From: Clostridia bacterium | GTDB lineage: Bacteria > Bacillota > Clostridia > Oscillospirales > Acutalibacteraceae | Assembly (NCBI GenBank): GCA_017503785.1 | Contig: JAFVSK010000018.1 | Span: forward strand, 106,079 to 170,078 | DNA length: 64,000 nt | Direction: 5' to 3' | Part shown: positions 1 to 64,000 of the stretch, piece by piece | How positions within the stretch are numbered: the stretch's first letter is position 1 | Layout of the letters: each line of letters opens with the position of its first letter | Program-made: the position numbers and the translations under genes | Notes under the pieces: model-generated | Told to the model about the DNA's origin: nothing | The model's database searches: none | Seen by the model: the letters and a program-made list of their open reading frames with translations, nothing else

Positions 1-8
1 ACTCCCAT

Positions 9-238
9 GAGGCACCCTCCGTAAGGAAGGTGCCTCAGTTATATTCGCCTTGCGGCGAGTGATATTGCTTCGCAGTGATATTATGCTACGCATAGTGATA
101 TTGTCCTTCGGACAGTTTATAGGGCGAATATAATATCACTGAAACCGCAAGGTTTCAATATAACTTTGCCGTTAGGCAAAATATAACTGTGAGACCTGCC
201 TCACAATATCACTTAATACATTTATCTTTGAGATAGGT
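9..238 (+). repeat. Multi-hairpin intergenic element, copy A (possible structured RNA or miniature mobile element)
   Basis: Hairpin GAGGCACCCTCC-GTAA-GGAAGGTGCCTC lies at 9-36. AGT[T/G]ATATT occurs at 37-45, 58-66, 74-82 and 94-102, each followed by a short GC-rich hairpin. AATAT[C/A]ACT occurs at 132-140, 157-165, 180-188 and 205-213, each preceded by a hairpin. Nearly identical by eye to 8602-8830. The left edge is close to the window start. Confidence 0.7.
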
Positions 239-249
239 AGTATTTGAAA

Positions 250-322
250 GTAGGGGACGATGCCCACATCGTCCCGCCAAGGCTTGTACCAACGCGGGGG
301 GAACTCCCTCAACGAGGGAGCC
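250..322. repeat. REP-like GTAGGG-hairpin element
   Basis: GTAGGGGACGATG-CCCA-CATCGTCCCGCC hairpin plus a conserved tail (AAGGcTTGTACCAAcGCG..GGAACTCCCTC). The same family recurs at about 10 other sites in the window. Confidence 0.8.
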
Positions 323-349
323 TATGTTTGCCGATATGTGAAAAGGCTC

Positions 350-378
350 TTGAAAAAACGGAGATCATGTCGTATACT
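350..378 (+). promoter_or_regulatory. Putative sigma-A promoter of ychF
   Basis: TTGAAA (350-355), 17-nt spacer, TATACT (373-378), about 40 nt upstream of the ychF ATG. Confidence 0.5.
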
Positions 379-416
379 TATAAGGTATACATTGCACAGC
401 AAGGAGATTCAACGCT

Positions 417-1514
417 ATGAAATTAGGTATCGTTGGTTTGCCCAACGTGGGTAAATCCACCCTGTTTAACGCCATTACCAACGCGGGGGCGCAAAGCGCC
501 AACTATCCGTTTTGCACCATCGACCCCAACGTGGGCGTGGTGGCGGTGCCCGACGAACGGCTCGACCGCTTGACCGAAATGTATTCCTCGGCCAAAACCA
601 CCCCCGCCGTGATCGAATTTGTGGACATTGCCGGTTTGGTAAAGGGTGCCAGCCGCGGCGAAGGCTTGGGCAACAAGTTTTTGGCAAACATCCGCGAGGT
701 GGACGCCATCGTGCACGTGGTTCGCTGCTTTGAGGACGACGATATCATCCACGTGGACGGTTCGGTGGACCCTGCGCGCGATATGGAAACCATCAATCTG
801 GAGCTCATCTTTGCCGACATGGAGGCTGTGGAGCGCCGCTTGCAGCGCACCGTAAAAGCCCTCAAGGGCGATAAATCGCTGCAGGCCGAGGTTGATCTGC
901 TCAACCGCATCTACGCCGCGCTGGAAAGCGGCCTGCCTGCCCGCTCGGTGGAGTGCACGCCCGAAGAGGAGGCCGTGCTGGATGCTTCTCCCCTGCTCAC
1001 GAGAAAACCCGTGATCTACGCCGCCAACCTGAGCGAAAGCGATTTCGCCGACGGCGCGGCCGACAGCAATCCGCACTACCGCACGGTGTGCGCCGCCGCC
1101 GAGGCCGAGCACGCCGAAGTGCTGCCCATCTGCGCGCAGATGGAAGCCGATATTGCCGACATGGACGAGGAGGAAAAGGCGCTGTTCCTTTCGGAGCTGG
1201 GGCTCACCCATTCGGGTCTCGACCGCCTCATTCAAAAAAGCTACAGCCTGTTGGGGCTGATCTCGTATCTCACCGCCGGTCCCACCGAAAGCCGTGCCTG
1301 GACCATCGTGAAGGGCACCAAGGCTCCCGGTGCGGCAGGAAAGATCCACACCGATTTCGAGCGCGGCTTCATTCGCGCCGAGGTGGTGGCCTACACCGAT
1401 CTGATGGCCTGCGGCAGCATGACCGCCGCCAAGGAAAAGGGCTTGGTGCGTTCGGAGGGTAAGGAATACGTGGTGCAGGACGGCGACGTGGTTCTGTTCC
1501 GCTTTAACGTGTAA
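417..1514 (+). CDS. ychF: Ribosome-binding ATPase YchF (Obg-family GTPase)
   Basis: N-terminal MKLGIVGLPNVGKSTLFNAIT P-loop, a 365-aa length typical of YchF, and a C-terminal TGS-like EYVVQDGDVVLFRFNV. AAGGAG RBS at 403-408. Confidence 0.95.
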   Translation: MKLGIVGLPNVGKSTLFNAITNAGAQSANYPFCTIDPNVGVVAVPDERLDRLTEMYSSAKTTPAVIEFVDIAGLVKGASRGEGLGNKFLANIREVDAIVHVVRCFEDDDIIHVDGSVDPARDMETINLELIFADMEAVERRLQRTVKALKGDKSLQAEVDLLNRIYAALESGLPARSVECTPEEEAVLDASPLLTRKPVIYAANLSESDFADGAADSNPHYRTVCAAAEAEHAEVLPICAQMEADIADMDEEEKALFLSELGLTHSGLDRLIQKSYSLLGLISYLTAGPTESRAWTIVKGTKAPGAAGKIHTDFERGFIRAEVVAYTDLMACGSMTAAKEKGLVRSEGKEYVVQDGDVVLFRFNV

Positions 1515-1524
1515 GGAGGATATT

Positions 1525-2205
1525 ATGAAACGTGTAATTGCCATACTGCTGGTGCTGGTGCTGGCACTGGGAATGACCGCCTGCAGCGGCGGCAAAAACA
1601 GCGATAACACCCTAAAGCCCCTGCGCCCCGTGGGTACCTACAAGGCAGGCACCGACGGATTTTATGACATTCAAAACGAGTTTTACGAGTATTTCCTGCA
1701 TCTCATCGGGTTCGGGCACATATCGTTCACCGACGAAAGCGGCGATTTTTCCGATACCGAGCTGATCCAGTTTGCGGTGCTGCAGCTGTCGTACGAGGGC
1801 AAGGATATCGACGCCGGCCTTACCCAGCGCGAGATCGACCGCACCACCAAGCGGCATCTCGGCCAAAAGGCCGCCAAGCTGGATGGCTATTATCTGGAAT
1901 ACGATAAGGACGACGATCTGTACTTCCCGAAAAACGTGAGCTACGAGATCGGACAGCTCATGTCGCTGGAAACGCTTACCGTGCAGGAGGACGGCTTGTG
2001 TGTGGCCGAGTTCCGCCGCTCGAAGTGGCCCAACGGCTACGGCGAGGGCCGCACCGACGAGGAGATCAAGCAGGATTTCCTGAACGGCTGGTACGACGGA
2101 CTGGACGACGTGCAGCGCATTAAAATGACCTTCCGCGAGCGCGACACCGCCGCCTACGGCTATTACGTTGAAATTCTCACCATTGAACAGCTTCCCGTTA
2201 TGTAA
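1525..2205 (+). CDS. Hypothetical lipoprotein
   Basis: Signal peptide with lipobox (LVLALGMTAC). AAGGAGG RBS directly upstream. No family recognised. Confidence 0.6.
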   Translation: MKRVIAILLVLVLALGMTACSGGKNSDNTLKPLRPVGTYKAGTDGFYDIQNEFYEYFLHLIGFGHISFTDESGDFSDTELIQFAVLQLSYEGKDIDAGLTQREIDRTTKRHLGQKAAKLDGYYLEYDKDDDLYFPKNVSYEIGQLMSLETLTVQEDGLCVAEFRRSKWPNGYGEGRTDEEIKQDFLNGWYDGLDDVQRIKMTFRERDTAAYGYYVEILTIEQLPVM

Positions 2206-2208
2206 ACA

Positions 2209-2240
2209 AAAACCACCCGCTCTCGCGGGTGTTTTTTTTG
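2209..2240 (+). terminator. Rho-independent terminator
   Basis: CACCCGC-TCTC-GCGGGTG stem-loop followed by T8. Confidence 0.8.
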
Positions 2241-2280
2241 GTTGTGCGTCCCTTGTCCTCATCCGTCTTTTTGCTTTGCA

Positions 2281-2316
2281 AAAATACTCCCCCCGCATAG
2301 CGGGGGGAGTATTTTT
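2281..2316. terminator. Bidirectional terminator after aspS
   Basis: 11-bp stem ACTCCCCCCGC/GCGGGGGGAGT flanked by an A-run and a T-run. Sits immediately after the aspS stop codon. Confidence 0.75.
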
Positions 2317-4096
2317 ATTCTTCGGTTTTCAGCAGACCGATGCCGAGATCGGTGAGCTGTTCGGCATCCACCGCCGAGGGGCACTGTGTCATGAGCTCGG
2401 TCATGTTTTGCACCTTCGGGTAGGCCACCACGTCGCGCAGGGTGGGCGCGCCCAGCATCTGCATGACCAAGCGGTCGAGCCCCAGCGCCATGCCGCCGTG
2501 CGGCGGTGCGCCGTAGCGGAAGGCATCGGTGAGGTAGCCGAACTTGGCGTGAGATTCCTCATCCGACAAGCCGAGCGCGCGGAACATACGCTGCTGCAGC
2601 TCGGGGTTGGTGATACGAATGGAGCCGCTCGCCAGCTCGATGCCGCCGAGCACCAAGTCGTAGGCCTTGGCGAACACCTTGGACGGATCGTTATCCAGAT
2701 ACGGAATACACTCATCCAGCGGCGAGGTGAAGGGGTGGTGCATGGCCACCCAGGTTTGGCTCTCCTCGTCCCACTCGAAGAACGGGAACTCGGTGATCCA
2801 CAAAAGGCCCAGGCCTTGCTTTTCAATGTTCAGCTTGTCGGCCACCACCAGGCGCAGCGCGCCCAGCACCGACAGCACCAGCGATTTCTTCGCATCGGCT
2901 ACCACCAGCACCACGTCGCCCTGCTCGGCACCCGTGGCGGCAAGAACGGCGGCAAACTCCTCTTCGGTGAGGAACTTGCCAAACGACGAGGTAACGCCGT
3001 CGGGAGTCCAGCGCACCCACGCGAGGCCCTTGGCACCAATGCCGCGAGCGTGCTCGGTGAGCTTGTCGATCTCCTTGCGGGACAGCGTGGCCGCCGCCCC
3101 CTTGGCGGTGATGGCGCGCACCGTGCCGCCCGCCTCCAGCGCACCGGAGAACACGCCGAAGCCACAGCCGCGCACGGCATCGCTGATATCGCACAGCTCC
3201 ATGCCGAAGCGGATGTCGGGCTTATCGGAACCAAAGCGATCCATCGCTTCGGTGTAGGTCAGGCGCGGCAGCGGCGTGGGAACGTCGACATCCAGCACGG
3301 TTTTGAACACGTGCTTCATGAAGCCCTCGCCGATGGCGAGCACGTCCTCCACGTCGACAAACGACATTTCGAGGTCGATCTGCGTGAATTCGGGCTGACG
3401 GTCGGCGCGCAGGTCTTCGTCGCGGAAGCAGCGAGCCAGCTGGAAGTAGCGGTCGAATCCGGCCACCATGGACAGCTGCTTATACAGCTGCGGCGATTGC
3501 GGCAGCGCATAGAACTCGCCCTTGTGCACGCGGGACGGCACCAAGAAATCGCGGGCACCCTCGGGCGTGGAACGAATGAGCATGGGGGTTTCGATCTCAA
3601 TGAAGCCCTGCGAGTCAAAATAATCACGCGTGGCCTTCGCAATGCGATGGCGCAGCAGAATGTTCTTTTGCAGATCGGGGCGGCGCAGGTCTAAATAGCG
3701 GTACTTCAGACGCGTAGCCTCGGCGGTGGTGCTGTTTTCCGTGATCTCAAACGGGGGCGTTTCCGCCTTGTTGAGAATACGCAGCTCGGTAACGGCGATC
3801 TCCACCTCGCCGGTGGGGATCTCGGTGTTCACGGCGGAACGCACGCGCACCTCACCCGTGACGGCCAGCACGTATTCACTGCGCACGGTGCTCGCTTTTT
3901 CGAACACGTCGCGGGCGGTGGCATCGTCGAACGCGAGCTGCACGATGCCCGTGCGGTCGCGCAGGTCGATGAAAATGAGCTGACCCAGGTCGCGCTGACG
4001 CTGTGCCCAGCCGAACACCGTTACGGTATCGCCCGCGTGCTCACGGCGAAATTCGCCGCAGTAGCGCGTGCGCTTCATTCCTTGAATGGTTTCCAT
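2315..4096 (-). CDS. aspS: Aspartate--tRNA ligase
   Basis: 593 aa. The N-terminal OB-fold region (RYCGEFR..VTVFGWAQRQRDLGQLIFIDLRDRTG), class II motifs (FRDEDLRADRQPEFTQID, GGIELASGSIRI) and the C-terminal GMALGLDRLVM are recognisable. Confidence 0.95.
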   Translation of the reverse strand: METIQGMKRTRYCGEFRREHAGDTVTVFGWAQRQRDLGQLIFIDLRDRTGIVQLAFDDATARDVFEKASTVRSEYVLAVTGEVRVRSAVNTEIPTGEVEIAVTELRILNKAETPPFEITENSTTAEATRLKYRYLDLRRPDLQKNILLRHRIAKATRDYFDSQGFIEIETPMLIRSTPEGARDFLVPSRVHKGEFYALPQSPQLYKQLSMVAGFDRYFQLARCFRDEDLRADRQPEFTQIDLEMSFVDVEDVLAIGEGFMKHVFKTVLDVDVPTPLPRLTYTEAMDRFGSDKPDIRFGMELCDISDAVRGCGFGVFSGALEAGGTVRAITAKGAAATLSRKEIDKLTEHARGIGAKGLAWVRWTPDGVTSSFGKFLTEEEFAAVLAATGAEQGDVVLVVADAKKSLVLSVLGALRLVVADKLNIEKQGLGLLWITEFPFFEWDEESQTWVAMHHPFTSPLDECIPYLDNDPSKVFAKAYDLVLGGIELASGSIRITNPELQQRMFRALGLSDEESHAKFGYLTDAFRYGAPPHGGMALGLDRLVMQMLGAPTLRDVVAYPKVQNMTELMTQCPSAVDAEQLTDLGIGLLKTEE

Positions 4097-4098
4097 AC

Positions 4099-5412
4099 TT
4101 ACCCCTCCAGCAGGTTGGCGACCGCGGCAAAATGGCGGTCGAGCTCTTTGTTGTACAAATCGTTATACAGGGCGCCCTCATCCAGCACCACAGGCGTGGC
4201 TTCGCCCGTTTTCATATCCTTCAGCGTGGCTTCGCCGCTCTCAATTTCGGAGTCGCCCACCACCACGGTGTACAGAGCACCCAGCTTATCGGCATATTTC
4301 ATTTGCGCCTTTAAGCCGCGACCCACGGTGTCGCACTCGGCGGCGATGCCGCCGGCGCGCAGCGCGTTGGCCAGCTTGAAGCAATGCGTGGCTGCCGCCT
4401 CACCCAGCGAAGCAAAATACACGGTGCAGCGGGTGGGCTCGGGCAGCGCCGCCTCTTGTGCCTTGAGCACCATCAGCAGGCGTTCAAGACCCATGGCAAA
4501 GCCCAACGCAGGCAGCTTGGGACCGCCCATTTCCTCGCACAAGCCGTCGTAACGGCCGCCGCCGCACAGCACGGCCTGCGCACCCAGCGCATCCGACACA
4601 AATTCAAATACGGTGCGGGTGTAATAATCCAATCCGCGCACAATGTGCGGGTCGAGCTCGAACGCAATGTCGGCCGCGGTGAGGTATTCCTGCACCTTGG
4701 CAAAGTGCGCGGCGCAATCGTCGCACAAATAGTCGGTGATCACCGGTGCTTCGGCCGCAATGGCGCTGCACACGGGGGATTTACAGTCTAAAATGCGCAT
4801 GGGGTTACGGTCGAGTCGGTCGAGGCAGGTGCCGCACAGCTCGTCCTTCTTCCCCTCAAAGTATGCCTTGAGCGCTTTGTGATATTCGGCGCGGCAGGTG
4901 GGGCAGCCAATGGAATTCAGCCGCAACGTGACCCCCGTGACCGACAGCGCCTTCAGCACGGCATCGGCCAGTGCGATGGTTTCGGCATCGGCCAAGGGCG
5001 AAGCGGCGCCGTAGCTTTCCACGCCGAACTGATGAAACTCACGCAGGCGGCCTGCCTGCGGCTTTTCGTAGCGGTAGCAGGAGGTGACGTAGGCCACCTT
5101 TACCGGCAGAGCCTCGTTGTGCAGGCCGTGCTCGAGCAGCATACGCATGGCACCTGCGGTGCCCTCGGGGCGCAGGGTGATGGAACGCCCGCCCTTATCG
5201 TCGAACGTGTACATTTCTTTTTGCACCACGTCGGTGGTTTCGCCCACCGAGCGGGTGAACAGCTCCGTGTGCTCAAACACGGGGGTGCGCACCTCGCGGA
5301 AGCCGTAGTCGTGGGCTACCTGCAGGGCGGTGCGCTCCATGTGCTGCCAGGCAGCGCTGTCCGACGGCAGTACGTCTTGCGTGCCGCGGATCGCTTTGGT
5401 AATGAGTGCCAT
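4099..5412 (-). CDS. hisS: Histidine--tRNA ligase
   Basis: 437 aa. Recognisable RGTQDVLP, MYTFDDKGGRSITLRPEGTA, YRYEKPQAGRLREFHQFG and GGGRYDGL motifs. The stop lies 2 nt before the aspS start. Confidence 0.95.
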   Translation of the reverse strand: MALITKAIRGTQDVLPSDSAAWQHMERTALQVAHDYGFREVRTPVFEHTELFTRSVGETTDVVQKEMYTFDDKGGRSITLRPEGTAGAMRMLLEHGLHNEALPVKVAYVTSCYRYEKPQAGRLREFHQFGVESYGAASPLADAETIALADAVLKALSVTGVTLRLNSIGCPTCRAEYHKALKAYFEGKKDELCGTCLDRLDRNPMRILDCKSPVCSAIAAEAPVITDYLCDDCAAHFAKVQEYLTAADIAFELDPHIVRGLDYYTRTVFEFVSDALGAQAVLCGGGRYDGLCEEMGGPKLPALGFAMGLERLLMVLKAQEAALPEPTRCTVYFASLGEAAATHCFKLANALRAGGIAAECDTVGRGLKAQMKYADKLGALYTVVVGDSEIESGEATLKDMKTGEATPVVLDEGALYNDLYNKELDRHFAAVANLLEG

Positions 5413-5435
5413 AGTTGTTAAACTTCTTTCTGTAA

Positions 5436-5846
5436 TTAATATGCCAACGTGGGATTAACGATGGTGCGCCAGTCGAGGTCGCCGCGCTCGAGGCCGTGAA
5501 TGAGCACCTCGGCGGTGGCGATGTTGGTGGCGATGGGAATGTTGCGAATGTCGCACATACGGAGCATTTCCAGCTCGTTGGGCTCGTTTTCCTTAGCGCC
5601 TTGCGGATCGCGGAACAACAGCACCAAGTCGATCTCGTCGCAGGCGATGCGCGCCGAGATCTGCTGAGCACCGCCCTGCAAGCCGCTCATATAGCGGGTG
5701 ATCTGCAAGCCGGTGGCTTCGGACACCAAACGCCCCGTGGTGCCGGTGGCGCACAGGTTGTGACGGCTTAAAATGCCGCAATAGGCAATGCAAAACTGGA
5801 CCATCAATTCTTTTTTTGCATCGTGAGCGATCAAGGCAATGTTCAT
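5436..5846 (-). CDS. mgsA: Methylglyoxal synthase
   Basis: 136 aa. IALIAHDAKK...ATGTTG...GGAQQI...DLVLLFRDP...NIPIATN matches the MgsA family pattern. Confidence 0.9.
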   Translation of the reverse strand: MNIALIAHDAKKELMVQFCIAYCGILSRHNLCATGTTGRLVSEATGLQITRYMSGLQGGAQQISARIACDEIDLVLLFRDPQGAKENEPNELEMLRMCDIRNIPIATNIATAEVLIHGLERGDLDWRTIVNPTLAY

Positions 5847-5867
5847 GTGTTGTTCAGTCCTTTCTGT

Positions 5868-6596
5868 TTAATACAAGTCGGCCAGGGGGACGGTTTTCCC
5901 CAGATACCGCGCAGCCAAATTGGCAAAGCATTGCGCGGCCGCCGAGTCCATGGGCAGCGGCTTGCCGTAGGCATTGGCCACGGCCACCGCTTCGTCTTCG
6001 GGAATCACGCCGATAAGCTGCAGGCTGGCGGTGTCGATCAGTTCGTCGATATCCGGCATTTTACCGCGCAAAATGGGCTTTACACGCAGCCGATTGATGA
6101 CGAGCCGCGCCGGCACGTTCCGCTCGCGCAGCAGGCGCGCCATGATTTGTGCATCGCGGGCACACACCATGTCGGGTGTGGACACCACGAACGCACGCTC
6201 CGCGCCTGCCACCGCCGTTTCGAAGCCGCCGCCGATGCCTGCCGGGCAGTCGATGATGACTTCGTCGTAATACTTGGTGAGGCCGCGGCACAAGCGCGCC
6301 ATATCCTCGGGCTTGGCCAGCCGTTCGAGGCTGACGGGTGCGGGCATGACGTACACGCCCGGGCAAATGGGCGACGGATATACCGCTTCGGCGGGGGCAC
6401 AGTCGCCGGCGATAACGTCGGCCAAGTCGTACACCGCCGTGCCGGCAATGCCGAGCATGACGTCGAGGCTGCGCAGACCGGCATCGCCATCGACCAGCAG
6501 AACGCGACGGTCGCGCCGTGCCAAGGCACACGCAAGCCCACCCGACACGGTGGATTTTCCTGCTCCGCCCTTGCCGGAGGTGATTACGGTGATCAT
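5868..6596 (-). CDS. MinD/ParA-family P-loop ATPase
   Basis: Deviant Walker A ITVITSGKGGAGKST and LLVDGDAGLRSLDV. The ATG at 6596 is preferred over the TTG at 6602 because GAAGGGGG lies 8-9 nt upstream. Confidence 0.8.
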   Translation of the reverse strand: MITVITSGKGGAGKSTVSGGLACALARRDRRVLLVDGDAGLRSLDVMLGIAGTAVYDLADVIAGDCAPAEAVYPSPICPGVYVMPAPVSLERLAKPEDMARLCRGLTKYYDEVIIDCPAGIGGGFETAVAGAERAFVVSTPDMVCARDAQIMARLLRERNVPARLVINRLRVKPILRGKMPDIDELIDTASLQLIGVIPEDEAVAVANAYGKPLPMDSAAAQCFANLAARYLGKTVPLADLY

Positions 6597-6637
6597 GCGC
6601 AAGCCCCCTTCCCTTTTACAAACCTATAGATAACGAA

Positions 6638-6666
6638 AGTATATCATAATTTTGCACCGTTGTAAA
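6638..6666 (-). promoter_or_regulatory. Putative promoter of the minD-like/mgsA/hisS/aspS operon
   Basis: On the minus strand: TTTACA, 17 nt, then TGaTATACT (extended -10). Confidence 0.5.
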
Positions 6667-6708
6667 TGATTTTATCGAATTTTCGCGGCGCTTTTTTCAC
6701 GCTTGCGC

Positions 6709-6736
6709 TTGCTTTTTCGGGGAAGTATGCTATACT
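6709..6736 (+). promoter_or_regulatory. Putative promoter of ireB
   Basis: TTGCTT, 16 nt, then TATACT preceded by TGc. Confidence 0.4.
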
Positions 6737-6834
6737 GATAACCGTATACATTGGCACTTCGCACAAACTACTTGCATTTTGCGCGAAAATCACTTATACT
6801 ATATAGTGAACCCAGTGATAGGAGGTATCCGCTT

Positions 6835-7080
6835 ATGTTGGATAAAACAATGACGTTTTCCCTCGGCAACGATAAGGATCAGGAGATGAAGAAGATCCTC
6901 ACCACCGTGTACGATGCGTTAAAGGAAAAGGGCTATAATCCCATCAACCAAATTGTGGGCTATATCCTGTCGGAGGATCCCACCTATATCACCACTCACA
7001 ACAACGCCCGCAGTCTGGTCCGCAAGGTCGACCGCGACGAACTGCTGCGCGCTATGGTGAGAACCTATTTGAACGATTAA
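6835..7080 (+). CDS. ireB: IreB-family regulatory phosphoprotein (UPF0297)
   Basis: The ~80-aa product has VYDALKEKGYNPINQIVGYILSEDPTYITTHNNARSLVRKVDRDELL, typical of UPF0297/IreB. The start at 6835 follows GGAGG at 6821-6825; the track ORF from 6751 is an upstream extension. Confidence 0.85.
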   Translation: MLDKTMTFSLGNDKDQEMKKILTTVYDALKEKGYNPINQIVGYILSEDPTYITTHNNARSLVRKVDRDELLRAMVRTYLND

Positions 7081-7093
7081 GGGGAGTAACACG

Positions 7094-7387
7094 ATGGCAG
7101 AAAAAAAGGAGACGCTGCTCGTTTACAAGGAGCGTCCGTTGGTTCGCTGCGGCAACACGCTGTATTACGGCGATCCCGCCGAAAAGTGCGTGATCGTGCT
7201 GCAGGTGCTCACCACCAAAACCGTGGGCGACTTAACCGTGGCCGATAAGGTGCAGGTGCAGCTGCTGCTCACCGACCCCGAGGTGCGCATGAAGGATCGC
7301 CTGCTCAAAAAGAGCGAAAAGGTGGGCCTGTACAACGCCATGGACATTGGCCGCATTTGGTTGGAGCGCGAATTGAAGGAAGCGTAA
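7094..7387 (+). CDS. Hypothetical protein (co-transcribed with ireB)
   Basis: 97-aa ORF with an AAGGGGAG RBS and a terminator directly after it. No family recognised. Confidence 0.55.
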   Translation: MAEKKETLLVYKERPLVRCGNTLYYGDPAEKCVIVLQVLTTKTVGDLTVADKVQVQLLLTDPEVRMKDRLLKKSEKVGLYNAMDIGRIWLERELKEA

Positions 7388-7395
7388 GCACAACG

Positions 7396-7421
7396 AAAAC
7401 CGCCGTAAGGCGGTTTTTTTG
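7396..7421 (+). terminator. Rho-independent terminator
   Basis: AAAACCGCC-GTAA-GGCGGTTTTTTT. Confidence 0.85.
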
Positions 7422-7542
7422 TTGTGTTTGTACTCATGCGTGACAGCCCCCCTACCCAATTGTACAAAAAACGGCAGGTTTTGTCGGGGTTGCATCGCAG
7501 GTGATCTTTATGGTATAGTATCGTGGTAAAGGAGGCGTTACC

Positions 7543-8586
7543 ATGACTTGTAAACGCTGGTTAGCGGCGGCTCTGTGCTTTTGCCTGCTGCTGACGTTAG
7601 GCGCCTGCGGCAGCGAGCCCGCAAGCAGCACGACCACCACGGTGGCTACCACTACCACCACGGCCGCCACGGCCGAAAACACCACCACCACGGCGACGGA
7701 AGCCACGGTCACCACCACAACCACCACAACCACCACCGCTGCGGTCACCACCACGGTGACTACGGTGAAAAAGCCCGGTATCTCCACCGGCAGGGTCACC
7801 ACCACCACGGTGACCACCACCACAACCACCACCGTGCCCGCCGGACCCTACGAGGGGCCGCTCAAATATCGGCACAACGCGGGCAAGGCCGTCATCATCG
7901 GCTGCGATGAAACGAGCGAGCCCGTGGTGATCCCGAGCAGCATCGACGGAAATCCCGTTACCAACATTGAAAACGGCGCGTTTGAGGGGTGCACGTGGCT
8001 TGTCGGCATCACCCTTCCCGATACGGTGAAGCGCCTTGGCGGTTTTGCTTTTAAGGGCTGTACCGCGCTCACCGCGGTGGATATCCCGAACAGTGTTACC
8101 GAAATCGGCGACGAAGCGTTCCGCGGCTGCACCGAGCTGGCAACCGTGACCTTTCCGCGCAGCTTAAAAGAACTGGGCGAATATGCGTTTTACGGTTGCG
8201 CCAAGCTGACGGCCGCCAACCTACCGAACGGCATCACGAGCATTGGCCGTGCCGCATTTTGCGATTGCAAGGCGCTTGCCGAGCTTACGCTGCCGAGCAG
8301 CCTCACCCACTTCGGCAATTCGGTGTTTTACGGCTGCAAGAGCCTCACCGTGGTGATCTTCCCGAGCAAGGCCACCACCATCAGCGGCGAAATGTTCCGC
8401 GGCTGCTCGGGGCTGACCACCGTGACCATTCCGGCGGGAATTACCAGCATTGGTAAAAACGCATTTTTCAATTGCAAGGCCCTCACCACCGTGCATTACG
8501 GCGGCAGCGAGGCCGACCGCAACAGCATCACGGTGTACGACGGCAATGATGCGCTGTCCTCCGCCGCGTGGAATTACGCGAAATAA
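7543..8586 (+). CDS. Lipoprotein with Thr-rich linker and BspA-type leucine-rich repeats
   Basis: Lipobox LLLTLGAC. About 70 aa of poly-Thr/Ala/Val linker. About 9 repeats of the pattern L..v.iP.sVt.IG..AF..C..L (about 23 aa each). Confidence 0.8.
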   Translation: MTCKRWLAAALCFCLLLTLGACGSEPASSTTTTVATTTTTAATAENTTTTATEATVTTTTTTTTTAAVTTTVTTVKKPGISTGRVTTTTVTTTTTTTVPAGPYEGPLKYRHNAGKAVIIGCDETSEPVVIPSSIDGNPVTNIENGAFEGCTWLVGITLPDTVKRLGGFAFKGCTALTAVDIPNSVTEIGDEAFRGCTELATVTFPRSLKELGEYAFYGCAKLTAANLPNGITSIGRAAFCDCKALAELTLPSSLTHFGNSVFYGCKSLTVVIFPSKATTISGEMFRGCSGLTTVTIPAGITSIGKNAFFNCKALTTVHYGGSEADRNSITVYDGNDALSSAAWNYAK

Positions 8587-8601
8587 CGAAAAACCGCCGT
8601 A

Positions 8602-8830
8602 GAGGCACCCTCCGTAAGGAAGGTGCCTCAGTTATATTCGCCAAAGGCGAGTTATATTGCTTCGCAGTTATATTATGCTACGCATAGTTATATTGCCCTT
8701 CGGGCAGTTTTAAGGGCGGATATAATATCACGAAAACCGATAGGTTTTCATATCACTTTGCCGAAAGGCAAAATATCACTGTGAGACCTGTCTCACAATA
8801 TCACTTATTATTCTTATCTTTGAGATAGGT
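8602..8830 (+). repeat. Multi-hairpin intergenic element, copy B
   Basis: Collinear with 9-238: same first hairpin, AGTTATATT x4, then AATATCAC[T/G]-type 9-mers x4, and the same terminal TTATCTTTGAGATAGGT. Hairpin loops differ from copy A (TTGC to AAA, GCAA to GATA, GTTA to GAAA) while stems are kept. Confidence 0.75.
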
Positions 8831-8952
8831 TAATTTTAAAGTATGTAACCCACTATGACACTTTCAAACCGAAAGTGTCAATTTTTATATAAAAAGAAAG
8901 TAGGGAGAACACTTCTTTACGAAGTGTCTCCCTAAGGCGGTTTTTTTGTTGT

Positions 8953-9066
8953 GTAGGGGCAAGGGTTTGCCCTGTAGGGACCGACGTCCTCGGCGGTCCG
9001 CCATGGATTGTACAAATGCGTGGGAAACTTCCCCCGTCATCGGCGTTGCCGTGACAGCCCCCTGCA
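8953..9066. repeat. REP-like GTAGGG-hairpin elements (cluster)
   Basis: GTAGGGGCAAGGGTTTGCCCTGTAGGGACCGACGTCCTCGGCGGTCCGCC, then the conserved tail ..TTGTACAAATGCGTGGGAAACTTCCCCC, then GTTGCCGTGACAGCCCCC. Confidence 0.75.
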
Positions 9067-9104
9067 TACGGACTCCCCGGCGAAATTTGTCGGCAAATCC
9101 CCTC

Positions 9105-9133
9105 TTGACTAACGATGGCATATCCTATATAAT
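9105..9133 (+). promoter_or_regulatory. Putative sigma-A promoter of the capsule (wzz) operon
   Basis: TTGACT (9105-9110), 17 nt, TATAAT (9128-9133). The leader contains hairpin GTCGG-CTTGT-CCGAC. Confidence 0.6.
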
Positions 9134-9188
9134 ATTGGTAGGTGTCGGCTTGTCCGACCGCTACTAGGAAAGAGAGGAGGATCGGCTC

Positions 9189-9899
9189 ATGCAAGAGATC
9201 GATCTCAAATCCGTATTTGCACTGCTGCTGGCCAAGGTGAAATGGATCATCATCAGCGTAGCAGTGGGTATTTTGGTGTTCGGCGTGTACGCCTTCGCCT
9301 TCGTGCCCGAACAGTACACCGCCACGGCGTTCGTGTACGTGCGCAACACCAAAGACGATTTCGACAATACCAGCAACGGCACCACCGCCGGTAACCTTTC
9401 GGCTGCTCAGCAGTTGGTGGCCAACTATTCCATCCACATGAAAACCGAACCGGTGCTGCAGGCCGCTGCCCAAAAAATGAACGGCCGCGTCACGGCCAAG
9501 CAGATCAAAAGCGCTGCCTCGGCCGCCGGCATGGAGGAAACCTCTTGGCTGAAAATTTCGGTCACCATGCCCACCGCCGAGCTGGCTGTGGACACCTGCG
9601 CCGCCATTGCCGACGCTTCGGCCGAAACGTTCGTGGAGCTGGAGGCTTCGTCGGCCTCGGTGCGGGAACATCCCACCAAGGCTACCAAAACGGCTCCCAA
9701 CATCGCCAAAACGGCGCTGCTCGGTGCGCTGCTGGGCTTCGTGGCTTCGGTGGCGGTGATCCTGCTGCGTCAGTTTATGGATAACACCATTCACGACAAG
9801 CACGACCTGCAAATGCATATCGACATTCCGGTGTTGGGCGAGATCCCCAGCTTTGAGCTGGCCACCGGTAAAAAGAAGGGGGGCCGCACCCATGCGTAA
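9189..9899 (+). CDS. Wzz/CpsC-type polysaccharide chain-length determinant (tyrosine-kinase modulator)
   Basis: 236 aa. N-terminal TM (WIIISVAVGILVFGVYAFAF), a YTATAFVYV motif region and a C-terminal TM. Directly followed by its kinase partner. Confidence 0.8.
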   Translation: MQEIDLKSVFALLLAKVKWIIISVAVGILVFGVYAFAFVPEQYTATAFVYVRNTKDDFDNTSNGTTAGNLSAAQQLVANYSIHMKTEPVLQAAAQKMNGRVTAKQIKSAASAAGMEETSWLKISVTMPTAELAVDTCAAIADASAETFVELEASSASVREHPTKATKTAPNIAKTALLGALLGFVASVAVILLRQFMDNTIHDKHDLQMHIDIPVLGEIPSFELATGKKKGGRTHA

Positions 9900-10623
9900 C
9901 ACAAAAAGTGCCAACGGGCAGCGTCCCATTGCCTCCACGTTCCAAATCGTTGAGGCCTACAAAACCATTCGCACCAACCTGCTGTTCACGCTGGCCAACA
10001 CCGACAACAAGATCGTTGCCATTTCCAGCGCCGAGCCCAACGCGGGCAAATCCACCGTGTCGTGCAACCTGTCCATCACCATGGCCCAAACCGGCGCCAA
10101 GGTGCTGCTCATTGATGCCGACATGCGCAAGCCCTCTCAGCACAAAACCTTCCGCGTGAAGAAAGCCAACGGCTTGTCCCGCGTTCTCAGTGGCCAGGCC
10201 GAGCTGGAGGAGTGCATTTGCCACGACGTGGCCCGCGGGCTGGATCTGCTTCCCAGCGGCTCGCTGCCGCCCAACCCGTCGGAGCTGCTCAGTTCCGATA
10301 CCATGAAGGAGCTGCTGGAGCGCTTGGCGCTGCAGTACGATTACATTTTCATTGACACGCCGCCGCTGGGCGTGGTGTCCGACACGCTGGTGCTCTCGGA
10401 GCTGACGGCCGGCACCGTGCTGGTGGCGCGTCAGGGTCAAACCACCTACGACGAGCTGCAAACGGCTATCGACAGCGTGAAAAACGTGAACGGCACCCTG
10501 CTGGGCGTGGTGATCTCGGATATGCGTGAAAATCCGCGCAGCTACGGCCGCTACGAACGCTTCCAGTATTACAAGGCCTACGATTACAGCTACACCACCA
10601 GTCCCGAGGAAGCGGAAAAATAA
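9892..10623 (+). CDS. CpsD/CapB-type protein-tyrosine kinase
   Basis: EAYKTIRTNLLF, Walker A SSAEPNAGKSTVSCNLS, LLIDADMRKP, IFIDTPPLGVVSD and a C-terminal Tyr-rich tail (YGRYERFQYYKAYDYSY). The ATG at 9892 overlaps the upstream stop codon. Confidence 0.9.
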   Translation: MRNTKSANGQRPIASTFQIVEAYKTIRTNLLFTLANTDNKIVAISSAEPNAGKSTVSCNLSITMAQTGAKVLLIDADMRKPSQHKTFRVKKANGLSRVLSGQAELEECICHDVARGLDLLPSGSLPPNPSELLSSDTMKELLERLALQYDYIFIDTPPLGVVSDTLVLSELTAGTVLVARQGQTTYDELQTAIDSVKNVNGTLLGVVISDMRENPRSYGRYERFQYYKAYDYSYTTSPEEAEK

Positions 10624-10640
10624 CCTTTGCCAACAATACC

Positions 10641-10671
10641 AAAAAGCCGCACCTCCCCGTGCGGCTTTTTC
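10641..10671 (+). terminator. Terminator/attenuator between the tyrosine kinase and the CapD-like gene
   Basis: AAAAAGCCGCAC-CTCCCC-GTGCGGCTTTTT. Confidence 0.6.
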
Positions 10672-10692
10672 GTCCATCGAGGTGGATACGTT

Positions 10693-12642
10693 TTGAGTAA
10701 GAAGAAAAAATTCAGATCCTTTATCTTCAACACGCTGGCCGGCGTGCGCGAACTGGTGGTGGCCGTTATGGACCTCATCATCCTCACCGGTTGCTGCACC
10801 CTGCTGTATTGGTTGATCCAATTCGGTCAGCGCGATTCGCTGTTCTTCATGCAGGGCAGCGTGGAAAATCCCCATTTTTGGGTGGCGCAGTTTGCGTTGC
10901 TCATTCTGTCGGTGTTTATGTTCCTGCTGCTGTTTCGCGCCTATGCCAGCCTGTGGCAATACGCGTCCGGCCGCGAATATCTCACCGTCATTGCTTCGGG
11001 CTCCTGCGGCTACGTGCTGTACCTGCTGTTCAGCCGCTTGGTGCTGCAGCGTTCGCTGGCACCGGTGTTTGCGCTGCTCATCGTCACGCTGGCCATTGCC
11101 ATCATGCTGGCAGCGCGCATGCTGTACCGTCACTACCGTGAGCTGGGTCTGGCCCAAACTCTCGCAAAGCAGCGCACCCCCATCATCGTGGTGGGTGCGG
11201 GCGGCGCCGGCGTGATGGTGCTGGATGAAATGGTGCGCAGCACGAACACCGCCTATCGCCCCGTGTGCCTGGTGGACGACGATCCGAAAAAAATCGGGCG
11301 TATGATCCACGGCATTCACATTGAGGGCCCTGTGGCGCGCATGTCGGAGATCATTGCCCGCTACGGCACCAAAGAGGTGCTGGTGGCGATGCCGTCGGTG
11401 GATCGGCACCGTATTCGCGAGATCTTTGAGCTGTGCTCGGCACTGAAATGCCGCGTGCGCATACTGCCCGACGTGCTGAATCTTTCCACCGGCTCGTCAC
11501 TGACAAAGCAAATGCGCGAGGTCTCCATTGACGACCTCTTAGGCCGCGAGCCCGTGGTACTGGAGGACGATCGACTCGACGACCTGCTGCGCGACAAGGT
11601 GGTTATGGTAACCGGCGGCGGTGGGTCCATCGGCTCGGAGCTGTGCCGCCAGATCGCCAAGCACGCGCCTCGGCGGCTCGTGGTGGTGGATATTTACGAA
11701 AACAACGCCTACGATATTCAGCAGGAGCTGCTGTTTAAGTACAAGGATTCACTCGATCTGTGCGTGGAGATCGCCTCGGTGCGCGATGCACATAAGATCG
11801 ACCGCTTGTTCGACCGCTATCGCCCGCAGGTGGTGCTGCACGCCGCCGCGCACAAGCACGTGCCGCTGATGGAGCATTGCCCCGAGGAGGCGGTGCGCAA
11901 CAACGTGTTCGGCACGTACAACGTGGCCTCGGCTGCCGACCGCTTCGGTGTCGATCGGTTCATTCTCATCTCCACCGACAAGGCGGTGAACCCCACCAAC
12001 GTGATGGGCGCCTCCAAGCGGCTGTGCGAGATGATCGTGCAGAGCTTTGCGCACAGCAAAACGCAGTTTGCCGCCGTGCGCTTCGGCAACGTGCTGGGCT
12101 CCAATGGTTCGGTTATTCCGCTGTTTAAACGGCAAATTCAAAACGGCGGCCCTGTCACCATTACCGATAAACGCATCATTCGCTATTTTATGACCATTCC
12201 CGAAGCCGCACAGCTGGTGCTGCTGGCCGGTGCCATGGCCGAGCGCAGCGAGATCTTCGTGCTGGACATGGGCTCCCCCGTGAGCATTCTGGAGCTGGCG
12301 GAAAATTTGATTCGTCTGTCGGGCTTTACGCCGTATGAGGATATCGAAATTAAAGAAACCGGCCTGCGCCCGGGCGAGAAGCTGTATGAGGAGCTGCTTA
12401 CCCGCAGCGAGAATTTGACGGAAACGTCGTCGGCCAAGATCTTTATTGAACGGCAAAAGCAGCCCATCACCCCGAGCGAGCTGCAGGAGAAGTTCCGTGC
12501 GCTGAACGCGGCGCTGGCCAAAGACGATGCCGCCGCGCTGGTGGAAACCATGCACGCCATTGTGCCCACGTTCCGTCCGGCCGAGGTGGTTAACGCCGAA
12601 GCCATTGCCGACCTCGACTACAAGCACGCCGTACATAAATAA
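10693..12642 (+). CDS. CapD/EpsC-type membrane-anchored UDP-sugar 4,6-dehydratase (polysaccharide biosynthesis protein)
   Basis: Four N-terminal TM helices, two Rossmann motifs (VVGAGGAG; VTGGGGSIGSEL), and YENNAYD...HAAAHKHVP...STDKAVNPTNVMGASKR. A TTG start at 10693 after GAGGTGGA is preferred because the terminator lies inside the track ORF's 5' extension. Confidence 0.85.
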   Translation: MSKKKKFRSFIFNTLAGVRELVVAVMDLIILTGCCTLLYWLIQFGQRDSLFFMQGSVENPHFWVAQFALLILSVFMFLLLFRAYASLWQYASGREYLTVIASGSCGYVLYLLFSRLVLQRSLAPVFALLIVTLAIAIMLAARMLYRHYRELGLAQTLAKQRTPIIVVGAGGAGVMVLDEMVRSTNTAYRPVCLVDDDPKKIGRMIHGIHIEGPVARMSEIIARYGTKEVLVAMPSVDRHRIREIFELCSALKCRVRILPDVLNLSTGSSLTKQMREVSIDDLLGREPVVLEDDRLDDLLRDKVVMVTGGGGSIGSELCRQIAKHAPRRLVVVDIYENNAYDIQQELLFKYKDSLDLCVEIASVRDAHKIDRLFDRYRPQVVLHAAAHKHVPLMEHCPEEAVRNNVFGTYNVASAADRFGVDRFILISTDKAVNPTNVMGASKRLCEMIVQSFAHSKTQFAAVRFGNVLGSNGSVIPLFKRQIQNGGPVTITDKRIIRYFMTIPEAAQLVLLAGAMAERSEIFVLDMGSPVSILELAENLIRLSGFTPYEDIEIKETGLRPGEKLYEELLTRSENLTETSSAKIFIERQKQPITPSELQEKFRALNAALAKDDAAALVETMHAIVPTFRPAEVVNAEAIADLDYKHAVHK

Positions 12643-12645
12643 AAC

Positions 12646-12678
12646 GAAAAACGGAGGCACCGTGCCTCCGTTTTTTTA
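12646..12678. terminator. Bidirectional terminator
   Basis: AAAAACGGAGGCA-CCG-TGCCTCCGTTTTTTT. Confidence 0.85.
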
Positions 12679-12924
12679 TTCGCCCCATTCGGCTTTTATG
12701 CGTTCGTTGACCCCGGCATCCATCTTTTGAATGCGTTTTAAATCCTCTTTAGCAATCGAAATTTCCGCAATGTCTGCTTTTTCACCGCGCTGTGGAAAGT
12801 TAACAAGAACCGTAGCGGTCGTATCGGGCTCTATACAAATCCAGCCTTGCATACCCTTGTGTACGCCTTCTTTGGCGTACTTTTCTTTTTCTGTAATAAC
12901 CTCTACACGATCCATCATGTTCAT
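12676..12924 (-). CDS. Hypothetical small protein
   Basis: 82-aa ORF starting MNMMDRVEV with GGGAGG 8 nt upstream. No family recognised with confidence. Confidence 0.5.
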   Translation of the reverse strand: MNMMDRVEVITEKEKYAKEGVHKGMQGWICIEPDTTATVLVNFPQRGEKADIAEISIAKEDLKRIQKMDAGVNERIKAEWGE

Positions 12925-13099
12925 AGTACTTGCCTCCCATGGGGGGTGCTTTTCCCTTTTCAAACCGGCAGTCGTCAAGTTTCAAACATACCGCACAGTG
13001 ATTATCACTCAAATTTTGATGATTCCACGCAACCCAGTGCGGGGTTTGCTGATAGCGTCCCCACACACCTGCAGCAAACGCTTCGCTTATGTAACCCAA
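12800..13099 (-). CDS. Hypothetical ORF overlapping the next gene out of frame
   Basis: TTG start with a strong AAAGGAGGG RBS. The first ~53 aa look protein-like (..HWVAWNHQNLSDNHCAVCLKLDDCRFEKGKAPP). After a C6 run (G6 at 12941-12946 on the plus strand) the frame becomes Arg-rich and overlaps 12676-12924. Confidence 0.3.
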   Translation of the reverse strand: MGYISEAFAAGVWGRYQQTPHWVAWNHQNLSDNHCAVCLKLDDCRFEKGKAPPMGGKYYEHDGSCRGYYRKRKVRQRRRTQGYARLDLYRARYDRYGSC

Positions 13100-13151
13100 A
13101 AGAAAAGCCCTCCTTTACAGTATATCATCTTTTACTGCCAAATACAAGACT

Positions 13152-13343
13152 TCAGATGCCGGTTTTGTCGGTGGGGTTGTTAACGATGCCGAACGATACC
13201 AGCACCGGCAGCAGCACGTTTAACAGGCCGTCCACGGTGGTGCTGATGTCGATGCCGACAAATTCCTTTACGCAAAACGCCGTGAGCGCACCGAGCGAAA
13301 GCCACAGCGCCCACGAGCGAAAGCGGGATAAAAAGCGTTTCAT
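13152..13343 (-). CDS. Phage holin (phi LC3-like)
   Basis: 63 aa, MKRFLSRFRSWALWLSLGAL...LLPVLVSFGIVNNPTDKTGI. Two TM segments and the GIVxxPT tail typical of this holin family. The track ORF's upstream extension is REP sequence. Confidence 0.6.
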   Translation of the reverse strand: MKRFLSRFRSWALWLSLGALTAFCVKEFVGIDISTTVDGLLNVLLPVLVSFGIVNNPTDKTGI

Positions 13344-13384
13344 ACGTCGTTCTCCTTTTTTGTTGATGTGAAATAGGTCATTCT

Positions 13385-13450
13385 GCGATGCCCACATCGT
13401 CCCGCCGAGGGTGGTACCAAGGCGTGACAGCCCCCTCAAAGAGGGGGCCT
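13385..13450. repeat. REP-like GTAGGG-hairpin element
   Basis: GATGCCCACATCGTCCCGCC..GGTACCAAGGCGTGACAGCCCCCTCAAAGAGGGGGCC. Confidence 0.75.
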
Positions 13451-13472
13451 TTTCGCGCAGCGGCACGCTCCA

Positions 13473-13778
13473 TCATTTGAGCAGGAGGGCGGCAAGGGCG
13501 CCTGCCAGCGCCCCCGCCGTCCCTTTCACCAGCCATTCCACGGCGGCGTTCCACCGCTTATTCGGCACGGCCAAAAGGCCCTTAACGTCCTGCTTGATCT
13601 CCTGCACGTCGCCGTCCATGTCCACCTGCTTTTGCGCAATGGTGGCCACACTCTGCACCAGCTCGGTCATTTCGCCGTGCTTTTTCTCCACGTCATCCAA
13701 GCGGTGCGTATTGGATTTGGCGCGGTTCTCCACGGCCGACAGCCGATGCTCCAGCTTTACCTCGTCCACGCTACGCAC
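13473..13778 (-). CDS. XhlA-like phage lysis accessory protein
   Basis: About 100 aa. Coiled-coil N-terminus (LEHRLSAVENRAKSNTHRLDDVEKKH) and a C-terminal TM (GTAGALAGALAALLL). Sits between the endolysin and the holin. Confidence 0.55.
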   Translation of the reverse strand: MRSVDEVKLEHRLSAVENRAKSNTHRLDDVEKKHGEMTELVQSVATIAQKQVDMDGDVQEIKQDVKGLLAVPNKRWNAAVEWLVKGTAGALAGALAALLLK

Positions 13779-14604
13779 CTGCCTTTACGATCTCGATCTG
13801 CACACCGTCGATGGCGTAGCCCAGCACGCCGGCGTAGCCGTCGCCCGTGGGGTCGGCGGTGCCCTCGCACCACTGATGCCAATCGGCGGTTTTGAGCGAG
13901 GTCACGCGGTAGCAGATGGTGTAGTCGGGCAGATCGGTAAGCCTCATCTGCAGCGCGTCGATCGCCTTGCCGCGCACGCCCGCCCAGCTTTTTTGGCTGG
14001 TCACCCACGGCAGCCAGTCGCCGCCCAGCTGATGCACGCGGTACTCCACGGTGCCGCGCTCGGGACGCACCTGAAGCGCCGACGTTGCCTGTCCGAACAC
14101 GCCCGCATAGCCGCTCGCGCCGGCGCCGCAGTTTTGCACCCACGGCAGCCAACGGCGGCCGCTGTAGGCGCGGTAGCGCACGTCGATCCGCTCGGTGATG
14201 GGCAGATCGGCCTCCAGATACGGCGTGGGATCCACGCGCACACCGTCACGCCGCACCTCAAAATGCAGGTGAATACCGTAGCTGTTGCCGGTGTTGCCCA
14301 TGGTGCCCAGCATCTCACCGCGCGAAACGGCTTGCCCTTTTTTCACGTTCACTGAGGCGAGATGGGCATACAGCGTTTCGTAGCCGTCGCCGTGGTCCAC
14401 CTTCACAAAATTGCCGTAGCTGGCAGTACCCTTACTGCCCTTGTTGTTTTTCTGTCCTGTTTGCACCAGCGTGACCACGCCCGCGGAGTGCGCGATGATC
14501 GGCTCGCCGATTGCGTGCACGCGGCCGAGGTCCACCCCTTTATGGGTGACCTTGTAGCCCTGTGTGATGCGATTGGTTCCTTTTTGTAAAATTCTGCTTG
14601 CCAT
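13771..14604 (-). CDS. Phage endolysin: M23 peptidase with three ChW-like wall-binding repeats
   Basis: HKGVDL...GNFVKVDHGDGYETLYAHL...GNTGNSYGIHLHFEV (M23 HxxxD/HxH). Three C-terminal repeats of the type YR.....WLPWV....AGV.G.AIDALQ. Confidence 0.85.
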   Translation of the reverse strand: MASRILQKGTNRITQGYKVTHKGVDLGRVHAIGEPIIAHSAGVVTLVQTGQKNNKGSKGTASYGNFVKVDHGDGYETLYAHLASVNVKKGQAVSRGEMLGTMGNTGNSYGIHLHFEVRRDGVRVDPTPYLEADLPITERIDVRYRAYSGRRWLPWVQNCGAGASGYAGVFGQATSALQVRPERGTVEYRVHQLGGDWLPWVTSQKSWAGVRGKAIDALQMRLTDLPDYTICYRVTSLKTADWHQWCEGTADPTGDGYAGVLGYAIDGVQIEIVKAGA

Positions 14605-14614
14605 AGCGCCCTCC

Positions 14615-15415
14615 TTACGTTAACGTGAAGGTCCAGTTCGGCTTGGTGGCAACCTGTGCGCCCCATTCCTCGGGGGCAAAGGCGGCTTCCACCGCCGCAT
14701 ACGACAGCGTGAGCGTTTTATCTGCCACGGTATCGGACAGCGCCGCCACAAGGCTCGCAATGCTCTCGCGTGAGAGCAGTGTCGATTGCGACACGTCCAC
14801 GCTCGACACCAGCTCGCCCTCCAAACGGATCTCGACGAGATTGGGGATGTTTTGAAAGCTGTCACCCACGTTGCCGCCGTGCAGATACACCTTTTCAATG
14901 CGCGTCAGATACGGCATTCCGTAAAAGACCGATTGCTGCTTGGTGGTACTCGGCGCACCGCGCATATCCACAACGGGAAGCTCGGTAAAGCCCGAGGAGC
15001 AAAACGCATAGTTCCAGTCGGTGCATTGCGAGCCGTCGAACTCCACGGGCAACCGCGAGAGGGATCGGTTGCCGTAGAACGTCATGTACATGCTCGTCGG
15101 TACGAGGGGGTAGGTTGGCGTAAAGGTCTCGTCGTTCCAAAGGCGGGACAGCCTGAAAAGATTGCTGTAACTCGTGGGCTGTCCGTGGTTGGTGATGATA
15201 TCCCACCATGCATCCTGCGCGTTGCCGTAGCCCAGATCGTAACCGATGCTGTGGCCTGCCTGCTCACCCTCGTGGTAGGACGCGTCGCGTGTTTCTTCGA
15301 TACACGGCGGCACTTCCGTCAGTGTTGCGACAGGGCGCCGTAAAACACCGTTACAGCCGTCCAGCACGGCGCTGACGTTGTTGCTGATATTGATAAGATC
15401 GTCGCGCAGGCTCAT
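14615..15415 (-). CDS. Phage structural protein, possible receptor-binding/fibre protein
   Basis: 266 aa from MSLRDD (AAAGGTGG RBS). Position is between the structural genes and the endolysin. Irregular LRR-like C-terminal half. Confidence 0.4.
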   Translation of the reverse strand: MSLRDDLINISNNVSAVLDGCNGVLRRPVATLTEVPPCIEETRDASYHEGEQAGHSIGYDLGYGNAQDAWWDIITNHGQPTSYSNLFRLSRLWNDETFTPTYPLVPTSMYMTFYGNRSLSRLPVEFDGSQCTDWNYAFCSSGFTELPVVDMRGAPSTTKQQSVFYGMPYLTRIEKVYLHGGNVGDSFQNIPNLVEIRLEGELVSSVDVSQSTLLSRESIASLVAALSDTVADKTLTLSYAAVEAAFAPEEWGAQVATKPNWTFTLT

Positions 15416-16035
15416 CCGCTCACCACCTTTATAACGGAAGCGGTGATGCCGCAAAGCTCCTCCACGGCGGCGAGCGTTTCGCCGCACTCTGCGGCAGCGG
15501 CCTCGGCGCGGTCGGCGTGGTGATTGGCCTCCGAAGCCGACTCGGCGGCCGCCTGTGAAAAGGGCCTTGCCATGGTGGCGGCGGCTTCGGCGCGCAGCGT
15601 AAGCTCAGCCTGCTCATCCATGGCCTGCTCGGCGCGGGTGAGATATTCCTGCCACAGCGGTGCCGCCGTGACCCCGCCGCTGCCCTCGTCGCGGTAGTCG
15701 AACCGCAGCAGCACCGGCGGATAATAAAAGCGCGACACCTCATTGCCGCTATCGATCTCCAAGCGGATCAAGCGCAACGCCGCGGTGCCTGCGGCTGTCC
15801 ACGCGGTGGGAATGTCCCACGTGGCGGTGCCGTCTGCCACTGCCAGCGGCGCGGTGATATCGTATTGCCCTGCACCGGTCACCAGCTCCAAACGGTAGGT
15901 GTAGCCCTCGGCAAGCCCGGCGAACGTGAGCTGTGCCACCTTGTCGTCGCCCTCGGTGCCGCACGGCAGTGGACCGCGCGGCGTGATGGCCGTGTCCTGC
16001 ACCGTTAAGTGATACTTAATACAATGCTTGTCCAT
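15412..16035 (-). CDS. Phage structural protein (hypothetical)
   Basis: 207 aa from MDKHC after GGAGGAGG. ATGA overlap with the next gene. Ala-rich helical C-terminus. Confidence 0.4.
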   Translation of the reverse strand: MDKHCIKYHLTVQDTAITPRGPLPCGTEGDDKVAQLTFAGLAEGYTYRLELVTGAGQYDITAPLAVADGTATWDIPTAWTAAGTAALRLIRLEIDSGNEVSRFYYPPVLLRFDYRDEGSGGVTAAPLWQEYLTRAEQAMDEQAELTLRAEAAATMARPFSQAAAESASEANHHADRAEAAAAECGETLAAVEELCGITASVIKVVSG

Positions 16036-17020
16036 ACGGTACCTCCTCCTCGAACAATCCCAAGACCTCCTGCACCTTGGGGTTGCCGTCAATAAACGTT
16101 TGATAGCCGTTTAGCCACTCATCAATGCGGACGCGCGGCACACCTAACGCCTTGCACAGCACGCTGCGCTGCTCGTCGTTCAGCTGATAGGGCGCCACGG
16201 AGCGCATGGCGGCCTCGAAGCCGTCCTTCGTGAAGATCTCCACCGCGCGGTTCACGATGGTGTTGGTGCGCACGTATTCCTCCTTGCGCTGCAGCGTTTC
16301 CTCCACCGACCAGCCCTGGTCTAACGCCAGGGTGTACATGGTCAGGGGAATAGCGCCTTCCTCGTACAGCGTGAGCAGACCCTTGCGGCGGTTTTCCTCG
16401 GCCCTGCCGGCATTGATGCCGTTGCCGCTACCGCTGCTGCCGCTGCCACCGCTGCTGCTACCGCTGCTACCGCTGCTACCGCTGCCGCTGCCACCGCCGC
16501 CACCGCTGCCGCCGCCGCTTTGTGCCTTGGCATCGGCGGCGTAGGCGGCCTTCATCAGGGCGGCGCGGTTGTCGGCGCTGTCCTTTTCGGCGGCGTTTTC
16601 TTCCTTCAGCACCGCGGCGGCGCGCTTGCTTTCCAGCGCGGCCTCTTCGCGTGCAAGAGCTTCGGTGAGCTTGCGCACCGCCTCGTCACGCGTGTTTTCC
16701 GCCGCTTGCGTGCGGCGCTGTGCCGTGACGGCGGCCGCCTGCTCGCCTGCGTGCTCGTAGCCCGAGGCCGTGAGCCCTTGATTGGCCACCCGTTCGCGCA
16801 CCTGCTTCATGGTGATCTGCTTTTGCACCGCGGCCATATCCTGCTGCGACAGCGCCGTGCGCTGCTCGTCACGAATGGCATCGGCCGTGACGTCCACCGC
16901 CGCCTGCCGTTCCTGCTCGTAGGCGGCGTTGATTTGCTCCACGTTCGCCGCCGCCTGCTGCTTACGTTGCTTTTCATACGCATCCGCCTCGGCGGCAGCC
17001 TGCGTAATATACTTACTCAT
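16016..17020 (-). CDS. Phage structural protein with coiled-coil N-terminal half and Gly/Ser linker
   Basis: 334 aa. Ala/Gln/Glu-rich helical N-terminal half, a 35-aa G/S tract (nt ~16420-16520, simple GCT/GCC repeats), and a globular C-terminus. Confidence 0.45.
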   Translation of the reverse strand: MSKYITQAAAEADAYEKQRKQQAAANVEQINAAYEQERQAAVDVTADAIRDEQRTALSQQDMAAVQKQITMKQVRERVANQGLTASGYEHAGEQAAAVTAQRRTQAAENTRDEAVRKLTEALAREEAALESKRAAAVLKEENAAEKDSADNRAALMKAAYAADAKAQSGGGSGGGGGSGSGSSGSSGSSSGGSGSSGSGNGINAGRAEENRRKGLLTLYEEGAIPLTMYTLALDQGWSVEETLQRKEEYVRTNTIVNRAVEIFTKDGFEAAMRSVAPYQLNDEQRSVLCKALGVPRVRIDEWLNGYQTFIDGNPKVQEVLGLFEEEVPYGQALY

Positions 17021-19056
17021 TCGCGTATCTCCCCCATTCTGTGATAACCGATCTCCAGCCGATCCACCGTCATGCGCCCGGTACAGGTGAGTGCCACCGC
17101 CGCATAACGGGCACGGGCCGTACCCAGCGGCACCAGCCGCACCGCCGCTTCAGAAAGCGGAGCACCGTTCAGGCGAAGCACCGCCACGTCGCGACGATCA
17201 CCGTCGCACAACGACACCGTCACCTGCTCGTCGGCATCTCCCGTGAGCCACAGCCGCAAAAACGACAGCCGCTTATACTGCTCGGGCGCACCCAGCTCGT
17301 ACCACTTGGTACTCAGCCGCGTGGTAAGGGGGTACTGCACTCCCAGCACCGTATCCTGCGCCGCCTCACCAAAGGTGTGGGCGACGAGTGTTTGCCCCGA
17401 CGGCACCAAAAACAGCGGTACGCCGCCTGCATCGGTGAGCATACCGCGCAGCGGCAGCTCCCAGCGATACCACGCCATAGCCGCCTGCGCACCCTCGGCG
17501 GTGGCGAAGCTGCCGTAATGCGCAAGGCCGGTGGAGCTGCCGTCGAGCACGTAGGCCGTGCCGTCGAGCCACAACAGATACCACCCCTCCCAGCTCACCG
17601 CGGTCGCGGTGCGCAGGGCGAACTCGGTACAATCGGCAAGCGCCGCTTCGATGGGCTGCGACACCGCGCGCACGCTGCGCACGTCGTAGGCGCCGCTGCT
17701 GTACAGGGCATAGGCGCGCCCATTGCTGCACAGCCACACCAGACGATCGCCGCACAGGCGCACGGTGTTCGGGCAGTCGCACCCGATCTCGGGGTGGATG
17801 AGCTGCATGGGAAACACCGCCGCTGCGGTCTCGGTGTCGGTAACGGTGCCGTTCATCAGCGCTTCGGCGGTGACCGTGCCGCCAAGGCGGTACTGCGTGG
17901 CGTACACCTCGCGCTCCTTGAAGATCACCAGCATATCGCTCTGCTTGCCGAAGGCGGTGACCGCCGACGACGAATCGCCCACGTAGGCGTAGTTGTTTTC
18001 GGGAAGATACAACGGATCGTTGAGGGCGCTCCACTGCACCAGATTGGGGTGCTTTGTGTTGCCGCTCAAAAACAGGCGCGTACCGCCCACGGTGCCGTCG
18101 GCACCGCCGCCGAACCACGTGCCGAAGCGCATGCCGCACACCAGCGCCAGGTTGCCGCTGTCGGTGCGTGAGGCAAACAGCGTTACGTTGTTTGCCACGG
18201 TGATCTCCAGCGGAGCCGGGCCGCCGCTGTGAGCGTATTCGAACCAAAAGCAGCCGCGCACGGTATCCACGTGCAGCGAAAGCTCGTCCACGGGGATCTC
18301 CTCGTCCGTGGCGTATTTCTCATACCACACGCCGTCGCCCTTGTAGGTGTTCACGGTGTGCAGAAGCTCGCCGCCCAGCATATCCACGTAGGTTACCGAT
18401 AAGGCGGCGTTCATGTCGAGCGTTACGCCCTGCGGCAGCCAGTAGTATAAGCCCTCGCCGTCGGACGTGTAGCGACAGCGAAACATCTCGGTAAGCCGAT
18501 TAAACGGCTCCAGATAGGCACCGCTGTCTTGATGATGCTTCGGCACGGTAGGCCGTGCGGCCGACAGCACGGTAGGCACGTGCGGCAGCTGCTGCACAAG
18601 TGAGCCATCGACCGTCAGCTCGTAGGCACCGCGCATATCGGTGTCGTCGCTGTCGAGATACACCACCGCCTCGCGGCCGTCATCGCTCACGATATCCCCG
18701 CGTGAGGGCACCGCCGTGAGCGCGCGATAGCCCGGCAGATCGGCAAATTTGCCGCGCAGCGTGCCGTTTTGATCGGCCAGCGCCAGCAGGTGCTGCTGCG
18801 GCCCCTTGCCGTGCACGAACGCGTAGCGCCCGAGCGGCGTGACCGTATACGCCGTGCGCGGATCGGTGGTAAAGGTGCCTGCCTCGCACACGGCGGGGCG
18901 GGTGGTGAGCACGCCGTTTTTGCGCCACAGGTTGCACGCCTCACTCAGGCGATCATCGGCAATGCGGTGCGGCGGAAGCGTTACGTCGATACCGCCCGTC
19001 AGCTCCCCCACCGTCATTACGCGACGCGCGCGGCGCCCCAGGGTGGGATGCTTCAT
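17017..19056 (-). CDS. Large phage structural protein (putative tail/adaptor-complex component)
   Basis: 679 aa. Translationally coupled on both sides in the structural module. No family recognised by eye. Confidence 0.4.
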   Translation of the reverse strand: MKHPTLGRRARRVMTVGELTGGIDVTLPPHRIADDRLSEACNLWRKNGVLTTRPAVCEAGTFTTDPRTAYTVTPLGRYAFVHGKGPQQHLLALADQNGTLRGKFADLPGYRALTAVPSRGDIVSDDGREAVVYLDSDDTDMRGAYELTVDGSLVQQLPHVPTVLSAARPTVPKHHQDSGAYLEPFNRLTEMFRCRYTSDGEGLYYWLPQGVTLDMNAALSVTYVDMLGGELLHTVNTYKGDGVWYEKYATDEEIPVDELSLHVDTVRGCFWFEYAHSGGPAPLEITVANNVTLFASRTDSGNLALVCGMRFGTWFGGGADGTVGGTRLFLSGNTKHPNLVQWSALNDPLYLPENNYAYVGDSSSAVTAFGKQSDMLVIFKEREVYATQYRLGGTVTAEALMNGTVTDTETAAAVFPMQLIHPEIGCDCPNTVRLCGDRLVWLCSNGRAYALYSSGAYDVRSVRAVSQPIEAALADCTEFALRTATAVSWEGWYLLWLDGTAYVLDGSSTGLAHYGSFATAEGAQAAMAWYRWELPLRGMLTDAGGVPLFLVPSGQTLVAHTFGEAAQDTVLGVQYPLTTRLSTKWYELGAPEQYKRLSFLRLWLTGDADEQVTVSLCDGDRRDVAVLRLNGAPLSEAAVRLVPLGTARARYAAVALTCTGRMTVDRLEIGYHRMGEIRE

Positions 19057-19427
19057 CCTCTCACCCCCGGTAAGCCGTCGTGTATGCGGCGCGGCGCCTG
19101 CCGCACCGCCGAGCGCCGCTGATCGTATAAGGCGGCGTACACGGTTTGATTATCCGCATCGCCCTGCAGCTGTGCCAGCAGCATTGCCACGCCGTAGGGC
19201 AGCACGGTCTGCGCCGTGCGGTCGGACAAGGGGATCTCGTCCGACAAGGCGATAAACGGCGTGTAGGGCGTGTCGTTTTCCACGTACCACAGCTCGGCCG
19301 TGATCTGATCCACCACCGCCAACCCCTGCTTGTACACCCCATCGCCGGCAGGTACGCTGCCGGCGGCGTGGGGATCGGGATAATTGAGCAGGCGCATCGC
19401 CTGCCGCAAACAGTCTTTTACCGTCAT
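19053..19427 (-). CDS. Small phage protein downstream of portal (possible head-tail adaptor)
   Basis: 124 aa with ATGA overlaps on both sides. Function assigned from position only. Confidence 0.35.
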   Translation of the reverse strand: MTVKDCLRQAMRLLNYPDPHAAGSVPAGDGVYKQGLAVVDQITAELWYVENDTPYTPFIALSDEIPLSDRTAQTVLPYGVAMLLAQLQGDADNQTVYAALYDQRRSAVRQAPRRIHDGLPGVRG

Positions 19428-21196
19428 ACGCCGCCTCCTAACGCTTCGCGCAGCAATGCGGCACGCCGTTCCTCGGGGAGGGCGTCGTACACCGCGCGGC
19501 TGTGCTCGTCTAAGCCGTCAAGCACCGTGCCCTCATCGGGCGGGGGTGCGGCTTGCTCCAGATCGCGAATGAGTCCGTTCACCTCGGGCACCGTGCCGCG
19601 CGGCAGGCGCTTTAGGTACTGCACGGGGGTGATGACCTGCCGTTCAAACAGGTTATCCAACGTGCGGATCGACTCGCTTTCGCTCCACAGGGTAGAGGCT
19701 CCCACCTCCACGCGTGCGCTGATGAGCAGCTCGCGGTAGCGGCGGCCGTCGAACGGCAGATACCACACGCCCTCGGCGGTTTCCACCTTGAGGCTGCGCT
19801 CGCCGTACATGCTCACCCAGAACTCGGCCCAAATGCGCGCCACGTCCTCCAAGAACGCATAAAAGCGGTTTTGCACGGTCTGCATCGGCATCATGGCCGC
19901 CTCACGCACCGCAATGATGGCGGAGGTGTTGTGCGGGTCCACGTCGCCGAGCGCGCTGTCGTTGGCACCGCTTTGGGTGAGCGTGTTCTGAATGAGCGAG
20001 GCAATGTTGTTGTCGAACGCCGGCGCAAACGCGGGCGGATCGACATAGCGCATGGCATTTTGCACGTCGGTGGCGCCGCCGTACACCTGCACCACCTGTC
20101 CCGGCTCGTTGGAGATGGGCTGCTGCACCAGATCGCCGTTGACCACCAGCATGGGCATGCCCATCATCATGACCGCCCACACCGAGGCGGTGAGCATGCG
20201 GTTGATGGCAATTTGATTGGGAATGAGGTAGGTAACCTCGCTTTCCCCGTAGGCGCAGTTTTTGCGGCGTTCCCACGTGAACTTGGCCAGCGGATACAGC
20301 CGCACGCCGAGATCCCAGTCGCGGCGCACCGTGACACCGCGGCACACCTGCACCGCGCGAATGTGGGTGCGGCCGTCGTCGCCGTGGTGGCGGCAGAGCT
20401 TGGTGAGCAGCAGCGCACGGCGGTTGCCGTCCTGCTCCACCGTGCCGTAATCGCCCGATTGATAGCCGTTTTCGTTGTCGGCGCGCACGGTCTCAATGTC
20501 GGCCGCAGGGCGGTGGTGGCGCTTCATCAGCCGCTGAATATCCTCCACGCGGCGGCGCTGCGCCAGAATAATGTAGGGCTGCTTTTGGATATCGTCGCAC
20601 GACGGATCACCGAAATAGACGTTTTCCACGTCCAGCACCTCGCACTGCAGATCGCCGCAAATGGGCACGCGGCGGGCGGAGTCGGCGTACAAGCCGGTCT
20701 GCACGCTTTCGTCCCAGTAGGTGTACAGCAGCCCCGTGCCGGTCACGTAGGCGTCACGCAGAGCCGCTTCACGCAGGGAGTCGAAGCCCACGCGCTCGGC
20801 GGTAACGCGGAAATAGTCGGTGAGTGCCGACATCACGAGCGCCAGCTCCTCGTCGCCGGACACCGAGGGCAGCTCGCCGCGCAAAAACTGCTCGCGCAGC
20901 TCGCCTACACGGTGCTTGAGCTCCAGCGTGTTGGGCACGCCCTCGGCGGAGTAGTTCACGGTGACAGGACCGGCACCCACCACCGCCATTTTGTAGTCGC
21001 CGATGCGCTTGATGACGTTGTGGCGCACCAGCGGCCGATCGTTACCACAGCGGGCACCGTGCCATTGGTCGCCCACCATAAACCGCTCGTTCACGCGGTT
21101 TTGTTCGTATAATCCCCGAGCACCCAGTCCCGCCTTGTACGAAACACCCTGTTCGTACTCGGCGAACACCTGCTTGGGATCGCACCAATTGTTCAT
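19424..21196 (-). CDS. Putative phage portal protein
   Basis: 590 aa, a size and position consistent with a portal in a packaging/capsid module. The NERFMVGDQW-type N-terminal region resembles portals. Not verified by search. Confidence 0.5.
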   Translation of the reverse strand: MNNWCDPKQVFAEYEQGVSYKAGLGARGLYEQNRVNERFMVGDQWHGARCGNDRPLVRHNVIKRIGDYKMAVVGAGPVTVNYSAEGVPNTLELKHRVGELREQFLRGELPSVSGDEELALVMSALTDYFRVTAERVGFDSLREAALRDAYVTGTGLLYTYWDESVQTGLYADSARRVPICGDLQCEVLDVENVYFGDPSCDDIQKQPYIILAQRRRVEDIQRLMKRHHRPAADIETVRADNENGYQSGDYGTVEQDGNRRALLLTKLCRHHGDDGRTHIRAVQVCRGVTVRRDWDLGVRLYPLAKFTWERRKNCAYGESEVTYLIPNQIAINRMLTASVWAVMMMGMPMLVVNGDLVQQPISNEPGQVVQVYGGATDVQNAMRYVDPPAFAPAFDNNIASLIQNTLTQSGANDSALGDVDPHNTSAIIAVREAAMMPMQTVQNRFYAFLEDVARIWAEFWVSMYGERSLKVETAEGVWYLPFDGRRYRELLISARVEVGASTLWSESESIRTLDNLFERQVITPVQYLKRLPRGTVPEVNGLIRDLEQAAPPPDEGTVLDGLDEHSRAVYDALPEERRAALLREALGGGV

Positions 21197-21226
21197 GTCT
21201 TACCTCCTGTATATCGTTCCGTCGCG

Positions 21227-21509
21227 AAAAGGCCCCTCCCCGAGGGGGCTGTCACGGCAACGCCGTGACGGAGGGAGTTTCCCACGCGTTTGTGCAGCCC
21301 CCGGCGGGACGATGTGGGCATCGTCCCCTACGATGCGGATTGCCGGCCACGTAGGGAACGACCCACACGACCCCAAACCAACACCGTAGGGGGCAATGTA
21401 GCGAAAAGGCCCCCTCCCCGAGGGGGCTGTCACGGCAACGCCGTGACGGAGGGAGTTCCCCACGCGTTTGTGCAGCCCCCGGCGGGACGATGTGGGCATC
21501 GTCCCCTAC
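21227..21509. repeat. Two tandem composite REP-like units between the portal and capsid genes
   Basis: Units at 21227-21336 and 21403-21509. Each has CCCTCCCCGAGGGGGCTGTCACGGCAACGCCGTGACGGAGGGAG, a spacer, and CGGCGGGACGATG-TGGG-CATCGTCCCCTAC. Confidence 0.85.
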
Positions 21510-21559
21510 TGCAATTTCAATAGGAATCCCGCCACAGCGGCACGTATTAACGCACGGCG

Positions 21560-22474
21560 TTAATACGTATACACGAACACGCCGTCCTGCTGGCTCTTTT
21601 TCACGAGCAGGTCGTAGTACAAGCGGTAGTCGAACTTGTAGGCATCGGCCTTTTGGTTCTGGTCGGGGCTGAACGCACGCAGCTTTTCGGTTTTGCGAAT
21701 AAGCGAAGCGCCCTTCTTGGGCATCACCAACGCACCGATAGACGCGGCATCCCCCGCTTCGGCAAAGCCACCCTCGGGAGCGGAAACGCCGTCCTTAAAG
21801 GTGTAGGCCGTCTTCATGCGGGACGACGGCACCGGCAAAATGGCCACGTTGTCAATGTGCTGCACGCAGGTGGACAGCTCGCCCTTTTTGAACTCGTCCA
21901 TGCGCACGTAGCGCGTGATCTCGGGCGTGGCCATCAGCGCATCGTACACGGTCTGGTCCACGAACGCCACCAGCGCCTCGTCGTAGCCCACGGCATCGCG
22001 CACACGGCTGATGAGGCGGCGCATCAGCGCCAGCACGTTGTTGTCCAGCGTTTCGCCGCTTTCCAGCGAGGCCGTCTGACCCTCGTCAGTAGCCAGCTTT
22101 GCCAGCTTAGACAAACAGTAAGCGTCCACCTCGGGCACCACCTTGGTGCGCACGAACTCGCCCAGCACCTGGCCGGCGAGGTTGGCCACGCCGCTTTCGT
22201 CCTCATCCTGGGCATCCAGCATAAAGGAACGGCCGCGGTCCTGCGTGAGCTCAAACGCGGTGTTGGACACGTTCACCGAGCCCTCGGCGAAGCCGGTGGT
22301 ACGGTCGTAGTTGCCCAAGCCCGACAGCTCCATATCGGGAACCAGTACGGTGTGTGCGCCCACGAATTTGGCGCGCAGCGCGTTATCGGTCAAAAAGCCG
22401 GTAACGGCGCTCTGTACGAAGAGCTTGTCCAGCTCCTCGGTCATTTTGGTTGCATAAGAAATCGAATTTGCCAT
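21560..22474 (-). CDS. Phage major capsid protein
   Basis: 304 aa with a strong AAAGGAG RBS. The N-terminal ..KMTEELDKLFVQSAVTGFL..GAHTVLVPDMELSGLGNYDRTTGF pattern resembles HK97-fold capsid proteins. Lies next to a scaffold-like gene. Confidence 0.6.
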   Translation of the reverse strand: MANSISYATKMTEELDKLFVQSAVTGFLTDNALRAKFVGAHTVLVPDMELSGLGNYDRTTGFAEGSVNVSNTAFELTQDRGRSFMLDAQDEDESGVANLAGQVLGEFVRTKVVPEVDAYCLSKLAKLATDEGQTASLESGETLDNNVLALMRRLISRVRDAVGYDEALVAFVDQTVYDALMATPEITRYVRMDEFKKGELSTCVQHIDNVAILPVPSSRMKTAYTFKDGVSAPEGGFAEAGDAASIGALVMPKKGASLIRKTEKLRAFSPDQNQKADAYKFDYRLYYDLLVKKSQQDGVFVYTY

Positions 22475-22497
22475 AGTTGTTTACTCCTTTTTTGTTG

Positions 22498-22575
22498 TAG
22501 GGGGCGATACTCACATCGCCCCGTTCCTCGCATTGGTACAAGACTCGGCGGACCGCCGAGGATGTCGGTCCCTAC
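22498..22575. repeat. REP-like GTAGGG-hairpin elements between the capsid and scaffold genes
   Basis: GTAGGGGGCGAT-ACTCAC-ATCGCCCC, then GGCGGACCGCCGAGGATGTCGGTCCCTAC. Confidence 0.75.
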
Positions 22576-22611
22576 ACGCCACTCCGTCCGACATAGGACG
22601 GCAAAGGCGTG

Positions 22612-23193
22612 TCAGCCTCTCCCCCAAATGCCGCGCAGCATGGCGCTTTCACTGGCCGTTGCTGTGCTCACCGCCTCGCCTGCCAGCGAGCCGGTGGTGG
22701 CTGCCGCTGCTGTGCGTGCCGCTTCGTGTTCTGCCTCGGTACGGCAGCGCTCGCGGTACTCCCAGCGCAAATAGGCATCCAACAGGGGCACGCCGTCGGC
22801 CACCGCCGTGTGCAACACGGCCTCGGGCAACGCGGCGAACGCACCCACGGTGGGCACCTCGCGGCACAAAGCCTCGTATTCGTCGGCAAGGCGCTGTGTC
22901 AGTGCCTCGTCGGCCGTGGGCGCAGGGCGGCTTTTAAGACCCTCCACCCACTCGTTCAGCGGTTTTCCCTCGGCAGCGGCAAGCGCCTTGAGCGTTTTAA
23001 ACAGCGGCTCCACCGAATCGTACTTCATGCCCATCTGGGCATAGCGCACGGCATCCTCCCGTGATAAGCGGTGTGTCTGCTTGTTAAATTTCACCTCAAG
23101 ACCCTCGTCGGCCGCAGGGGCCGCTGTATCCGCGGCAGCCTCGGTTGACACGTCGGGTTGCGTGTCGGGCGCCGTTGTTACCGGTTCATCCAT
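22612..23193 (-). CDS. Putative phage scaffolding protein
   Basis: 193 aa, acidic/Ala-rich and helical, immediately upstream of the capsid gene. Inferred from position and composition. Confidence 0.4.
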   Translation of the reverse strand: MDEPVTTAPDTQPDVSTEAAADTAAPAADEGLEVKFNKQTHRLSREDAVRYAQMGMKYDSVEPLFKTLKALAAAEGKPLNEWVEGLKSRPAPTADEALTQRLADEYEALCREVPTVGAFAALPEAVLHTAVADGVPLLDAYLRWEYRERCRTEAEHEAARTAAAATTGSLAGEAVSTATASESAMLRGIWGRG

Positions 23194-23196
23194 CGT

Positions 23197-23370
23197 TTAG
23201 TCCTCCTGCTCGGTATAGCCGTCGTAGTTCATGAAATTGCGATACTCGCGCAGCGCCTGCTGACGGCGGCGCTGCTCGGCCTCGTTCGGCGGCGGTGTCG
23301 CGGGCTTGCGCAGCCGCTGCAGCACTGCCATGGCCAAACAGCCAACGATCACTCCCAAAATAAACGTCAT
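23197..23370 (-). CDS. Small membrane protein (57 aa; not in the ORF track)
   Basis: Hand-translated MTFILGVIVGCLAMAVLQRLRKPATPPPNEAEQRRRQQALREYRNFMNYDGYTEQED. AAAGGAG RBS. Fills the gap between TerL and the scaffold gene. Confidence 0.45.
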   Translation of the reverse strand: MTFILGVIVGCLAMAVLQRLRKPATPPPNEAEQRRRQQALREYRNFMNYDGYTEQED

Positions 23371-23385
23371 GTTGTACTCCTTTCG

Positions 23386-24690
23386 TCATTCCCAGTGCCC
23401 CTGCACGTCCTCGGCGCGGATGCCGCGATACGCTTTGCGCGGCGGCGGCGCGGGCGGCACGGGGCGAAAATAGGTGATATCCTCCATCGCATACCGCAGC
23501 GCATCCAGCAAATGATCGTTCCCGCCGCGCGGGCGGCTGCGGAGACCGCCGGTATCGCGTTCCCACGCGTAGCTCGACAGTTCCGCCGCCGTGTGCCTGC
23601 ATTTCGGGTGCACGATGATGCGATATTCCTGCAGCCGCGCAATGCCATAGAGCAGCGACCCGGGACCCTTGTCGGCCGACAGTACGCGGTGCACTCCCTC
23701 GCGGCGCAGCTCCTCGGTGGATTTCGGCTCGGCGCTGTCGGCGCGAATACGCTCGCCGGCATAGCCCAGCCGATGCAGGCGGTCGGCAATGTCACGGTTC
23801 AGCAGGCCTTGCTGCAAAAACTCGTCGAACACGTACAACCGCCGTCCCAACGGATCCACCGCCGCCGCGATAAACGCGGTGGGATCGTTGGCGTAGCCGT
23901 AGTCCAGCCCATACACGCGCTTGTAGCGCCACGGCTCGGGCAGGGTGTCGGGGTCGAACTCGGCAACCTCCCAGTTCTCGTAGATCAACCCCTCGGTGAC
24001 ACCCCATTCCCCCAGCCCCGCCACCGCATAGCGGCGCGGATTGTCGCGGCGCATACGCTCAAACACCGCCCTGTCGGCATCGTCTAAAAACTCGTTGCAG
24101 CGGTAGGTGGTGGTGAACACATCGGCGTTATCGGGCGGACGGTCGAAGAAGCGCTTTTTCAGCCAATGCCGATCGCTCCACGGGTTAAAGGTGAGCGTCG
24201 TCTGCTTAAACAGCGGCGGCGGCACCTCACCGCGGGGCACCGACAGATCGAACGTGTCGAACTCCTCCTCGTCGGCTATTTCGAACGCTTCCTCCACCCA
24301 CACCCAGCACAAATAGCCGTGTGTCACGGTGGTGGAGGCGATCTTATACACGTTATCAAAGCCGCGGAACAAGATCTTTTGCCCCGTGGGCAGGTAGGTC
24401 AGCTCCAGCGGACTGGTGGTGGCGCGCCACAAATGCGACACACCCAGCCGTTCCACCGCCCAGCGCAGCTGTGCAAAGGTGGAGGTGCGGTGCGTGTCCA
24501 TCACGGCGCGAATGACCAATAAATTGGCCTCGGGATATTGCATCAGCCGCACAATGAAATTCAGCGCGGCGGTGGTGGATTTTTTGGAGGCCTTGCCGCC
24601 CTTGAGCACGCGATAGCGACGGCGGCTGTTCCAAAATTCGCGGTATCCGCCGCCCACCACGGCGGCTAGATCGACGGTTTTGCTGCTCAA
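23386..24690 (-). CDS. Phage terminase large subunit (PBSX/Terminase_3-like)
   Basis: 434 aa with GGKASKKSTTAAL Walker A, LLVIRAV, CWVWVEEAFE (Walker B-like) and a C-terminal nuclease-like region with GLDYGYANDPTAF. The TTG start overlaps the TerS stop codon. Confidence 0.85.
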   Translation of the reverse strand: MSSKTVDLAAVVGGGYREFWNSRRRYRVLKGGKASKKSTTAALNFIVRLMQYPEANLLVIRAVMDTHRTSTFAQLRWAVERLGVSHLWRATTSPLELTYLPTGQKILFRGFDNVYKIASTTVTHGYLCWVWVEEAFEIADEEEFDTFDLSVPRGEVPPPLFKQTTLTFNPWSDRHWLKKRFFDRPPDNADVFTTTYRCNEFLDDADRAVFERMRRDNPRRYAVAGLGEWGVTEGLIYENWEVAEFDPDTLPEPWRYKRVYGLDYGYANDPTAFIAAAVDPLGRRLYVFDEFLQQGLLNRDIADRLHRLGYAGERIRADSAEPKSTEELRREGVHRVLSADKGPGSLLYGIARLQEYRIIVHPKCRHTAAELSSYAWERDTGGLRSRPRGGNDHLLDALRYAMEDITYFRPVPPAPPPRKAYRGIRAEDVQGHWE

Positions 24691-25043
24691 ATGCGCTCCT
24701 CCCCCACAAACGTCACGCCGCCCGCCTCGGTTTTAAGCTCGGGCTTTTCGCCCTTATCGGCAAAGCCGGCGCGGTTGCGCAGGTAAAACATCCACAGTCC
24801 GTGGGCCTTCGGGTCGGCCTGCAGGGCGCGGTCGATCACCGAGGCGGTACATTCCTGCAGCGCGCTTTTAAGCAGTGCCGCCATGCTGCCGCGACCCTCG
24901 GCGTAGCGCAGCAGCGTTTCGTAGGAAATGCCCAGCGCCGCCGCCAGCGCATCGGCGTGAAACGGCGTATTTGCCGCGGCACACGCCTCCCGACACGCCG
25001 CCACCGCGTGTTCAATGTCCTTTAACGTTCCCAGTTGTTTCAT
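24687..25043 (-). CDS. Putative terminase small subunit
   Basis: 118 aa from MKQLGTL with an HTH-like ALGISYETLLRYAEG. Directly upstream of TerL and overlapping it. Confidence 0.55.
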   Translation of the reverse strand: MKQLGTLKDIEHAVAACREACAAANTPFHADALAAALGISYETLLRYAEGRGSMAALLKSALQECTASVIDRALQADPKAHGLWMFYLRNRAGFADKGEKPELKTEAGGVTFVGEERI

Positions 25044-25247
25044 ACCCCACCCCAAACAAATCAAGATCAACGCAAGCCCCTCTCCGAGGGGCTTGTCGCT
25101 GCGGCGAGATTCCGCTCGCTTCGCTCGCTCTACGCGCAGGGAACCCCTGACGGTTCCCCCGCACACACCCCCTCCCTCCGAAGTGGCAAAGCCCCTCTCC
25201 GTCCGAAGTGTCCACAGTATAGCACAGGGGGGCTAGTCACCTTCAAG

Positions 25248-25658
25248 TCACTTTTCCAAACTTTTTTTGGCGTTTTGAAACACCTGCTCAGCCAGCTTTT
25301 CCAAAGCCTTATTGTGCTCTCGCAGGAGGTACTGCTTGGCCTTTTTTTGCCGTGCCACAATGTCACCCCACGTGCACCCTTGCACGTATCGCTGCCCCAA
25401 AATGCGGTTTTGCAGCGGTGTCAGCCGCCCTGCGCGCACGCGCGCCCAGTTTTTCAGCTGCTGCCGCGTAAACGCCCGCCGCAGCGCCATTCGTTCGCGG
25501 TTAACACTCTCGGCCAGCGCCAGCCCTTCGTCGTCGATCACGCTGTTCTCCAGCGCCTCCAGCAGGTCGCGCCATTCCTGTTCCAGCGCTTCCAGCTCGC
25601 GCCGCAGCGTTACCGCCGTCATCATCTCCCGTTTTACGGCCTCTGCCGTTTTACTCAT
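25248..25658 (-). CDS. Phage late transcriptional regulator (sigma-70 region-4-like, RinA/ArpU/DUF1492 type)
   Basis: 136 aa. The C-terminal LTPLQNRILGQRYVQGCTWGDIVARQKKAKQYLLREHNKALEKL resembles a sigma region-4 HTH. Sits upstream of the packaging genes. Confidence 0.5.
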   Translation of the reverse strand: MSKTAEAVKREMMTAVTLRRELEALEQEWRDLLEALENSVIDDEGLALAESVNRERMALRRAFTRQQLKNWARVRAGRLTPLQNRILGQRYVQGCTWGDIVARQKKAKQYLLREHNKALEKLAEQVFQNAKKSLEK

Positions 25659-25815
25659 CGCCATACATGCCCTCCTTGCACAACACACAATACACTTCAT
25701 CCTCGTCAACGGCCTCGCCACACAGCGGGCACACCGCCATCACCAGCGGATCCTCGGCAGCCCGATAATTCGGACACCCCTCCGCACACCACAACAATCC
25801 GCACAAGTCACACAT
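25651..25815 (-). CDS. Small Cys-rich zinc-ribbon protein (54 aa; not in the ORF track)
   Basis: Hand-translated MCDLCGLLWCAEGCPNYRAAEDPLVMAVCPLCGEAVDEDEVYCVLCKEGMYGDE. The stop overlaps the start of the next gene (ATGAGTAA). Confidence 0.4.
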   Translation of the reverse strand: MCDLCGLLWCAEGCPNYRAAEDPLVMAVCPLCGEAVDEDEVYCVLCKEGMYGDE

Positions 25816-25857
25816 TCCTTCGCCTTTCTTTCGTGTTTGTCCACCGATTGTGAAAAG

Positions 25858-26011
25858 TTTTCCACAGCCGCTTTGCAGTTGGATTCGGATTCAAAATAAG
25901 ATTGGATTACGATTGGATTGGATTGGAAACACCATTTGCAACCGCTTGCTGCAAACAGTTGTCAACATAGTTATTCACATTTTTCCACATAATTCCACCG
26001 TTTTTTCCACA
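25858..26011. promoter_or_regulatory. Origin-like region: DnaA-box-like 9-mers plus GGATT iterons
   Basis: TTTTCCACA at 25858-25866, 25981-25989 and 26003-26011. TTATTCACA at 25971-25979. AATTCCACC at 25991-25999. All have the same orientation. GGATTC x2 and GATTG x5 lie between 25881 and 25925. Confidence 0.5.
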
Positions 26012-26019
26012 CGCACACG

Positions 26020-26358
26020 CTAAAACAACGTGCGCGGCGGCGGAAATTTCACGCGCGGCGCCCGGATCCGCTGGTGCTTGTCCCACGTGCACAGCTGCAG
26101 ATAGGGCTGTCCGTCCACGGTGTAGCGCTCGATCAGCCCCACCGCCTCCAGCTGATCCATGGCCGCCTCCACGGCGGCAACGTCCACGTCGTCCCGCAGC
26201 GGAAACAGCCGCGCACGCAGCAGCTGCGGACGAGCATCGTACCGCCCGAAATCGTCGCACTGCACCAGCAGTCGATAAAAACACACCTCCTCAAACCACC
26301 CCAGCAGCTCAATGTTGGGACTGGTGCACACACTTTCACAGATAATGCGATTGGGCAT
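26020..26358 (-). CDS. Phage replication-initiator/replisome-organizer-like winged-helix protein (short, possibly truncated)
   Basis: 112 aa. The pattern ..FYRLLVQCDDFGRYDARPQLLRARLFPLR..VEAAMDQLEAVGLIERY..LQLCTWDKHQ resembles the N-terminal domain of phage DnaD-like/replisome organizers. There is no C-terminal domain. Confidence 0.4.
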   Translation of the reverse strand: MPNRIICESVCTSPNIELLGWFEEVCFYRLLVQCDDFGRYDARPQLLRARLFPLRDDVDVAAVEAAMDQLEAVGLIERYTVDGQPYLQLCTWDKHQRIRAPRVKFPPPRTLF

Positions 26359-26372
26359 ACTCTCCTCCTTTC

Positions 26373-26534
26373 TCTACTTTTAGTAGACAATAGGCGCAAA
26401 AAATACACCCGACAGCATGCGCCTCCGTTGCCTATCAGGTGACTCCCATTATACTCTACTTTTGGTAGAAAGTCAAGCCGTTTTGCAAAATAATGCTTGC
26501 AATTTCTCTACTTATGCGATACAATAAGTAGAGA
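26373..26534. promoter_or_regulatory. Three operator-like palindromes in the divergent repressor/early region, with a putative cI promoter
   Basis: TCTACT-TTT-AGTAGA (26373-26387). TCTACT-TTT-GGTAGA (26455-26469). TCTCTACTTAT-N8-ATAAGTAGAGA (26505-26534). TTGCAA-N17-TACAAT (26497-26525) overlaps the third palindrome. Confidence 0.6.
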
Positions 26535-26585
26535 ACAGGAGAAAAAGCGGGGGTTTTGCGGTCACCTTTGGGGCACCTTGGCATA

Positions 26586-26624
26586 CCCTCGGCGGGACGA
26601 TGTGGGCATCGTCCCCTACGATGC
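26586..26624. repeat. REP-like GTAGGG-hairpin element inside the repressor leader
   Basis: CCCTCGGCGGGACGATG-TGGG-CATCGTCCCCTACGATGC. Confidence 0.8.
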
Positions 26625-26662
26625 ACCGCACACACCCCAAAACCAACACAGGAGATGATTGC

Positions 26663-27517
26663 ATGTCCATCGCCGAGAATATTAAGCGCCTGCGCGAACA
26701 GCACGGGCTCACCCAACGCGAGCTGGGCGACGTGGCCGGCGTGTCCGACAAGGCCGTTTCCACGTGGGAAAACGGCACCAAGGAGCCGCGCATGGGCGCG
26801 GTGTCCCGCATGGCAGCGCATTTTGGCATTCCCAAAAGCGCCATTTTGGACGATACACCCGCCGCCGCGGGCTTCCCTGCCGCCATTGATCGCCTGTGCG
26901 CCGCTTGGGGGCGCACGCCCGAGCGTGTGGAACGCGAGCTGCCGCTGCCGCACGGCCGTATGCTGCTCTTGCGCCGCGGTCAGGCCACCCCCACCGATGC
27001 CGAGCTGGATGCGTTTGCCGCCTATTTCCGCGTGCCGCGCACCGTGCTGCTGGGCGAAGAGGTGCCCACCGAAGCCGCCAACGTAACACCGCTCCCCGTG
27101 TCGGTACCTGCCGAGGTGCGCCGCATTCCCGTGCTGGGGCGCGTGCCTGCCGGCGTGCCGCTGGAGGCGGTCACCGATATTATTGACGAGATCGAGCTCG
27201 ACAGCCGCCTCACCGACAGCGGCTACGACTATTTCGGCCTGCTGGTCACGGGCGACAGCATGTTCCCCGAATACCGCGAGGGCGACGTGGTGATCCTGCG
27301 CGCCCAAAACACCGCCGAAACCGGCGACGACGTGGTGGCCTATATCGGCGGCTCCGATGCCACGCTCAAGCGCATTGCCGTGCTGGACGACGGTATTCAG
27401 CTTCGCCCCATCAACCCCGCCTACCCTGTGCGCAGCTTCACGCAGCAGGAGGTGGTGTCGCTGCCGGTCACGGTGGGCGGCATCGTGGTGGAGCAGCGGC
27501 GTATCAGGAGGCGATAA
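26663..27517 (+). CDS. CI/LexA-type phage repressor (XRE HTH + S24 peptidase)
   Basis: IKRLREQHGLTQRELGDVAGVSDKAVSTWENG HTH. The C-terminal ...VTGDSMFPEYREGDVVIL...ATLKRI carries the Ser/Lys dyad context of S24 peptidases. Start at MSIAENIK; the upstream track extension is REP sequence. Confidence 0.85.
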   Translation: MSIAENIKRLREQHGLTQRELGDVAGVSDKAVSTWENGTKEPRMGAVSRMAAHFGIPKSAILDDTPAAAGFPAAIDRLCAAWGRTPERVERELPLPHGRMLLLRRGQATPTDAELDAFAAYFRVPRTVLLGEEVPTEAANVTPLPVSVPAEVRRIPVLGRVPAGVPLEAVTDIIDEIELDSRLTDSGYDYFGLLVTGDSMFPEYREGDVVILRAQNTAETGDDVVAYIGGSDATLKRIAVLDDGIQLRPINPAYPVRSFTQQEVVSLPVTVGGIVVEQRRIRRR

Positions 27518-27518
27518 C

Positions 27519-28073
27519 ATGGCAGATTTCGGTTGTCGCAATTATTACGTGGTGATCGCGTGCGAGCATAAAGGAAAGCTGCTCATGCTGCACCGCAACC
27601 GCCGCAAGCACTACACCGGCTTTCAGGGTCGCTGGATGGGCATCGTGGGCAACAAAACCGAAAAAGTCCATCCTCACCTGGAGGCCATGCGCATTTTCCA
27701 CGAGGAAACCGGCCTCACCGCCACCAAGGTGCGCTACCGCGGGCTCATTCAAATGTGGCCGTATCCGGAGCTCATCGACGGTAAGTGGCACTTTTTCGTG
27801 GACGGCGTGGTCATGTTTGACATCATGAAATGGGAAGGCGAGCTGCAGCCCGAAACCTACCTCGGCACCTACGAATGGGTGCCCAAGGAGCGGGTGTACG
27901 AAAAGCTGTACAAAAAGCTGTGGCGACCCGACCGCGTGCTGCTCAAATGCCTGCGCGATAACATTAAGCTCACCCACCTGCGCTACAGCATCTACCCCGA
28001 CGACACCGTGCACCGCGCCGATCTGTTTGAAAAACGCATTGAGGGCGAGGCTTTTGAGGAGTGGAACGTATGA
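27519..28073 (+). CDS. NUDIX hydrolase
   Basis: 184 aa after an AGGAGG RBS. The G(x5)E(x7)REUxEExGU-like region is GNKTEKVHPHLEAMRIFHEETGL. The start is 1 nt after the repressor stop. Confidence 0.7.
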   Translation: MADFGCRNYYVVIACEHKGKLLMLHRNRRKHYTGFQGRWMGIVGNKTEKVHPHLEAMRIFHEETGLTATKVRYRGLIQMWPYPELIDGKWHFFVDGVVMFDIMKWEGELQPETYLGTYEWVPKERVYEKLYKKLWRPDRVLLKCLRDNIKLTHLRYSIYPDDTVHRADLFEKRIEGEAFEEWNV

Positions 28074-28747
28074 TACGGTATTTGCTGTTTGATATTGACG
28101 ATACGCTGCTGAATTTCCGCGACCAATCCGAGGCGGTCATTCAAGACACGCTGGCCGAGTTCGGCCTGCACTTTTCCGACGAGCAATTCGCGGTGTACCA
28201 CCGCATCAACAACGACCTGTGGAACCAAGTCAGCAACGGCACGCTCAGCCGCGAGGGGCTGTACGCCATTCGCTGGACGCGTGTGCTCGAGGCACTGAAC
28301 CTGCCGGGCGACGGCCCCGCCGTGGAGGCGCAGTTTCGCCGGCTGCTCAATTTGAGCGCCGTGCCCGAACAGGGCGCCGCCGAAACACTGCAGGCGCTGG
28401 CCTCGCGCTATACGCTGTGCACCGCCAGCAACGCCCCGCAGCGCCAGCAGGAGCTGCGGCTGGAAAAGGCCGATCTAAGCCGTTATTTTGCGCATATCTT
28501 CACGTCGGAGGGGTTGGGTGTCGATAAGCCCTCGCCGCTGTTTTTCGAGCGTATTTTAGAGGCACTCGGCAACCCCGCCCGTGACACGGTGATGATGCTG
28601 GGCGACTCGCCGCAGGCCGACGTGCTGGGCGCCGCCGCCGTGGGGCTGCGCACGTGCTTCGTCAATCTCCGCGGCGTGACCCTGCCGCCCGATTGCACCC
28701 CCGACCACACCGTAACCACCCTCCCCGACTTGCGTAAGTTCCTATAG
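28070..28747 (+). CDS. HAD-superfamily hydrolase (YjjG-like nucleotidase type)
   Basis: LLFDIDDTLL motif I, a TASNAP motif II region and MLGDSPQADVLGA motif IV. ATGA overlap with the NUDIX gene. Confidence 0.8.
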   Translation: MIRYLLFDIDDTLLNFRDQSEAVIQDTLAEFGLHFSDEQFAVYHRINNDLWNQVSNGTLSREGLYAIRWTRVLEALNLPGDGPAVEAQFRRLLNLSAVPEQGAAETLQALASRYTLCTASNAPQRQQELRLEKADLSRYFAHIFTSEGLGVDKPSPLFFERILEALGNPARDTVMMLGDSPQADVLGAAAVGLRTCFVNLRGVTLPPDCTPDHTVTTLPDLRKFL

Positions 28748-28893
28748 ACCCTCCCCGAGGGGGCTGGCACGGCAACGCCGTGACCGGGGGAGTTTTCACG
28801 CATTTGCACGACCCTCGGCGGGACGATGTGGGCATCGTCCCCTACGGTCGCTCAACCCTTGGCGGACCGTCAAGGACGCCGGTCCCTACGATG
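28748..28893. repeat. Composite REP-like elements
   Basis: CCCTCCCCGAGGGGGCTGGCACGGCAACGCCGTGACCGGGGGAG, then CGGCGGGACGATGTGGGCATCGTCCCCTAC, then GGCGGACCGTCAAGGACGCCGGTCCCTAC. Confidence 0.8.
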
Positions 28894-28923
28894 CTGATTG
28901 CGACACCGCACCCCCTCCCCGAA

Positions 28924-28962
28924 ACAAAAAAACACCGTCCGTCCGGACGGTGTTTTTTTATT
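28924..28962. terminator. Bidirectional terminator; also the left copy of a 38/39-bp direct repeat (see 47157-47194)
   Basis: ACAAAAAAACACCGTCCGTCCGGACGGTGTTTTTTTATT. Confidence 0.8.
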
Positions 28963-28963
28963 G

Positions 28964-29409
28964 TTAAAACTCGTTGGGGTTTTCCTCGTAGCTTTGAATG
29001 AGCGCTTCAATATCAAAATTATAGGTAGCAAAATACCGCGTGCCCGCGGCCTCGGCCGCCACCTTGCTGTCGAAGGCCATCGTCACGTTCACGATCCCCT
29101 CCTCACGCGCTTTCTGCAAATACTCCTTGAACTTTATCGGCGTGTCAAACTTCAGCAGACCCATGCTCTCCGTCAGCCGTTCCGCAAACTCCTCTGTGTG
29201 CGACACGGTGATCGACCCGTTATACTCCGGACTGTAGATCGCCTCGGTGCCGGCGCCCACGCCACGGCAGAAAGCACTCGCACGCCGGCCTTCCTGCGCC
29301 GTTTTCGACGGTTCGGCTTCGCCTTAGCGGCAACTATCGCACCGCAGCAGGAGCACAAAACAGCGTTGTCCTCCAGGGCGCTTCCGCATTTCGGGCAGTT
29401 CATAGACAT
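28964..29409 (-). pseudogene. Zinc-ribbon protein with a split reading frame (frameshift or sequencing error near 29321-29330)
   Basis: The N-terminal frame (29409 downwards) reads MSMNCPKCGSALEDNAVLCSCCGAIVAAKAKP and then turns Arg-rich. The second frame is open from 29323 (GEAEPSKTAQEG...) to 28964 and looks like a normal protein (..EYLQKAREEGIVNVTMAFD..). Confidence 0.45.
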
Positions 29410-29492
29410 TCCTCCGCTGTGATTTCAAAATGAGGGGATGCATCACACATCCCCTCATGACTTGTTCGTTTACAAAGCCGTTACGCTTCTGC

Positions 29493-30440
29493 TCAATCGC
29501 AGCAGGGATCGGCCTTTTTGGCTGCCGCGGGAGCATCGGGTGCCGACGGCGTGGTATCGCCCAGGCCGGAGGTCTCCGAGAAGAGCACGTTGGCCTTGGT
29601 CATATCCACCACGTCGCTGGGAACGATGATCTTCGAGGCCTTACCGTCGGCCATGGCCACCAGCGCCTCATACTTTTTCAGCTCCAGCACCGCCGTGTCC
29701 ACGCCCGCCTCTTTCAGCGCACGCAAGCCGTCGGCTTCGGCCTTTTTGGACAGGAAGATCGCGCGGGCCTCACCCTCGGCGCGAGCAATGCGGGCATCGC
29801 GTTCACCCTCGGCGGCCAAGATCATGGCCTGCTTGTCACCCTCGGCGCGGGTGATCGCCGCCGCCTTGTGGCCCTCGGCCTGCAGCAGCGTTTCACGGCG
29901 ATCGCGTTCGGCCTTCATCTGCTTTTCCATGGCGTTTTGGATCTCCGTGGGCGGAATGATATTCTTCAGCTCCACACGGTTTACCTTAATGCCCCACTTA
30001 TCGGTGGCTTCGTCCAAGATCTCGGTCATTTTGGCGTTGATGGTATCACGTGAGGTAAGCGTGCCGTCAAGCTCCAGCTCACCCACGATATTACGCAGCG
30101 TGGTTGCCGCCAGATTGGACAGTGCCGAAATGGGATTCACGGCACCGTAGGCGTACAGCTTGGCATCGTACACCGAATAGTAGATGACGGTGTCGATCTG
30201 CATGGTCACGTTATCCTTGGTGATCACCGGCTGCGGAGGGGAATCCAGCACCTGCTCCTTCAGCGTTACCTTTTTGGAAATACGCTCAAGCAGCGGCACC
30301 TTTACGTGGAAGCCGGCCGACCACGTAGTCTTATACTTACCCAAAAACTCCACCACGTACTCGTGCGCCTGCGGCACGATCTTGGCGTTTGCCAGCACAA
30401 ACACGATCGCAACGACCGCTAAAGCAACGATCCATCCCAT
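29493..30440 (-). CDS. SPFH/Band-7 (stomatin/prohibitin-like) membrane protein
   Basis: N-terminal TM, then KIVPQAHEYVVEFLGKY...QVLDSPPQPVITKDNVTMQIDTVIYY and an EA-rich coiled-coil. The ATG at 30440 follows AAGGAG. Confidence 0.9.
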   Translation of the reverse strand: MGWIVALAVVAIVFVLANAKIVPQAHEYVVEFLGKYKTTWSAGFHVKVPLLERISKKVTLKEQVLDSPPQPVITKDNVTMQIDTVIYYSVYDAKLYAYGAVNPISALSNLAATTLRNIVGELELDGTLTSRDTINAKMTEILDEATDKWGIKVNRVELKNIIPPTEIQNAMEKQMKAERDRRETLLQAEGHKAAAITRAEGDKQAMILAAEGERDARIARAEGEARAIFLSKKAEADGLRALKEAGVDTAVLELKKYEALVAMADGKASKIIVPSDVVDMTKANVLFSETSGLGDTTPSAPDAPAAAKKADPCCD

Positions 30441-30461
30441 AGTTAACACTCCTTACCTTAC

Positions 30462-32108
30462 TTATTTTACGGCGTACACGTCCACGGTACCATCCTCGTT
30501 GTAGGCATACACGTACATCATCTTACCGGGAACCTCCACGCACGAAAAGCTGGAATACCCGTCGAGTATGGTGGTGCCGGAGATCACATCCACCAGTGCG
30601 TACTCGTAGTCGGGCTTATTCACCTTCACGATCCACGGACAGAAGCTGCTGCCCTCGATCGTGAAATCCTTATCCTTCAGCGAGTAGTACGTTGTTTTAT
30701 CGTCCACCTTCTTGCTCATCAGGAACGTAGAATAGGTGTCGAAATCGCAGTCCTCGGTTTCGGTGCCCTGATACAGCACGGTGCCGTCCTTTTTGATCAG
30801 CGTATAGTTGTCGTCGTTTTTCAGGAACCACGCGTTGTTCGTCAGCTTATCCACATACGCGTACTCGTAGGTACCCTCGATGACCACGTTACCCGACAGG
30901 TCGTACAACTTTTGGTCGGCCAGCACCAGCTCGCCGTACAGATTGGGCATCGCGGTAAATTCGGCGCTGACCACTTTGCCCGTGGTATCCATATATACAT
31001 AGGCTCTCACGTCGCCATATTTGGAGGCCAGAATGTAGTCATCTTCGCTTTCCAACGGCACGAAGCCGTCTTCGGTATACGTAAACAGCGTATTGCCGTC
31101 GGAATCGTATACTGCACCGTTCAGCGCATACATACCGTTTTCAAAAAGATCGGCACCCTCCGGCAACGCGGCGCCCTTGTCGTTCACCGTCTTCTGCTGC
31201 TCATCGTCGGTGACGTACCGCACGAAGTTGCCGTACCCCGAAACCGTATACGGCGTGGTGCCCGTCACACCGTCCAGCAGCTTGCCGGCAACCGTGTCGA
31301 ACACGTACCAGTTGCCCTTGAACAGAATATCGCCTTCCTTGGCAGACAGCGAGAACATCGAATCGGTGTAATACATCAGCATTTCGTCTTTGTTCTCGGT
31401 TTGCTCGGTCAGCTCGATCACACGCACGTAGCGGTCGTTGATCTTTTTGATTTCGGCGTACTTGGCAGGAATGATCTCGCGGCCGTTCACGTCCACCAGG
31501 CCGTAGCAGTTGAGCGTGGCCAGGTTATTCATATCGTACGTCACGGGCGCCGTGGTCACCTTAAAGAAGTTCCCCACCACATCGCAGGTGGTGTACAGGC
31601 CACCGGTATCGGATTTGCCGTCAAGCGACACGATATGGTACTTGCCGGAATCATCCTTGTAAAACACACCCACTTTTGACGTGGTGCTCACCGAATCGGC
31701 GATGGTACCGATCTTGGTGGCTGTAAAGCCCGTGGGGAACGCCGTGTAGGCCTCGCCCGACACCGCACCGCCCTGCTGGACGCTCGATTGATCGTTTTGG
31801 TCGTTATCCTGAACGTTGTTTTCTTCATCGTTCAAGCCGCTGTTGGTATCGGTTTGGCCGTAGCCCTCGCTCTGGAACAGTTTTTCGGCCGTAAAGCCAA
31901 TACCCGCCAGCACCAGCAGCACCACCGCAACGATGGCAATGATCAGCCCTGTCTTCTTTTTTTGGGGCGTTTGCTGCACAGGCGGCTGCTGATACACCGG
32001 CGCCGCCGGCTGCGAGGGGGCCTCCTGAACGATAAATTGCGTGCCGCAGTTGGGGCAAAACGCATCGGTTTCCTTTACCTCGGCGTTACAAATAGGACAA
32101 ACCATCAT
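30462..32108 (-). CDS. Zinc-ribbon / single-TM protein with extracytoplasmic WG-type repeats
   Basis: MMVCPICNAEVKETDAFCPNCG, a Pro/Gln linker, a TM helix, then repeats of the YGLVDVNGREIIPAKYAEI type. Confidence 0.75.
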   Translation of the reverse strand: MMVCPICNAEVKETDAFCPNCGTQFIVQEAPSQPAAPVYQQPPVQQTPQKKKTGLIIAIVAVVLLVLAGIGFTAEKLFQSEGYGQTDTNSGLNDEENNVQDNDQNDQSSVQQGGAVSGEAYTAFPTGFTATKIGTIADSVSTTSKVGVFYKDDSGKYHIVSLDGKSDTGGLYTTCDVVGNFFKVTTAPVTYDMNNLATLNCYGLVDVNGREIIPAKYAEIKKINDRYVRVIELTEQTENKDEMLMYYTDSMFSLSAKEGDILFKGNWYVFDTVAGKLLDGVTGTTPYTVSGYGNFVRYVTDDEQQKTVNDKGAALPEGADLFENGMYALNGAVYDSDGNTLFTYTEDGFVPLESEDDYILASKYGDVRAYVYMDTTGKVVSAEFTAMPNLYGELVLADQKLYDLSGNVVIEGTYEYAYVDKLTNNAWFLKNDDNYTLIKKDGTVLYQGTETEDCDFDTYSTFLMSKKVDDKTTYYSLKDKDFTIEGSSFCPWIVKVNKPDYEYALVDVISGTTILDGYSSFSCVEVPGKMMYVYAYNEDGTVDVYAVK

Positions 32109-32129
32109 GGGATATTCCTCCTTGTCAAA

Positions 32130-32747
32130 TCAGTTAACAAACAGTGCGCTGCGCTTTTGGAAGTAGGTGCGATTCAAGAGGATCATGGCAATCGAAACAA
32201 CCACCGACGGCACAACGGTTGCCAGATCATTCACACCCGACACCACCGCCACGGCGAGGGTGTACAGCAGCGAAACAGCGGCACCGGCCGCATACAGCAC
32301 GTACAAGCAGGTGGGGCCGTTCTTCTTGTATTTCGCCAAGCGGAAGCGGGTGTACACACCAAAAGCCGACATAGCCAACAGCACCACACCGTAAAACACG
32401 TCCACCGCCTTCAGAGCAGCACCGTACAGACTATACACCTGCTCCGCCGAAACCTGACCGTTGGTTTGCACAAAATAGATGCCGCCGCTAATGTAGTTGA
32501 ACCCGTTCACCACGTTCAACACCGCACCGAGAAACAGCGCAAAGTAGATCAAGAACTTAAACCACGACATCGGCTGCTCCGCCACAGGAGGTGTGGGCGC
32601 TGCCTGCTGCGGCATCGGCTGCACGTAAACCGGAGCCTGCGGCGCCGCGGGCGCCTGCTCCCCTTCCGTAACAAACGGCGTACCGCAGGCGGTGCAAAAC
32701 CGCGCAGCATCCTCCACCACGGCGTTGCAATTGGGACATTGCTTCAT
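32130..32747 (-). CDS. Zinc-ribbon multi-pass membrane protein
   Basis: MKQCPNCNAVVEDAARFCTACG, a Pro/Ala/Gln linker and four predicted TM helices. Confidence 0.7.
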   Translation of the reverse strand: MKQCPNCNAVVEDAARFCTACGTPFVTEGEQAPAAPQAPVYVQPMPQQAAPTPPVAEQPMSWFKFLIYFALFLGAVLNVVNGFNYISGGIYFVQTNGQVSAEQVYSLYGAALKAVDVFYGVVLLAMSAFGVYTRFRLAKYKKNGPTCLYVLYAAGAAVSLLYTLAVAVVSGVNDLATVVPSVVVSIAMILLNRTYFQKRSALFVN

Positions 32748-32824
32748 AATACTTCCTCCTTAAATTAGACAAAAGGCTCCCCATAAAGTGCCTTTATGGG
32801 GAGCCTTCAAGATCCGTTTACGCG

Positions 32825-35800
32825 TTATGCGTTCTTCTTGCGTTTCTTGTAGATCACGAAGAAGATGATGGCCGCCGTCAGCAGCAGCACGCCGCCAATG
32901 ACACCCCAACGCAGGGTCTTGTTCGCCCAGAACTGTACGATAAAGGCGTTTGAGTTGATCGAAACGTTGCCAATCGTTACAGTGTATTCATTCGCCTTAC
33001 CATCGTTGCCGCTGGCACGGTCAGTACACTCGATGCGCACGTTCTGATACAAGCCCTTGTCGATGGTAAAGGTGATTGCACCGTTACCCACAGTCAGCTC
33101 ATCAGCCAGCTTATCATCAACCAGATTGACCAATTCCTTCAGCTTATTACCGTCCTCATCCACTAAGTATACCAACAGCGAATACAGCGCACCGCCGTCG
33201 TCAGTGGGGATCAGCGTAACAACCTGCTTATCGGTCTGATATCTACCGTCTTCGGTAATACCCGACACCGTTACCACAGGCGGGGTACGGTCAACAACGA
33301 AGTTGATGGCCGCATCCTTTACGTCGCTGAACGCGTCGTTCTTTGCCTTATCGGTAGACGACACCACCAGGATGTATTCGCCCTCGGCCTCAAACAGTTC
33401 CTTCTTCACCGTGTAGGTGTAGCGCTTCCACTGGCCCACACCGCCGGTGGACTCAACCGTGTAATCGGTATCCTTCACCAGCTCCACGCCGTTGAGCGTA
33501 ACGTTGTACTCTGTCAGCACGTCGGTGTTGATCTCGTGGATCACCACGTCGCTCGTTACGTTCTTCACGTAGTACTGCTTCAGCAGCTCCTGAACGTCCT
33601 CAGACAGCTCGTAGGTGGAGCCGAAGCGGTTCACCGAGAAGAGAATAGACTTTTGGGTGGTTCTGCCTGCCATGTCGGTCAAGCTGACCGACAGCGTGTA
33701 GATATCGTCGATCTCCTTCTTCTCCGCAAAGTTGTCGAAGGTGAAGGTCTGACCGAAGGTGCGGCCGGCGCGGATATCGTCAACGGACTTACCGGAGATC
33801 TTCACGCCCTTGCGGTTTACGCCGGTCAGCGTAATGGTTACGTTGTTCTCGTCCCAGTTGGTATCCGAGTAGGTCACCACGGGGATCACGTCGCCGGCAT
33901 TGGCCGACTTGTCGGCCACACCGGTGATCTCCAACGCGGGATCAATGTTATCTACAACGAAGTTCTGCTTCGCAAAGTCAGCAGCATCGTTGCCCGCCAG
34001 ATCCTTCATCGCAATATCGAAGGTGTACTCCGCATCGGCGCTGTAGGTGATAGTGGCGGTATGCGTATCGCCGTTGGATACCCAAGCAGTGGGCGCAGGA
34101 GCTGCAACCGTTGTCAGGGGATCCTGGGCCGTGATATCAAAGGTCACGCGATCAGCGGCGAAGTTGTGCTCCGTGATGGTCACAGTTGCCACACGCGTTC
34201 TCTGATAATACTTGCCGTTGTACACGTCGTTGTTATCGTAAGTAACCACGATCACCGGCAACGTCTTATCAATGGTGAACTCATACGGCTGCACCGAATT
34301 ACCGGTTTCAACCTCTTCGTTCGCATTACCGGCTTCGTCGGTGTACTTCACACTAAACGTGTAGTCGCCGTCTGCAACGTAGTCAATGGTAGCAGTCCAA
34401 GTGGTATCGTCCAAATTGCCGGTACCCTCCGTCTTGGTCCAGCCAACCACGGCAGGAATCACGCCATCGGTATTGGTAATGTCAATTTCCACCTTTTCCT
34501 GGTTGAAATTGCGCTCGGTAATCGTGATAGTAGCCTTTCTGTCGGCCTTGAAGTACTTAACGCTGCCAACGTCGGCCTGGTTGTTATCATACGATACGTT
34601 GATCTTCGGCTTCGTGATATCGATCTGGATATCCTTATATGTGGTAATCGTCGTGTTACCGGCGTTATCGGTAGCAGTTACCGTTACACAAACGTGGTTG
34701 CTATTGAAATTGCTTGCAGGGATCACGATTTCGCCGTTCCAAGAATGGATCAACTTGTCGTACTCGCCACGCACCACTTCGCCATCAACATCGGCTTGCA
34801 GTTCAGCGTTTTCCATCAACGCCGCCGTATATTCAGCATTAATATCGGCAGCAACAATCTGGTAACTAATCTCTTTCAAACCGGAATAATATCCGTTCAG
34901 ATCAGCCGTGGCACCCACATATTTAGGATCCTGCACAAACAGCTTCACAGTTACGTCGCTGTTGTTGAAACCTAGAGCATTAGCGCCTTGAGGTGCAATG
35001 GTGATTTTCGGCGGTTGCTGTTCTTCCGAGCCATCGGGAGCCTTATCGTCCACCACGATACCACGCGAATGGATAATGGTGGTATTAGTCGACTTGTCCT
35101 CCACGCGCACATACACGATCACACGCGTGTTCGGCTCAATTCGGAAGCCGTTTTCAGCATCGTATTCCACCCAGTTTTCCTCTAATTTAAACGCCTCGTC
35201 GTGGTTGACGATCTGATACTTAACGGAAGCTACACCACTGGTCTTGTCAAAGGCCGACAGCTTCACCGTAATCGTTGTTTGCGAGAAGACGTTAAACGCG
35301 ATTTCGTTCAGATCCTCCGGCTTCACCGATTTATCGCCAACAAAGATATCCAAATCGCCGGTCAACGGAGCGGTCTTATCCACCGTAAAGGTATCGACAA
35401 CCTCGTCCTTCTGTGCATTGCCGGCCAAATCCTCGCCGGTGATCTTAATGCTGTAGTTTGCTTCGGTCTCAAACGGAATTTCGGTAACAAAAACATTCGT
35501 CGCTTCTTCCGTCCAAGTGGCTTCCTGCAAATATTCCGCATAATTAAGCACGGTTTCGCCCTGCTTAAACTCGGTAATCTTCACCTCGTCGCCGGTCGTC
35601 TTATCATATTCGAAACCGGTCACTTCCAGGTTCATCAGCGTAGCATTAAAGTTGTGCTCCTTCACCGTTACCTTAACGGTCTTGTTCTTATCGTAGAAAG
35701 CACCGTTAGCCGGCTCAATCGAAATTTCCGGCTTCGTTGTATCCACCGTAAACTCCTTCTTGTAACTGGATGCGTTACCCGAACGATCGGTATATTCAAT

Positions 35801-38800
35801 TGTCAAGGTATAATCAGCATCCTCGTTGAACGTGGGAAGAACAGCCTCGTATACATCCGCACTGCCCTCGACCTTATTAAACGTCAGATCCTTCAACAAA
35901 GTCGGCGTTTCCGGATTCTTGGTCTCGTCATCATACACCTTTGTCAGATATACCTTCAGCTTTTCCTCCACTAGATCCGCAGCTCCAAAGAAGTTGGCTT
36001 CCTCAATAACGATGGTAGCCACGGTGTCGTGGTTAGCCAAGTAAAGCTTGTTATCCACATTATTGGTGTAGAACTCATTGGTGTATTTCACGCTCACTTC
36101 GGGAGCAATGTTGTCCACCACAATAGTTTTTTCGACTCCGTCGATGTCGTCATCAACAAATTCCGTTGAGTTCTGCGATTTGTCGGTAGCCACGAACGAC
36201 ACCTTACCACGGAACTGAGCAGGAATCGTAAACACAACCTCATCCGTTACGCCGTTCACCGTCACGGAAGTATCGTCTTTGCCCGTGTTACCGGAATTGA
36301 TAGCATCTGCATCTACCGTATACTTATAGGTAAAGGTATCCAGACGGGAGGTCGTATCAGTAGCCTTCAGCGTTACCGTTACTTCATCCTTGTAGAACCC
36401 AAACACCTTACCCAAACCAAAAGTAACCGCATTCCACAGCACATTCTCAAATTTGGGCGTATACGTAATGCTCAAATCGGTAGGAGCGGTCTCATCCACC
36501 GTAAAGGTGTCAACAACCTCGTCCTTCTGTGCATTGCCGGCCAAATCCTCGCCGGTGATCTTAATGCTGTAGTTCGCTTCGGTCTCAAACGGAATTTCGG
36601 CAACCCAAACATTCGTTGCTTCTTCCGTCCAAGTGGCTTTCTGCAAATACTCCGCATAATTAAGCACGGTTTCGCCCTGCTTAAACTCGGTAATCTCCAC
36701 CTTGTCGCCGGTCGTCTTATCATATTCGAAACCGGTCACTTCCAGGTTCATCAGCTCAGCAACAAAGTTGTGCTCCTTCACCGTTACCTTAACGGTCTTG
36801 TTCTTGTCGTAGAAAGCACCGTTAGCCGGCTCAATCGAAATTTCCGGCTTCACCGTATCCACCGTAATGATCTTAGAAGTGTATTGCGCCGTACTGGCTT
36901 CCAAAGCATCGTCAGCCTTAATCGTCGAGTCGTTGGTGGAGAAATCCGCATAGTTAACCGTAATCACATAGTCGGCATCATCTTCAAGCGGAATAACCAA
37001 CGTATGCTTGTCGCCCTCGTGCTTCCACTCAAACACCGTGGTTTCGTTTACATCGGCAAAACGCTGCTCCGCATCTTCTGCAGGAAGATACTCAATCTTC
37101 GTCACCTTGCCTTGGTCGTCTGTCTTTGTTACTAAAATACCAACTTCATGAACGCTCTTACCGATAGGTGCTCCCTGCTCATCGGTGTACTTATAGCCCT
37201 CGAAGAAGTTCACCTCTTCAATGGAGATCTTAGCGTCAACACTGCCATCGTAATACGCCTGCGTTGCCGCGTTGAAATCCATCACGAACGAGTCGGCATT
37301 TCTAAAGAACACGGTGGTGTTCTCATCCTTCGGCTTATAGGCAATGTCGATCTTGGGCCCTAAGGAATCTACCACAAGAACCTTATCGCCCACCATCACA
37401 TTGCTCAACCCGGCTTTGTTGGTGGCCGTAAAGGTTATCGCCTTTTGATTCAGTTCAGCCGGAATCGTAAACGTTTTGCTTACGGTTGCATCATCCGTTG
37501 CTTCAATTGCAATCTCGCCTTCAATATCTTCGCCAATCTTATAGCTAAATTTATCCAGCTTGGAAATATCATCTGTAGCAGTAAGAGTTACCTCCATCGA
37601 AGGCTTATAGAAGCCAAACGTAACTGCTTCGATTATTTTCTCAACGATCGGCTGAGAATACTCGATCTTCAATTCCGTCGGAGCGGTCTTGTCGATCCAA
37701 ATCTCGCCAACATTCACCGCTTCACTGATATATCCGGTTTCCTCGTGCTTCAGATAGATAGCCGCCGGTGTGTTTTTGCCTTCGGTCGCTATGGTGATCT
37801 TGTCCATCCAAGTGGCATCAAACAAATCGGAATTCGAAATCTTATACCCTTCAGCAGGAGTAATATCTACGTCGATCGTATACCAGCCGCTCGCCGGAAC
37901 ATCAGGGACAGAATACTTATCCTCGAAATCGTTGGTGTTCACTTTCACAGTAGCTTCGGCAGTAATATCATTATAGTTATTGCCGCCGGCAAGCGTTGCC
38001 TTTACAGTAAAGGGGCCCGTTTTGCCGCTGTTAAATGTGAGCGCACCACTCGTATTGTTAATGGAAGCAATATCGCCATCTACTACTTCATAGGTGACCG
38101 TGCCACCGGACTGACCACCCAAGGCTGTAACCGTCAGCGTGGTTTTCGAGCCATACTGCACGCTGTATTCGCTTTGGGTAAAAGCAAAACCGGTTTGATC
38201 AGCCTTAATGGTATTGATCACATAGGTGGTAGAAATAGCTTTATAGTTATTATCCCCCGCACGGGTAGCCGTGACAGTTGCCGTACCGCCGGCCTTGATG
38301 GCTTTGACGTTACCGTTTTCGTCAACTTCCACATACTCCTGACCCGCGGTCACTTCATACGTGACCTCACCGGTGGATTGCCCACCGGTAGCCTGATTGA
38401 TTACGGTGCTGTTGTAGGGCAGATCAGGCATGGTTGCATTTTCAAAAACAAAGCCGGTTTGTTCCTCTTTGGCAATGTATACGTTGAACGGGACCGCAGC
38501 CGACTGGGCCGGCGCAACCTCAACGTCTTTATCTTCATAGTTGGCCTTGGTCACCTTGACAAACACAGTGTACGAGCCTGCGTCGACAACTGTGGGGATT
38601 TCCTCTTGCCATGCGCCATCCACGCCAAGCTTATACTTAATCGTGTAGTCAGCACCTTCGTTGCCGCTTACCGTTACCACCTTTTGCGGATTACCGGTAT
38701 AGATACCCTCAAGACCCTCAACCTTGAGACTGCCGAGGACCAATTCGCCCAAAGCGATCTCTGAGGTTACCGTTTGAACGTAAGGACGATAATTGTCACC

Positions 38801-39787
38801 TCTATCAACGGTAATCGTCACCTCATAGCTACGCACTTCAGCAAACTTCGGAATGGCCGAATACTCATTTTCGTCACCCGTGATCGTATACGTAACCTTG
38901 TCATCGGGCAGAAGTGTACCCTTCAAGATTGCCACGGGGAATTTCTCTCCCGTGTACTTGTTGATGGTTTTCTCAATGGAGATACCGGTGATTTCCGCAA
39001 GAGTCACGGACAACTTAACTTCCTTTGTCAGCGCCACGTAACCGGCTTTCGAAAGCTGGACATACACCGTTTTCTCACCAACGTCGGTAATCGAAACAGG
39101 CGTCTCCGTGAAATCAATGTTGTTTTCGCTGTACTTAACAGTATAGCCCTCTGCAGTTACCAAAGCCGTGTGCGCCTCACCGTCGTACACGCCGGTATAG
39201 CCCTCAACACTAACGGAATCCTCCAGCGGATATACCTGCACGCCGTCCTTCATCAGAACGATCTTCTCGCTGGGCGTCACCGCGAAGGTAACTTCTTGCT
39301 CGTACACAGCATCGCCGTCCCAGTCGAACTCATACACTCTGGTGGGCTTGAGTCCCTGAGCGGCAAACGTTTCCAGATCCTCGGGCGAAACAGGGAACCA
39401 CAGCTCAACGTAGCTGCCGTCGCCGTCGGCAGTGTCCGAAAAATCATACGGCGTGCCGTACTCTGCATCGAGCCCCTTCTTAATTCTAAAGCCCGCATTG
39501 TCGGCAATCTCAGTGGGAGCAGTCATCTTAATACCGACCCACCAGCCGGCAGCACGGTTCAAGCCCGCGTCAGCATCGACCCACTGTAACGTAGTCTCTT
39601 CCACCAGCACCGAAACCTTCGAGGGATCCTCGTCAGCCACCGTACCGCCGGTAAAGGTCGTTACCGTGCCGTAGTCCGTGCTTGTCGATGCAAACACGTT
39701 TGCCGGGATCATCGCGATCACCAGCAAAATCGCCAAAGCGATAGCTACCAGGCGGTCGAACGATCGTCTCTTCGCGTAATTTTTCAT
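32825..39787 (-). CDS. Giant (2,320 aa) surface protein with many Ig-like repeat modules, N-terminal signal peptide and C-terminal TM anchor
   Basis: Signal peptide ..IAMIPANVFAST. Recurrent module boundaries of the type (V/I)D.T.P....(V/I) occur at least 12 times. C-terminal WGVIGGVLLLTAAIIFFVIYKKRKKNA. No LPXTG motif seen. Confidence 0.85.
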   Translation of the reverse strand: MKNYAKRRSFDRLVAIALAILLVIAMIPANVFASTSTDYGTVTTFTGGTVADEDPSKVSVLVEETTLQWVDADAGLNRAAGWWVGIKMTAPTEIADNAGFRIKKGLDAEYGTPYDFSDTADGDGSYVELWFPVSPEDLETFAAQGLKPTRVYEFDWDGDAVYEQEVTFAVTPSEKIVLMKDGVQVYPLEDSVSVEGYTGVYDGEAHTALVTAEGYTVKYSENNIDFTETPVSITDVGEKTVYVQLSKAGYVALTKEVKLSVTLAEITGISIEKTINKYTGEKFPVAILKGTLLPDDKVTYTITGDENEYSAIPKFAEVRSYEVTITVDRGDNYRPYVQTVTSEIALGELVLGSLKVEGLEGIYTGNPQKVVTVSGNEGADYTIKYKLGVDGAWQEEIPTVVDAGSYTVFVKVTKANYEDKDVEVAPAQSAAVPFNVYIAKEEQTGFVFENATMPDLPYNSTVINQATGGQSTGEVTYEVTAGQEYVEVDENGNVKAIKAGGTATVTATRAGDNNYKAISTTYVINTIKADQTGFAFTQSEYSVQYGSKTTLTVTALGGQSGGTVTYEVVDGDIASINNTSGALTFNSGKTGPFTVKATLAGGNNYNDITAEATVKVNTNDFEDKYSVPDVPASGWYTIDVDITPAEGYKISNSDLFDATWMDKITIATEGKNTPAAIYLKHEETGYISEAVNVGEIWIDKTAPTELKIEYSQPIVEKIIEAVTFGFYKPSMEVTLTATDDISKLDKFSYKIGEDIEGEIAIEATDDATVSKTFTIPAELNQKAITFTATNKAGLSNVMVGDKVLVVDSLGPKIDIAYKPKDENTTVFFRNADSFVMDFNAATQAYYDGSVDAKISIEEVNFFEGYKYTDEQGAPIGKSVHEVGILVTKTDDQGKVTKIEYLPAEDAEQRFADVNETTVFEWKHEGDKHTLVIPLEDDADYVITVNYADFSTNDSTIKADDALEASTAQYTSKIITVDTVKPEISIEPANGAFYDKNKTVKVTVKEHNFVAELMNLEVTGFEYDKTTGDKVEITEFKQGETVLNYAEYLQKATWTEEATNVWVAEIPFETEANYSIKITGEDLAGNAQKDEVVDTFTVDETAPTDLSITYTPKFENVLWNAVTFGLGKVFGFYKDEVTVTLKATDTTSRLDTFTYKYTVDADAINSGNTGKDDTSVTVNGVTDEVVFTIPAQFRGKVSFVATDKSQNSTEFVDDDIDGVEKTIVVDNIAPEVSVKYTNEFYTNNVDNKLYLANHDTVATIVIEEANFFGAADLVEEKLKVYLTKVYDDETKNPETPTLLKDLTFNKVEGSADVYEAVLPTFNEDADYTLTIEYTDRSGNASSYKKEFTVDTTKPEISIEPANGAFYDKNKTVKVTVKEHNFNATLMNLEVTGFEYDKTTGDEVKITEFKQGETVLNYAEYLQEATWTEEATNVFVTEIPFETEANYSIKITGEDLAGNAQKDEVVDTFTVDKTAPLTGDLDIFVGDKSVKPEDLNEIAFNVFSQTTITVKLSAFDKTSGVASVKYQIVNHDEAFKLEENWVEYDAENGFRIEPNTRVIVYVRVEDKSTNTTIIHSRGIVVDDKAPDGSEEQQPPKITIAPQGANALGFNNSDVTVKLFVQDPKYVGATADLNGYYSGLKEISYQIVAADINAEYTAALMENAELQADVDGEVVRGEYDKLIHSWNGEIVIPASNFNSNHVCVTVTATDNAGNTTITTYKDIQIDITKPKINVSYDNNQADVGSVKYFKADRKATITITERNFNQEKVEIDITNTDGVIPAVVGWTKTEGTGNLDDTTWTATIDYVADGDYTFSVKYTDEAGNANEEVETGNSVQPYEFTIDKTLPVIVVTYDNNDVYNGKYYQRTRVATVTITEHNFAADRVTFDITAQDPLTTVAAPAPTAWVSNGDTHTATITYSADAEYTFDIAMKDLAGNDAADFAKQNFVVDNIDPALEITGVADKSANAGDVIPVVTYSDTNWDENNVTITLTGVNRKGVKISGKSVDDIRAGRTFGQTFTFDNFAEKKEIDDIYTLSVSLTDMAGRTTQKSILFSVNRFGSTYELSEDVQELLKQYYVKNVTSDVVIHEINTDVLTEYNVTLNGVELVKDTDYTVESTGGVGQWKRYTYTVKKELFEAEGEYILVVSSTDKAKNDAFSDVKDAAINFVVDRTPPVVTVSGITEDGRYQTDKQVVTLIPTDDGGALYSLLVYLVDEDGNKLKELVNLVDDKLADELTVGNGAITFTIDKGLYQNVRIECTDRASGNDGKANEYTVTIGNVSINSNAFIVQFWANKTLRWGVIGGVLLLTAAIIFFVIYKKRKKNA
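35367..35750. repeat. Internal 384-bp duplication in the giant gene, copy 2
   Basis: Near-identical to 36483-36866, exactly 1,116 bp away. The encoded 128 aa differ at about 10 positions. Confidence 0.9.
36483..36866. repeat. Internal 384-bp duplication in the giant gene, copy 1
   Basis: See 35367-35750. Encodes TVDTVKPEISIEPANGAFYDKNKTVKVTVKEHNF...DTFTVDETAP. Confidence 0.9.
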
Positions 39788-40203
39788 TCCGCATCTCTCC
39801 TTACTTCTTTAAACTCTGTATAAAAACGTCCGTTTAACAAACAATGCAGCCCCAACGAAAGGATCCACAGGGCCATCAGCGAAAACAGCACCCACAGATG
39901 CCACTGACAGGCTCGACCGATAATAAACACGATCAGCAAACACAACAGGGCACCGTCGGCAACAGCTGCCGGTTGGTTCTTGAAAAACCTCAAAAACCCA
40001 AAGGCTTGGGGCGTGCTTCGATGGATCAGGATCGCCCACAGCACAGTGGTGATCAATCCAAGCCAAAACAAGGCGCCCGAAATGTACAAGAATGCCGGTA
40101 CGGTATCGGCAAGCGGCATCAGCAGCACCGCTGCTGCCACCACCAAAACGCCTGCCAGATACCCACACAACAACCGCTTTTTGTAACGTAAATTACGACT
40201 CAT
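39784..40203 (-). CDS. Small multi-pass membrane protein
   Basis: 139 aa with 4 hydrophobic segments and a GAGGTGA RBS. The stop overlaps the start of the giant gene. Confidence 0.65.
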   Translation of the reverse strand: MSRNLRYKKRLLCGYLAGVLVVAAAVLLMPLADTVPAFLYISGALFWLGLITTVLWAILIHRSTPQAFGFLRFFKNQPAAVADGALLCLLIVFIIGRACQWHLWVLFSLMALWILSLGLHCLLNGRFYTEFKEVRRDAE

Positions 40204-40216
40204 AGCTTACGTCACC

Positions 40217-40675
40217 TCAAACGATGATCTCACTAGAATGTGTATAGGTAATATCACACTCAACCTGGAACGTTCCATCCGCCACAGCGGGCGCAGCCTG
40301 TACAGCTGCCATCGCCTCAGCGGCGCTCAACACCGTGGTTTCGGAAGCGGTTGCATTCAGCGTTGTCGTTTCGGAAGCTTCCATGCTATCGTAGCGGTCT
40401 TGAGCACTGATCTTGGTAGTTTCCTTTGTTTCGTAATCCAACCGCGCCGACGTGGTTTTGTTCGAATAGTCCACCTTGGTAGCGTGCTTTTTGTTATTGC
40501 CCGCTATCGAGCTCTTATTATGGATGTTTTCAACAGCTCTTCGCTTGTTCGTACCCGTAATATCACCGATCACACCGCGAATGTTCAACAGAAAGAAGAT
40601 CAACACCGTGGCGATCAGCATCACGATGGCGAGGACGAGTCCGCCTATGAAAATATAGTTGTATATCTCTTGCAT
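40217..40675 (-). CDS. Single-TM protein with a cytoplasmic tail carrying three ETT motifs
   Basis: 152 aa. N-terminal TM followed by basic residues (positive-inside). KETTKI, SETTTL and SETTVL at aa 84-116. AAGGAGGGG RBS. Confidence 0.65.
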   Translation of the reverse strand: MQEIYNYIFIGGLVLAIVMLIATVLIFFLLNIRGVIGDITGTNKRRAVENIHNKSSIAGNNKKHATKVDYSNKTTSARLDYETKETTKISAQDRYDSMEASETTTLNATASETTVLSAAEAMAAVQAAPAVADGTFQVECDITYTHSSEIIV

Positions 40676-40688
40676 AGCCGACCCCTCC

Positions 40689-42410
40689 TTATTCCTCTTT
40701 TATTGAATTGTACTTATCCAATGCACTGGTAATCTGACTCTGCAACGCCTCAATGTCTTCTTTCAGTGCCGGGATATTCACGGTTCCGGTTTTGGCATAA
40801 ACGTCATTCATCATAGCCGTAACATCGTCTTTTGAAATGTATTTAAAGGTAGTTTTCGGGTCGTTTGACAACAAATAGATTATCTGACTCCAAACACGAA
40901 TCTTTAGATCATTTTCTTTATCTTCCTTGTTGCTCACTTCATCTCGCAGGATCACCAAGGTGTTCCAAAGAGTTTGGTAGGCCTCACTCAACTTTTCGGT
41001 TTGTTTTCCTCTTCCATATTTATTGATTTGGCCTAATGCGGTAGAAATATCATCGTAGTGCTTTGCCATGGCAAGCGACTCATCGGAACTATCAAGAACC
41101 TCTTTAAACCATGTTGACGCCGCACTGTATCGATCACTCGGTACGTTCACATTGCTGTAGAAAAGAATATGCTCGCCGATTTCAAAGCAAACCTTTTGGT
41201 ATTTTGCAAGATCGGCCGTCTTCAGTTCCTCCAGAGGCTTTACGGTAGTGGTATACCCGTTTTTACCGGTTTTGTCGATACCTCGGCGCAGTTTTTCCAG
41301 CAAGCCGCTTTCGCTCGCGTCGTTTTCCAGTACGCCATCTTCAACCAAGCAGTCTAAAAGGCCGTCATAGCCGCTGCCACCCTCGTCATGGTCGCCGATA
41401 TAGGCCTCAGTGCGTGTGGGATCAATCAAAATCGCCTCTACATAATCATCCACGGTTTCAGCGGTATACCACGAAAACTCATAGTTATCCGCCTGAGCAG
41501 CCTGGGCCGAAAAATACCCAAACACCGACGTGGCAGCGAATACCAAGGTTAACGCCGCACTGGTGGCAAACAGCGACAACTTTTTCTTCTGCTGCTTAAT
41601 ATACTCGTCTTCAAAGTCCTTATAATGCTCCAGATCGTACATTAACTCCGCGCACGACTGATAGCGGTCGGCAGGGTTGTTTTGCGTACATTTTAAGATG
41701 ATCTTCTCCAAGCCGGTGGACAGCGCCGGATTGATCTCGGTGATCGGCCGGATCTCATACGGCGGCTGGCTCGGGTTCATGCCCGTCACCAAGTGGTAGA
41801 TCGTGGCACCCAAGCAATAAATATCGGTGCGGGCATCGGTTTGCCCCATGCCGCCGTATTGCTCCGGAGCCGCATAGCCACGCGTACCCAAGCAGGTGGT
41901 ATCCTCCACCTTCGAAGCCTTATGCTCGCGAGCGGTACCGAAGTCGATCAGCGAAATGGTGCCGTCAGGCTTGAGCATCACGTTAGCCGGCTTCATATCA
42001 CGGTAGATGATGGCCGGCTCGCGGGTGTGCAGATACCCCAGCACGTCGCACAGCTGCTTCGACCATTCAATAACGTCTTCCTGCGGCTGCGCGCCGAAAT
42101 CGCGCAGAGCCTTGTCCAGCGAGTTACCCTGAACGTAGTCCATAATAATAATGAACGAATCCGCAGTATCAATAACGTCAACGATACTGGGCAAATGCTT
42201 ATGACTCAGTTTTTTCAGAATATCGGTTTCGGCCACCAAGCCTTGCTTCACCGCTTCAAAATCCAAAACGCCGTCCTTACGCACTTCCTTAACGGCCCAT
42301 TGTTTATTCGCTCTTTCGTTCATGGCGAGGTACACAACGCTCATACCGCCCTGACCGACTTTATTTAATATTTTATATTTTCCGTCGACAAGCGAACCTA
42401 CTTCTAACAT
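40689..42410 (-). CDS. Hanks-type Ser/Thr protein kinase with TM helix and ~270-aa extracytoplasmic domain (not PASTA-like)
   Basis: GQGGMSVVY, WAVKEV, YRDMKPANVML, DFGTAR and GTRGYAAPEQ. TM LSLFATSAALTLVFAATSVFGYF. C-terminal domain unrecognised. Confidence 0.9.
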   Translation of the reverse strand: MLEVGSLVDGKYKILNKVGQGGMSVVYLAMNERANKQWAVKEVRKDGVLDFEAVKQGLVAETDILKKLSHKHLPSIVDVIDTADSFIIIMDYVQGNSLDKALRDFGAQPQEDVIEWSKQLCDVLGYLHTREPAIIYRDMKPANVMLKPDGTISLIDFGTAREHKASKVEDTTCLGTRGYAAPEQYGGMGQTDARTDIYCLGATIYHLVTGMNPSQPPYEIRPITEINPALSTGLEKIILKCTQNNPADRYQSCAELMYDLEHYKDFEDEYIKQQKKKLSLFATSAALTLVFAATSVFGYFSAQAAQADNYEFSWYTAETVDDYVEAILIDPTRTEAYIGDHDEGGSGYDGLLDCLVEDGVLENDASESGLLEKLRRGIDKTGKNGYTTTVKPLEELKTADLAKYQKVCFEIGEHILFYSNVNVPSDRYSAASTWFKEVLDSSDESLAMAKHYDDISTALGQINKYGRGKQTEKLSEAYQTLWNTLVILRDEVSNKEDKENDLKIRVWSQIIYLLSNDPKTTFKYISKDDVTAMMNDVYAKTGTVNIPALKEDIEALQSQITSALDKYNSIKEE

Positions 42411-42421
42411 TGTGTCACCCC

Positions 42422-43189
42422 TTAATATGTTCTCACGAGAACGACCGAAATGTTATCGCGCTCTTCCCGCTGCTTGTTCAGATCAATAAGAAATCTGCCG
42501 TTATTCTCCATAGTCGCAGAGTCGGTTAACGCAGCAGGTTGAAATTTCTCATAAATCTCATCAGGAGTAATCTCGTGCCGGAAGCCGTCTGAACACAGCA
42601 TATACACCGCATCGCTTTTGACATCGCCAAAAAACATATCGGGATATACCTCGTCCGATGCGCCAACGCACTGAAGTAACACACTTCTGCGGGGATCCAC
42701 CTTTGCCTCCTCGGCAGTCATTCTACCCAACTGGACCTCGCGGGCCACAAAGGTTTGATCCTCGGTTACCTGATGAAGTGTATCAGAAATCTCATAGGCA
42801 CGGGAGTCACCAACGTTTAAAATGTAATATCGGGTTTGGGTAAGGAGCATTACCACCACGGTGGTACCCAAACGGATGCCCTGACTGGCACCGTAGGCAC
42901 CGATGGTGCTGTTCTGCTTCACCACAATGCTCTCCCACTGACTGCGAATGGTGGCATCCTCAATGGGGGCGGAGCACAAGGCGGGCAGTTCGTTATACAC
43001 CCAATCGTTAAAGGCCGACACCACCGTCGTGCTTGCAACCTCACCCTTGGCAAGGCCGCCCATACCATCGCAAAGAATGGCAAACACCATTTTTCCCTGC
43101 TGCGTATTCAGCACTTTTACCGACAAACCGTCTTGGTTGGTGTCCTTAACATTGCCGATATCCGTATTTGCAGAAATCAAAAATTCCAT
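42422..43189 (-). CDS. PP2C-family Ser/Thr phosphatase
   Basis: TDIGNVKDTNQDG, AILCDGMGG, LNVGDSRAY, LCSDGF and NISVVLV motifs. Confidence 0.9.
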   Translation of the reverse strand: MEFLISANTDIGNVKDTNQDGLSVKVLNTQQGKMVFAILCDGMGGLAKGEVASTTVVSAFNDWVYNELPALCSAPIEDATIRSQWESIVVKQNSTIGAYGASQGIRLGTTVVVMLLTQTRYYILNVGDSRAYEISDTLHQVTEDQTFVAREVQLGRMTAEEAKVDPRRSVLLQCVGASDEVYPDMFFGDVKSDAVYMLCSDGFRHEITPDEIYEKFQPAALTDSATMENNGRFLIDLNKQREERDNISVVLVRTY

Positions 43190-43238
43190 ATTGGTAACCC
43201 CTTAGGCAAGAAAATTATAAAGCTCTAAAACGACCAAT

Positions 43239-43278
43239 AGATAGGGTACAGGCGGCGGTCTCACCGCCTGTACCCTAT
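43239..43278 (-). terminator. Strong hairpin between the FHA-protease and PP2C genes (attenuator/processing site or weak terminator)
   Basis: Perfect 16-bp stem GATAGGGTACAGGCGG / CCGCCTGTACCCTATC with an 8-nt loop. Only a short, interrupted T-tract follows on the minus strand. Confidence 0.35.
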
Positions 43279-43307
43279 CCGTATTCAACAAATTCTACGC
43301 GTTGGTC

Positions 43308-45044
43308 TTATTTCTTGTACTCAAACTTCTCGTCGGCCAACAGGATCTTGTCGCCATCTTTCAGTTCAACTTCCTGACCGGCGCGCGCCTTCACACCGTT
43401 AACGAAGGTGCCGTTGGCAGCCTTATTGTCAACAATGTAGGTAACACCGTCACGAACCACAAAGCGAGCATGCACACGGCTGATATTCGTATTGCCGCCC
43501 ACGCAGTAATCAACACTGCTGCGCTCTCTGCCCACCGTGAACTCGGCCGAGCAGATCGGAATACGCTCGTTGTTGCTGGAACGCACCAACGCACCGCCGT
43601 TCACGTTCTGCGACAGAACGGTGGTTTCACCGGCGCTCTGCGACAAAACGGTGGTTTCGCCGGCGCTCTGCGACAGAACGGTGGTTTCACCGGCAGAGGG
43701 GGCTGCAGGCTTCGCAGGAGCAGCCACAGGCTTCACGGCAGCCACCGGAGCGGGAGCAGCCACAGGCTTCGCGGCAACCGGAGCCACGGGAGCAACCGGA
43801 GCAGCCACCGGAGCGGGCTGAGCCTTTTTCTTGTTCATCGAAACGATCAGAATGATAACAACAACGATCACAGCAATCGCCACAACCGCGATGATACCGA
43901 TCATCACGTACTGATTCATAGCAGATTTCTGCTCTTCCTTCGCCAGCGCGTCGATAGCCTCATCCAAAGCCTCGGCAGCATTGTCGATGGTAGCCTGCGA
44001 ATCGGCAGTCAAAGCAGCCTTCGCATCCTTCAGAGCAGCCTTCATCGCCTTATAGGACTCTTCGGTGTAATCCTGAGCGGCATAGCCCTCAGCCTTGGTG
44101 ATCAGGCTCGACAGCTCGCTGGTGTTCAGCGTAGCACCGGTGGTCGTCGTAGTAGTATCGGCGGTCGTCGTTTTGATGGGACCGGGGCCAGCGAACGAAA
44201 TGTTCAGCGCAGTCAGGTAGGTAATCAGCTCTTTACTACTAATAGCCATGAAACGGCTTCCGTCTCCTGCGGCGTTCACGCCCACCACGTTACCGTCTTT
44301 GTCTACCAGCGGGCCGCCGGAGTTGCCACCGGTGATCAGCGCGCTGTTCACTACGCAGTTAACATCTTTGTATTCATGAACTTCATAGTTGTCATCGTAT
44401 GCATCAAACTCTACGTCACCGACCTTGTTCACATTACCACTACTAATGGTAATATCGTCAATGTCGTAGGTGTTTTTAGAATCAATACTTACCAAATCCG
44501 AAGGATAACCGATAGCAAACACCTCGTCGGTCTGCTTCAATTCGTCGCTGTTGCGGATGGCCAGAGGGGTGCGAGCAATCTGCTGGCTCAGTGTCAGCAC
44601 GGCCAGGTCGAGCTCGGGGTTAGCGTTGGTGAGCTTCGCCTTCACGTAAGTACCACGATACAGCATTACGCGCAGCTCCAGCATATCCTTGATCTGAGCC
44701 GCCGTACGGTTGGTGCTGTTTTCGGCGTTGGTGAGCTTTGCCCAGTTAACATACCACTCATCCGGGAAACCGTTCGCCACGTGCTGGCAGGTTACCACGG
44801 TGGTGTCGTTCACCAGGAAGCCGGTGCCATAGTGAAGCGGCACTTCGGTAGCAGTTTCAGGGTCTTTAAACCACACCTGCACCTGTACAACGCCGTTCTT
44901 GGCCTCGGTGACAGCCTGGCCCACTTCGGCAGCATTGGCGCTGAACGCCATACCGAACACCAAGCACATCATCATGCTTACTGCGAGAATCAAGCTAACG
45001 AGCTTTGTTCTCTTTGCTTCGGGATTCTTTGTTTTGAAGAACAT
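43308..45044 (-). CDS. Fusion protein: signal peptide, trypsin-like (S1/HtrA-type) protease, helical stalk, TM helix, Pro/Ala linker, 3x GETTVLSQSA repeat, FHA domain
   Basis: Protease triad context: TCQHVANG, DLAVLTL, GNSGGPLVDKDGNVVGV. TM MIGIIAVVAIAVIVVVIILIV followed by KKK. FHA domain: FTVGRE...ISRVHARF...NGTFVNG. Confidence 0.85.
   Translation of the reverse strand: MFFKTKNPEAKRTKLVSLILAVSMMMCLVFGMAFSANAAEVGQAVTEAKNGVVQVQVWFKDPETATEVPLHYGTGFLVNDTTVVTCQHVANGFPDEWYVNWAKLTNAENSTNRTAAQIKDMLELRVMLYRGTYVKAKLTNANPELDLAVLTLSQQIARTPLAIRNSDELKQTDEVFAIGYPSDLVSIDSKNTYDIDDITISSGNVNKVGDVEFDAYDDNYEVHEYKDVNCVVNSALITGGNSGGPLVDKDGNVVGVNAAGDGSRFMAISSKELITYLTALNISFAGPGPIKTTTADTTTTTTGATLNTSELSSLITKAEGYAAQDYTEESYKAMKAALKDAKAALTADSQATIDNAAEALDEAIDALAKEEQKSAMNQYVMIGIIAVVAIAVIVVVIILIVSMNKKKAQPAPVAAPVAPVAPVAAKPVAAPAPVAAVKPVAAPAKPAAPSAGETTVLSQSAGETTVLSQSAGETTVLSQNVNGGALVRSSNNERIPICSAEFTVGRERSSVDYCVGGNTNISRVHARFVVRDGVTYIVDNKAANGTFVNGVKARAGQEVELKDGDKILLADEKFEYKK
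43608..43697. repeat. 3 x 30-nt tandem repeat encoding (SA)GETTVLSQ
   Basis: CTGCGACAGAACGGTGGTTTCACCGGCGCT repeated three times with 2-3 substitutions. Confidence 0.9.
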
Positions 45045-45145
45045 TTTCTACTCCTCCACGTTGAATTTGTTTATGTAATCGGTAATAGTACCGTTCACAT
45101 CGTCGTCACAAAAAATTTCAAATTGTGATACACTGGTCTTAATCC

Positions 45146-45165
45146 TTCGTAGAACTGATACTTCT
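45146..45165. repeat. Inverted repeat, left arm (IRL)
   Basis: TTCGTAGAACTGATACTTCT, the exact reverse complement of 46585-46604. Confidence 0.95.
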
Positions 45166-45394
45166 AAAAATGAATATATATTCCAAAAAAAGGTATAATA
45201 CACCTACTATTGCGGTTATTATATCACTCGGAACAGGGTTTGTCAATTATTCCCTGCCGGTTTTTGTCGAAAATATTAAGAATTTGTAAATTTTTGCCGT
45301 GTGAGATTTTATGCAGTTAGTATTATTCGCCGTTTGTGGTCAGCGCTGTGGTCGGAGAACTTCTCAATCTATAATCAAGAAAGGATGATTACTT

Positions 45395-46513
45395 ATGTCA
45401 AGGCGCGGGGATCATATTCATAAGCGAAAGGACGGACGTTGGGAGGGCCGCTATCGTATAGGGACCAACATGGACGGAACGGCTCATTATCGCTCAGTAT
45501 ATGCGCACACCTATGCTGACTGTAAAGCCAAACTGACCGAAGCAACCGCCCGGCGACACAGCGAACCGCCTTCGTCAGCAAAGCAACTGCGTTTTCGTGA
45601 AGCCATATATCAGTGGCTTTCTGTCAAGCAAATGCAACTAAAGAGCTCCACCAAGCTAAAATATCGTGACATGATTGAAAAACATATTTTACCGGAACTG
45701 GGAGAACTTCCCTTATCCACTCTTAATGCCGTTGTAATCAGCTCTTTTTTAGAGCGAAAGCTACATTGCGGGGGTGTCAAAAGCAGTACTCCCTTAGCAT
45801 CTTCCTATGTAAGAACCATGGCGATTCTCATCACTTCAGCACTGGAGTTTGCCGCCTCTCTCGGCTGGTGCGTCCCTCTGAAAATTCCACCGTGTCTGCC
45901 AAGCGTTCCTAAGAAAGAACCAACCGTATTAACAAAAATCGAAGAAGAAACTTTGACGGACTTTTTGTTGCAAGAGCATTCTCTAACCGTATTGGGAACT
46001 CTGCTGGCTCTACAAGCAGGCCTGCGCATCGGTGAGGTCTGTGCCCTGCGTTGGTGTGATATTGACCTTGAAAAACGCTTACTACACGTTCGGCATACGC
46101 TATCCCGAACCGTATCAGAAGAAACTTCTAAAACCGTTTTCATTTTAGATCGACCGAAATCACGTTCATCCCACCGTGACGTTCCGTTAACTGCAGCCTT
46201 GCTGCAAAAGCTACATGCAGCGCGCGAAATTCGCCTTTCCGATTACGTTATTTCTGAAACCTCATCGTTTGTTGGTACACGAACATTTGAATACCGCTAT
46301 AAAGCCCTGCTCAAAAGAGCAGGTGTTCGGCCAATTAATTTCCATGCGTTGCGACACACCTACGCTACCCGCTGTGCCGAAGCCGGAATGGATGCCAAGA
46401 TGCTAAGCATGCTGTTGGGGCACGCTTCCGCGACAACAACGTTAAATGTGTATGTACATCCCTCTATGGAAAGTGCATCACAGCAGGTAGAAGCTATTTA
46501 CCGTCTTGCCTGA
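45395..46513 (+). CDS. Tyrosine site-specific recombinase (phage-integrase family)
   Basis: 372 aa. N-terminal KRKDGRWEGRYRIG arm-type motif, GLRIGEVCALRW, HALRHTYATRCAEAG and LGHASATTTLNVYVH (R..H-x-x-R..H..Y). Confidence 0.9.
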   Translation: MSRRGDHIHKRKDGRWEGRYRIGTNMDGTAHYRSVYAHTYADCKAKLTEATARRHSEPPSSAKQLRFREAIYQWLSVKQMQLKSSTKLKYRDMIEKHILPELGELPLSTLNAVVISSFLERKLHCGGVKSSTPLASSYVRTMAILITSALEFAASLGWCVPLKIPPCLPSVPKKEPTVLTKIEEETLTDFLLQEHSLTVLGTLLALQAGLRIGEVCALRWCDIDLEKRLLHVRHTLSRTVSEETSKTVFILDRPKSRSSHRDVPLTAALLQKLHAAREIRLSDYVISETSSFVGTRTFEYRYKALLKRAGVRPINFHALRHTYATRCAEAGMDAKMLSMLLGHASATTTLNVYVHPSMESASQQVEAIYRLA

Positions 46514-46530
46514 ACGGGGTCAAAATAAGG

Positions 46531-46560
46531 GTCACAAAACGGCACAGATCCTTATATAAT
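46531..46560 (+). promoter_or_regulatory. Putative outward-facing promoter just inside IRR
   Basis: GTCACA, 18 nt, TATAAT (46555-46560). It points out of the segment through IRR. Confidence 0.4.
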
Positions 46561-46584
46561 GCAAGGCTCTGCGCTGTTCTTTAC

Positions 46585-46604
46585 AGAAGTATCAGTTCTA
46601 CGAA
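46585..46604. repeat. Inverted repeat, right arm (IRR)
   Basis: AGAAGTATCAGTTCTACGAA. Confidence 0.95.
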
Positions 46605-46616
46605 AGCAAGATGCGC

Positions 46617-47123
46617 TTACACCCCAAAAAAGCAAGCACATCTCCTAAACGGCTGCTCGCGCACGATCTGTATGAGCAGCAGCGTTGCCACGGCGCTAAG
46701 CCCCCAAAAACAAACAGCAATCCCCTCCGGCCACCATTGCAATAATTGCGTCATATCGTCGCTTGGCAGCGGCACTCCTCCGGCAAAGCATACCACCGAT
46801 ACTACCGAAAGCACAAGAGCCACCAGTGCCGTTATCTTAACCAACAGCGAAAGATACCATCCCCAAAACCACCGGCAGCTCAACAGACTGAGCGCAGCCG
46901 GAAACAGCACCCCTGCCAGAGAAATCACGATCCGCCCCTCTTGCGTAACAGCGGCAAGATCACACACCACGTACGGCAGCGGCAGCACGTGCACCTCCTT
47001 CACCGTGGCGCCTGTCAACAGCGCTGCCAGCGCGTGCCCGGTCTCGTGCAGTGCCGGATACAGCACCAACGCAACAGCCATTCCCAAGGCAGTGATTCCC
47101 ACCATTTTCCCTAACAGTTTCAC
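46617..47123 (-). CDS. Membrane protein with HExxH motif (DUF3267-like putative zincin)
   Basis: LYPALHETGHALAALLTG plus about 5 TM segments. A GTG start at 47123 after AAGGGG is preferred because the longer ORF starts inside the terminator hairpin. Confidence 0.6.
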   Translation of the reverse strand: MKLLGKMVGITALGMAVALVLYPALHETGHALAALLTGATVKEVHVLPLPYVVCDLAAVTQEGRIVISLAGVLFPAALSLLSCRWFWGWYLSLLVKITALVALVLSVVSVVCFAGGVPLPSDDMTQLLQWWPEGIAVCFWGLSAVATLLLIQIVREQPFRRCACFFGV

Positions 47124-47156
47124 AAGAACACCCCTTACGAGTGTTCCCGCAACACA

Positions 47157-47194
47157 ACAAAAAAACACCGTCCATCCGGACGGTGTTTTTTATT
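47157..47194. terminator. Bidirectional terminator; right copy of the 38/39-bp direct repeat
   Basis: ACAAAAAAACACCGTCCATCCGGACGGTGTTTTTTATT. Differs from 28924-28962 by one loop base and one T. Confidence 0.8.
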
Positions 47195-47203
47195 CAGTCA
47201 CGT

Positions 47204-48088
47204 TTAATGCGCCTGTACCGATTGCGTGTACTCACGCGGGGTCATGCCAGTGGCCTGCTTGAAGTGCCGCGAAAAATAGTGCACCGAGGTGTAGCCCAGC
47301 CGATCGGCGATCTGCGTAATGTTGCCGCAGCCCTCGCGCAGCAGCTGCTTGGCGCGCTCGATCTTCAAATGGCGGTAATATTCCATAACGCCCATGCCCG
47401 TTACCGATTTGAACACGGTTTTCAGGTTGGTGGCGCTTTGTGCCGAGAACACGCAAATGGTGGAGAACGACAAATTCTCGCACAGGTGCTCCTCCATGTA
47501 GCGGATCACACGCTCGGTCATTTCGTTGTCGGCGCGCTGCTTCACGCTGGAGGCCACACGCGGGCGCTCCACCACGGGGGCGGCACTGCGCACAATGTCG
47601 ATCAGCAGCTGCTCCAGCACCAAGCCCACCATCTGCTGCGAGCCGAACGGCGCTGCTTCGTCGCAAGTCAGCTGCGGCACCATCGGGTCGCCCAGAGGGC
47701 AGGAAAACGCCTGGCGCGCCTCGTTGATGATATTGGACAACAGCTTCCGCTGCTGCTGCGTGGCGTACATGACCTTGTTCTCAAAGAACGCCATGGCAGG
47801 CGAATGCGACACAAACGACACGATCACCACATTGGGTGCCACCGTTCCGTTGGCCATGAGATTGTGATATTCGTTGGGCTTGTGGAAGATCATTTGACCC
47901 TGCAGCATTTCGTAGGTCACGTCCTCGGCGACCTCGCGCACCTGGCCCTTGTCCACGTACACCAGTTCCCAGAAATCGTGCGATTCGCCCTTAAACGCGT
48001 AATTTTTGGCGTGCTCCAGGTAGTGCACCGACACCACCGACTCCACCGTAATTTCGCGTTTGAGCACGGTAGGAATATAGTCCGTCAT
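47204..48088 (-). CDS. AraC-family transcriptional regulator (cupin + HTH)
   Basis: The C-terminal ..FSTICVFSAQSATNLKTVFKSVTGMGVMEYYRHLKIERAKQLL..ITQIADRLGYTSVHYFSRHFKQATGMTPREY is a classic AraC HTH pair. Start at MTDYIP after AAGGGGA. Confidence 0.85.
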   Translation of the reverse strand: MTDYIPTVLKREITVESVVSVHYLEHAKNYAFKGESHDFWELVYVDKGQVREVAEDVTYEMLQGQMIFHKPNEYHNLMANGTVAPNVVIVSFVSHSPAMAFFENKVMYATQQQRKLLSNIINEARQAFSCPLGDPMVPQLTCDEAAPFGSQQMVGLVLEQLLIDIVRSAAPVVERPRVASSVKQRADNEMTERVIRYMEEHLCENLSFSTICVFSAQSATNLKTVFKSVTGMGVMEYYRHLKIERAKQLLREGCGNITQIADRLGYTSVHYFSRHFKQATGMTPREYTQSVQAH

Positions 48089-48105
48089 TCCAACATCCCC
48101 TTGCT

Positions 48106-49275
48106 TTATAAGTACACGCGCGGCACTCGCTGCCCCACGCGGCATAGGATCTCGTACACAATGGTTCCCGCCGACTCCGCCAGCGCATCGGCCGGCAGGC
48201 CGTTACCGAACACAACCACCTCGTCGCCGGGCTGTACCTGCAGTCCGGTCACGTCCAGCACGCATTGGTCCATACACACGCGACCCACGATGGTGGCGCG
48301 TTCACCGTTCACCAGCATGGTTGCCGTGTTGGAGCAGGCGCGCGGCAAGCCGTCGGCATAGCCGATGGGCACCGTGGCCAATTGCGTTTCGCGGGTGGTC
48401 ACGCCCATGCCGCCGTAGCTGACAGCCGTGCCCGCAGGCACAGTTTTCACCTGCGCCACCACGGTTTTGAGCGACATGGCGGGGGTAAGCTCCTCCCACG
48501 AAAGCGACGCATCCGGCACGCCGCCGTACAGCAGCAGCCCCGGGCGCACCATATCGAGATGCATTTCGGGGAACCGCAGGGTGGCAGCGCTGTTGCAGCA
48601 ATGCCGTAGCGCCACGGTGATGCCGGCTTCGCGCAGGCGGTTGGTAACTTCCTCGAACAACGCAAACTGATGCCGCGTTTTCGCTTCGTCGGGATCGTCG
48701 GCAAAGGCAAAATGGGTAAACAGCCCCTCGGCTTGCAAATGCGGCAGCGTGCAGGCGGCGGCGATCTCGTCGATCGCGGCACCGTGCTGCTGATACACAA
48801 AGCCCAAGCGGGACATACCCGTATCAATTTTAATATGTACCGGCAACACCACACCCGCGTGGGCCGCTTCGGCCTCCAGCGCTTCGGCGTAGGCCGCGTC
48901 GGACACGGTTTGCGTAATGTGCAGCCGCGCCAGCTCCGCCGCCTCCTCGGGAGGGGTGTAGCCTAAGATCAGTATCGCTTGTGTGAGGCCTGCCTCGCGC
49001 AGCTCGGCGGCTTCGCACAGGTTGGACACCGCCAACCAATCGGCGCCCGCCTCCACCAACGCCTTGGCCGTGGGCACCGCGCCGTGACCGTAGCCATCGG
49101 CCTTGACGATCGCCATAACGCGGCAATCCTCACCCACCAAGCGGCGCACCGCGCGGTAGTTGGCCGCGATCGCCTCGGTGGACACCGCCGCCCAGGTACG
49201 CTTCAGCACCGCAACGTCGCCCCTCTCACACTTTGACATTAATTTAACAAGCATGTTCAGTATACCCCAATTCAC
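48106..49275 (-). CDS. alr: Alanine racemase
   Basis: AIVKADGYGHG (PLP lysine), VAQVKTVPAGTAVSYGG, ATVPIGYADG and VCMDQCVLDV. Start uncertain (GTG 49275, ATG 49254 or ATG 49239). Confidence 0.85.
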   Translation of the reverse strand: MNWGILNMLVKLMSKCERGDVAVLKRTWAAVSTEAIAANYRAVRRLVGEDCRVMAIVKADGYGHGAVPTAKALVEAGADWLAVSNLCEAAELREAGLTQAILILGYTPPEEAAELARLHITQTVSDAAYAEALEAEAAHAGVVLPVHIKIDTGMSRLGFVYQQHGAAIDEIAAACTLPHLQAEGLFTHFAFADDPDEAKTRHQFALFEEVTNRLREAGITVALRHCCNSAATLRFPEMHLDMVRPGLLLYGGVPDASLSWEELTPAMSLKTVVAQVKTVPAGTAVSYGGMGVTTRETQLATVPIGYADGLPRACSNTATMLVNGERATIVGRVCMDQCVLDVTGLQVQPGDEVVVFGNGLPADALAESAGTIVYEILCRVGQRVPRVYL

Positions 49276-49440
49276 CTATTTAATCAAGAAAAATGACAAG
49301 GAATGACAAAAAATACCAATCAGCCGCCCAAAAAGATAAATTTGCACATTTCGGCTCGCAAATGACAAACCGCTCGCCCATCTGTGCACAAGCAAGAGGA
49401 TTTACGCAGAACACTTACCCAGCGAAAATCCGACTGCGCT

Positions 49441-49495
49441 GTAGGGACCGACATCCTCGGCGGTCCGCCAAGGATCGTGCTAATGCGTGGGAAGC
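49441..49495. repeat. REP-like GTAGGG-hairpin element
   Basis: GTAGGGACCGACATCCTCGGCGGTCCGCC followed by AAGGATCGTGCTAATGCGTGGGAAGC. Confidence 0.8.
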
Positions 49496-50380
49496 TTATC
49501 GACACACGCCGGTGAGGTCGAACGCCGGGATCATGGCCTCGCCCGCCGCCTCGCGGCTTTGCACGTAACCGTCGGTGAGCCCCAAATCTATCATACGCTG
49601 CCACACCTTGTCACATTCCCGCGCGGTCACACGGCGAGACAGCTCAGGATGCCCCGCCACCTCGTCCATGGGCGTGTACTGAAACATGAGGCTCACGTAG
49701 CAGCCCTGCGGCAGCACCGCGGCCAGCGTTTCCAGGCAGCGGAGCGAATCGTTGGTGTGCCCCGGCAGCACCAAATGCCGCACCACCGTGCCGCGCTGAA
49801 TAAGGCCGTGCTCATCCAGCACCACGGGCCCTGTTTGCCGTGCCATCTCACGAATGGCTGCCGCCGCAACGGCGGGATAGTCCTCGGCCCCCGACAACGC
49901 CTGCCCCAGCGCCGCCGAAGCGTATTTGTAGTCGGGCAGATACACGTCCACCAAGCCCTCCAAGGCACGCAGCGTTTCCACACGCTCCCATCCGGAGGAA
50001 TTGTACACCACCGGCACGGGCGGCCGATACTGCCGCAGCGCTTCACGCACGGCGGGCACGTAGGGCGTGGGGCTTACCAGATTGATATTGTGCGCCCCTG
50101 CCTGCACCAGCTCGCGAAAAATTTCCGCCAACCGCGCGGGCGATACGGGCGCACCTGCAGCGGTGCGACTGATGGCGCGATTTTGGCAAAACGCGCACGC
50201 CAGCGTGCAGCCGCCGAAAAACACCGTGCCCGAACCGCGCTCGCCGCTGATGCACGGCTCTTCACCGAAATGCAGCGCCGCTCGCGCCACCATGGCCGTG
50301 TTCGGCAAACGGCAACGCCCCGCCCCCTCCGTTTCTGTACGGACGGCGCGGCAGCGGTGTGGACACAACGAGCACAGCAT
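49496..50380 (-). CDS. Radical SAM protein (PflX-like activase family)
   Basis: CSLCPHRC..., then GGCTLACAFCQN (CxxxCxxC cluster) and an ..INLVSPTPY.. TIM-barrel pattern. Start at MLCSLC after GGAGGAGG. Confidence 0.7.
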   Translation of the reverse strand: MLCSLCPHRCRAVRTETEGAGRCRLPNTAMVARAALHFGEEPCISGERGSGTVFFGGCTLACAFCQNRAISRTAAGAPVSPARLAEIFRELVQAGAHNINLVSPTPYVPAVREALRQYRPPVPVVYNSSGWERVETLRALEGLVDVYLPDYKYASAALGQALSGAEDYPAVAAAAIREMARQTGPVVLDEHGLIQRGTVVRHLVLPGHTNDSLRCLETLAAVLPQGCYVSLMFQYTPMDEVAGHPELSRRVTARECDKVWQRMIDLGLTDGYVQSREAAGEAMIPAFDLTGVCR

Positions 50381-50466
50381 AGCGGTCACCTCCTCCACAG
50401 TATACACCGTTTGTGCAACAAAAACAAGCATTTGTGCACCGTTTGTGCAAAAAAAAGCGCTGCGTA

Positions 50467-50667
50467 GGGAGACTTCTCTAAGGGAAGTCTCCCAGTTTTA
50501 TTCGCCAAAGGCGAGTTCTATTGCTGCGCAGTGATATTCGGCTAACGCCGAGTGGTATTCGCTTCGCGAGTTTTGGTGGCGAATAAAATAACACTGAAAC
50601 CGAAAGGTTTCAATAACACTATTGCCGTAAGGCAATAATATCACTCCGACAAAGTCGGAATATAACT
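50467..50667 (+). repeat. Multi-hairpin intergenic element, divergent copy C
   Basis: Same order of parts as copies A and B: a long first hairpin (GGGAGACTTC..GAAGTCTCCC); AGTTTTATT, AGTTCTATT, AGTGATATT and AGTGGTATT each followed by a hairpin; then AATAACACT x2, AATATCACT and AATATAACT each flanked by hairpins. Several stems have different sequence with pairing kept. Confidence 0.7.
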
Positions 50668-50713
50668 TGAAAGACTACCGGTTTTTATGTATAATAATTT
50701 TGAGGTGATAACA

Positions 50714-51064
50714 TTGGCTGATAGCATTTTAAGAGATAAAGCAAAAGAATTTGCAAAGACTATTGTTTTTCTCTGTCGTGATATGAAAGAAAATTGTAAG
50801 GAATCAGTTTTAATAAACCAATTACTTCGTTCTGCTACTTCAATCGGTGCGAATTTACACGAAGCACAATACGCACAAGGAACAAAGGATTTTATTTCTA
50901 AACTTGAAATAGCACAAAAAGAATGCTACGAAACTGAATATTGGCTTGAACTTCTATTTGAAACAAATTGCATGAATGAAGAAAATTATAAAGCATTACA
51001 AAACGATTGCGGTGCTATCCGCAGAATGTTAATTTCTTCTCTTAAAACAATAAAATCGAAATAG
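50714..51064 (+). CDS. Four-helix-bundle protein (23S rRNA intervening-sequence protein / Avd-like family)
   Basis: ..RDKAKEFAKTIVFLCRDM...LINQLLRSATSIGANLHEAQYAQGTKDFISKLEIAQKECYETEYWLELL is the recognisable family pattern. A TTG start at 50714 after GAGGTGA is preferred (the track ORF starts at 50687). Strongly A/T-rich relative to its surroundings. Confidence 0.75.
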   Translation: MADSILRDKAKEFAKTIVFLCRDMKENCKESVLINQLLRSATSIGANLHEAQYAQGTKDFISKLEIAQKECYETEYWLELLFETNCMNEENYKALQNDCGAIRRMLISSLKTIKSK

Positions 51065-51199
51065 GGGTTTGGGCTTACCTACAAACTCTTATGAAATAAA
51101 AAAACGCACCGGAAATATCGGTTTATCATTGGTTTCCTAAGTATGCTAAGGAAAAAAGATATATCGAAATATGGTTGCCTATAGAAAAAGCAAGATAAC

Positions 51200-51240
51200 A
51201 AAAAGTTCCAGACAGAGATTTTTCTGCCTGGAACTTTTTG
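51200..51240. terminator. Bidirectional terminator
   Basis: AAAAAGTTCCAGACAG-AGATTTTT-CTGCCTGGAACTTTTT. Confidence 0.75.
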
Positions 51241-53109
51241 TTATCCGATCTCTTTTCCGTCTTTCCAATAGCCGGCATTCACGCGGCCGTCGGCAAAGAT
51301 ATACCGCCCGGGGCCGTTACGCTCACCGTTTTCCCATTGTCCCTCAAAGCGGTCGCCGCTCTTCCAGTAATAGGTGCCACTGCCCTCGCGTTTACCGTTC
51401 ACCCACATGCCGTCGTACACGTCGCCGTCGGCATAGGTCATTTTCCCGCGGCCGTGGCGCCTACCGTTCTTCCAGTCGCCCGTGTACACCTCGCCATCCG
51501 TCCACGTGTACGTGCCATGTCCGCACTTTTGATCATTCACCCACGCGCCGCTATACACGTCGCCGTTCTTCCACGTGTACGTGCCGTGTCCGCTCACTTG
51601 ATCGTTCACCCACTCGCCGTCGTACGCGTCACCGCTTTTATAGGTCATTTTTCCGCGACCGTGACAGCGAAGTCTGCCGTGCTCGGCTTCGTGCAACGCT
51701 CCCTCGTACACACTGCCGGTGCTGTAGCGCACCCGCACGTGGTCCAGCTGCAGCACACCGTTTTGCCAGGTGCCCTCGTAGGTATCCTCACCCTCGTCCA
51801 CGTACACACCGCGGCCGTGGCGCTTACCGTCCTTCCATTCGCCCTCGTAGGTGCAATCGTCGCTCTCCTCCAGCCGTCCAAAGCCGTTGTACGCACCGTT
51901 CTTATAGCTGCCAATGTACGTTGTGCCATCGTCGTATTCCACGCGCGCATGCCCGCACGGCTCATCGTCGCGCCAATCACCGTCGTACACCACTTCACTC
52001 TCGTTACCGTATTGGTCTTTCGTTTTTTTCACGAGCTTGCCCTTGCCGTGGCGCTTATCACTTTTCCAGTCGCCCTCGTAGGTGCTGCTGTCGGCATAGG
52101 TCATCACGCCGCGACCGTGGCGCTCACCATCCTTCCAGTTGCCCTCGTACGCCGCACCGTCATTGTACACCAACCGGCCGAAGCCGTTGCGCTTGCCATT
52201 CTCTGCCATGCCGTCGTAGACAAAGCCGTCGCAAAATACCGCATGTATGTGACCGTGCGCTTTCCACTGCTTCCACTCGCCGTCCACAGAGGCGCCGTTA
52301 TCGTATGTCAGGCGGCCGCGGCCCTCGATCATGTCGTCGCACCAGTCGCCAACGTACGTGCGGTTGCTCCAGCGATACTCGCCGTGGCCGTGGCGCTTGC
52401 CGTCACGCCAGCTGCCGCGGTACACCGAGCCGTCCTTATACGTCATGGTGCCCACGCCGTGCGGCACGTCGCCCACGCGGTCGCCGCTATATTCGCCCGC
52501 CTCGGTAAACACCTGCTCGTCGGACTCCACCACCCCGAACACCTCGCCGATCTGGCGCAGCAGGGTTTCGGTGTGACCCGCCGCTTGATACTTCACGTAG
52601 GTGTGGCTTTGCGGGAACATTTCGGCCAGCACCGTCATTTTTTCCAGATCCACGCAGCCCTCGGCAAACGCTTCGCCCAGCATCTGTTGCGGGCTCTTTT
52701 GGGCCAGCTTCACGCAAAAATACGTTTTCGGCTCGGCGCCCTCCACCGGCTTGCCGTGTTCGTCGCACCCGCGGGTAAACTGCACCTCGCGGTAAATGGC
52801 ACTGCTGCGCAGCATGCTTTCACTCAAATAAAAAATTACGCCGCGGCAGTTGGGATGCTGGATCCACGCCTGCGCATCGTCGTCCCACGCTTCGCCGGCC
52901 GTGAAATGCCGATCGTAGAAAAACCGCACGTTTTGATCGTACAGATCGGCCAAGTCGGCGTACACCTGCTTGTAATCCACGCGCGCATAGCTGATGAACA
53001 CAAAGGTCTTTTTTTCGCGGTCAAACTCGGGCAGGGGCACCTTGTCGCACACATCCAGACTGCTTGCCGCCGCCAGTTGTTTTTTGTATTCTTCGCTGTT
53101 AAACGCCAT
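51241..53109 (-). CDS. TIR-domain protein with a long MORN-repeat array
   Basis: N-terminal [38 protein letters not shown]...[20 protein letters not shown] (TIR_2-like). The C-terminal ~400 aa hold about 16-17 repeats of the type Y.G.W.dGkrHG.G. The ATG at 53109 follows GAGGAGG. Confidence 0.8.
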
Positions 53110-53140
53110 GCTTCGCGCCTCCTCGCAGGGTACTGTATTC

Positions 53141-53169
53141 ATTATAAACGTCCGCTACAGGCTTGTCAA
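53141..53169 (-). promoter_or_regulatory. Consensus sigma-70/sigma-A promoter of the TIR-MORN gene
   Basis: On the minus strand: TTGACA (53169-53164), exactly 17 nt, TATAAT (53146-53141), about 30 nt upstream of the start codon. Confidence 0.7.
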
Positions 53170-53299
53170 GAACAGGGAACCCCCCATATCTTGTGGTATT
53201 TCGCCGCATTTCGCGCGTTTTGTCACAATTTGTTTACAAAAAAGGCTTGCACTTTGCCGAAGTATTGTGTTAAACTATAGCGGTAAAGGAGCTGATCCT

Positions 53300-53752
53300 A
53301 TGAAATGTCCGTTCTGCGGCCAACCTGAAAGCAAGGTTATCGACTCCCGCCCCACCGATGAGGGCACCCGCATTCGCCGTCGGCGCGAATGCTTGGAATG
53401 TGCGCGCCGCTTCACCACGTACGAAATTGTGGAAAGCCTGCCCATCGTGGTGGTCAAGAAGGATTCTTCCCGCGAATTGTTCGACCGTCAAAAGCTGTTC
53501 AACGGCATGCTGCGCGCCTGTCAAAAGCGCCCCGTACCGCTGGAGGTGCTGGAGCGCGCGGTAGACGAAATCGAAGCCCAGCTGCAAAATTCGCTGGAGC
53601 GCGAGGTTCCCGCCACCAAAATCGGCGAATACGCCATGGAAAAGCTCCGCAATATCGACGAGATCGCCTACGTGCGCTTCGCCTCGGTGTACCGCCAGTT
53701 TAAGGATATCAGCTCGTTCCACGACGAGATCAGCAAGCTGCTCGATAAATAA
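53300..53752 (+). CDS. nrdR: Transcriptional repressor NrdR
   Basis: [42 protein letters not shown] zinc ribbon plus an ATP-cone. AAAGGAG RBS. Confidence 0.95.
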
Positions 53753-53759
53753 ATAAATA

Positions 53760-53793
53760 AAAAGCAGAGAACACCTGTTCTCTGCTTTTTTTA
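53760..53793. terminator. Bidirectional terminator
   Basis: AAAAGCAGAGAAC-ACCT-GTTCTCTGCTTTTTTT. Confidence 0.85.
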
Positions 53794-55128
53794 TTCCCGC
53801 AAGGCACCGCGTCGCCGCGCATGCACCAAAAACGCCGCCGTCATCACAAGGCACAGCAGCTCCGAGGCCGGCCCCGCCAGCCAAATGCCGTCCAGTCCCC
53901 ACCACAGCGGCAGCAGGTACAAGGCCGCCAGCTGGAACACCAGCGTGCGCGAAAACGACAGCAACGCCGAAACCAAGCCGTTGTTGAGCGCCGTGTAATA
54001 CGACGAGCCGAAAATATTGATGCCCGACACCAAAAACGACAGCGAGCACAGCTGAAACGCGCGCAGGGTCATTTGGTACAGCTCGCGGTCGTACCCCACG
54101 AACACACCGCTGAGCGCAGGGGCTAACAGCAGCGCCAACGCCGTGAGCAGCACGCCTGCCACTGCAAGCAGCAGCACGCTTTTGCGCAAAAGGCTGCGCA
54201 GCTCGGGGCGATTGCCCGCACCGAAATGAAAGCTCACGGGTGGGGCACTGCCCACCGCGTAGCCGATAAACACCGAAACGAAAATGAAATTGACATACAT
54301 GACCACGCCGTAGGCGGCAATGCCGTTTTCGCCCGCCAAGCGCAGCAGCTGCACGTTGTACAGCATCGACACCAGCGACATCGACAGATTGTTCATCAGC
54401 TCCGACGAGCCGTTGGTGCACACCCGCAACAGGGCACCGCCGTCGAACGTGAAGCGGCACAGCCGCAGCAAGCTGCTGTTGCGGCGGCCGAAATAGAACA
54501 GCGGCAGCACGCCGCCCACCGTTTGGCTGAGCGCCGTAGCCCACGCCGCGCCCTCTAAGCCCCAGCGAAACACCGCCACGAACAAGGCGTCCAGCACAAT
54601 GTTGGTCACGCCCGCCGCCACCGTTACCGCCAGTCCCAAGCGCGGCTTACCGGCCGTAACGAAAAAGCTTTGAAATTCGTTTTGCAGCACGAACGCAGGC
54701 AGCACGATCATGAGAATACGCCCATAGGTCACGCAGCACTCCAGCATCTCGCCCTCGGCGCCCAGCAGCGCCGCAATGGGGCGCAAAAACAACAGCCCCA
54801 GCACCGTGAGCACCACAGCGCCCACCAGCGATACGCCGAGCAGCATGGAAAAGAGCCGATTGGCGCGGTCGTTCTCACCCTCGCCCAGCGTTTTTCCCAC
54901 CAGCGCGCTGCCGCCGGTGCCGATCATAAAGCCCAGAGCGGAAAACACCATTAGAAAAGGGAAAATGAGGTTCACCGCCGCAAACGGCGTTTTCCCCACG
55001 AAGTTCGACACGAATATTCCGTCGATCACGCCGTAGATGGACACAAAGATCATCATCACCACCGACGGCACGGTAAACCGCAGCAGCCGCCCGTAAGAAA
55101 AATGCCCGTCCAACGGACTGTTCTTCAT
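53791..55128 (-). CDS. MATE-family efflux transporter
   Basis: 445 aa with 12 hydrophobic segments. The N-terminal LLRFTVPSVVMMIFVSIYGVIDGIFVSNFVGKTPFAAV is typical of the MATE family. Confidence 0.85.
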   Translation of the reverse strand: MKNSPLDGHFSYGRLLRFTVPSVVMMIFVSIYGVIDGIFVSNFVGKTPFAAVNLIFPFLMVFSALGFMIGTGGSALVGKTLGEGENDRANRLFSMLLGVSLVGAVVLTVLGLLFLRPIAALLGAEGEMLECCVTYGRILMIVLPAFVLQNEFQSFFVTAGKPRLGLAVTVAAGVTNIVLDALFVAVFRWGLEGAAWATALSQTVGGVLPLFYFGRRNSSLLRLCRFTFDGGALLRVCTNGSSELMNNLSMSLVSMLYNVQLLRLAGENGIAAYGVVMYVNFIFVSVFIGYAVGSAPPVSFHFGAGNRPELRSLLRKSVLLLAVAGVLLTALALLLAPALSGVFVGYDRELYQMTLRAFQLCSLSFLVSGINIFGSSYYTALNNGLVSALLSFSRTLVFQLAALYLLPLWWGLDGIWLAGPASELLCLVMTAAFLVHARRRGALRE

Positions 55129-55270
55129 GGCTCTCTCCCCTTCCTTAACGCAATTAGGCCTATTATATCACACCGATCGTAAAATACAATCCTTTTCCGC
55201 CGCGGGTCTGTACTTTTTTAAAAAACTATGCTACACTTATAGCCGAAGACACCACCAAAGGAGGTTTCCC

Positions 55271-57661
55271 ATGCGTTGTTTGCAAATTTTCGTATCCAGC
55301 ACCTTCAGTGATATGCACCGCGAGCGGGATCTTCTTCATCAGGTCGCGGGGCTTATCAACCGCGATATCGTTCACACCGGCTACCAAATCGTGCTGCGCG
55401 ACCTGCGCTACGGCATCAACACCGCCGACCTGCAAAGCGAACGCGACGTTGAGCGCACCATTCTGTCGGAATGCTTCGACGTTATTGACGACTGCGCGCT
55501 GTTCGTGCTGCTGCTCGGCAACCGCTACGGCACCGTCTTTCACGATATGGACACACCGCAGCGCTACCTGCCGCACGTAGATCTCGAGGGCAAAAGCGTA
55601 ACGCACCTCGAGGTGGACTACGGCCGCGTTCGCATCGACAAGCAGCGGCTACTGGTGTTTGAGCGTGCGCTTGAGGGCGCCGTCACCGGGCTGTCGCTGC
55701 CCTACCGCGAAACCGAAGAGGGCGCCGCCAAGGTGCGCTTGCTGCGCGATGCTCTGCTGCGCGAGGGCTACACCATCGACCGCTACACCGCCACCGCCGA
55801 GGGCGGCGCGCTGTGCATCGACGAGCACTATTTCATCAAGCACACGCAAGGGCTTTTGGAGCAACGCGTGCTGGAATACATTGCCGCGCAGCCTGCCACG
55901 GCTGCCGCCGCCACCGAGGCCTTACACCCCGCGCTGCAGCAGGCGCTGGAGCAAAAGCTCGCCGTCTATCCCGCGCCGTACCGCGCGTGCGCCGAAGCGC
56001 TGCTCCGCTTGCGTATGCAAGACCTTTTGCACCAAGCCGACTACGACGCCGTGCGCCGCTTCGGCCGCGGCGGCAAAGCATTGTTAGATTATCGCTGCGC
56101 GCTCGTTGCCTCACAGCCCGACGATATTCTCGAGCTACTGCAAGCCGTGTGCGCCTGTCTGGCCGAGGTAACCGCCCCCACGTCCGACGTATTTCGTGCC
56201 CTGCAGCTGCTGGCGTGCGCACAAACCACGGCGCTGGCCCAAACGGGCGGTATCAGCCTGCACGAGCTTACCTGCTTGTTGGAGAACACCCCCCTACCTC
56301 ATGGGCAGGATTACGATGCATGGCAAGCATGGCGCAGCGAAGCGGGCGGCATGCAGCACGCACAAACGCCGCTGCAGCGCGCCTTCTCCTGCCTGCTCGA
56401 CTCCCTGCTCACCCACACCGAGGCCGGCTACGCCTTTGTGGACGAAGCGGTGGCCTCGCTGCTGGCCGCCACCGCTCCTGCCGCCGTGCGCGAACGGCTG
56501 CAGCACTACGTAGCCGCGGTGTTTTGGTATCTGCCGAAACCCGCCAAAGCGTGGCTGTCGCTGCTGCGCGAGGGCCGCTATGCTCTGTGCGTGGCCTGCG
56601 TGGAGCAGCTGCATTACGACGAACGCTTCACCAACGCCCTGTGCACCTATCTTGAAGACGAACATGTCCCCGTGGGCGAGCTGCTTTCGCTGCTGGAGGA
56701 GCTACTCAAAAACGCCATCGAGCTGCCTGCTGCCCCCACCACGCTGTATTATCTGCTCACGGTGGCCGCCGCGCTGGTGGAGTTCGCCTCCTACGATGAC
56801 GACATCGACGGCGACGAGCTGTTTGCCAACCGCATGGTACCGCTGTATCAAACGGTGCATCAGCGGTTTTACGAAACGCACAAGGATGCGCTCACCCTCG
56901 AAAAGCGGTATTTTCTCCATCAGGTGTACAACCGCTTTGAGCTCGAGCTCGATGCTACTCCGCCGCCGCTGCTCACACCGCCGCAGCAGGATGAGGCCGA
57001 AGCCCTGTATGGGGCGATCCTCCAATTCCTCTACCCCACCCTGCCGCCCGAGCTGGAGGGGGACTCCCTGTTAGAAACGCTGGGCGCACTGCTTCAGCAG
57101 AATGCTCCGCCCACCTTCGCATTCCCCGAGGAATTTGAAGAGGCACTCAACCTGCTGCACTCGTACCTGCCGCAGGAAGCCGCGCTCACCGCCGTGTTTC
57201 AGTTGTATATGCTCAACTGCGGTTCACAGCCGCTGGCGATGCTGGAAAGCCTGGCCGTTGCGGTGCTGAAGGGGGCGTTCAGCACGGCGTTTGCGCAAAC
57301 GCTGGCAGAGAACTGCCTATACATTCATCCCACCGCCTACGACCTCGAAACCACCATTGCCGCAACCGTGCTGTTTCTGGCCATTCCCGCCCTTGCTAAG
57401 AAAGAACTTGCGCATTGCTTGGCAGCGCTGCACACCGTGTACGCGCTGGTGCGCACCGAAACGAAGCTGCTTCGCTGCGATTGGTTCCGCTGGAGCACCC
57501 TCGTTTCGTGCGATCTCATCGACAAGCTGCGCGACACCGACGATGCCGTGGTTGCCGAGATCGCCTTGGTGCAAGACGACTTTTTCGGCGCCGACTACGA
57601 CGAGTTGGCCGCCATCGACGCAAATCTCGTCAAAGCCGCTCGGCAGCACCACCCACAGTAA
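55271..57661 (+). CDS. DUF4062-type N-terminal domain fused to a ~650-aa alpha-helical region (no P-loop seen)
   Basis: MRCLQIFVSSTFSDMHRERDLLHQVAGLI...ECFDVIDDCALFVLLLGNRYGTVF matches the DUF4062 pattern (FISStf.Dl..eR...i....d.fvlllG.rYG). The remainder is Leu/Ala-rich and helical. AAAGGAGG RBS. Confidence 0.65.
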   Translation: MRCLQIFVSSTFSDMHRERDLLHQVAGLINRDIVHTGYQIVLRDLRYGINTADLQSERDVERTILSECFDVIDDCALFVLLLGNRYGTVFHDMDTPQRYLPHVDLEGKSVTHLEVDYGRVRIDKQRLLVFERALEGAVTGLSLPYRETEEGAAKVRLLRDALLREGYTIDRYTATAEGGALCIDEHYFIKHTQGLLEQRVLEYIAAQPATAAAATEALHPALQQALEQKLAVYPAPYRACAEALLRLRMQDLLHQADYDAVRRFGRGGKALLDYRCALVASQPDDILELLQAVCACLAEVTAPTSDVFRALQLLACAQTTALAQTGGISLHELTCLLENTPLPHGQDYDAWQAWRSEAGGMQHAQTPLQRAFSCLLDSLLTHTEAGYAFVDEAVASLLAATAPAAVRERLQHYVAAVFWYLPKPAKAWLSLLREGRYALCVACVEQLHYDERFTNALCTYLEDEHVPVGELLSLLEELLKNAIELPAAPTTLYYLLTVAAALVEFASYDDDIDGDELFANRMVPLYQTVHQRFYETHKDALTLEKRYFLHQVYNRFELELDATPPPLLTPPQQDEAEALYGAILQFLYPTLPPELEGDSLLETLGALLQQNAPPTFAFPEEFEEALNLLHSYLPQEAALTAVFQLYMLNCGSQPLAMLESLAVAVLKGAFSTAFAQTLAENCLYIHPTAYDLETTIAATVLFLAIPALAKKELAHCLAALHTVYALVRTETKLLRCDWFRWSTLVSCDLIDKLRDTDDAVVAEIALVQDDFFGADYDELAAIDANLVKAARQHHPQ

Positions 57662-57667
57662 CGCAAC

Positions 57668-57704
57668 AAAAAAGCACGCAACCCTCGGTTGCGTGCTTTT
57701 TTTA
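57668..57704. terminator. Bidirectional terminator
   Basis: AAAAAAGCACGCAACC-CTC-GGTTGCGTGCTTTTTTT. Confidence 0.85.
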
Positions 57705-58493
57705 AGTCTTCTTCCGTTTCAGCCATGCCGGCAAATACGGCAGCGCGTGAATCAGCAAATAGATGGCATACACCAACATCACCGACAGCCAGTCGGGCGT
57801 GGCCGCGCCCAGCGGCGCAAAGAAAAAGGAATTGAGCTTAAAAAACATGTAATCGGACTGAACGGGCGAAAAATTCACGAGATTGGCCACCACCGACACG
57901 CACAGCGCCGGCACGGCAGGCAGCAGCAGCTCGTAGCCCTTGGTCACGCGCGTGTAGCTGTGATAGCCCGATACCAACATCAGTAGTGCACACAGCACCA
58001 GCGTGCCGTGATAAAACAGCGTGTGGAACCCTGCAAAGGACACGCAGGAATAGTTGCTCAGAACGTTGGCGGGATACACGAAATTGATCACTCCGCCCAA
58101 CAGTCCCAGGCTGCACACGTAGCCGCAGGCGGCGTAGCGCACGCGGCCCTTGCCCCAAACGGCAAACGGCATGGCATACATAAAAATGCTGCAGGGATAC
58201 AGCGGCAAAATGCCGCCCCACTCAAAGCTCACGGTCGCGCCGCAGCAGGTCTCCCACGTAATTTTGGCGATCTCCAGCACCACCGTGGCGATCCACAGCC
58301 CCGCAAACACGCGCTGCAGCACGCGCTCGCTTTGGTGCTTCAGCCGCACACACAGCAGCACGATCACCGCCACCCAGCAAGCCGAAGTCAAAAAATGCAG
58401 CGGCGTAAACAGCGTGCCCGGCAGCTGCTCGGCGGCGGGCAAAAAATCCTTATGCGTAAAGAAATTGCGAAGCAGCTCTCCCATCGTCCACAT
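57702..58493 (-). CDS. Integral membrane protein (YwaF/TMEM164-like)
   Basis: 263 aa with about 7 TM segments. The family assignment is tentative. Confidence 0.45.
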   Translation of the reverse strand: MWTMGELLRNFFTHKDFLPAAEQLPGTLFTPLHFLTSACWVAVIVLLCVRLKHQSERVLQRVFAGLWIATVVLEIAKITWETCCGATVSFEWGGILPLYPCSIFMYAMPFAVWGKGRVRYAACGYVCSLGLLGGVINFVYPANVLSNYSCVSFAGFHTLFYHGTLVLCALLMLVSGYHSYTRVTKGYELLLPAVPALCVSVVANLVNFSPVQSDYMFFKLNSFFFAPLGAATPDWLSVMLVYAIYLLIHALPYLPAWLKRKKT

Positions 58494-58523
58494 TTAAAAC
58501 GCACCCTTTCTCATCCGTGCTTT

Positions 58524-58558
58524 AAAAAAACCGCCGCAATAGTGCGGCGGTTTTTTTA
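58524..58558. terminator. Bidirectional terminator
   Basis: AAAAAAACCGCCGCA-ATAG-TGCGGCGGTTTTTTT. Confidence 0.85.
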
Positions 58559-58559
58559 T

Positions 58560-61500
58560 TTAGTCCTTGTCCTCCACGTCGCTGATCACACGATGGAAGC
58601 CCTCGAACACGAGCTTGTGTTCGTCCTTTTCCATGCAACGACCCGAGCAACGCACTGTTACCGTGTCTTTCTTAGGATGGTGCCATCGGTATTCCACCTG
58701 CACCACCTTATCGCTGTTTGTCATCGCATCGATCATAGCCTCCACCGCCGCGCGGTCGCTCCTATGTATCCGCTTTAGCCAGTACGCAAAGCAGTCCTTC
58801 GGCGTGATCGCATCGTCAACATCCAGCAGCGCGCGCATGGTTTCGTCGGTATACAATTCGCCCTTGCCGGTGGCCTTATCTATGCGAACGATCCACAAAC
58901 CGATACGAATACCGCTCAAGATCGTTTTCATTTCCATGTTCACGACCGGCGCGTGGCGCTTCACCTTGTTCAGCCGTTCGGTCAGCTCGAGCCGTTCGGC
59001 GTATTCCTTGGTGTTTTCGCTCAAATACTTAGCCTCAAGCAGCTCGACCGTCATCGGCTTGTCGAACAGATAACCCTGGAAAATATCCGGCTGCAGGCCC
59101 GAAACCACGGCAAATTCGTCGGTGGTCTCCACACCCTCCAGACACACCTTCAGTTCATTGGAGCGCGCAAACTCGATCACGTTGTAGATCAAATTGTAAT
59201 TGTAGCCGTTTTCCTTAATACCGCGAATGAACACGCGGTCCACTTTAAGAATGTTGGCGTGGATATGCTTCAAGTTACCCAGGTTGGAATAGCCGGTACC
59301 GAAATCGTCAATGGCGATCTGCACGCCTGCCTGCCGCAGCTTTGCCAAAATGGCAAACGTGTCTTCGCTTTCGTCCAGCGGTGTCGATTCGGTGATCTCC
59401 AAGATCAAGGCCTCACCGGGCAAGCCGTGCTTGGTGAGCAGCCGTGTGATCTGCGCGGCAAAGCGCTTCTTTTCCAACTGCTTGGGCGAAACGTTTACAC
59501 TGATCTTAAACTCGGGGAACCGCTCGCGCCACGCCTTGCATTGGCCGAGCGCCTCGTTCACCACCCAAGCGCCCACCTCGTTAATAAGACCGGCCTGCTC
59601 CAGCAGCGGAATGAATTGGTCGGGATATACCAGACCCTTGGTTTTTGACTCAAAGCGCAGCAGCGCCTCGGCCGACACCAGCGAAAGATCCTCGGCGGCA
59701 ATTTGCGGCTGATACATCAGCGAAAATCCGCGGCACTTATGCTTTACGCTGTCCTCCAGCTCCTCCAGCAGTTCCACGGCCGACAACCGCTCCATCAAGC
59801 TGTCTTTCGAGAAGAACACCAGTTTCCCAACGCCGTCTTTTTTGGCGCTGTTGAGGATCTGCACGGCGTAATCGTAAATGTTTTCGGCGCTGACGTACAA
59901 GGAGCGATCGTTGGGAACGACCGATGCGGAAATGGTGCATTGCCCTTCCATGGCCGCTTTGATCTCCTCGAACCGTGCTTCGGCCTCTCTGCTCGACTCC
60001 ACGTTGAGCAGCACCACAAAGCGGTCTTTTTCCGCGTGGTAAAGCTGCTGCAGTGAAAAGCGGTTTTCCAGTTCCTCGGCAAGCATCTTGAGCAGCTTGT
60101 CGCCGTACACGGAGCCGTGCTTCAGGTTGATCTCCGAAAGATTATCAATGTCAAGGAGCATCAGGCAGCTGAACGAGTTTTCCGTTTGCTTGAGCAGATC
60201 GGCTTTCAGCTTGGTCTTGTTAAACAGCGTGGTAATGGGGTTGTACAGATGCTTCACCGCGTTTTGCGAAATGCGCCCGATCACCACGAAATGGCTGTCG
60301 GTCTCGTCTTTGATCACGCTGCCGCGGCAGTTGACCCAACGTGCGCTGTTGTTGATATTCATGCGGAAGTTGATATCAATGGTTTCGGTGTCGTGTTGGA
60401 TCACCGCCGTAACGGCATTTTTCACCAGCGCATGATCGTTCACGTGCACAAAGCGGAGCATATCCAGTATGCCGCCTGCCAGCTCGCGGCCGTCGGCAAT
60501 GTCAAAGGCGTTCGGATCATCACCGAAGAAGCGGATCACACCCGTTTCGGTGTTCATGAGGAACAAATAGTCGTCGGTGCTGGAGGTGAGTGTCTGCAGC
60601 AGCTGGCAATACTTTTCCACCTGCAGCTGCTTAATGCCCTTCATGCCCTCCTGCCACGGGAAGGTCTCGCGCTTGGTGAGCGATTTGTTGTTGTACATTT
60701 CCTTATCGGCGCGGCGCAGCACGTCGGCAAGGCGATGGTCGGTCTCGGCATCAAAATGCGCCACACCGTAGGCACACGACACGCGACACTCGGGAAAGTC
60801 CTCCAGCCACAGGTCCTGCATACCGTCGATGCAATCGCTGATTCTGCGGGTGCGATCCTCATCGTCCTTTTCGTCCAAGATCACCACGAATTCGTCGCCG
60901 CCCATGCGGTACACGTTGGGCAGGCCAAAGCACGACATCAGGAAATTCGACACTGTCCACAGCAGCTTATCGCCCGCCATGTGTCCGAACACGTCGTTGG
61001 TGATCTTCAGTTTATTCACGTCGAACACCGCCACGGAAAAATCGGCCGTGCCGGCAAAGATCTCGTCGTTGATCACGGCCTCGCGATCCATGAAGGCCGA
61101 TTTGTTACCCACGCCGGTCAAGCCGTCGCGGTGTGCTTCGGCATCCAGCAAATGAATTTGATTTTTCAAGATCTTGCGCGTTTCAATGAAGGTGGAGGTC
61201 AGTTCACCGATCTCATCGCGCGATTTGGTATTAATATCGTAATCAAACTCGCCGTCCGTCAAGTGCTTGGCGGCCTCGTTGAGCTGTTTAATGGGGCGCG
61301 CCATTTCGCGGCTGACGAAGAACGCGATGAGCAGCGCACCGGCGATGACCACCAAAATGATGGAGCCGGTAAACAAGATCAGCTCGCGCTGCTCGCGGTA
61401 GATTTCCGACACGGGCGCAAAGCACACCATCAGCATACCGTTGCGCAGCTTGTAGCTGGCAAGGCGTTTTTCCACGCCGTCCAGCTCGTAGGCGATGAGC

Positions 61501-62303
61501 TCGTCGGTGTGATCGGAAGCGGTAAGCGCATCCACCACGCCGGCGAAGCCGGGGTCGCCCTCGCCGATCAAATGCCCTTTTGCAAAGTTCGGGTGATACA
61601 CGACCGTGCCGTCGCTCTTGAGCACCGCCGCCTTACCCGAATTGTAAATGGACATCTTCTTAGCCAGATCTTCCACGTAATCGGTGGAAATATCGGCACC
61701 GATCACACCCACCAGCAGCCCCTCTTTGTAGATCGGCACCGCGTAGGAAATAATATGGCGCTGCATGTTGGCGTTGTAATAGGCCTCCAGCCACGTGGCC
61801 CTGCCGTTTTCCACGGTGGTATACCACCAGCCCACGTGTTCCGTATCGTCCTTGTTATACGCCGAGATCACCGTCAGGGGATGACTTTCAAACGTTTGCG
61901 TGCCTTGTTTCTTCACGTAAAAGAAGCCGTCGGTCTTGCCGATATACGCTTCGTCGTAATGCATCCACACCGCCTCGGCACCCTCGGCGCTTTCAATGTG
62001 ATGCAGCGCACTTTTCTCCAGACTGGCCGAAAACGCCGCGCGCATTTCGTCGTTTTGCAGGAGCTTCACGTCGATCAGCTCCGCTTCGGCGTAGTGCGCC
62101 AGCGTGTCCACAGAATCCTCGATCTTCGCCAAGGAGATATCCATATCATCGGCGTTGCTTTTGCACAGCAGATTCATGTTTTCGGTTGAACTTTTTTGAA
62201 TAACACTGGCCGTCAGCGTAATGCTCATCATACCGATAATGAGCGACGCGATCAGCACGCTACCGAAAAGCAACCACATAATTTTTCCGCGAATCGATCT
62301 CAT
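58560..62303 (-). CDS. Multidomain c-di-GMP signalling protein (TM, Cache-like sensor, HAMP, GGDEF, PAS, degenerate GGDEF, EAL, C-terminal PAS-like)
   Basis: HAMP ..ARPIKQLNEAAKHLTDGEFDY... Active-looking GGDEF (RDGLTGVGNKSAF...YRMGGDEFVVIL). Second module with EKDRFVVLL. EAL motifs EALLRF, AIDDFGTGYSNL, LKVDRVFI and EGVET. Confidence 0.85.
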   Translation of the reverse strand: MRSIRGKIMWLLFGSVLIASLIIGMMSITLTASVIQKSSTENMNLLCKSNADDMDISLAKIEDSVDTLAHYAEAELIDVKLLQNDEMRAAFSASLEKSALHHIESAEGAEAVWMHYDEAYIGKTDGFFYVKKQGTQTFESHPLTVISAYNKDDTEHVGWWYTTVENGRATWLEAYYNANMQRHIISYAVPIYKEGLLVGVIGADISTDYVEDLAKKMSIYNSGKAAVLKSDGTVVYHPNFAKGHLIGEGDPGFAGVVDALTASDHTDELIAYELDGVEKRLASYKLRNGMLMVCFAPVSEIYREQRELILFTGSIILVVIAGALLIAFFVSREMARPIKQLNEAAKHLTDGEFDYDINTKSRDEIGELTSTFIETRKILKNQIHLLDAEAHRDGLTGVGNKSAFMDREAVINDEIFAGTADFSVAVFDVNKLKITNDVFGHMAGDKLLWTVSNFLMSCFGLPNVYRMGGDEFVVILDEKDDEDRTRRISDCIDGMQDLWLEDFPECRVSCAYGVAHFDAETDHRLADVLRRADKEMYNNKSLTKRETFPWQEGMKGIKQLQVEKYCQLLQTLTSSTDDYLFLMNTETGVIRFFGDDPNAFDIADGRELAGGILDMLRFVHVNDHALVKNAVTAVIQHDTETIDINFRMNINNSARWVNCRGSVIKDETDSHFVVIGRISQNAVKHLYNPITTLFNKTKLKADLLKQTENSFSCLMLLDIDNLSEINLKHGSVYGDKLLKMLAEELENRFSLQQLYHAEKDRFVVLLNVESSREAEARFEEIKAAMEGQCTISASVVPNDRSLYVSAENIYDYAVQILNSAKKDGVGKLVFFSKDSLMERLSAVELLEELEDSVKHKCRGFSLMYQPQIAAEDLSLVSAEALLRFESKTKGLVYPDQFIPLLEQAGLINEVGAWVVNEALGQCKAWRERFPEFKISVNVSPKQLEKKRFAAQITRLLTKHGLPGEALILEITESTPLDESEDTFAILAKLRQAGVQIAIDDFGTGYSNLGNLKHIHANILKVDRVFIRGIKENGYNYNLIYNVIEFARSNELKVCLEGVETTDEFAVVSGLQPDIFQGYLFDKPMTVELLEAKYLSENTKEYAERLELTERLNKVKRHAPVVNMEMKTILSGIRIGLWIVRIDKATGKGELYTDETMRALLDVDDAITPKDCFAYWLKRIHRSDRAAVEAMIDAMTNSDKVVQVEYRWHHPKKDTVTVRCSGRCMEKDEHKLVFEGFHRVISDVEDKD

Positions 62304-62382
62304 TGTTTTATATCACCAGAATTGTATTTATAATATCTCACTTTCTACTATAGCACACTCCTTTTAAAATAGCAAGTACCAC

Positions 62383-62421
62383 AAAAAAAGAAAAGCCGCG
62401 GCAAGCTTGCCGCGGCTTTCG
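62383..62421 (-). terminator. Terminator after the EAL gene
   Basis: Palindrome AAAGCCGCGGCAAGCTTGCCGCGGCTTT, followed on the minus strand by T7. Confidence 0.7.
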
Positions 62422-62483
62422 TTATTGGTATTTCAAGTGAGTATAACGCTGTTGCTGTGAAAAATTGTTGTTTTGACCGATTG

Positions 62484-64000
62484 CTATTGCTTGGTTTTGT
62501 AAAATTCCAGTGCGTTTTCCACCGGTAACACGCGGGAATAGAGGAAGCCTTGAATAAAATCGCACTCGGCCTCGGTCACCTTATGATTTTCCGACTCGGT
62601 TTCCACACCCTCGCACAGCACGCGAATGTCCAGTGCGTGCGCCATGCGGATAATGCCCGTCAGCACGGCGTAGCCGCGGCTGTCGGAGGCCTTGATAACG
62701 ATGTGGCGGTCGATCTTGATCACGTCGATGGGATAATCGCACAGGTCGCTGAACGAGGTGTAGCCGCTGCCGAAATCGTCCAACGCAATGCGGCAGCCCA
62801 GCTTTTTAATGGCCAAAATGTTTTTGTACGCCACCGCGCTGTCGCTCACCAGCGAATCCTCGGTCAGTTCCACCAGAAGCTTTTCGCGGTCGAACGCATA
62901 GCGCGACAACACCGCCTCGAACTGCTCGGCAAAATCCGCTTTGGAAAGCGTGGTGCGTGTGAAGTTGCACGACAGATACAGCCCTTCGTATGCCGTTCCC
63001 CGCCATGCCTGCAGCAGCGCGCAGGTCTTTTCAAAAACGTACAGATCCAGCTTGTCGATCATGCCCGCCACTTTCATGTCCTCAATATAATTGGCAGGCG
63101 ACAGCACCCCCTCCTCGGGGCTGTGCCAGCGCGACAGCACCTCCGCACCGCACAGCGTGCGGTTATCGGTGTCGAAGATAAACTGCAAATACAGCTGAAA
63201 CTCCTCCTGCTCAATGGCGGCGGAGATCTTCTTTTGCAGGCGGCTTTTCATCGCCACGCGGCCCAGCATCTGCTTATCGCACAGGCACACGTTCTGCCCC
63301 TCGTTTTCTGCATACAAATACCCCTGCCGCGCGTTGTACAGCACCGTTTCGGCAGGCAGCTGTTGCTTGTCGAGCGGGAACACACCGCAGCGGAACGCCG
63401 CATCGTTTTCGCCCGCGTGGCCGTCCTTATACTCGTTCAGCGTGCGCACCAGTTCTGCCGCCTTGGCAAGTGCCCGCTCGGTGTCGGGACACAGGAAGCA
63501 CGCCGCAAACACGCCGTTGTCGATGCGCGCCGCAAAATCCGTATCGCCCATGGCGCTCACCAGCGTGCTCGCCGCATAGCGCTGCAGCTCCTCCGACTCG
63601 GCCTGTCCGAAATAGGTTTCAATTTTTTTAATATCCAGCGCCACGTAGGCCACGTAATACAACGAGCGCATATCCGCAGGCAGATGATGCGCGTAGCAAT
63701 CCTCAAAATAGGCAATGTTGCCAATACCCGTTAACGGATCGTTAAGCTTTTGCGCCTGCTGCTCGTTGCCGCGGCGGCGGTGCTTTACCAATCGCACCGT
63801 CAGCACGACCACCGCCACGAGCAACACTCCCACAGCCGCAGCCAGCCACAGCGCCGCGTCGGGCACCTGCGGACGGCCCTCGAGCTTCATGGCGGCCGCC
63901 AGCCACGTGTGCTTATCGGCCGCCTGCACGGCAGCCTCCACCTCGGCCACCAGCTGCGGGGCGGCGATCTTCGTAAACCCGATGCACACGGTCACCGTTT
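62484..64000 (-). CDS. Membrane-anchored degenerate-GGDEF / EAL protein (5' end runs off the window)
   Basis: TM LWLAAAVGVLLVAVVVLTV, a GGDEF-like region lacking GG[DE]EF, and EAL motifs EVLSRW, ALDDFGSGYTSF, IKIDRHIV and EGVETE. The frame is still open at 64000. Confidence 0.8.
   Translation of the reverse strand, partial: TVTVCIGFTKIAAPQLVAEVEAAVQAADKHTWLAAAMKLEGRPQVPDAALWLAAAVGVLLVAVVVLTVRLVKHRRRGNEQQAQKLNDPLTGIGNIAYFEDCYAHHLPADMRSLYYVAYVALDIKKIETYFGQAESEELQRYAASTLVSAMGDTDFAARIDNGVFAACFLCPDTERALAKAAELVRTLNEYKDGHAGENDAAFRCGVFPLDKQQLPAETVLYNARQGYLYAENEGQNVCLCDKQMLGRVAMKSRLQKKISAAIEQEEFQLYLQFIFDTDNRTLCGAEVLSRWHSPEEGVLSPANYIEDMKVAGMIDKLDLYVFEKTCALLQAWRGTAYEGLYLSCNFTRTTLSKADFAEQFEAVLSRYAFDREKLLVELTEDSLVSDSAVAYKNILAIKKLGCRIALDDFGSGYTSFSDLCDYPIDVIKIDRHIVIKASDSRGYAVLTGIIRMAHALDIRVLCEGVETESENHKVTEAECDFIQGFLYSRVLPVENALEFYKTKQ

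What the first reader, a model, noticed from the sequence alone, without database searches (positions are those of the whole stretch)
8602..8830. Ornate multi-hairpin intergenic element (copies at 9-238 and 8602-8830): hairpin array punctuated by a 9-mer and its reverse complement
Seen, in both copies on the plus strand:
- A 28-nt hairpin capped by GTAA.
- Four units of AGT(G/T)ATATT, each followed by a 3-7-bp GC-rich hairpin.
- A central segment ending in GGGCG(A/G)ATATAATATCAC.
- Then three hairpins (loops GCAA/GATA, GTTA/GAAA, CCTG), each flanked by AATAT(C/A)ACT.
- Then TTATCTTTGAGATAGGT.

Further observations:
- In the left half each hairpin can be drawn as ATT-stem-loop-stem-AGT (A:T, T.G, T:A feet) with 3-nt linkers, so the 9-mer spans two hairpin feet.
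- Several loops are GNRA-type only when read on the plus strand, and loop bases differ between copies A and B while stems are kept.

Two readings are possible:
- (a) A structured RNA: a string of tetraloop-capped hairpins, possibly zipped into a rod by pairing of left and right 9-mers, although position 4 of the 9-mer is often mismatched.
- (b) A miniature non-autonomous element whose two ends carry four inverted protein-binding 9-mers each, as in Tn7/Mu-type ends.

I do not recognise it as a named motif.
Basis: seen in the sequence. Interest (0 to 1): 0.75.

Follow-up and report, generated by a model that had tools for sequence, protein, structure and literature searches.

The report
Mobile hairpin-array element in terminator loops
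The ornate string of hairpins is the inner part of a small mobile DNA element of gut Clostridia that sits inside the hairpin loops of gene terminators; half of it is already catalogued as the 'Gut-1 RNA' motif of unknown function, so that motif probably needs re-reading as part of a mobile element.

Summary
Copies A (9-238) and B (8602-8830) exist as described, and there is a third, diverged copy C (50467-50667). The 9-mer AGTKATATT occurs 17 times in the window against 0.37 expected.

The motif is partly named. The left half is Rfam Gut-1 (RF01706; 66 bits in A). The right half is the same motif on the opposite strand.

The hairpin array is the 5' module of a larger mobile unit:
- B is 331 bp (8602-8932). 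It has inverted terminal hairpins and sits in the GTAA loop of an intrinsic terminator with a TA duplication. An intact copy of that terminator lies at 7392-7427.
- C carries a promoter and a PF05635 four-helix-bundle gene. A same-species contig lacks this module and shows an intact palindromic terminator at that position.
- About 25 other species show the unit split between the two arms of a host terminator, with 2-nt duplications.

No transposase is linked to the element.

Stems covary strongly, but G.T and A.C pairs are equally rare (about 1% or less each). Loops are mirrored between the halves. This favours a DNA-level role over an RNA.

Distant PF05635 genes (9 of 9 inspected) are also bracketed by inverted short-repeat arrays, which links the family to 23S rRNA intervening sequences.

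What the array does remains unresolved.

The parts
7392..7427 (+). Intact paralogous copy of the terminator that copy B interrupts (AACGAAAACCGCCGTAAGGCGGTTTTTTTGTTGTGT). It serves as an in-window 'empty site'.
   Evidence: The sequence equals the B flanks once 8602-8934 is removed, apart from one extra A in the A-run.
8589..8601 (+). A-run, left arm (CCGCC) and G-TA of the split host terminator. The TA at 8600-8601 is the left copy of the target duplication.
8602..8629 (+). P0, the 5' terminal hairpin of copy B (12 bp with one C.A, GTAA loop). It is the left terminal inverted repeat.
   Evidence: P0 stems in 60 distinct copies total 706 WC, 17 G.T and 12 A.C pairs.
8630..8705 (+). Left array of copy B. 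Four AGTTATATT words (8630, 8650, 8666, 8686) are each followed by a palindrome: H1 8639-8649, H2 8659-8665, H3 8675-8685, H4 8695-8705. This is the Rfam Gut-1 motif on the + strand.
   Evidence: (46.8 bits, 8629-8698).
8706..8731 (+). Centre: a degenerate fifth left word plus GGGCGGATATAATATCAC. GGCG+AATAWAA is the reverse complement of L1+CGCC, forming long-range helix S1.
   Evidence: (S1 appears in the minimum-free-energy fold).
8732..8805 (-). Right array of copy B. Three palindromes (8732-8749, 8758-8771, 8781-8796) are flanked by AATATCACT-type words, with R4 at 8797-8805. This is the Gut-1 motif on the - strand.
   Evidence: (39.6 bits, 8806-8720, - strand).
8806..8902 (+). Tail of copy B. 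It holds the conserved TTATCTTTGAGATAGGT, a weak outward promoter-like pair (TTGAGA 8820-8825, TATGTA 8842-8847) and a small hairpin plus T-run (8857-8879). The tail is conserved in B-type copies of other species.
8903..8932 (+). P0', the 3' terminal hairpin of copy B (GGGAGAACACTTC TTTAC GAAGTGTCTCCC). It is inverted relative to P0 (loop TTAC against GTAA) and forms the right terminal inverted repeat.
8933..8947 (+). Right copy of the TA duplication (8933-8934), followed by the right arm (A)GGCGG and T-run of the split host terminator.
9..252 (+). Copy A: P0 9-36, left array 37-113, centre 114-140, right array 141-213, tail 214-252. It is truncated or abutted at about 252 by an unrelated GC-rich repeat. 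Its left flank is cut by the window start.
   Evidence: (Gut-1 66.2 bits at 36-106).
50449..50466 (+). A-run, left arm and TA of the terminator interrupted by copy C (AAAAAAAAGCGCTGCGTA).
   Evidence: The same-species contig L148 has the intact palindrome GCGCTGCGTACGCAGCGC at this position.
50467..50667 (+). Copy C array: P0 50467-50493, left array, centre 50569-50595, right array, R4 50659-50667.
50667..51239 (+). Cargo of copy C. It comprises a sigma-70-type promoter (TTGAAA 50667-50672, 17 nt, TATAAT 50690-50695), a PF05635 four-helix-bundle gene (TTG start 50714, stop 51064) and a bidirectional terminator (51200-51239). The 3' terminal repeat and the right host arm are missing here. GC is 31-33% against 62-68% in the flanks.
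   Evidence: PF05635, 97.6 bits; PDB 2RLD.

Best explanation
Copies A, B and C belong to a family of small mobile DNA elements of gut Oscillospirales (Acutalibacteraceae, Oscillospiraceae and relatives).

Anatomy of a complete unit, in order:
1. A terminal hairpin, P0.
2. The hairpin array: 4-5 direct 9-mers with palindromic spacers, a centre, then 4 inverted 9-mers with palindromic spacers.
3. In some members, an outward promoter.
4. Optional small cargo, most often a PF05635 four-helix-bundle gene.
5. A terminator.
6. An inverted copy of P0.

Shown:
- The unit lies in the loop, at the dyad centre, of a host intrinsic terminator, with a 2-nt duplication. The two terminator arms end up on either side of it.
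- Sites are polymorphic.
- No transposase is encoded in or next to the element.
- The left array is the Rfam Gut-1 motif, and the right array is the same motif inverted.

Inferred:
- Movement is by a trans-acting enzyme that cuts with a 2-nt stagger and prefers extruded or palindromic terminator DNA.
- P0 plus the U-rich first 9-mer on one side, and P0' plus its T-run on the other, replace the terminator that the insertion splits. This makes insertions between convergent genes tolerable.

Most speculative step:
- The array acts in cis at the DNA level, not as a free-standing RNA.
- It may be a multi-site platform for a family-specific protein. The linked PF05635 pentamer is the only candidate seen.
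For: Mobility:
- An intact copy of B's terminator lies at 7392-7427. Removing 8602-8934 from around B regenerates it, and TA is duplicated.
- The same-species contig L148 (flanking radical-SAM protein 99% identical) has an intact 18-nt palindromic terminator where the window has the roughly 770-bp C module.
- In 25 loci from other species the unit (289-396 bp without cargo, 724-1430 bp with cargo) sits between a perfect A-run+arm and arm+T-run pair. The junction remainders fit 2-nt duplications: TA, AT, AA, TT, TC.
- In 12 of 26 sites both neighbouring genes end within about 30 nt of the arms, so these are convergent genes.
- The upstream flanks of 12 gene-carrying copies share no homology.

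Ends:
- The 3' end is an inverted copy of P0's arm and loop. An example is GCGAGACTTCTCATAAGGA against the reverse complement CGGCTACTTCTCATAAGGA.
- B-type copies carry a full inverted hairpin at the 3' end.

Multicopy and widespread:
- There are three copies in 64 kb.
- Several copies lie at contig ends.

Identity with Gut-1:
- The original seed sequences include the same full elements. BAAZ01000095.1 is embedded between the arms GGGGCUGCCG/CGGCAGCCCC, and BAAZ01025322.1 follows a tRNA.

DNA-level rather than RNA:
- Array stems are 897 WC / 7 G.T / 4 A.C in the left half and 1454 / 15 / 10 in the right half.
- P0 stems are 706 / 17 / 12.
- Loops are mirrored. On the + strand the left half has TTC, TAC, TGC and TTGC, while the right half has GAA, GTA, GCA and GCAA.
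- In cargo-carrying copies the array lies between a terminator-like hairpin and an outward promoter.

Link to PF05635:
- It is the only recurrent neighbouring protein family, found in 14 loci at a fixed distance.
- Of 80 metagenomic relatives of the protein, 63 have a clear array upstream and 4 more have a variant array. Only 2 of those with adequate flank have none.
- The most divergent relatives use another word, AGTTATGAT.
Against: - No transposase or autonomous partner was found. The terminal repeats are imperfect.
- Copy A's flanks are uninformative because of the window edge and the adjacent GC-rich repeat.
- Copy C lacks its right end and the right host arm.
- A tRNA/tmRNA-linked subfamily sits just after an intact terminator rather than inside a loop. 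In some species it looks orthologous, with different unit numbers. That suggests long residence and perhaps a host function.
- A plain MITE model does not explain several features. These are the very strong compensatory covariation in five of the seven spacers, the covarying long-range helix S1 and the invariant ATT...AGT 'feet'. All three are what a structured RNA or single-stranded DNA would show.
- The PF05635-binding idea rests on linkage only. About 88% of copies lack the gene.
- The in-window empty site for B is paralogous, not orthologous.
Confidence: 0.7

Rival explanations
1. A structured non-coding RNA, as Rfam files it. Each half would be transcribed inward, the left half on the + strand and the right half on the - strand. 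This would occur as read-through of the convergent host genes or from element promoters. The RNA would fold into 3-5 hairpins with A-U/U.G/U-A 'feet' and GAU/UAU linkers. It would act as a 3'-end stabiliser, a tandem weak terminator or a protein sponge. The mobile element would only be its vehicle.
For: - Rfam Gut-1 matches above or near its threshold on both strands.
- Hairpins H3, H4 and HR1-HR3 show strong compensatory covariation, with 95-100% paired against 30-60% in shuffles.
- Fold z-scores are about -7.
- In the inward sense each hairpin is followed by a U-rich word and is flagged as terminator-like.
- 12 of 26 sites lie between convergent genes, so both halves could be reached by incoming transcripts.
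- B-type tails contain a conserved leftward TTGACA-18-CATAGT promoter-like site aimed at the right array.
Against: - G.U pairs are no more frequent than A.C pairs, each about 1% or less.
- Loop composition favours the outward strands (GNA/GNRA), the opposite of the Rfam orientation.
- P0 looks like a terminator placed in front of the left array.
- Orientation relative to host genes is not fixed.
- The 'feet' are not kept in the AGTTATGAT variant.
- Helix S1 competes with hairpin H1 of the Rfam model.
Confidence: 0.2
2. A REP/BIME-like repeat kept by the host. Clusters of palindromic units would have been spread by a domesticated single-strand (Y1/RAYT-type) transposase. They would be retained because they bind a nucleoid or topology protein, or because they insulate neighbouring transcription units.
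For: - The position is intergenic, at gene 3' ends, and the family is multicopy.
- The number of units varies from 1 to 5.
- The spacers are perfect palindromes with GNA-type loops. These are very stable as DNA hairpins; d(GCGAAGC), the complement of H2, is a classic case (from my own knowledge).
- The tRNA-linked copies appear to sit at orthologous sites across species.
Against: - No Y1/RAYT gene was seen near any copy.
- REPs have a conserved palindrome sequence and no target duplication. Here the palindromes vary, the flanking words are conserved, and there is a 2-nt duplication with terminal inverted repeats.
- Cargo-carrying versions exist.
Confidence: 0.08
3. The array is a by-product of the insertion chemistry rather than a functional site. 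Repeated insertion of short fold-back DNA at one 9-bp site, each time duplicating that site, would build 9-mer/palindrome/9-mer arrays. Quasi-palindrome template switching would then keep the stems perfect without selection.
For: - The layout is repeat, variable palindromic spacer, repeat.
- The stems are purely Watson-Crick.
- The unit number varies.
- The family itself targets hairpin loops.
- The left array is nested inside helix S1.
Against: - The arrays are highly conserved in order and content across many species. H1 and H2 are nearly invariant, and 4+4 is the dominant layout in 48 cases.
- The element's own duplication is 2 nt, not 9 nt.
- No growth of arrays between close relatives was seen.
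Confidence: 0.04

Closest known systems
Gut-1 RNA motif (Rfam RF01706; Weinberg et al. 2010, PMC2864571)
   Same: The left array is this motif: three or four hairpins separated by GUGAWAU-type linkers. Copy A scores 66.2 bits against a threshold of 50. The published seed alignment contains the same full elements with their flanks.
   Different: - Rfam models about 77 nt on one strand as a free-standing sRNA known 'from human gut metagenomes only', with no function or organism assigned.
- Here the motif occurs as an inverted pair inside a 290-1430-bp mobile unit in Acutalibacteraceae and Oscillospiraceae genomes.
- The pairing statistics argue against an RNA-specific constraint.
Bacterial MITEs and modular intergenic repeats (Correia elements of Neisseria; BOX, RUP and SPRITE of pneumococcus)
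   Same: - Small, non-coding or nearly so, multicopy and intergenic.
- Terminal inverted repeats and a short target duplication (TA in Correia and RUP).
- A modular structure with variable numbers of internal units (BOX) and terminator-like parts (SPRITE; PMC10969869).
   Different: - The target is the loop of an intrinsic terminator hairpin.
- The ends are themselves hairpins.
- There is an internal mirrored hairpin array with covarying stems.
- Some members carry a promoter plus small genes.
- No parent insertion sequence is known.
- Sequence similarity to these families was not tested. The comparison of their features rests on my own knowledge and the review.
23S rRNA intervening sequences that encode S23p (PF05635), e.g. 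in Coxiella and Leptospira
   Same: - Copy C and about 12% of the family carry a PF05635 gene.
- IVSs lie in a hairpin (helix 45 or 25).
- IVSs have complementary termini and a variable run of tandem heptamers before the gene.
- IVSs are regarded as selfish elements of unknown mobility (PMC4990558).
   Different: - The target here is terminators, not rRNA helices.
- The repeats here are 9-mers spaced by palindromes, and both arrays lie upstream of the gene.
- RNase III excision was not examined.
- Most copies lack the gene.
REP/BIME elements with RAYT transposases
   Same: Clusters of extragenic palindromes in both orientations at gene 3' ends, with compensated stem changes.
   Different: - The palindrome sequences are not conserved; the words between them are.
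- The element has a target duplication and terminal repeats.
- No RAYT gene was found nearby.
Tn7/Mu-type transposon ends
   Same: Several copies of one short word in direct order on one side and inverted order on the other.
   Different: - Both arrays lie together in the 5' part of the unit, not at its two ends.
- The duplication is 2 nt, not 5.
- No transposition genes are present.

Membership tests
Rfam Gut-1 (RF01706) | Covariance-model score at or above the gathering threshold (50 bits). | tested here: met
   Copy A 36-106 (+) scores 66.2 bits. Copy B's left half scores 46.8 and its right half on the - strand 39.6, both below threshold but with E of 7e-7 and 4e-5. Related loci reach 51-74 bits, and L032 passes on both strands.
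Rfam Gut-1 (RF01706) | Expressed as a non-coding RNA. | not testable with these tools
   No expression data were available. Indirect evidence is mixed (G.U about equal to A.C, mirrored halves).
MITE (miniature inverted-repeat transposable element) | Small size and no transposase gene. | tested here: met
   Units without cargo are 289-396 bp, and B is 331 bp. No transposase family recurs near 119 loci.
MITE (miniature inverted-repeat transposable element) | Terminal inverted repeats. | tested here: met
   There are roughly 20-nt imperfect repeats, with the 3' end an inverted copy of P0's arm and loop. In B-type copies there are two inverted hairpins.
MITE (miniature inverted-repeat transposable element) | Target-site duplication. 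| tested here: met
   TA at copy B is verified against the intact terminator. The 2-nt remainders TA, AT, AA, TT and TC fit at a dozen or more loci. The 3' end is not independently defined in every case.
MITE (miniature inverted-repeat transposable element) | Presence/absence polymorphism at a site. | tested here: met
   L148 is an empty site for copy C. There is a paralogous intact terminator for copy B.
MITE (miniature inverted-repeat transposable element) | A related autonomous element with matching ends. | tested here: not met
   None was found among 119 genome loci and 80 metagenome loci. Longer members carry only small cargo genes. A genome-wide search of one host was not possible.
23S rRNA IVS / S23p element | Encodes a PF05635 protein. 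| tested here: met
   Copy C scores 97.6 bits against PF05635 and matches PDB 2RLD at 4e-29. Copies A and B do not encode it.
23S rRNA IVS / S23p element | Located in helix 25 or 45 of a 23S rRNA gene and removed by RNase III. | tested here: not met
   There is no rRNA gene in the window, and the targets are terminators. Processing is not testable here.
REP/BIME | A conserved roughly 35-nt palindromic unit and a cognate RAYT gene. | tested here: not met
   The palindromes vary, with 11-37 distinct sequences per position among 49 arrays. No such gene was found nearby. A genome-wide search was not possible.
Tn7/Mu-type multi-site ends | Binding-site arrays at the two extremities, with cargo between them. 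| tested here: not met
   The arrays are always fused, and cargo lies after the right array.
CRISPR array | Repeats of 23-50 nt, non-palindromic spacers and cas genes. | tested here: not met
   The repeats are 9 nt and the spacers are 7-17-nt palindromes. No recurrent neighbouring genes other than PF05635 were found.

The most novel reading that the evidence does not exclude
The Gut-1 hairpin array may be the local form of a general, undescribed class of selfish module.

The module would consist of a PF05635 (S23p/Avd-like) pentameric four-helix-bundle gene bracketed by inverted arrays of 7-9-nt words. It would invade nucleic-acid hairpin loops: intrinsic terminators here, and helices 25/45 of 23S rRNA in the classical intervening sequences.

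The PF05635 protein would recognise the word arrays and would be the mobility or maintenance factor. The many gene-less copies would be its parasites.

Supporting observations:
- 9 of 9 distant PF05635 genes inspected on plasmid records of cyanobacteria, Bacteroidota, Spirochaetota, Chloroflexota and Clostridia carry such inverted word arrays, many of them inside defence operons.
- The word changes with the protein clade.
Probability: 0.25. Interest if true: 0.85.

Novelty: new variant of a known kind. Interest (0 to 1): 0.62.

Why it matters
- It gives a concrete reading of an orphan Rfam family, Gut-1, which has had no organism and no function since 2010. The motif is half of a mirrored module inside a mobile element of Acutalibacteraceae and Oscillospiraceae, so its covariation need not mean it is an RNA gene.
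- It documents a mobile element whose preferred target is the loop of intrinsic terminators, often between convergent genes, and which brings replacement terminator-like hairpins. That is an unusual way for an element to limit the damage it causes to its host.
- These elements deliver promoters and small genes into the 3' ends of operons and break metagenome assemblies, which matters for annotating gut MAGs.
- It ties the PF05635 four-helix-bundle family to short-repeat arrays and to insertion into hairpin loops. This makes the old question of how 23S rRNA intervening sequences arise, and what S23p does, experimentally approachable.

Tried and rejected
- Zipper rod (left 9-mers pairing with right 9-mers): rejected. 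Complementarity at the variable positions is 417/588 against 402 +/- 5 for shuffled partners. In copy B all four pairs would carry a T.C mismatch.
- Strand assignment from G.T against A.C counts: no bias in either half, nor in P0.
- Arrays as the two separated ends of a larger transposon: no locus shows separated arrays.
- Empty sites among the 119 genome loci, found by two-flank BLAST: none. The species are too distant.
- Exact-protein look-up of YchF, to examine copy A: not on record.
- Orthologous empty site for copy B through the wzz neighbour. Relatives lack the LRR gene altogether, and the same-species contig breaks 154 nt before wzz. The paralogous intact terminator in the window served instead.
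- Viral contigs: 27 of 28 pattern hits were tandem repeats of giant viruses. Only L003 is a true copy.
- Universal outward promoter after R4: only 22 of 119 copies pass a strict consensus test, against 14 for shuffles. 15 of the 22 have the -35 overlapping R4. The promoter is therefore a property of the cargo subfamily only.
- The tyrosine recombinase at 45395-46513 as mobiliser: no link was found, and a 2-nt duplication does not fit that enzyme class (enzyme chemistry from my own knowledge).
- DnaA box, Fur box and the omega-repressor heptad (WATCACW) resemblances to the 9-mer: considered from memory and dropped as unsupported.
Full report
**1. The observation**

The two copies are as described. 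Copy A spans 9-238 and copy B spans 8602-8830. Each has, in order:
- a 28-nt hairpin with a GTAA loop (P0);
- four AGT(G/T)ATATT words, each followed by a short GC-rich palindrome;
- a centre ending GGGCG(A/G)ATATAATATCAC;
- three longer palindromes flanked by AATAT(C/A)ACT;
- the tail TTATCTTTGAGATAGGT.

The copies are 88% identical over 185 nt. They differ mostly in loops and by compensated stem changes.

The pattern is far beyond chance:
- The 9-mer occurs 17 times in the window against 0.37 expected.
- All 17 occurrences lie in A, in B and in a third, more diverged copy C, whose array spans 50467-50667.
- Folding energies are 6.5-7.8 standard deviations below shuffles, on either strand and with RNA or DNA parameters.

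**2. It is partly a named motif**

- Rfam's Gut-1 model (RF01706) matches copy A at 36-106 with 66.2 bits against a threshold of 50.
- It matches copy B's left half with 46.8 bits. It also matches B's right half on the minus strand with 39.6 bits.
- In related loci both halves can pass the threshold on opposite strands.
- Gut-1 was described in 2010 from 43 human-gut metagenome sequences. It was called a probable non-coding RNA with no organism and no function.
- The published seed alignment, read with its flanks, contains the same full elements seen here.

**3. Distribution**

All were gut MAGs of Acutalibacteraceae, Oscillospiraceae, Ruminococcus and unclassified Clostridia, from humans and ruminants.
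- The commonest layout is 4 direct plus 4 inverted words (48 cases). Copies with 1-5 units on either side exist.
- Several copies lie at contig ends, as expected for a repeat that breaks assemblies.

**4. It is a mobile insertion in terminator loops**

Three lines of evidence support this.

(a) Copy C.
- A contig from another sample encodes a radical-SAM protein 99% identical to the window's.
- In that contig the neighbouring gene is followed directly by ...AAAAAAAGCGCTGCGTACGCAGCGCTTTTTGTTATCC..., an intact palindromic terminator.
- The window has AAAAAAAAGCGCTGCGTA, then P0 of copy C, the array, a promoter, a four-helix-bundle gene, another terminator, and then GTTATCC.
- The inserted stretch has 31-33% G+C in a region of 62-68%.

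(b) Copy B.
- The sequence AACGAAAACCGCCGTAAGGCGGTTTTTTTGTTGTGT stands intact at 7392-7427.
- Around B it reads AACGAAAAACCGCCG-TA[8602...8932]TA-AGGCGGTTTTTTTGTTGTGT.
- B is therefore a 331-bp unit in the GTAA loop of a terminator, with TA duplicated.
- It ends in a second hairpin (8903-8932) that is inverted relative to P0.

(c) Other species.
- In 25 further loci the unit lies between an A-run+arm and a perfectly complementary arm+T-run of unrelated sequence from locus to locus.
- Units without cargo measure 289-396 bp, and units with cargo 724-1430 bp.
- The nucleotides left between the arms and the element fit a 2-nt duplication (TA, AT, AA, TT, TC) at the centre of the original loop.
- In 12 of 26 sites both neighbouring genes end within about 30 nt of the arms. 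These are therefore bidirectional terminators between convergent genes. In other sites only one gene ends there, on either side, so the element's orientation is not tied to host transcription.

**5. Anatomy of the unit**

- The 3' end is an inverted copy of P0's arm and loop, giving a terminal inverted repeat of about 20 nt. B-type copies have a full hairpin there.
- Cargo, when present, always lies after the right array. Both arrays therefore belong to the 5' part and are not the two transposon ends.
- Cargo types are: a PF05635 four-helix-bundle gene alone; that gene plus a small zinc-ribbon or membrane ORF; or other small membrane or secreted ORFs.
- Clustering of all ORFs around 119 loci finds only the PF05635 family recurrently linked, and no transposase. 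The PF05635 gene occurs in 14 loci on the same strand at a fixed distance.
- In the cargo subfamily a strong sigma-70-type promoter has its -35 overlapping the last 9-mer. This is not general, as only 22 of 119 copies pass a strict promoter test.
- P0 followed by the U-rich first word is scored as terminator-like in C.
- In B the reverse complement of the 3' hairpin is followed by TACTTTCTTTTT. This reading comes from the sequence itself, and the scan tool did not flag it.

**6. What constrains the array**

- Five of the seven palindromic spacers covary strongly. They are 95-100% Watson-Crick where shuffled partners give 30-60%, with up to four pair types per position. The other two, H1 and H2, are nearly invariant.
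- G.T and A.C pairs are equally rare: 7 against 4 in the left half, 15 against 10 in the right half, and 17 against 12 in P0. An RNA under selection would normally tolerate G.U.
- Loops are strand-asymmetric and mirrored. On the + strand the left half has TTC, TAC, TGC, TTAC and TTGC, while the right half has GAA, GTA, GCA, GTAA and GCAA.
- The GNA/GNRA-type loops therefore lie on the strands that read outward from the centre. That is the opposite of Rfam's orientation.
- H2 (GCTTCGC) is the complement of d(GCGAAGC), known to me as an unusually stable DNA mini-hairpin. This rests on my own knowledge and was not checked here.
- The proposed zipper of left and right words is not supported.
- A different long-range helix is supported: L1 plus CGCC, often with 1-3 more bases, pairs with the centre. 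54 of 59 arrays collected independently of the array sequence have a perfect complement of at least 10 nt. Most are this helix, in variants (T:A, A:T, C:G, TG:CA and extensions). It also recurs in the GTGAAAT-type array, with different letters.
- This helix competes with hairpin H1 of the Rfam model, and it appears in the minimum-energy folds of the + strand.

**7. The link to PF05635**

- A metagenome scan with the protein alone returned 80 relatives at 66-96% identity. Of these, 63 have a clear array upstream, 4 more have variant arrays, and only 2 of those with adequate flank have none.
- The two most divergent relatives use another word, AGTTATGAT/ATCATAACT.
- A 51%-identical gene in a faecal 'phage' record has the GTGAAAT form that matches the Rfam consensus.
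- Nine PF05635 genes at 36-51% identity were inspected on plasmid records of Nostoc, Dolichospermum, Planktothrix, Euhalothece, Bernardetia, Chondrinema, Treponema, Chlorohelix and Monoglobus.
- All nine are bracketed by tandem 7-nt (in Monoglobus, 10-nt) words upstream and related or reverse-complement words downstream. Many of them lie between genes of restriction or other defence operons.
- The Coxiella 23S rRNA intervening sequence is a selfish element in helix 45 that encodes the same protein family. It has complementary termini and a variable run of heptamers before the gene.
- The window protein matches the pentameric PDB entry 2RLD.

**8. Interpretation**

Shown:
- a multicopy, polymorphic, non-autonomous element with inverted terminal hairpins and a 2-nt duplication;
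- insertion at the dyad centre of intrinsic terminators;
- an internal mirrored array that is Gut-1 twice.

Inferred:
- a trans-acting enzyme with a 2-nt staggered cut and a preference for palindromic or extruded DNA;
- replacement of the split terminator by the element's own terminal hairpins.

Unresolved:
- The job of the array is unknown. I favour a DNA-level cis-acting site, possibly for the PF05635 pentamer. The reasons are the pairing statistics, the mirror symmetry, the placement in cargo-carrying copies between a terminator-like hairpin and a promoter, and the gene linkage.
- The RNA reading keeps about one chance in five. The covariation, the invariant 'feet' and the terminator-like look of each unit in the inward sense all fit it.
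- A tRNA/tmRNA-linked subfamily sits just after intact terminators and seems orthologous in some species. Some copies may therefore have acquired a host role.

**9. Literature**

- Searches of the held library found nothing beyond the 2010 description of Gut-1. A review of bacterial MITEs contains no mention of terminator-loop targeting, and the searches on insertion-sequence target specificity turned up no such element.
- No paper was found describing the association of PF05635 genes with short-repeat arrays. The only hint is a figure legend that lists '23S rRNA IVP' among domains associated with CRISPR arrays.
- Absence from this library is not proof of novelty.

Noticed in passing
window 244-306, 8968-9030, 49435-49497 (+); 21227-21332, 21405-21510, 26571-26620, 28749-28846 (inverted): A second, unrelated GC-rich intergenic repeat family with at least 7 copies. 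It contains the hairpin GGGACGATG-CCCA-CATCGTCCC and a conserved ...GTACNAANGCG... segment. One copy abuts copy A at 253 and another follows copy B's terminator. A same-species contig (L151) breaks inside one.
   Followed up: partly
window 7392-7427 and 8589-8601 + 8933-8955: The same 36-nt terminator sequence occurs on both sides of the BspA-type LRR gene (7543-8586). Relatives with 78-79% identical Wzz (L152-L155) lack the LRR gene between the IreB/96-aa genes and wzz. The LRR gene therefore looks like an insertion that duplicated or brought its own terminator.
   Followed up: partly
L236-L245 (plasmid records of Monoglobus, Treponema, Bernardetia, Nostoc, Euhalothece, Planktothrix, Chondrinema, Chlorohelix and Dolichospermum, plus faecal phage record MT835590): Every distant PF05635 four-helix-bundle gene inspected is bracketed by tandem short words upstream and related or reverse-complement words downstream. 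Examples are AATTCGC x4 / GCGAATT x4 in Nostoc and TTAGTGA x~17 in Bernardetia. The genes often sit between genes of type I R-M, DISARM/MmeI or helicase-methylase operons.
   Followed up: partly
L234 about 400-650, L235 about 470-725: PF05635 relatives at 66% identity carry arrays built on a different word (AGTTATGAT / ATCATAACT), with hairpin spacers and a matching centre (GGCAATCATATCATAAC). This is a possible co-variation of word and protein.
   Followed up: partly
L032, L034, L041, L060, L116, L117, L119, L121, L128 and others: A subfamily of arrays starts about 35 nt after the 3' CCA end of tRNA genes, and in L116 after a tmRNA gene. An intact A-run/stem/T-run terminator stands in place of P0. 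Some copies look orthologous across species but have different unit numbers.
   Followed up: partly
window 8852-8881 (- strand): A conserved promoter-like site (TTGACA, 18 nt, TG-extended CATAGT) overlaps the small terminator hairpin of the B-type tail. It points leftward into the right array. It is also present in L037 and, with ATGACA, in L033 and L082.
   Followed up: partly
window 45395-46513 (+), within the AT-rich island 44901-45950: A tyrosine recombinase gene (Phage_integrase plus an N-terminal SAM-like domain) lies in a 33% G+C island about 4 kb upstream of copy C. There is no tRNA gene in the window, and no relation to the element was shown.
   Followed up: no
window 51241-53142 (-): The gene whose terminator copy C interrupts encodes a protein with a weak TIR-domain match (below the Pfam cut-off) followed by MORN repeats. 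It also contains internal DNA repeats with a 69-nt period.
   Followed up: no
window 50409-50450: Three copies of TTTGTGCA(A/C) lie upstream of the radical-SAM gene. They are also present at the empty site in L148, so they are host sequence, possibly an operator.
   Followed up: no
window 35367-35666 and 36483-36782: A 300-nt direct repeat (95% identical, 1116 nt apart) lies inside the 2320-aa ORF at 32825-39787 (-).
   Followed up: no
L003 (IMG/VR contig), MT835815.1, MT835476.1: Full or partial copies of the element occur in contigs labelled viral or 'Bacteriophage sp.' from faeces. MT835815 also carries a PF05635 gene at 72% identity. Whether these are phage genomes or mislabelled bacterial fragments was not examined.
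   Followed up: no

Follow-up and report, generated by a model that had tools for sequence, protein, structure and literature searches.

Locus organisation and transcription unit

The window analysed here, a 64,000-nucleotide stretch of DNA from a gut Clostridia bacterium, carries an operon of six minus-strand genes that encode, in order, a protease-TM-FHA fusion protein, a PP2C phosphatase, a Ser/Thr kinase, a protein with one transmembrane (TM) helix, a 4-TM protein and a giant surface protein. The close packing of these genes noted in a previous sequence-only reading was confirmed, as were their coordinates: successive intergenic gaps measure 118, 11, 13 and 13 nt, the last two genes overlap by 4 nt, and GGAGG, AAGGGG or AAGGAG precedes each of the six start codons. 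The domain assignments of that reading likewise all hold, on the basis of Pfam and NCBIfam matches and of hydropathy scans for signal peptides and TM helices, with the ETT motifs also recovered. Directly 3' of the giant gene lies the strongest intrinsic terminator in the region (32772-32808, minus strand; 17-bp stem with 8 GC pairs, T-rich tail), and this, together with a predicted promoter upstream of the fusion gene (45246-45218), indicates that the six genes form one transcription unit.

An invertible promoter element

Directly upstream of the operon is a 1.4-kb invertible element, which did not figure in the earlier description. It is bounded by a proximal (45146-45170) and a distal (46580-46604) inverted repeat (IR) of 25 nt, 92% complementary to each other and 1409 nt apart (45171-46579). 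Within it lies a gene for a 372-aa tyrosine recombinase (45395-46513, plus strand; Phage_integrase, 5.2e-26, and Phage_int_SAM_3), as well as the predicted operon promoter (45218-45246, minus strand), which comprises TTGACA, a 17-nt spacer and TGnTATAAT, matches the consensus at 12/12 positions and is the best site in 15 kb. As this promoter points into the operon, expression is predicted to be ON in the window. Three further loci (L081, L123 and L174) possess IR pairs at the equivalent position, and IRs, promoter and recombinase occur together in four loci, with both orientations represented: the same 12/12 promoter stands beside the IR in the ON orientation in L174, and points away from the operon (OFF) in L081, while L123 has an 11/12 site that is also OFF. 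The recombinase is 55% identical to its positional counterpart in L081, and its orientation relative to the operon varies among loci. Furthermore, in two contigs of a single sample (L170 and L172) the sequence terminates or begins at 30-mers in which the exact 20-nt IR core is extended by 10 nt, and from assembly breaks falling exactly at the IR, as opposed to reads, we infer inversion within a single population.

Invertible promoter switches are familiar from Salmonella hin/fljBA, from fimS and from cwpV/RecV of C. difficile. All share with the present element short IRs that bound a segment with an outward promoter and a surface structure as the controlled product, and in hin the recombinase gene also lies within the segment. 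However, Hin is a serine recombinase, and it is a signalling module that forms the controlled operon here.

The fusion protein

The fusion protein (578 aa; 43308-45044, minus strand) was delineated from Pfam matches (Trypsin_2, 5.6e-25; FHA, 6.6e-15), a family alignment and an AF2 model (pLDDT 90). It consists of a signal peptide, an HtrA-fold protease, a three-helix FIVAR-like domain, a TM helix, a Pro/Ala linker, three SAGETTVLSQ repeats and an FHA domain, and belongs to a family in which full-length matches form at least 150 clusters at 50% identity. The extracytoplasmic protease domain (aa ~45-285; 44190-44912, minus strand) contains a catalytic triad, H88, D146 and S242, that was proposed from sequence contexts and proves invariant in alignments of 21 and of 44 family members. 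Its top Foldseek matches are HtrA1/2/3 (E 6e-17, TM 0.8), and its closest PDB sequences are HtrA1, HtrA2 and DegQ. Thus, fold, triad and extracytoplasmic location are shared with HtrA/DegP proteases, yet the fusion lies far under the NCBIfam family cut-off (53 bits vs 416), possesses a C-terminal TM anchor and a cytoplasmic regulatory FHA domain, and yielded no PDZ domain in a Pfam domain search.

HtrA enzymes are the classical extracytoplasmic quality-control proteases, and the fold of the fusion, as well as its predicted co-transcription with a very large Sec substrate, would be compatible with clearance of misfolded or stalled copies of the 2320-aa protein, with kinase and phosphatase reporting secretion stress. 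We regard this as improbable: PDZ is the domain by which HtrA enzymes sense misfolded C-termini, T-x-x-L repeats and the FHA domain would be left without a role, and protease-less variants of the module exist (L173, L175, L176).

On the cytoplasmic side, the TM helix (aa 383-405; 43830-43898, minus strand; supported by orthologue hydropathy) is followed by KKK. The three tandem SAGETTVLSQ repeats (aa 450-479; 43608-43697, minus strand) are putative phospho-acceptor and FHA-ligand sites: two E-T-T-x-L motifs form invariant columns across the family, with Leu at Thr+3, and two or three GETTVL motifs stand immediately N-terminal to the FHA domain family-wide. In the FHA domain itself (aa ~485-577; 43314-43592, minus strand), G505, R523, H525, N544 and T546 are invariant, and S522 alternates with G. 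Several members have Lys in place of R506, the Arg in the 'GR' motif of FHA domains, a point against the model proposed below. Only ~10 residues separate the last GETTVL repeat from the FHA domain, a spacing that may hinder binding in cis.

A comparable arrangement exists in the FHA regulators GarA and OdhI of Mycobacterium and Corynebacterium, where a Hanks kinase writes on an E-T-T-x-hydrophobic motif upstream of a single FHA domain. Motif and domain share one polypeptide in both cases, whereas the fusion repeats the motif two to three times, is membrane-anchored and joined to an outside protease, and is accompanied by a second protein with the same repeats.

Phosphatase, kinase and small membrane proteins

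The phosphatase (255 aa; 42422-43189, minus strand) belongs to the PP2C/PPM group (PP2C_2, 3.7e-7) and matches the NCBIfam Stp1/IreP model at 2.5e-50, with a score under the model's curated cut-off. The Hanks Ser/Thr kinase (573 aa; 40689-42410, minus strand; Pkinase, 1.5e-44), whose closest PDB sequences are PrkC, StkP and PknB, comprises a kinase domain (aa 1-270), a TM helix (~279-300) and an all-alpha solenoid ectodomain (aa 301-573), for which an AF2 model (pLDDT 91.6) found no fold match in the PDB. Among 62 kinases, most cytoplasmic columns reach 90% conservation or more, and ectodomain identity is 38-45%.

The 1-TM protein (152 aa; 40217-40675, minus strand) bears ETT/T-x-[VIL]-L motifs on its cytoplasmic side, as well as an IHTxExI-type motif conserved at the C-terminus. 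Its orthologues possess one to seven repeats (ETTVL, ETTLL, ATDVL, PTDVL, LTSVL) at ~10-aa spacing; approximately half have no match to the strict pattern [EDQ][ST][TSG][VILTSGK][LIVF], and instead show less strict forms, T-D-[VI]-L or T-S-V-L. Even so, T-x-[VIL]-L repeats persist in diverged loci, including where the tail is otherwise unconserved. Their presence in both the 1-TM protein and the fusion would fit a function as FHA ligands, and, judging from sequence, the combination of ETT motifs with an FHA domain has the appearance of a true phospho-threonine writer/reader pair. The 4-TM protein (139 aa; 39784-40203, minus strand), with conserved motifs LFWxG and LHxxxNG(R/K)xY, is the partner of the giant protein, to whose N-terminus it is fused in L120 and L123.

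The giant surface protein

The last gene encodes a protein of 2320 aa (32825-39787, minus strand; Big_13 and Big_3 matches) with a Sec signal peptide, Ig-like modules, a C-terminal TM helix and a 9-aa tail. Towards the membrane (aa ~1630-2319) it aligns collinearly with orthologue C-termini (E 1e-60 to 1e-165), and the distal ~1500 aa return no matches or weak ones only. Within the gene, a recent internal duplication (35367-36782, minus strand) has produced 300-nt copies (35367-35666 and 36483-36782) that are 95% identical, corresponding to protein repeats at aa 975-1101 and 1347-1473.

It had been proposed that the giant protein could be the protease's target, for processing or shedding. In Pseudomonas, LapA/LapG/LapD provides inside-out control of a giant adhesin, with c-di-GMP sensed by a separate receptor and LapG acting as a cysteine protease. 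By analogy, the tethered protease might shed a giant adhesin, held in the membrane via its C-terminal helix, by cutting its stalk at a time set by phospho-threonine state. Within the fusion family, protease and giant protein are indeed conserved together and predicted to be co-transcribed (15/15 clusters include a giant ORF), both are membrane-anchored with functional parts outside, and phase-variable expression is typical of adhesins. The likeness is one of logic only (a cytoplasmic signal, an extracytoplasmic protease, a co-encoded giant repeat surface protein): domain and NCBIfam searches recovered no homology to LapG, LapD or RTX adhesins, and neither a cleavage site nor an adhesin-type tip domain was identified in the giant protein, a candidate substrate. 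Moreover, giant orthologues accompany DUF6382-FHA proteins without a protease in four loci (L013, L173, L175 and L176), so the giant protein can do without this protease and is more likely a conserved sensor or scaffold than an obligate substrate. Regulated adhesin release therefore seems to us rather doubtful.

Conservation and modularity of the operon

When gut-metagenome loci were grouped at 80% fusion-protein identity, the gene order of the operon recurred in 33 locus clusters, so that the arrangement is not due to chance. PP2C follows the fusion in 27/28 clusters, the kinase does so in 24/24, and an ORF of at least 1000 aa in 15/15, with 13 of these 15 giant ORFs sharing stalk homology. 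With both this linkage and the catalytic triad conserved, the earlier view of the genes as a functional unit is supported. Comparison with L081 reveals identities of 96% for the kinase domain, 86% for FHA, 79% for PP2C and 72% for the protease, against 40% for the kinase ectodomain, 46% for the giant stalk and no match for the giant distal part. Judged by sequence, the cytoplasmic parts are strongly conserved and the extracellular parts fast-diverging. The N-terminal domain of the FHA protein differs among loci: an HtrA ecto-protease (window, L174), DUF6382 (L013, L173, L175, L176) or a Zn-ribbon with seven TM helices (L091). This pattern suggests that the output is variable and the signalling core constant.

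Relationship to type VII secretion systems

The sequence-only reading did not recognise this gene combination as a described system. That statement requires revision, as four of the six proteins correspond to accessory components of T7SSd/T7SSe (TseD, TseF, TseH and TseI, described along with TseJ and TseK by Garrett et al., microLife 2024, PMC11217815): respectively, a Ser/Thr kinase with a helical outer domain, a PPM phosphatase, a 1-TM protein and a large Ig-like protein. Shared features extend to the membrane location of the kinase, the unstructured cytoplasmic tail of the 1-TM protein, and the Sec signal and C-terminal TM helix of the Ig-like protein; T7SSd/e also includes a separate FHA protein. 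However, in the operon this protein bears an extracytoplasmic HtrA-type protease and a TM helix in place of a cytoplasmic DUF6382, and the operon adds a 4-TM protein and an invertible promoter. A trypsin-type component goes unmentioned in the T7SSd/e paper (PMC11217815).

These correspondences raise the alternative that the operon has become separated from a type VIIe-like secretion system, whose TseC ATPase, WXG100 and YukD-like proteins would be encoded at another genomic site. The role of the giant protein would then be that of a TseI-like envelope-spanning conduit or target-recognition fibre; gating of secretion would fall to kinase, PP2C and FHA protein, and processing of substrates or apparatus to the protease, as it does to mycosin MycP in ESX systems. 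Consistent with this, orthologous modules adjoin genes for an EssC-like ATPase, WXG100, YukD and DUF6382-FHA in L083/L084 and L085, while the neighbour in L088 is a partial EssC-like ORF; the kinase and giant stalk are 72% and 39% identical to counterparts in the T7SS-adjacent L083. Yet no EssC, WXG100 or YukD homologues, nor any other T7SS or Tad genes, were found within the 64-kb window, an EssC-like gene lies within 10 kb in only 3/33 clusters, and both giant protein and protease have Sec signal peptides. The operon also has its own promoter and terminator, and the kinase-PP2C-small TM-giant core adjoins Tad-pilus genes in L173, L175 and L176, indicating that it is not bound to one machine. 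Consequently, we consider a detached secretion component unlikely.

Parallels with other phospho-threonine pathways

In the T6SS threonine phosphorylation pathway (PpkA/PppA/Fha1, and TssL-Fha in Agrobacterium; discussed in PMC11217815), a membrane Hanks kinase, a PP2C and an FHA protein exert post-translational control over an envelope machine. The same three components occur here, but in a Gram-positive cell in which T6SS genes are absent, and with an FHA protein that is itself an outside-exposed enzyme.

By analogy, the logic of the operon also parallels that of the Esr (epibiont sensing and response) threat-sensing pathway, which is reported to be essentially restricted to Actinomycetes (Wang et al., bioRxiv 2026 preprint, PMC13622651). 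Common to both are a Sec-exported Ig-like repeat filament with a diversifying distal part, one or more Ser/Thr kinases with a phosphatase, and an output protein with a variable N-terminal domain and a disordered region, threonine-phosphorylated in Esr, before a C-terminal FHA; linkage to T7SS genes is likewise frequent without being obligatory. In contrast to Esr, the operon resides in Clostridia, its filament is anchored via a TM helix, its predicted output is an extracellular protease as opposed to a transcriptional change, and vWA, MoxR, transglutaminase and a beta-propeller tip were not detected in a domain search.

A model for the operon

The interpretation that we favour, with some reservation, is that the operon represents a phase-variable, stand-alone version of the TseD/TseF/TseH/TseI envelope phospho-threonine module, with a gated protease as its output. 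Sequence and comparison place the giant Ig-like protein on the membrane with its dedicated 4-TM partner, its stalk conserved and its distal part rapidly diversifying; under this model, events at this protein or at the cell envelope would activate the kinase. The kinase would then phosphorylate the T-x-[VIL]-L repeats that both the 1-TM protein and the fusion carry in their cytoplasmic tails, with the PP2C phosphatase resetting these sites. The FHA domain of the fusion could bind the resulting phospho-threonines within its own polypeptide (in cis, as in GarA/OdhI) or on a multivalent 1-TM scaffold (in trans), and binding may alter how the fusion clusters, or its conformation, across the membrane, thereby gating the HtrA-type protease outside. 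The activity of HtrA-type proteases depends on oligomerisation. The protease would constitute the lineage-specific output of the pathway, in the position occupied by DUF6382 in related modules. Relative to the module as described for T7SS, three features appear novel: the fused protease, the stand-alone occurrence and the switch by DNA inversion.

Organisation and conservation of the operon

The sequence-only reading had placed six minus-strand genes at 32825-45044, and open reading frame (ORF) calling recovers all six at exactly matching coordinates. In gene order, they encode the protease-FHA fusion (43308-45044, 578 aa), a PP2C phosphatase (42422-43189, 255 aa), a Ser/Thr kinase (40689-42410, 573 aa), a protein with one transmembrane (TM) helix (40217-40675, 152 aa), a 4-TM protein (39784-40203, 139 aa), and a giant surface protein (32825-39787, 2320 aa). 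Successive genes are separated by 118, 11, 13 and 13 nt, the last pair overlaps by 4 nt, and all six starts are preceded by a ribosome-binding site (GGAGG, AAGGGG or AAGGAG). The domains that had been assigned are confirmed by Pfam (Trypsin_2 with FHA, PP2C_2, Pkinase, and the bacterial Ig-like Big_13 and Big_3_x), the signal peptides, TM helices and ETT motifs are present in the sequences, and the initial observation is upheld as a whole. The sole 12/12 sigma-70 consensus promoter within 15 kb (45246-45218) is directed into the operon, and the strongest terminator (32808-32772) lies directly after the giant gene, indicating that the six genes constitute one transcription unit. Zn-ribbon and SPFH genes at 29493-32747 were considered as further members, yet were ruled out by the intervening strong terminator and by their absence from L081, an orthologous locus.

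Linkage of the fusion to the kinase, PP2C and giant genes, which had been put forward as a test of the unit, proves to be conserved. Five neighbourhoods are organised alike, each with a fusion (32-66% identical to that of the window), a 255-aa PP2C, a kinase of ~570 aa, small TM protein(s) and a giant protein of 1661 to >3780 aa. A metagenome scan seeded with the GETTVL and FHA region returned 80 loci, in which ORFs were called and then searched by phmmer; 70 of these carry an intact fusion ORF, forming 33 clusters at 80% identity. Among clusters with enough downstream DNA, the fusion is followed by a PP2C in 27/28, by a kinase in 24/24, and by an ORF of at least 1000 aa in 15/15, 13 of which are homologous to the C-terminal region of the window's giant. 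G+C content falls to 0.47-0.55 over 30000-47000 (0.47-0.52 in the operon) versus ~0.60-0.65 in the flanks, and the operon with its upstream DNA switch (see below) occupies another genomic context in L081, together suggesting horizontal mobility or acquisition.

An HtrA-type protease fused to an FHA domain

The fusion matches Trypsin_2 (5.6e-25) and FHA (6.6e-15) in Pfam, while NCBIfam offers no specific model for this protein, for either small membrane protein or for the giant protein. We found 184 relatives among 5.8 billion proteins, all of ~500-600 aa and all with Trypsin_2 and FHA, originating from Clostridia, Ruminococcaceae and Lachnospiraceae metagenome-assembled genomes; an exhaustive profile search enlarges the family to 150 or more clusters (50% identity) that are matched over their full length at E 1e-124 or better, mostly from human and animal gut Clostridia. 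A contig scan with the full-length alignment was dominated by the generic trypsin motif GNSGGPLVD, and yielded full-length relatives only at two loci (L001, of the Lachnospiraceae isolate MGYG-HGUT-00127, and L002) and FHA-only matches at four (L003, L013, L027, L040).

In alignments of 21 and 44 family members, the protease catalytic residues H88, D146 and S242 are invariant; a lack of conservation here would have counted against the initial proposal. The Gly-Arg, Ser-x-x-His and Asn-Gly residues of the FHA binding loops are likewise present and conserved, G505, R523, H525, N544 and T546 being invariant, position 506 R or K, and position 522 S or G. The ectodomain is modelled with high confidence (AF2, pLDDT 90) as an HtrA fold, its best PDB structures being HtrA1, HtrA3, HtrA2 and Mycobacterium tuberculosis HtrA (E 6e-17, target TM ~0.8), and the PDB matches by sequence agree. 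The fusion therefore shares the chymotrypsin fold and H-D-S triad of HtrA/DegP (peptidase S1C), but differs in that Pfam detects no PDZ domain and the degP_htrA_DO model scores 53 bits against a cut-off of 416. The place after the protease is instead taken by a three-helix FIVAR-like domain (FIVAR is annotated by Pfam in many homologues), beyond which follow a TM helix, a Pro/Ala-rich linker, three SAGETTVLSQ repeats immediately ahead of the FHA domain, and the FHA domain itself. Two E-T-T-x-L motifs are invariant across the alignments.

Kinase, phosphatase and small membrane proteins

The kinase is PrkC/StkP/PknB-like (Pkinase, 1.5e-44), and its ectodomain is confidently predicted as an all-alpha solenoid (AF2, pLDDT 91.6) for which a Foldseek search of the PDB gave no specific relative, only generic ARM/TPR-like solenoid resemblance at E >= 0.08. 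Homologues were gathered with the full-length query, as a query with the ectodomain alone returned nothing, the parent protein included; across 62 kinases, conservation reaches at least 90% in most cytoplasmic columns, against 38-45% identity in the ectodomain. The phosphatase matches the NCBIfam Stp1/IreP PP2C model (2.5e-50) at 171 bits, under the curated cut-off of 230. Close relatives of the kinase with a fused FHA domain (P0144, 827 aa) or Sel1 repeats (P0143, 889 aa) add to the architectural variants of the module. At three loci (L087-L089) an additional kinase of 426-477 aa is placed between PP2C and the main kinase. Downstream of the giant gene there is often a further membrane Ser/Thr kinase that has TPR repeats and recalls TsjD of T7SSj (L085 19666-21462; L086 20070-21656; also L094, L096, L112, L114 and L115).

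The 1-TM proteins of diverged loci have in common an N-terminal TM helix with its juxtamembrane segment and an extreme C-terminal IHTxExI-type motif, between which lie one to seven copies of T-x-[VIL]-L at ~10-residue spacing, in the forms ETTVL, ETTLL, ATDVL, PTDVL and LTSVL. FHA domains classically favour Leu at Thr+3, and E-T-T-x-hydrophobic resembles the ETTS site of GarA/OdhI. The 4-TM protein has the conserved motifs LFWxG and LHxxxNG(R/K)xY, and at two loci (L120, L123) it forms the N-terminal part of a fusion with the giant protein, identifying it as the giant's partner.

Fast evolution outside, slow evolution inside

The membrane-proximal ~700 aa and TM helix of the giant protein are collinear with the C-termini of its orthologues (E 1e-60 to 1e-165), and the distal ~1500 aa have no counterpart there, or weak repeat-level ones only; a PDB sequence search with the giant gave no matches. 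The gene contains a 300-nt direct repeat, 95% identical (35367-35666 and 36483-36782), that duplicates a block of ~127 aa and, judged from the sequence, points to recent recombination or module expansion. Relative to the L081 orthologues, identity falls from 96% for the kinase domain through 86% (FHA), 79% (PP2C), 72% (protease) and 52% (FIVAR) to 46% for both the 1-TM protein and the membrane-proximal stalk of the giant and 40% for the kinase ectodomain, while the distal part of the giant has no match. This gradient, together with the comparison of 62 kinases, indicates that extracellular parts evolve much faster than cytoplasmic ones, the pattern that would be expected if the outside meets changing ligands.

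A self-encoded invertible promoter

Overlooked in the sequence-only reading, an invertible promoter element of 1.4 kb lies directly upstream of the operon (45146-46604). A recombinase gene (45395-46513) and the operon promoter are enclosed by 25-nt inverted repeats (45146-45170 and 46580-46604) with a 20-nt exact core in common. Comparable repeats occur at three related loci: L081 (24 nt, 100% complementary, 1406 nt between them), L123 (25 nt, 96%) and L174 (22 nt, 100%). Within all four, a consensus promoter (12/12 with TG, or 11/12) faces outward ~40-50 nt inside one repeat. In the window and L174 this promoter is directed into the operon (ON), with the recombinase divergent, and in L081 and L123 it is directed away (OFF), with the recombinase co-directional; when the operons are set in the same direction, the entire L081 segment can be aligned to that of the window only as its reverse complement. 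Inverted repeats, a promoter-bearing segment and a site-specific recombinase, the components of an invertible promoter switch, are thus all present, and both orientations are seen between orthologous loci. That the recombinase is a mere prophage or island integrase was rejected, as the 22-25-nt repeats enclose only the recombinase and a consensus promoter, at four loci and in both orientations.

Additional evidence comes from sample SRR12529278, in which one contig stops at window position 45175 and a separate 1469-nt contig covers exactly 45146-46614, both break points being 30-mers composed of the 20-nt repeat core plus 10 nt. In a Logan assembly graph (k = 31), such breaks are expected from reads of the inverted right junction, and a 20-nt repeat alone would leave the graph unbroken; this gives indirect evidence of inversion within a population. 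Collectively, these observations argue strongly for a Hin-like switch that is operated by a tyrosine recombinase. Most loci that do not have the recombinase element carry, just upstream of the fusion gene, a conserved protein of ~480 aa (~450-500 aa) with a weak N-terminal Cro/C1-type HTH (e.g. L083 8462-9949; L086 8278-9723; and many other loci), which may regulate transcription or serve as an output for the module.

Relationship to type VII secretion and Tad pili

The combination of genes had not been recognised as a described system, yet comparison with type VII secretion systems d and e (T7SSd/e) shows that four of the six products fit published components (Garrett et al. 2024; PMC11217815). 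These systems include the kinase TseD with a helical outer domain, the PPM phosphatase TseF, the 1-TM protein TseH with an unstructured cytoplasmic region, the large protein TseI (Sec signal, Ig-like domains, C-terminal TM helix), the DUF6382-FHA protein TseJ, TseK, an ATPase, and WXG100 and YukD-like proteins, and no trypsin-type component is mentioned (PMC11217815). TseD, an active Ser/Thr kinase with one TM helix and a helical extracellular C-terminus, is matched by the window kinase, whose kinase domain is 72% identical to that of the T7SS-adjacent locus L083; TseF is matched by the phosphatase; and TseI is matched in all three respects by the giant protein, the stalk of which shares 39% identity with the L083 giant across 635 aa. 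The 152-aa protein, with its N-terminal TM helix and low-complexity tail, is likened to TseH by description only. TseJ marks a difference, as the window's only FHA protein carries Trypsin_2 rather than DUF6382, although DUF6382-FHA proteins are seen in related loci.

One explanation would be that the operon is a detached component of T7SSe, which the four matching products favour, as do orthologous modules that neighbour EssC, WXG100, YukD and DUF6382-FHA genes at L083/L084 and L085 and, at L088, a partial EssC-like ORF. However, T7SS-type neighbours accompany only 3/33 clusters overall, and no homologues of EssC, WXG100, YukD or Tad proteins were found in the 64-kb window. No TseC/EssC-like FtsK/SpoIIIE ATPase was found there: Pfam detects no FtsK_SpoIIIE in the large ORFs (the longest besides the giant being 1247 aa), and phmmer with EssC of L083 and L085 gave nothing. 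Using every ORF of the L083 and L085 T7SS regions as queries, we also obtained no phmmer match to WXG100 proteins (TseA, TseA2) or ubiquitin-like TseB among ORFs of 50 aa or more in the window, fast divergence limiting the sensitivity of this search. On balance we regard a detached T7SSe component as unlikely.

Kinase-seeded look-ups place the same core of PP2C, kinase, small TM and giant proteins behind a DUF6382-FHA protein at L173, L175 and L176, and behind a Trypsin_2-FHA fusion at L174. The first position at L013 is occupied by a DUF6382-(EATGLL)x4-FHA protein, and L091 has an additional Zn-ribbon/7-TM/FHA protein. The core thus stays constant while its FHA protein can carry different N-terminal domains, which speaks for the giant protein as a member of the conserved part that senses or scaffolds. 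The proposal that the giant is the target of the protease is favoured by the conserved linkage of their genes; nevertheless, a constant core whose FHA protein exchanges its N-terminal domain argues against an obligate substrate. For the same reason, Lap-like shedding of the giant by the fusion appears improbable, and a role for the fusion in quality control of the giant more improbable still. The earlier interpretation is therefore supported in part: the conserved unit stands, the combination is not undescribed, and the giant is unlikely to be an obligate substrate.

At L173 (1-8900), L175 (1-9200) and L176 (1-9200), a Tad/Flp pilus cluster (T2SSF, Flp1_like, TadE, DUF5702, Peptidase_A24) with a WG_beta_rep protein lies directly upstream of the DUF6382-FHA module, showing that the signalling core keeps company with Tad pili and not only with T7SS. 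Just past the operon terminator, the window itself encodes two Zn-ribbon membrane proteins (30462-32747; 205 aa, and 548 aa with a TM helix and WG_beta_rep). WG_beta_rep proteins recur immediately upstream of the three DUF6382-FHA variants and Zn-ribbon proteins recur at L091 and L158-L166, and a functional tie to the module is possible.

Other genes of the window

PADLOC gave domain-level matches only (PD-T4-6 kinases, RT-protease), and the operon is no catalogued defence system. Elsewhere, possible defence or signalling genes lie at 51241-53142 (633 aa; nine MORN repeats, and a weak TIR_2 match at 8.3e-6, just short of the Pfam cut-off) and at 55127-57661 (844 aa; DUF4062). Phage-type genes at 19424-24690 (large terminase, 23386-24690; weak portal-like match, 19424-21196) are probably a prophage or its remnant, and adjacent c-di-GMP turnover proteins are encoded at 58560-63995 (1247-aa dCache-HAMP-GGDEF-EAL-PAS and 503-aa GGDEF-EAL).

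A possible Clostridial counterpart of Esr

The Esr pathway, reported in a September 2026 preprint as confined to Actinomycetes, comprises a surface filament of Ig repeats whose tip diversifies, kinases together with a phosphatase and, as output, an FHA protein phosphorylated in the disordered region before its FHA domain and found in at least 13 domain configurations; 40% of Esr loci adjoin esx genes (Wang et al. 2026; PMC13622651). The logic of the module described here is strikingly similar. EsrA combines a Sec signal, an Ig-like repeat filament and a terminal beta-propeller sensor; in the giant protein a signal peptide and Ig-like repeats are seen, and Pfam detects no propeller, the distal ~190 aa being uncharacterised. 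Placed directly before the FHA domain, the GETTVL repeats fit the architecture of EsrG and are putative phosphorylation sites. The module differs from Esr in that no vWA, MoxR AAA+ or transglutaminase EsrD occurs among the six products or their neighbours. The vWA-MoxR systems of Kaur et al. 2020 were also considered, and represent another architecture.

Sequence and comparison show the anatomy and topology, the conservation of catalytic as well as binding residues, the repeats, a constant core with a variable FHA output, and two switch orientations. We infer a mechanism in which the kinase would phosphorylate the T-x-[VIL]-L repeats in both the 1-TM protein and the fusion, and PP2C would reverse this. 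The FHA domain of the fusion would then bind phosphorylated repeats, either in cis, the GarA mode, or in trans, with the 1-TM protein as a multivalent scaffold, and the resulting clustering or conformational change would be relayed via the single TM helix to the protease. Activity in the HtrA class depends on oligomerisation. It is probably by way of the giant protein and the ectodomain of the kinase that the trigger would be sensed.

Tentatively, and as a possibility only, we suggest that an Ig-like antenna, Hanks kinase, phosphothreonine-FHA assembly and outer HtrA protease, under a self-encoded inverton, form a Clostridial counterpart of Esr with a direct enzymatic output. As such a counterpart, the giant hypervariable antenna would report contact with phage, epibionts or other cells, multivalent FHA binding beneath the membrane would assemble and activate the protease outside it (an inside-out switch), and the inverton would turn the pathway on or off across the population.

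The operon is consequently described as an Esr-like envelope phospho-signalling module of TseD/F/H/I type, with the following unreported features: a transmembrane HtrA-FHA fusion as its output, stand-alone occurrence with no T7SS or Tad genes nearby, and control by a self-encoded inverton. Our literature searches found no description of a protease-FHA fusion or of its DNA switch. Because the kinase, PP2C, 1-TM and giant Ig-like set can stand alone or adjoin Tad pili, these T7SSd/e "core" components are better regarded as a portable module for surface sensing, whose FHA outputs can be exchanged, than as a part of the T7SS secretion channel. The operon in this way ties a T7SSd/e-type module to the recently described Esr pathway of actinobacteria. 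If the model is true, a Gram-positive cell would use Ser/Thr phosphorylation in its cytoplasm to control a protease on the outside, and we know of no described case of such transmembrane control. The inverton, for its part, represents phase variation of a signalling system, and bears on strain heterogeneity in the gut.
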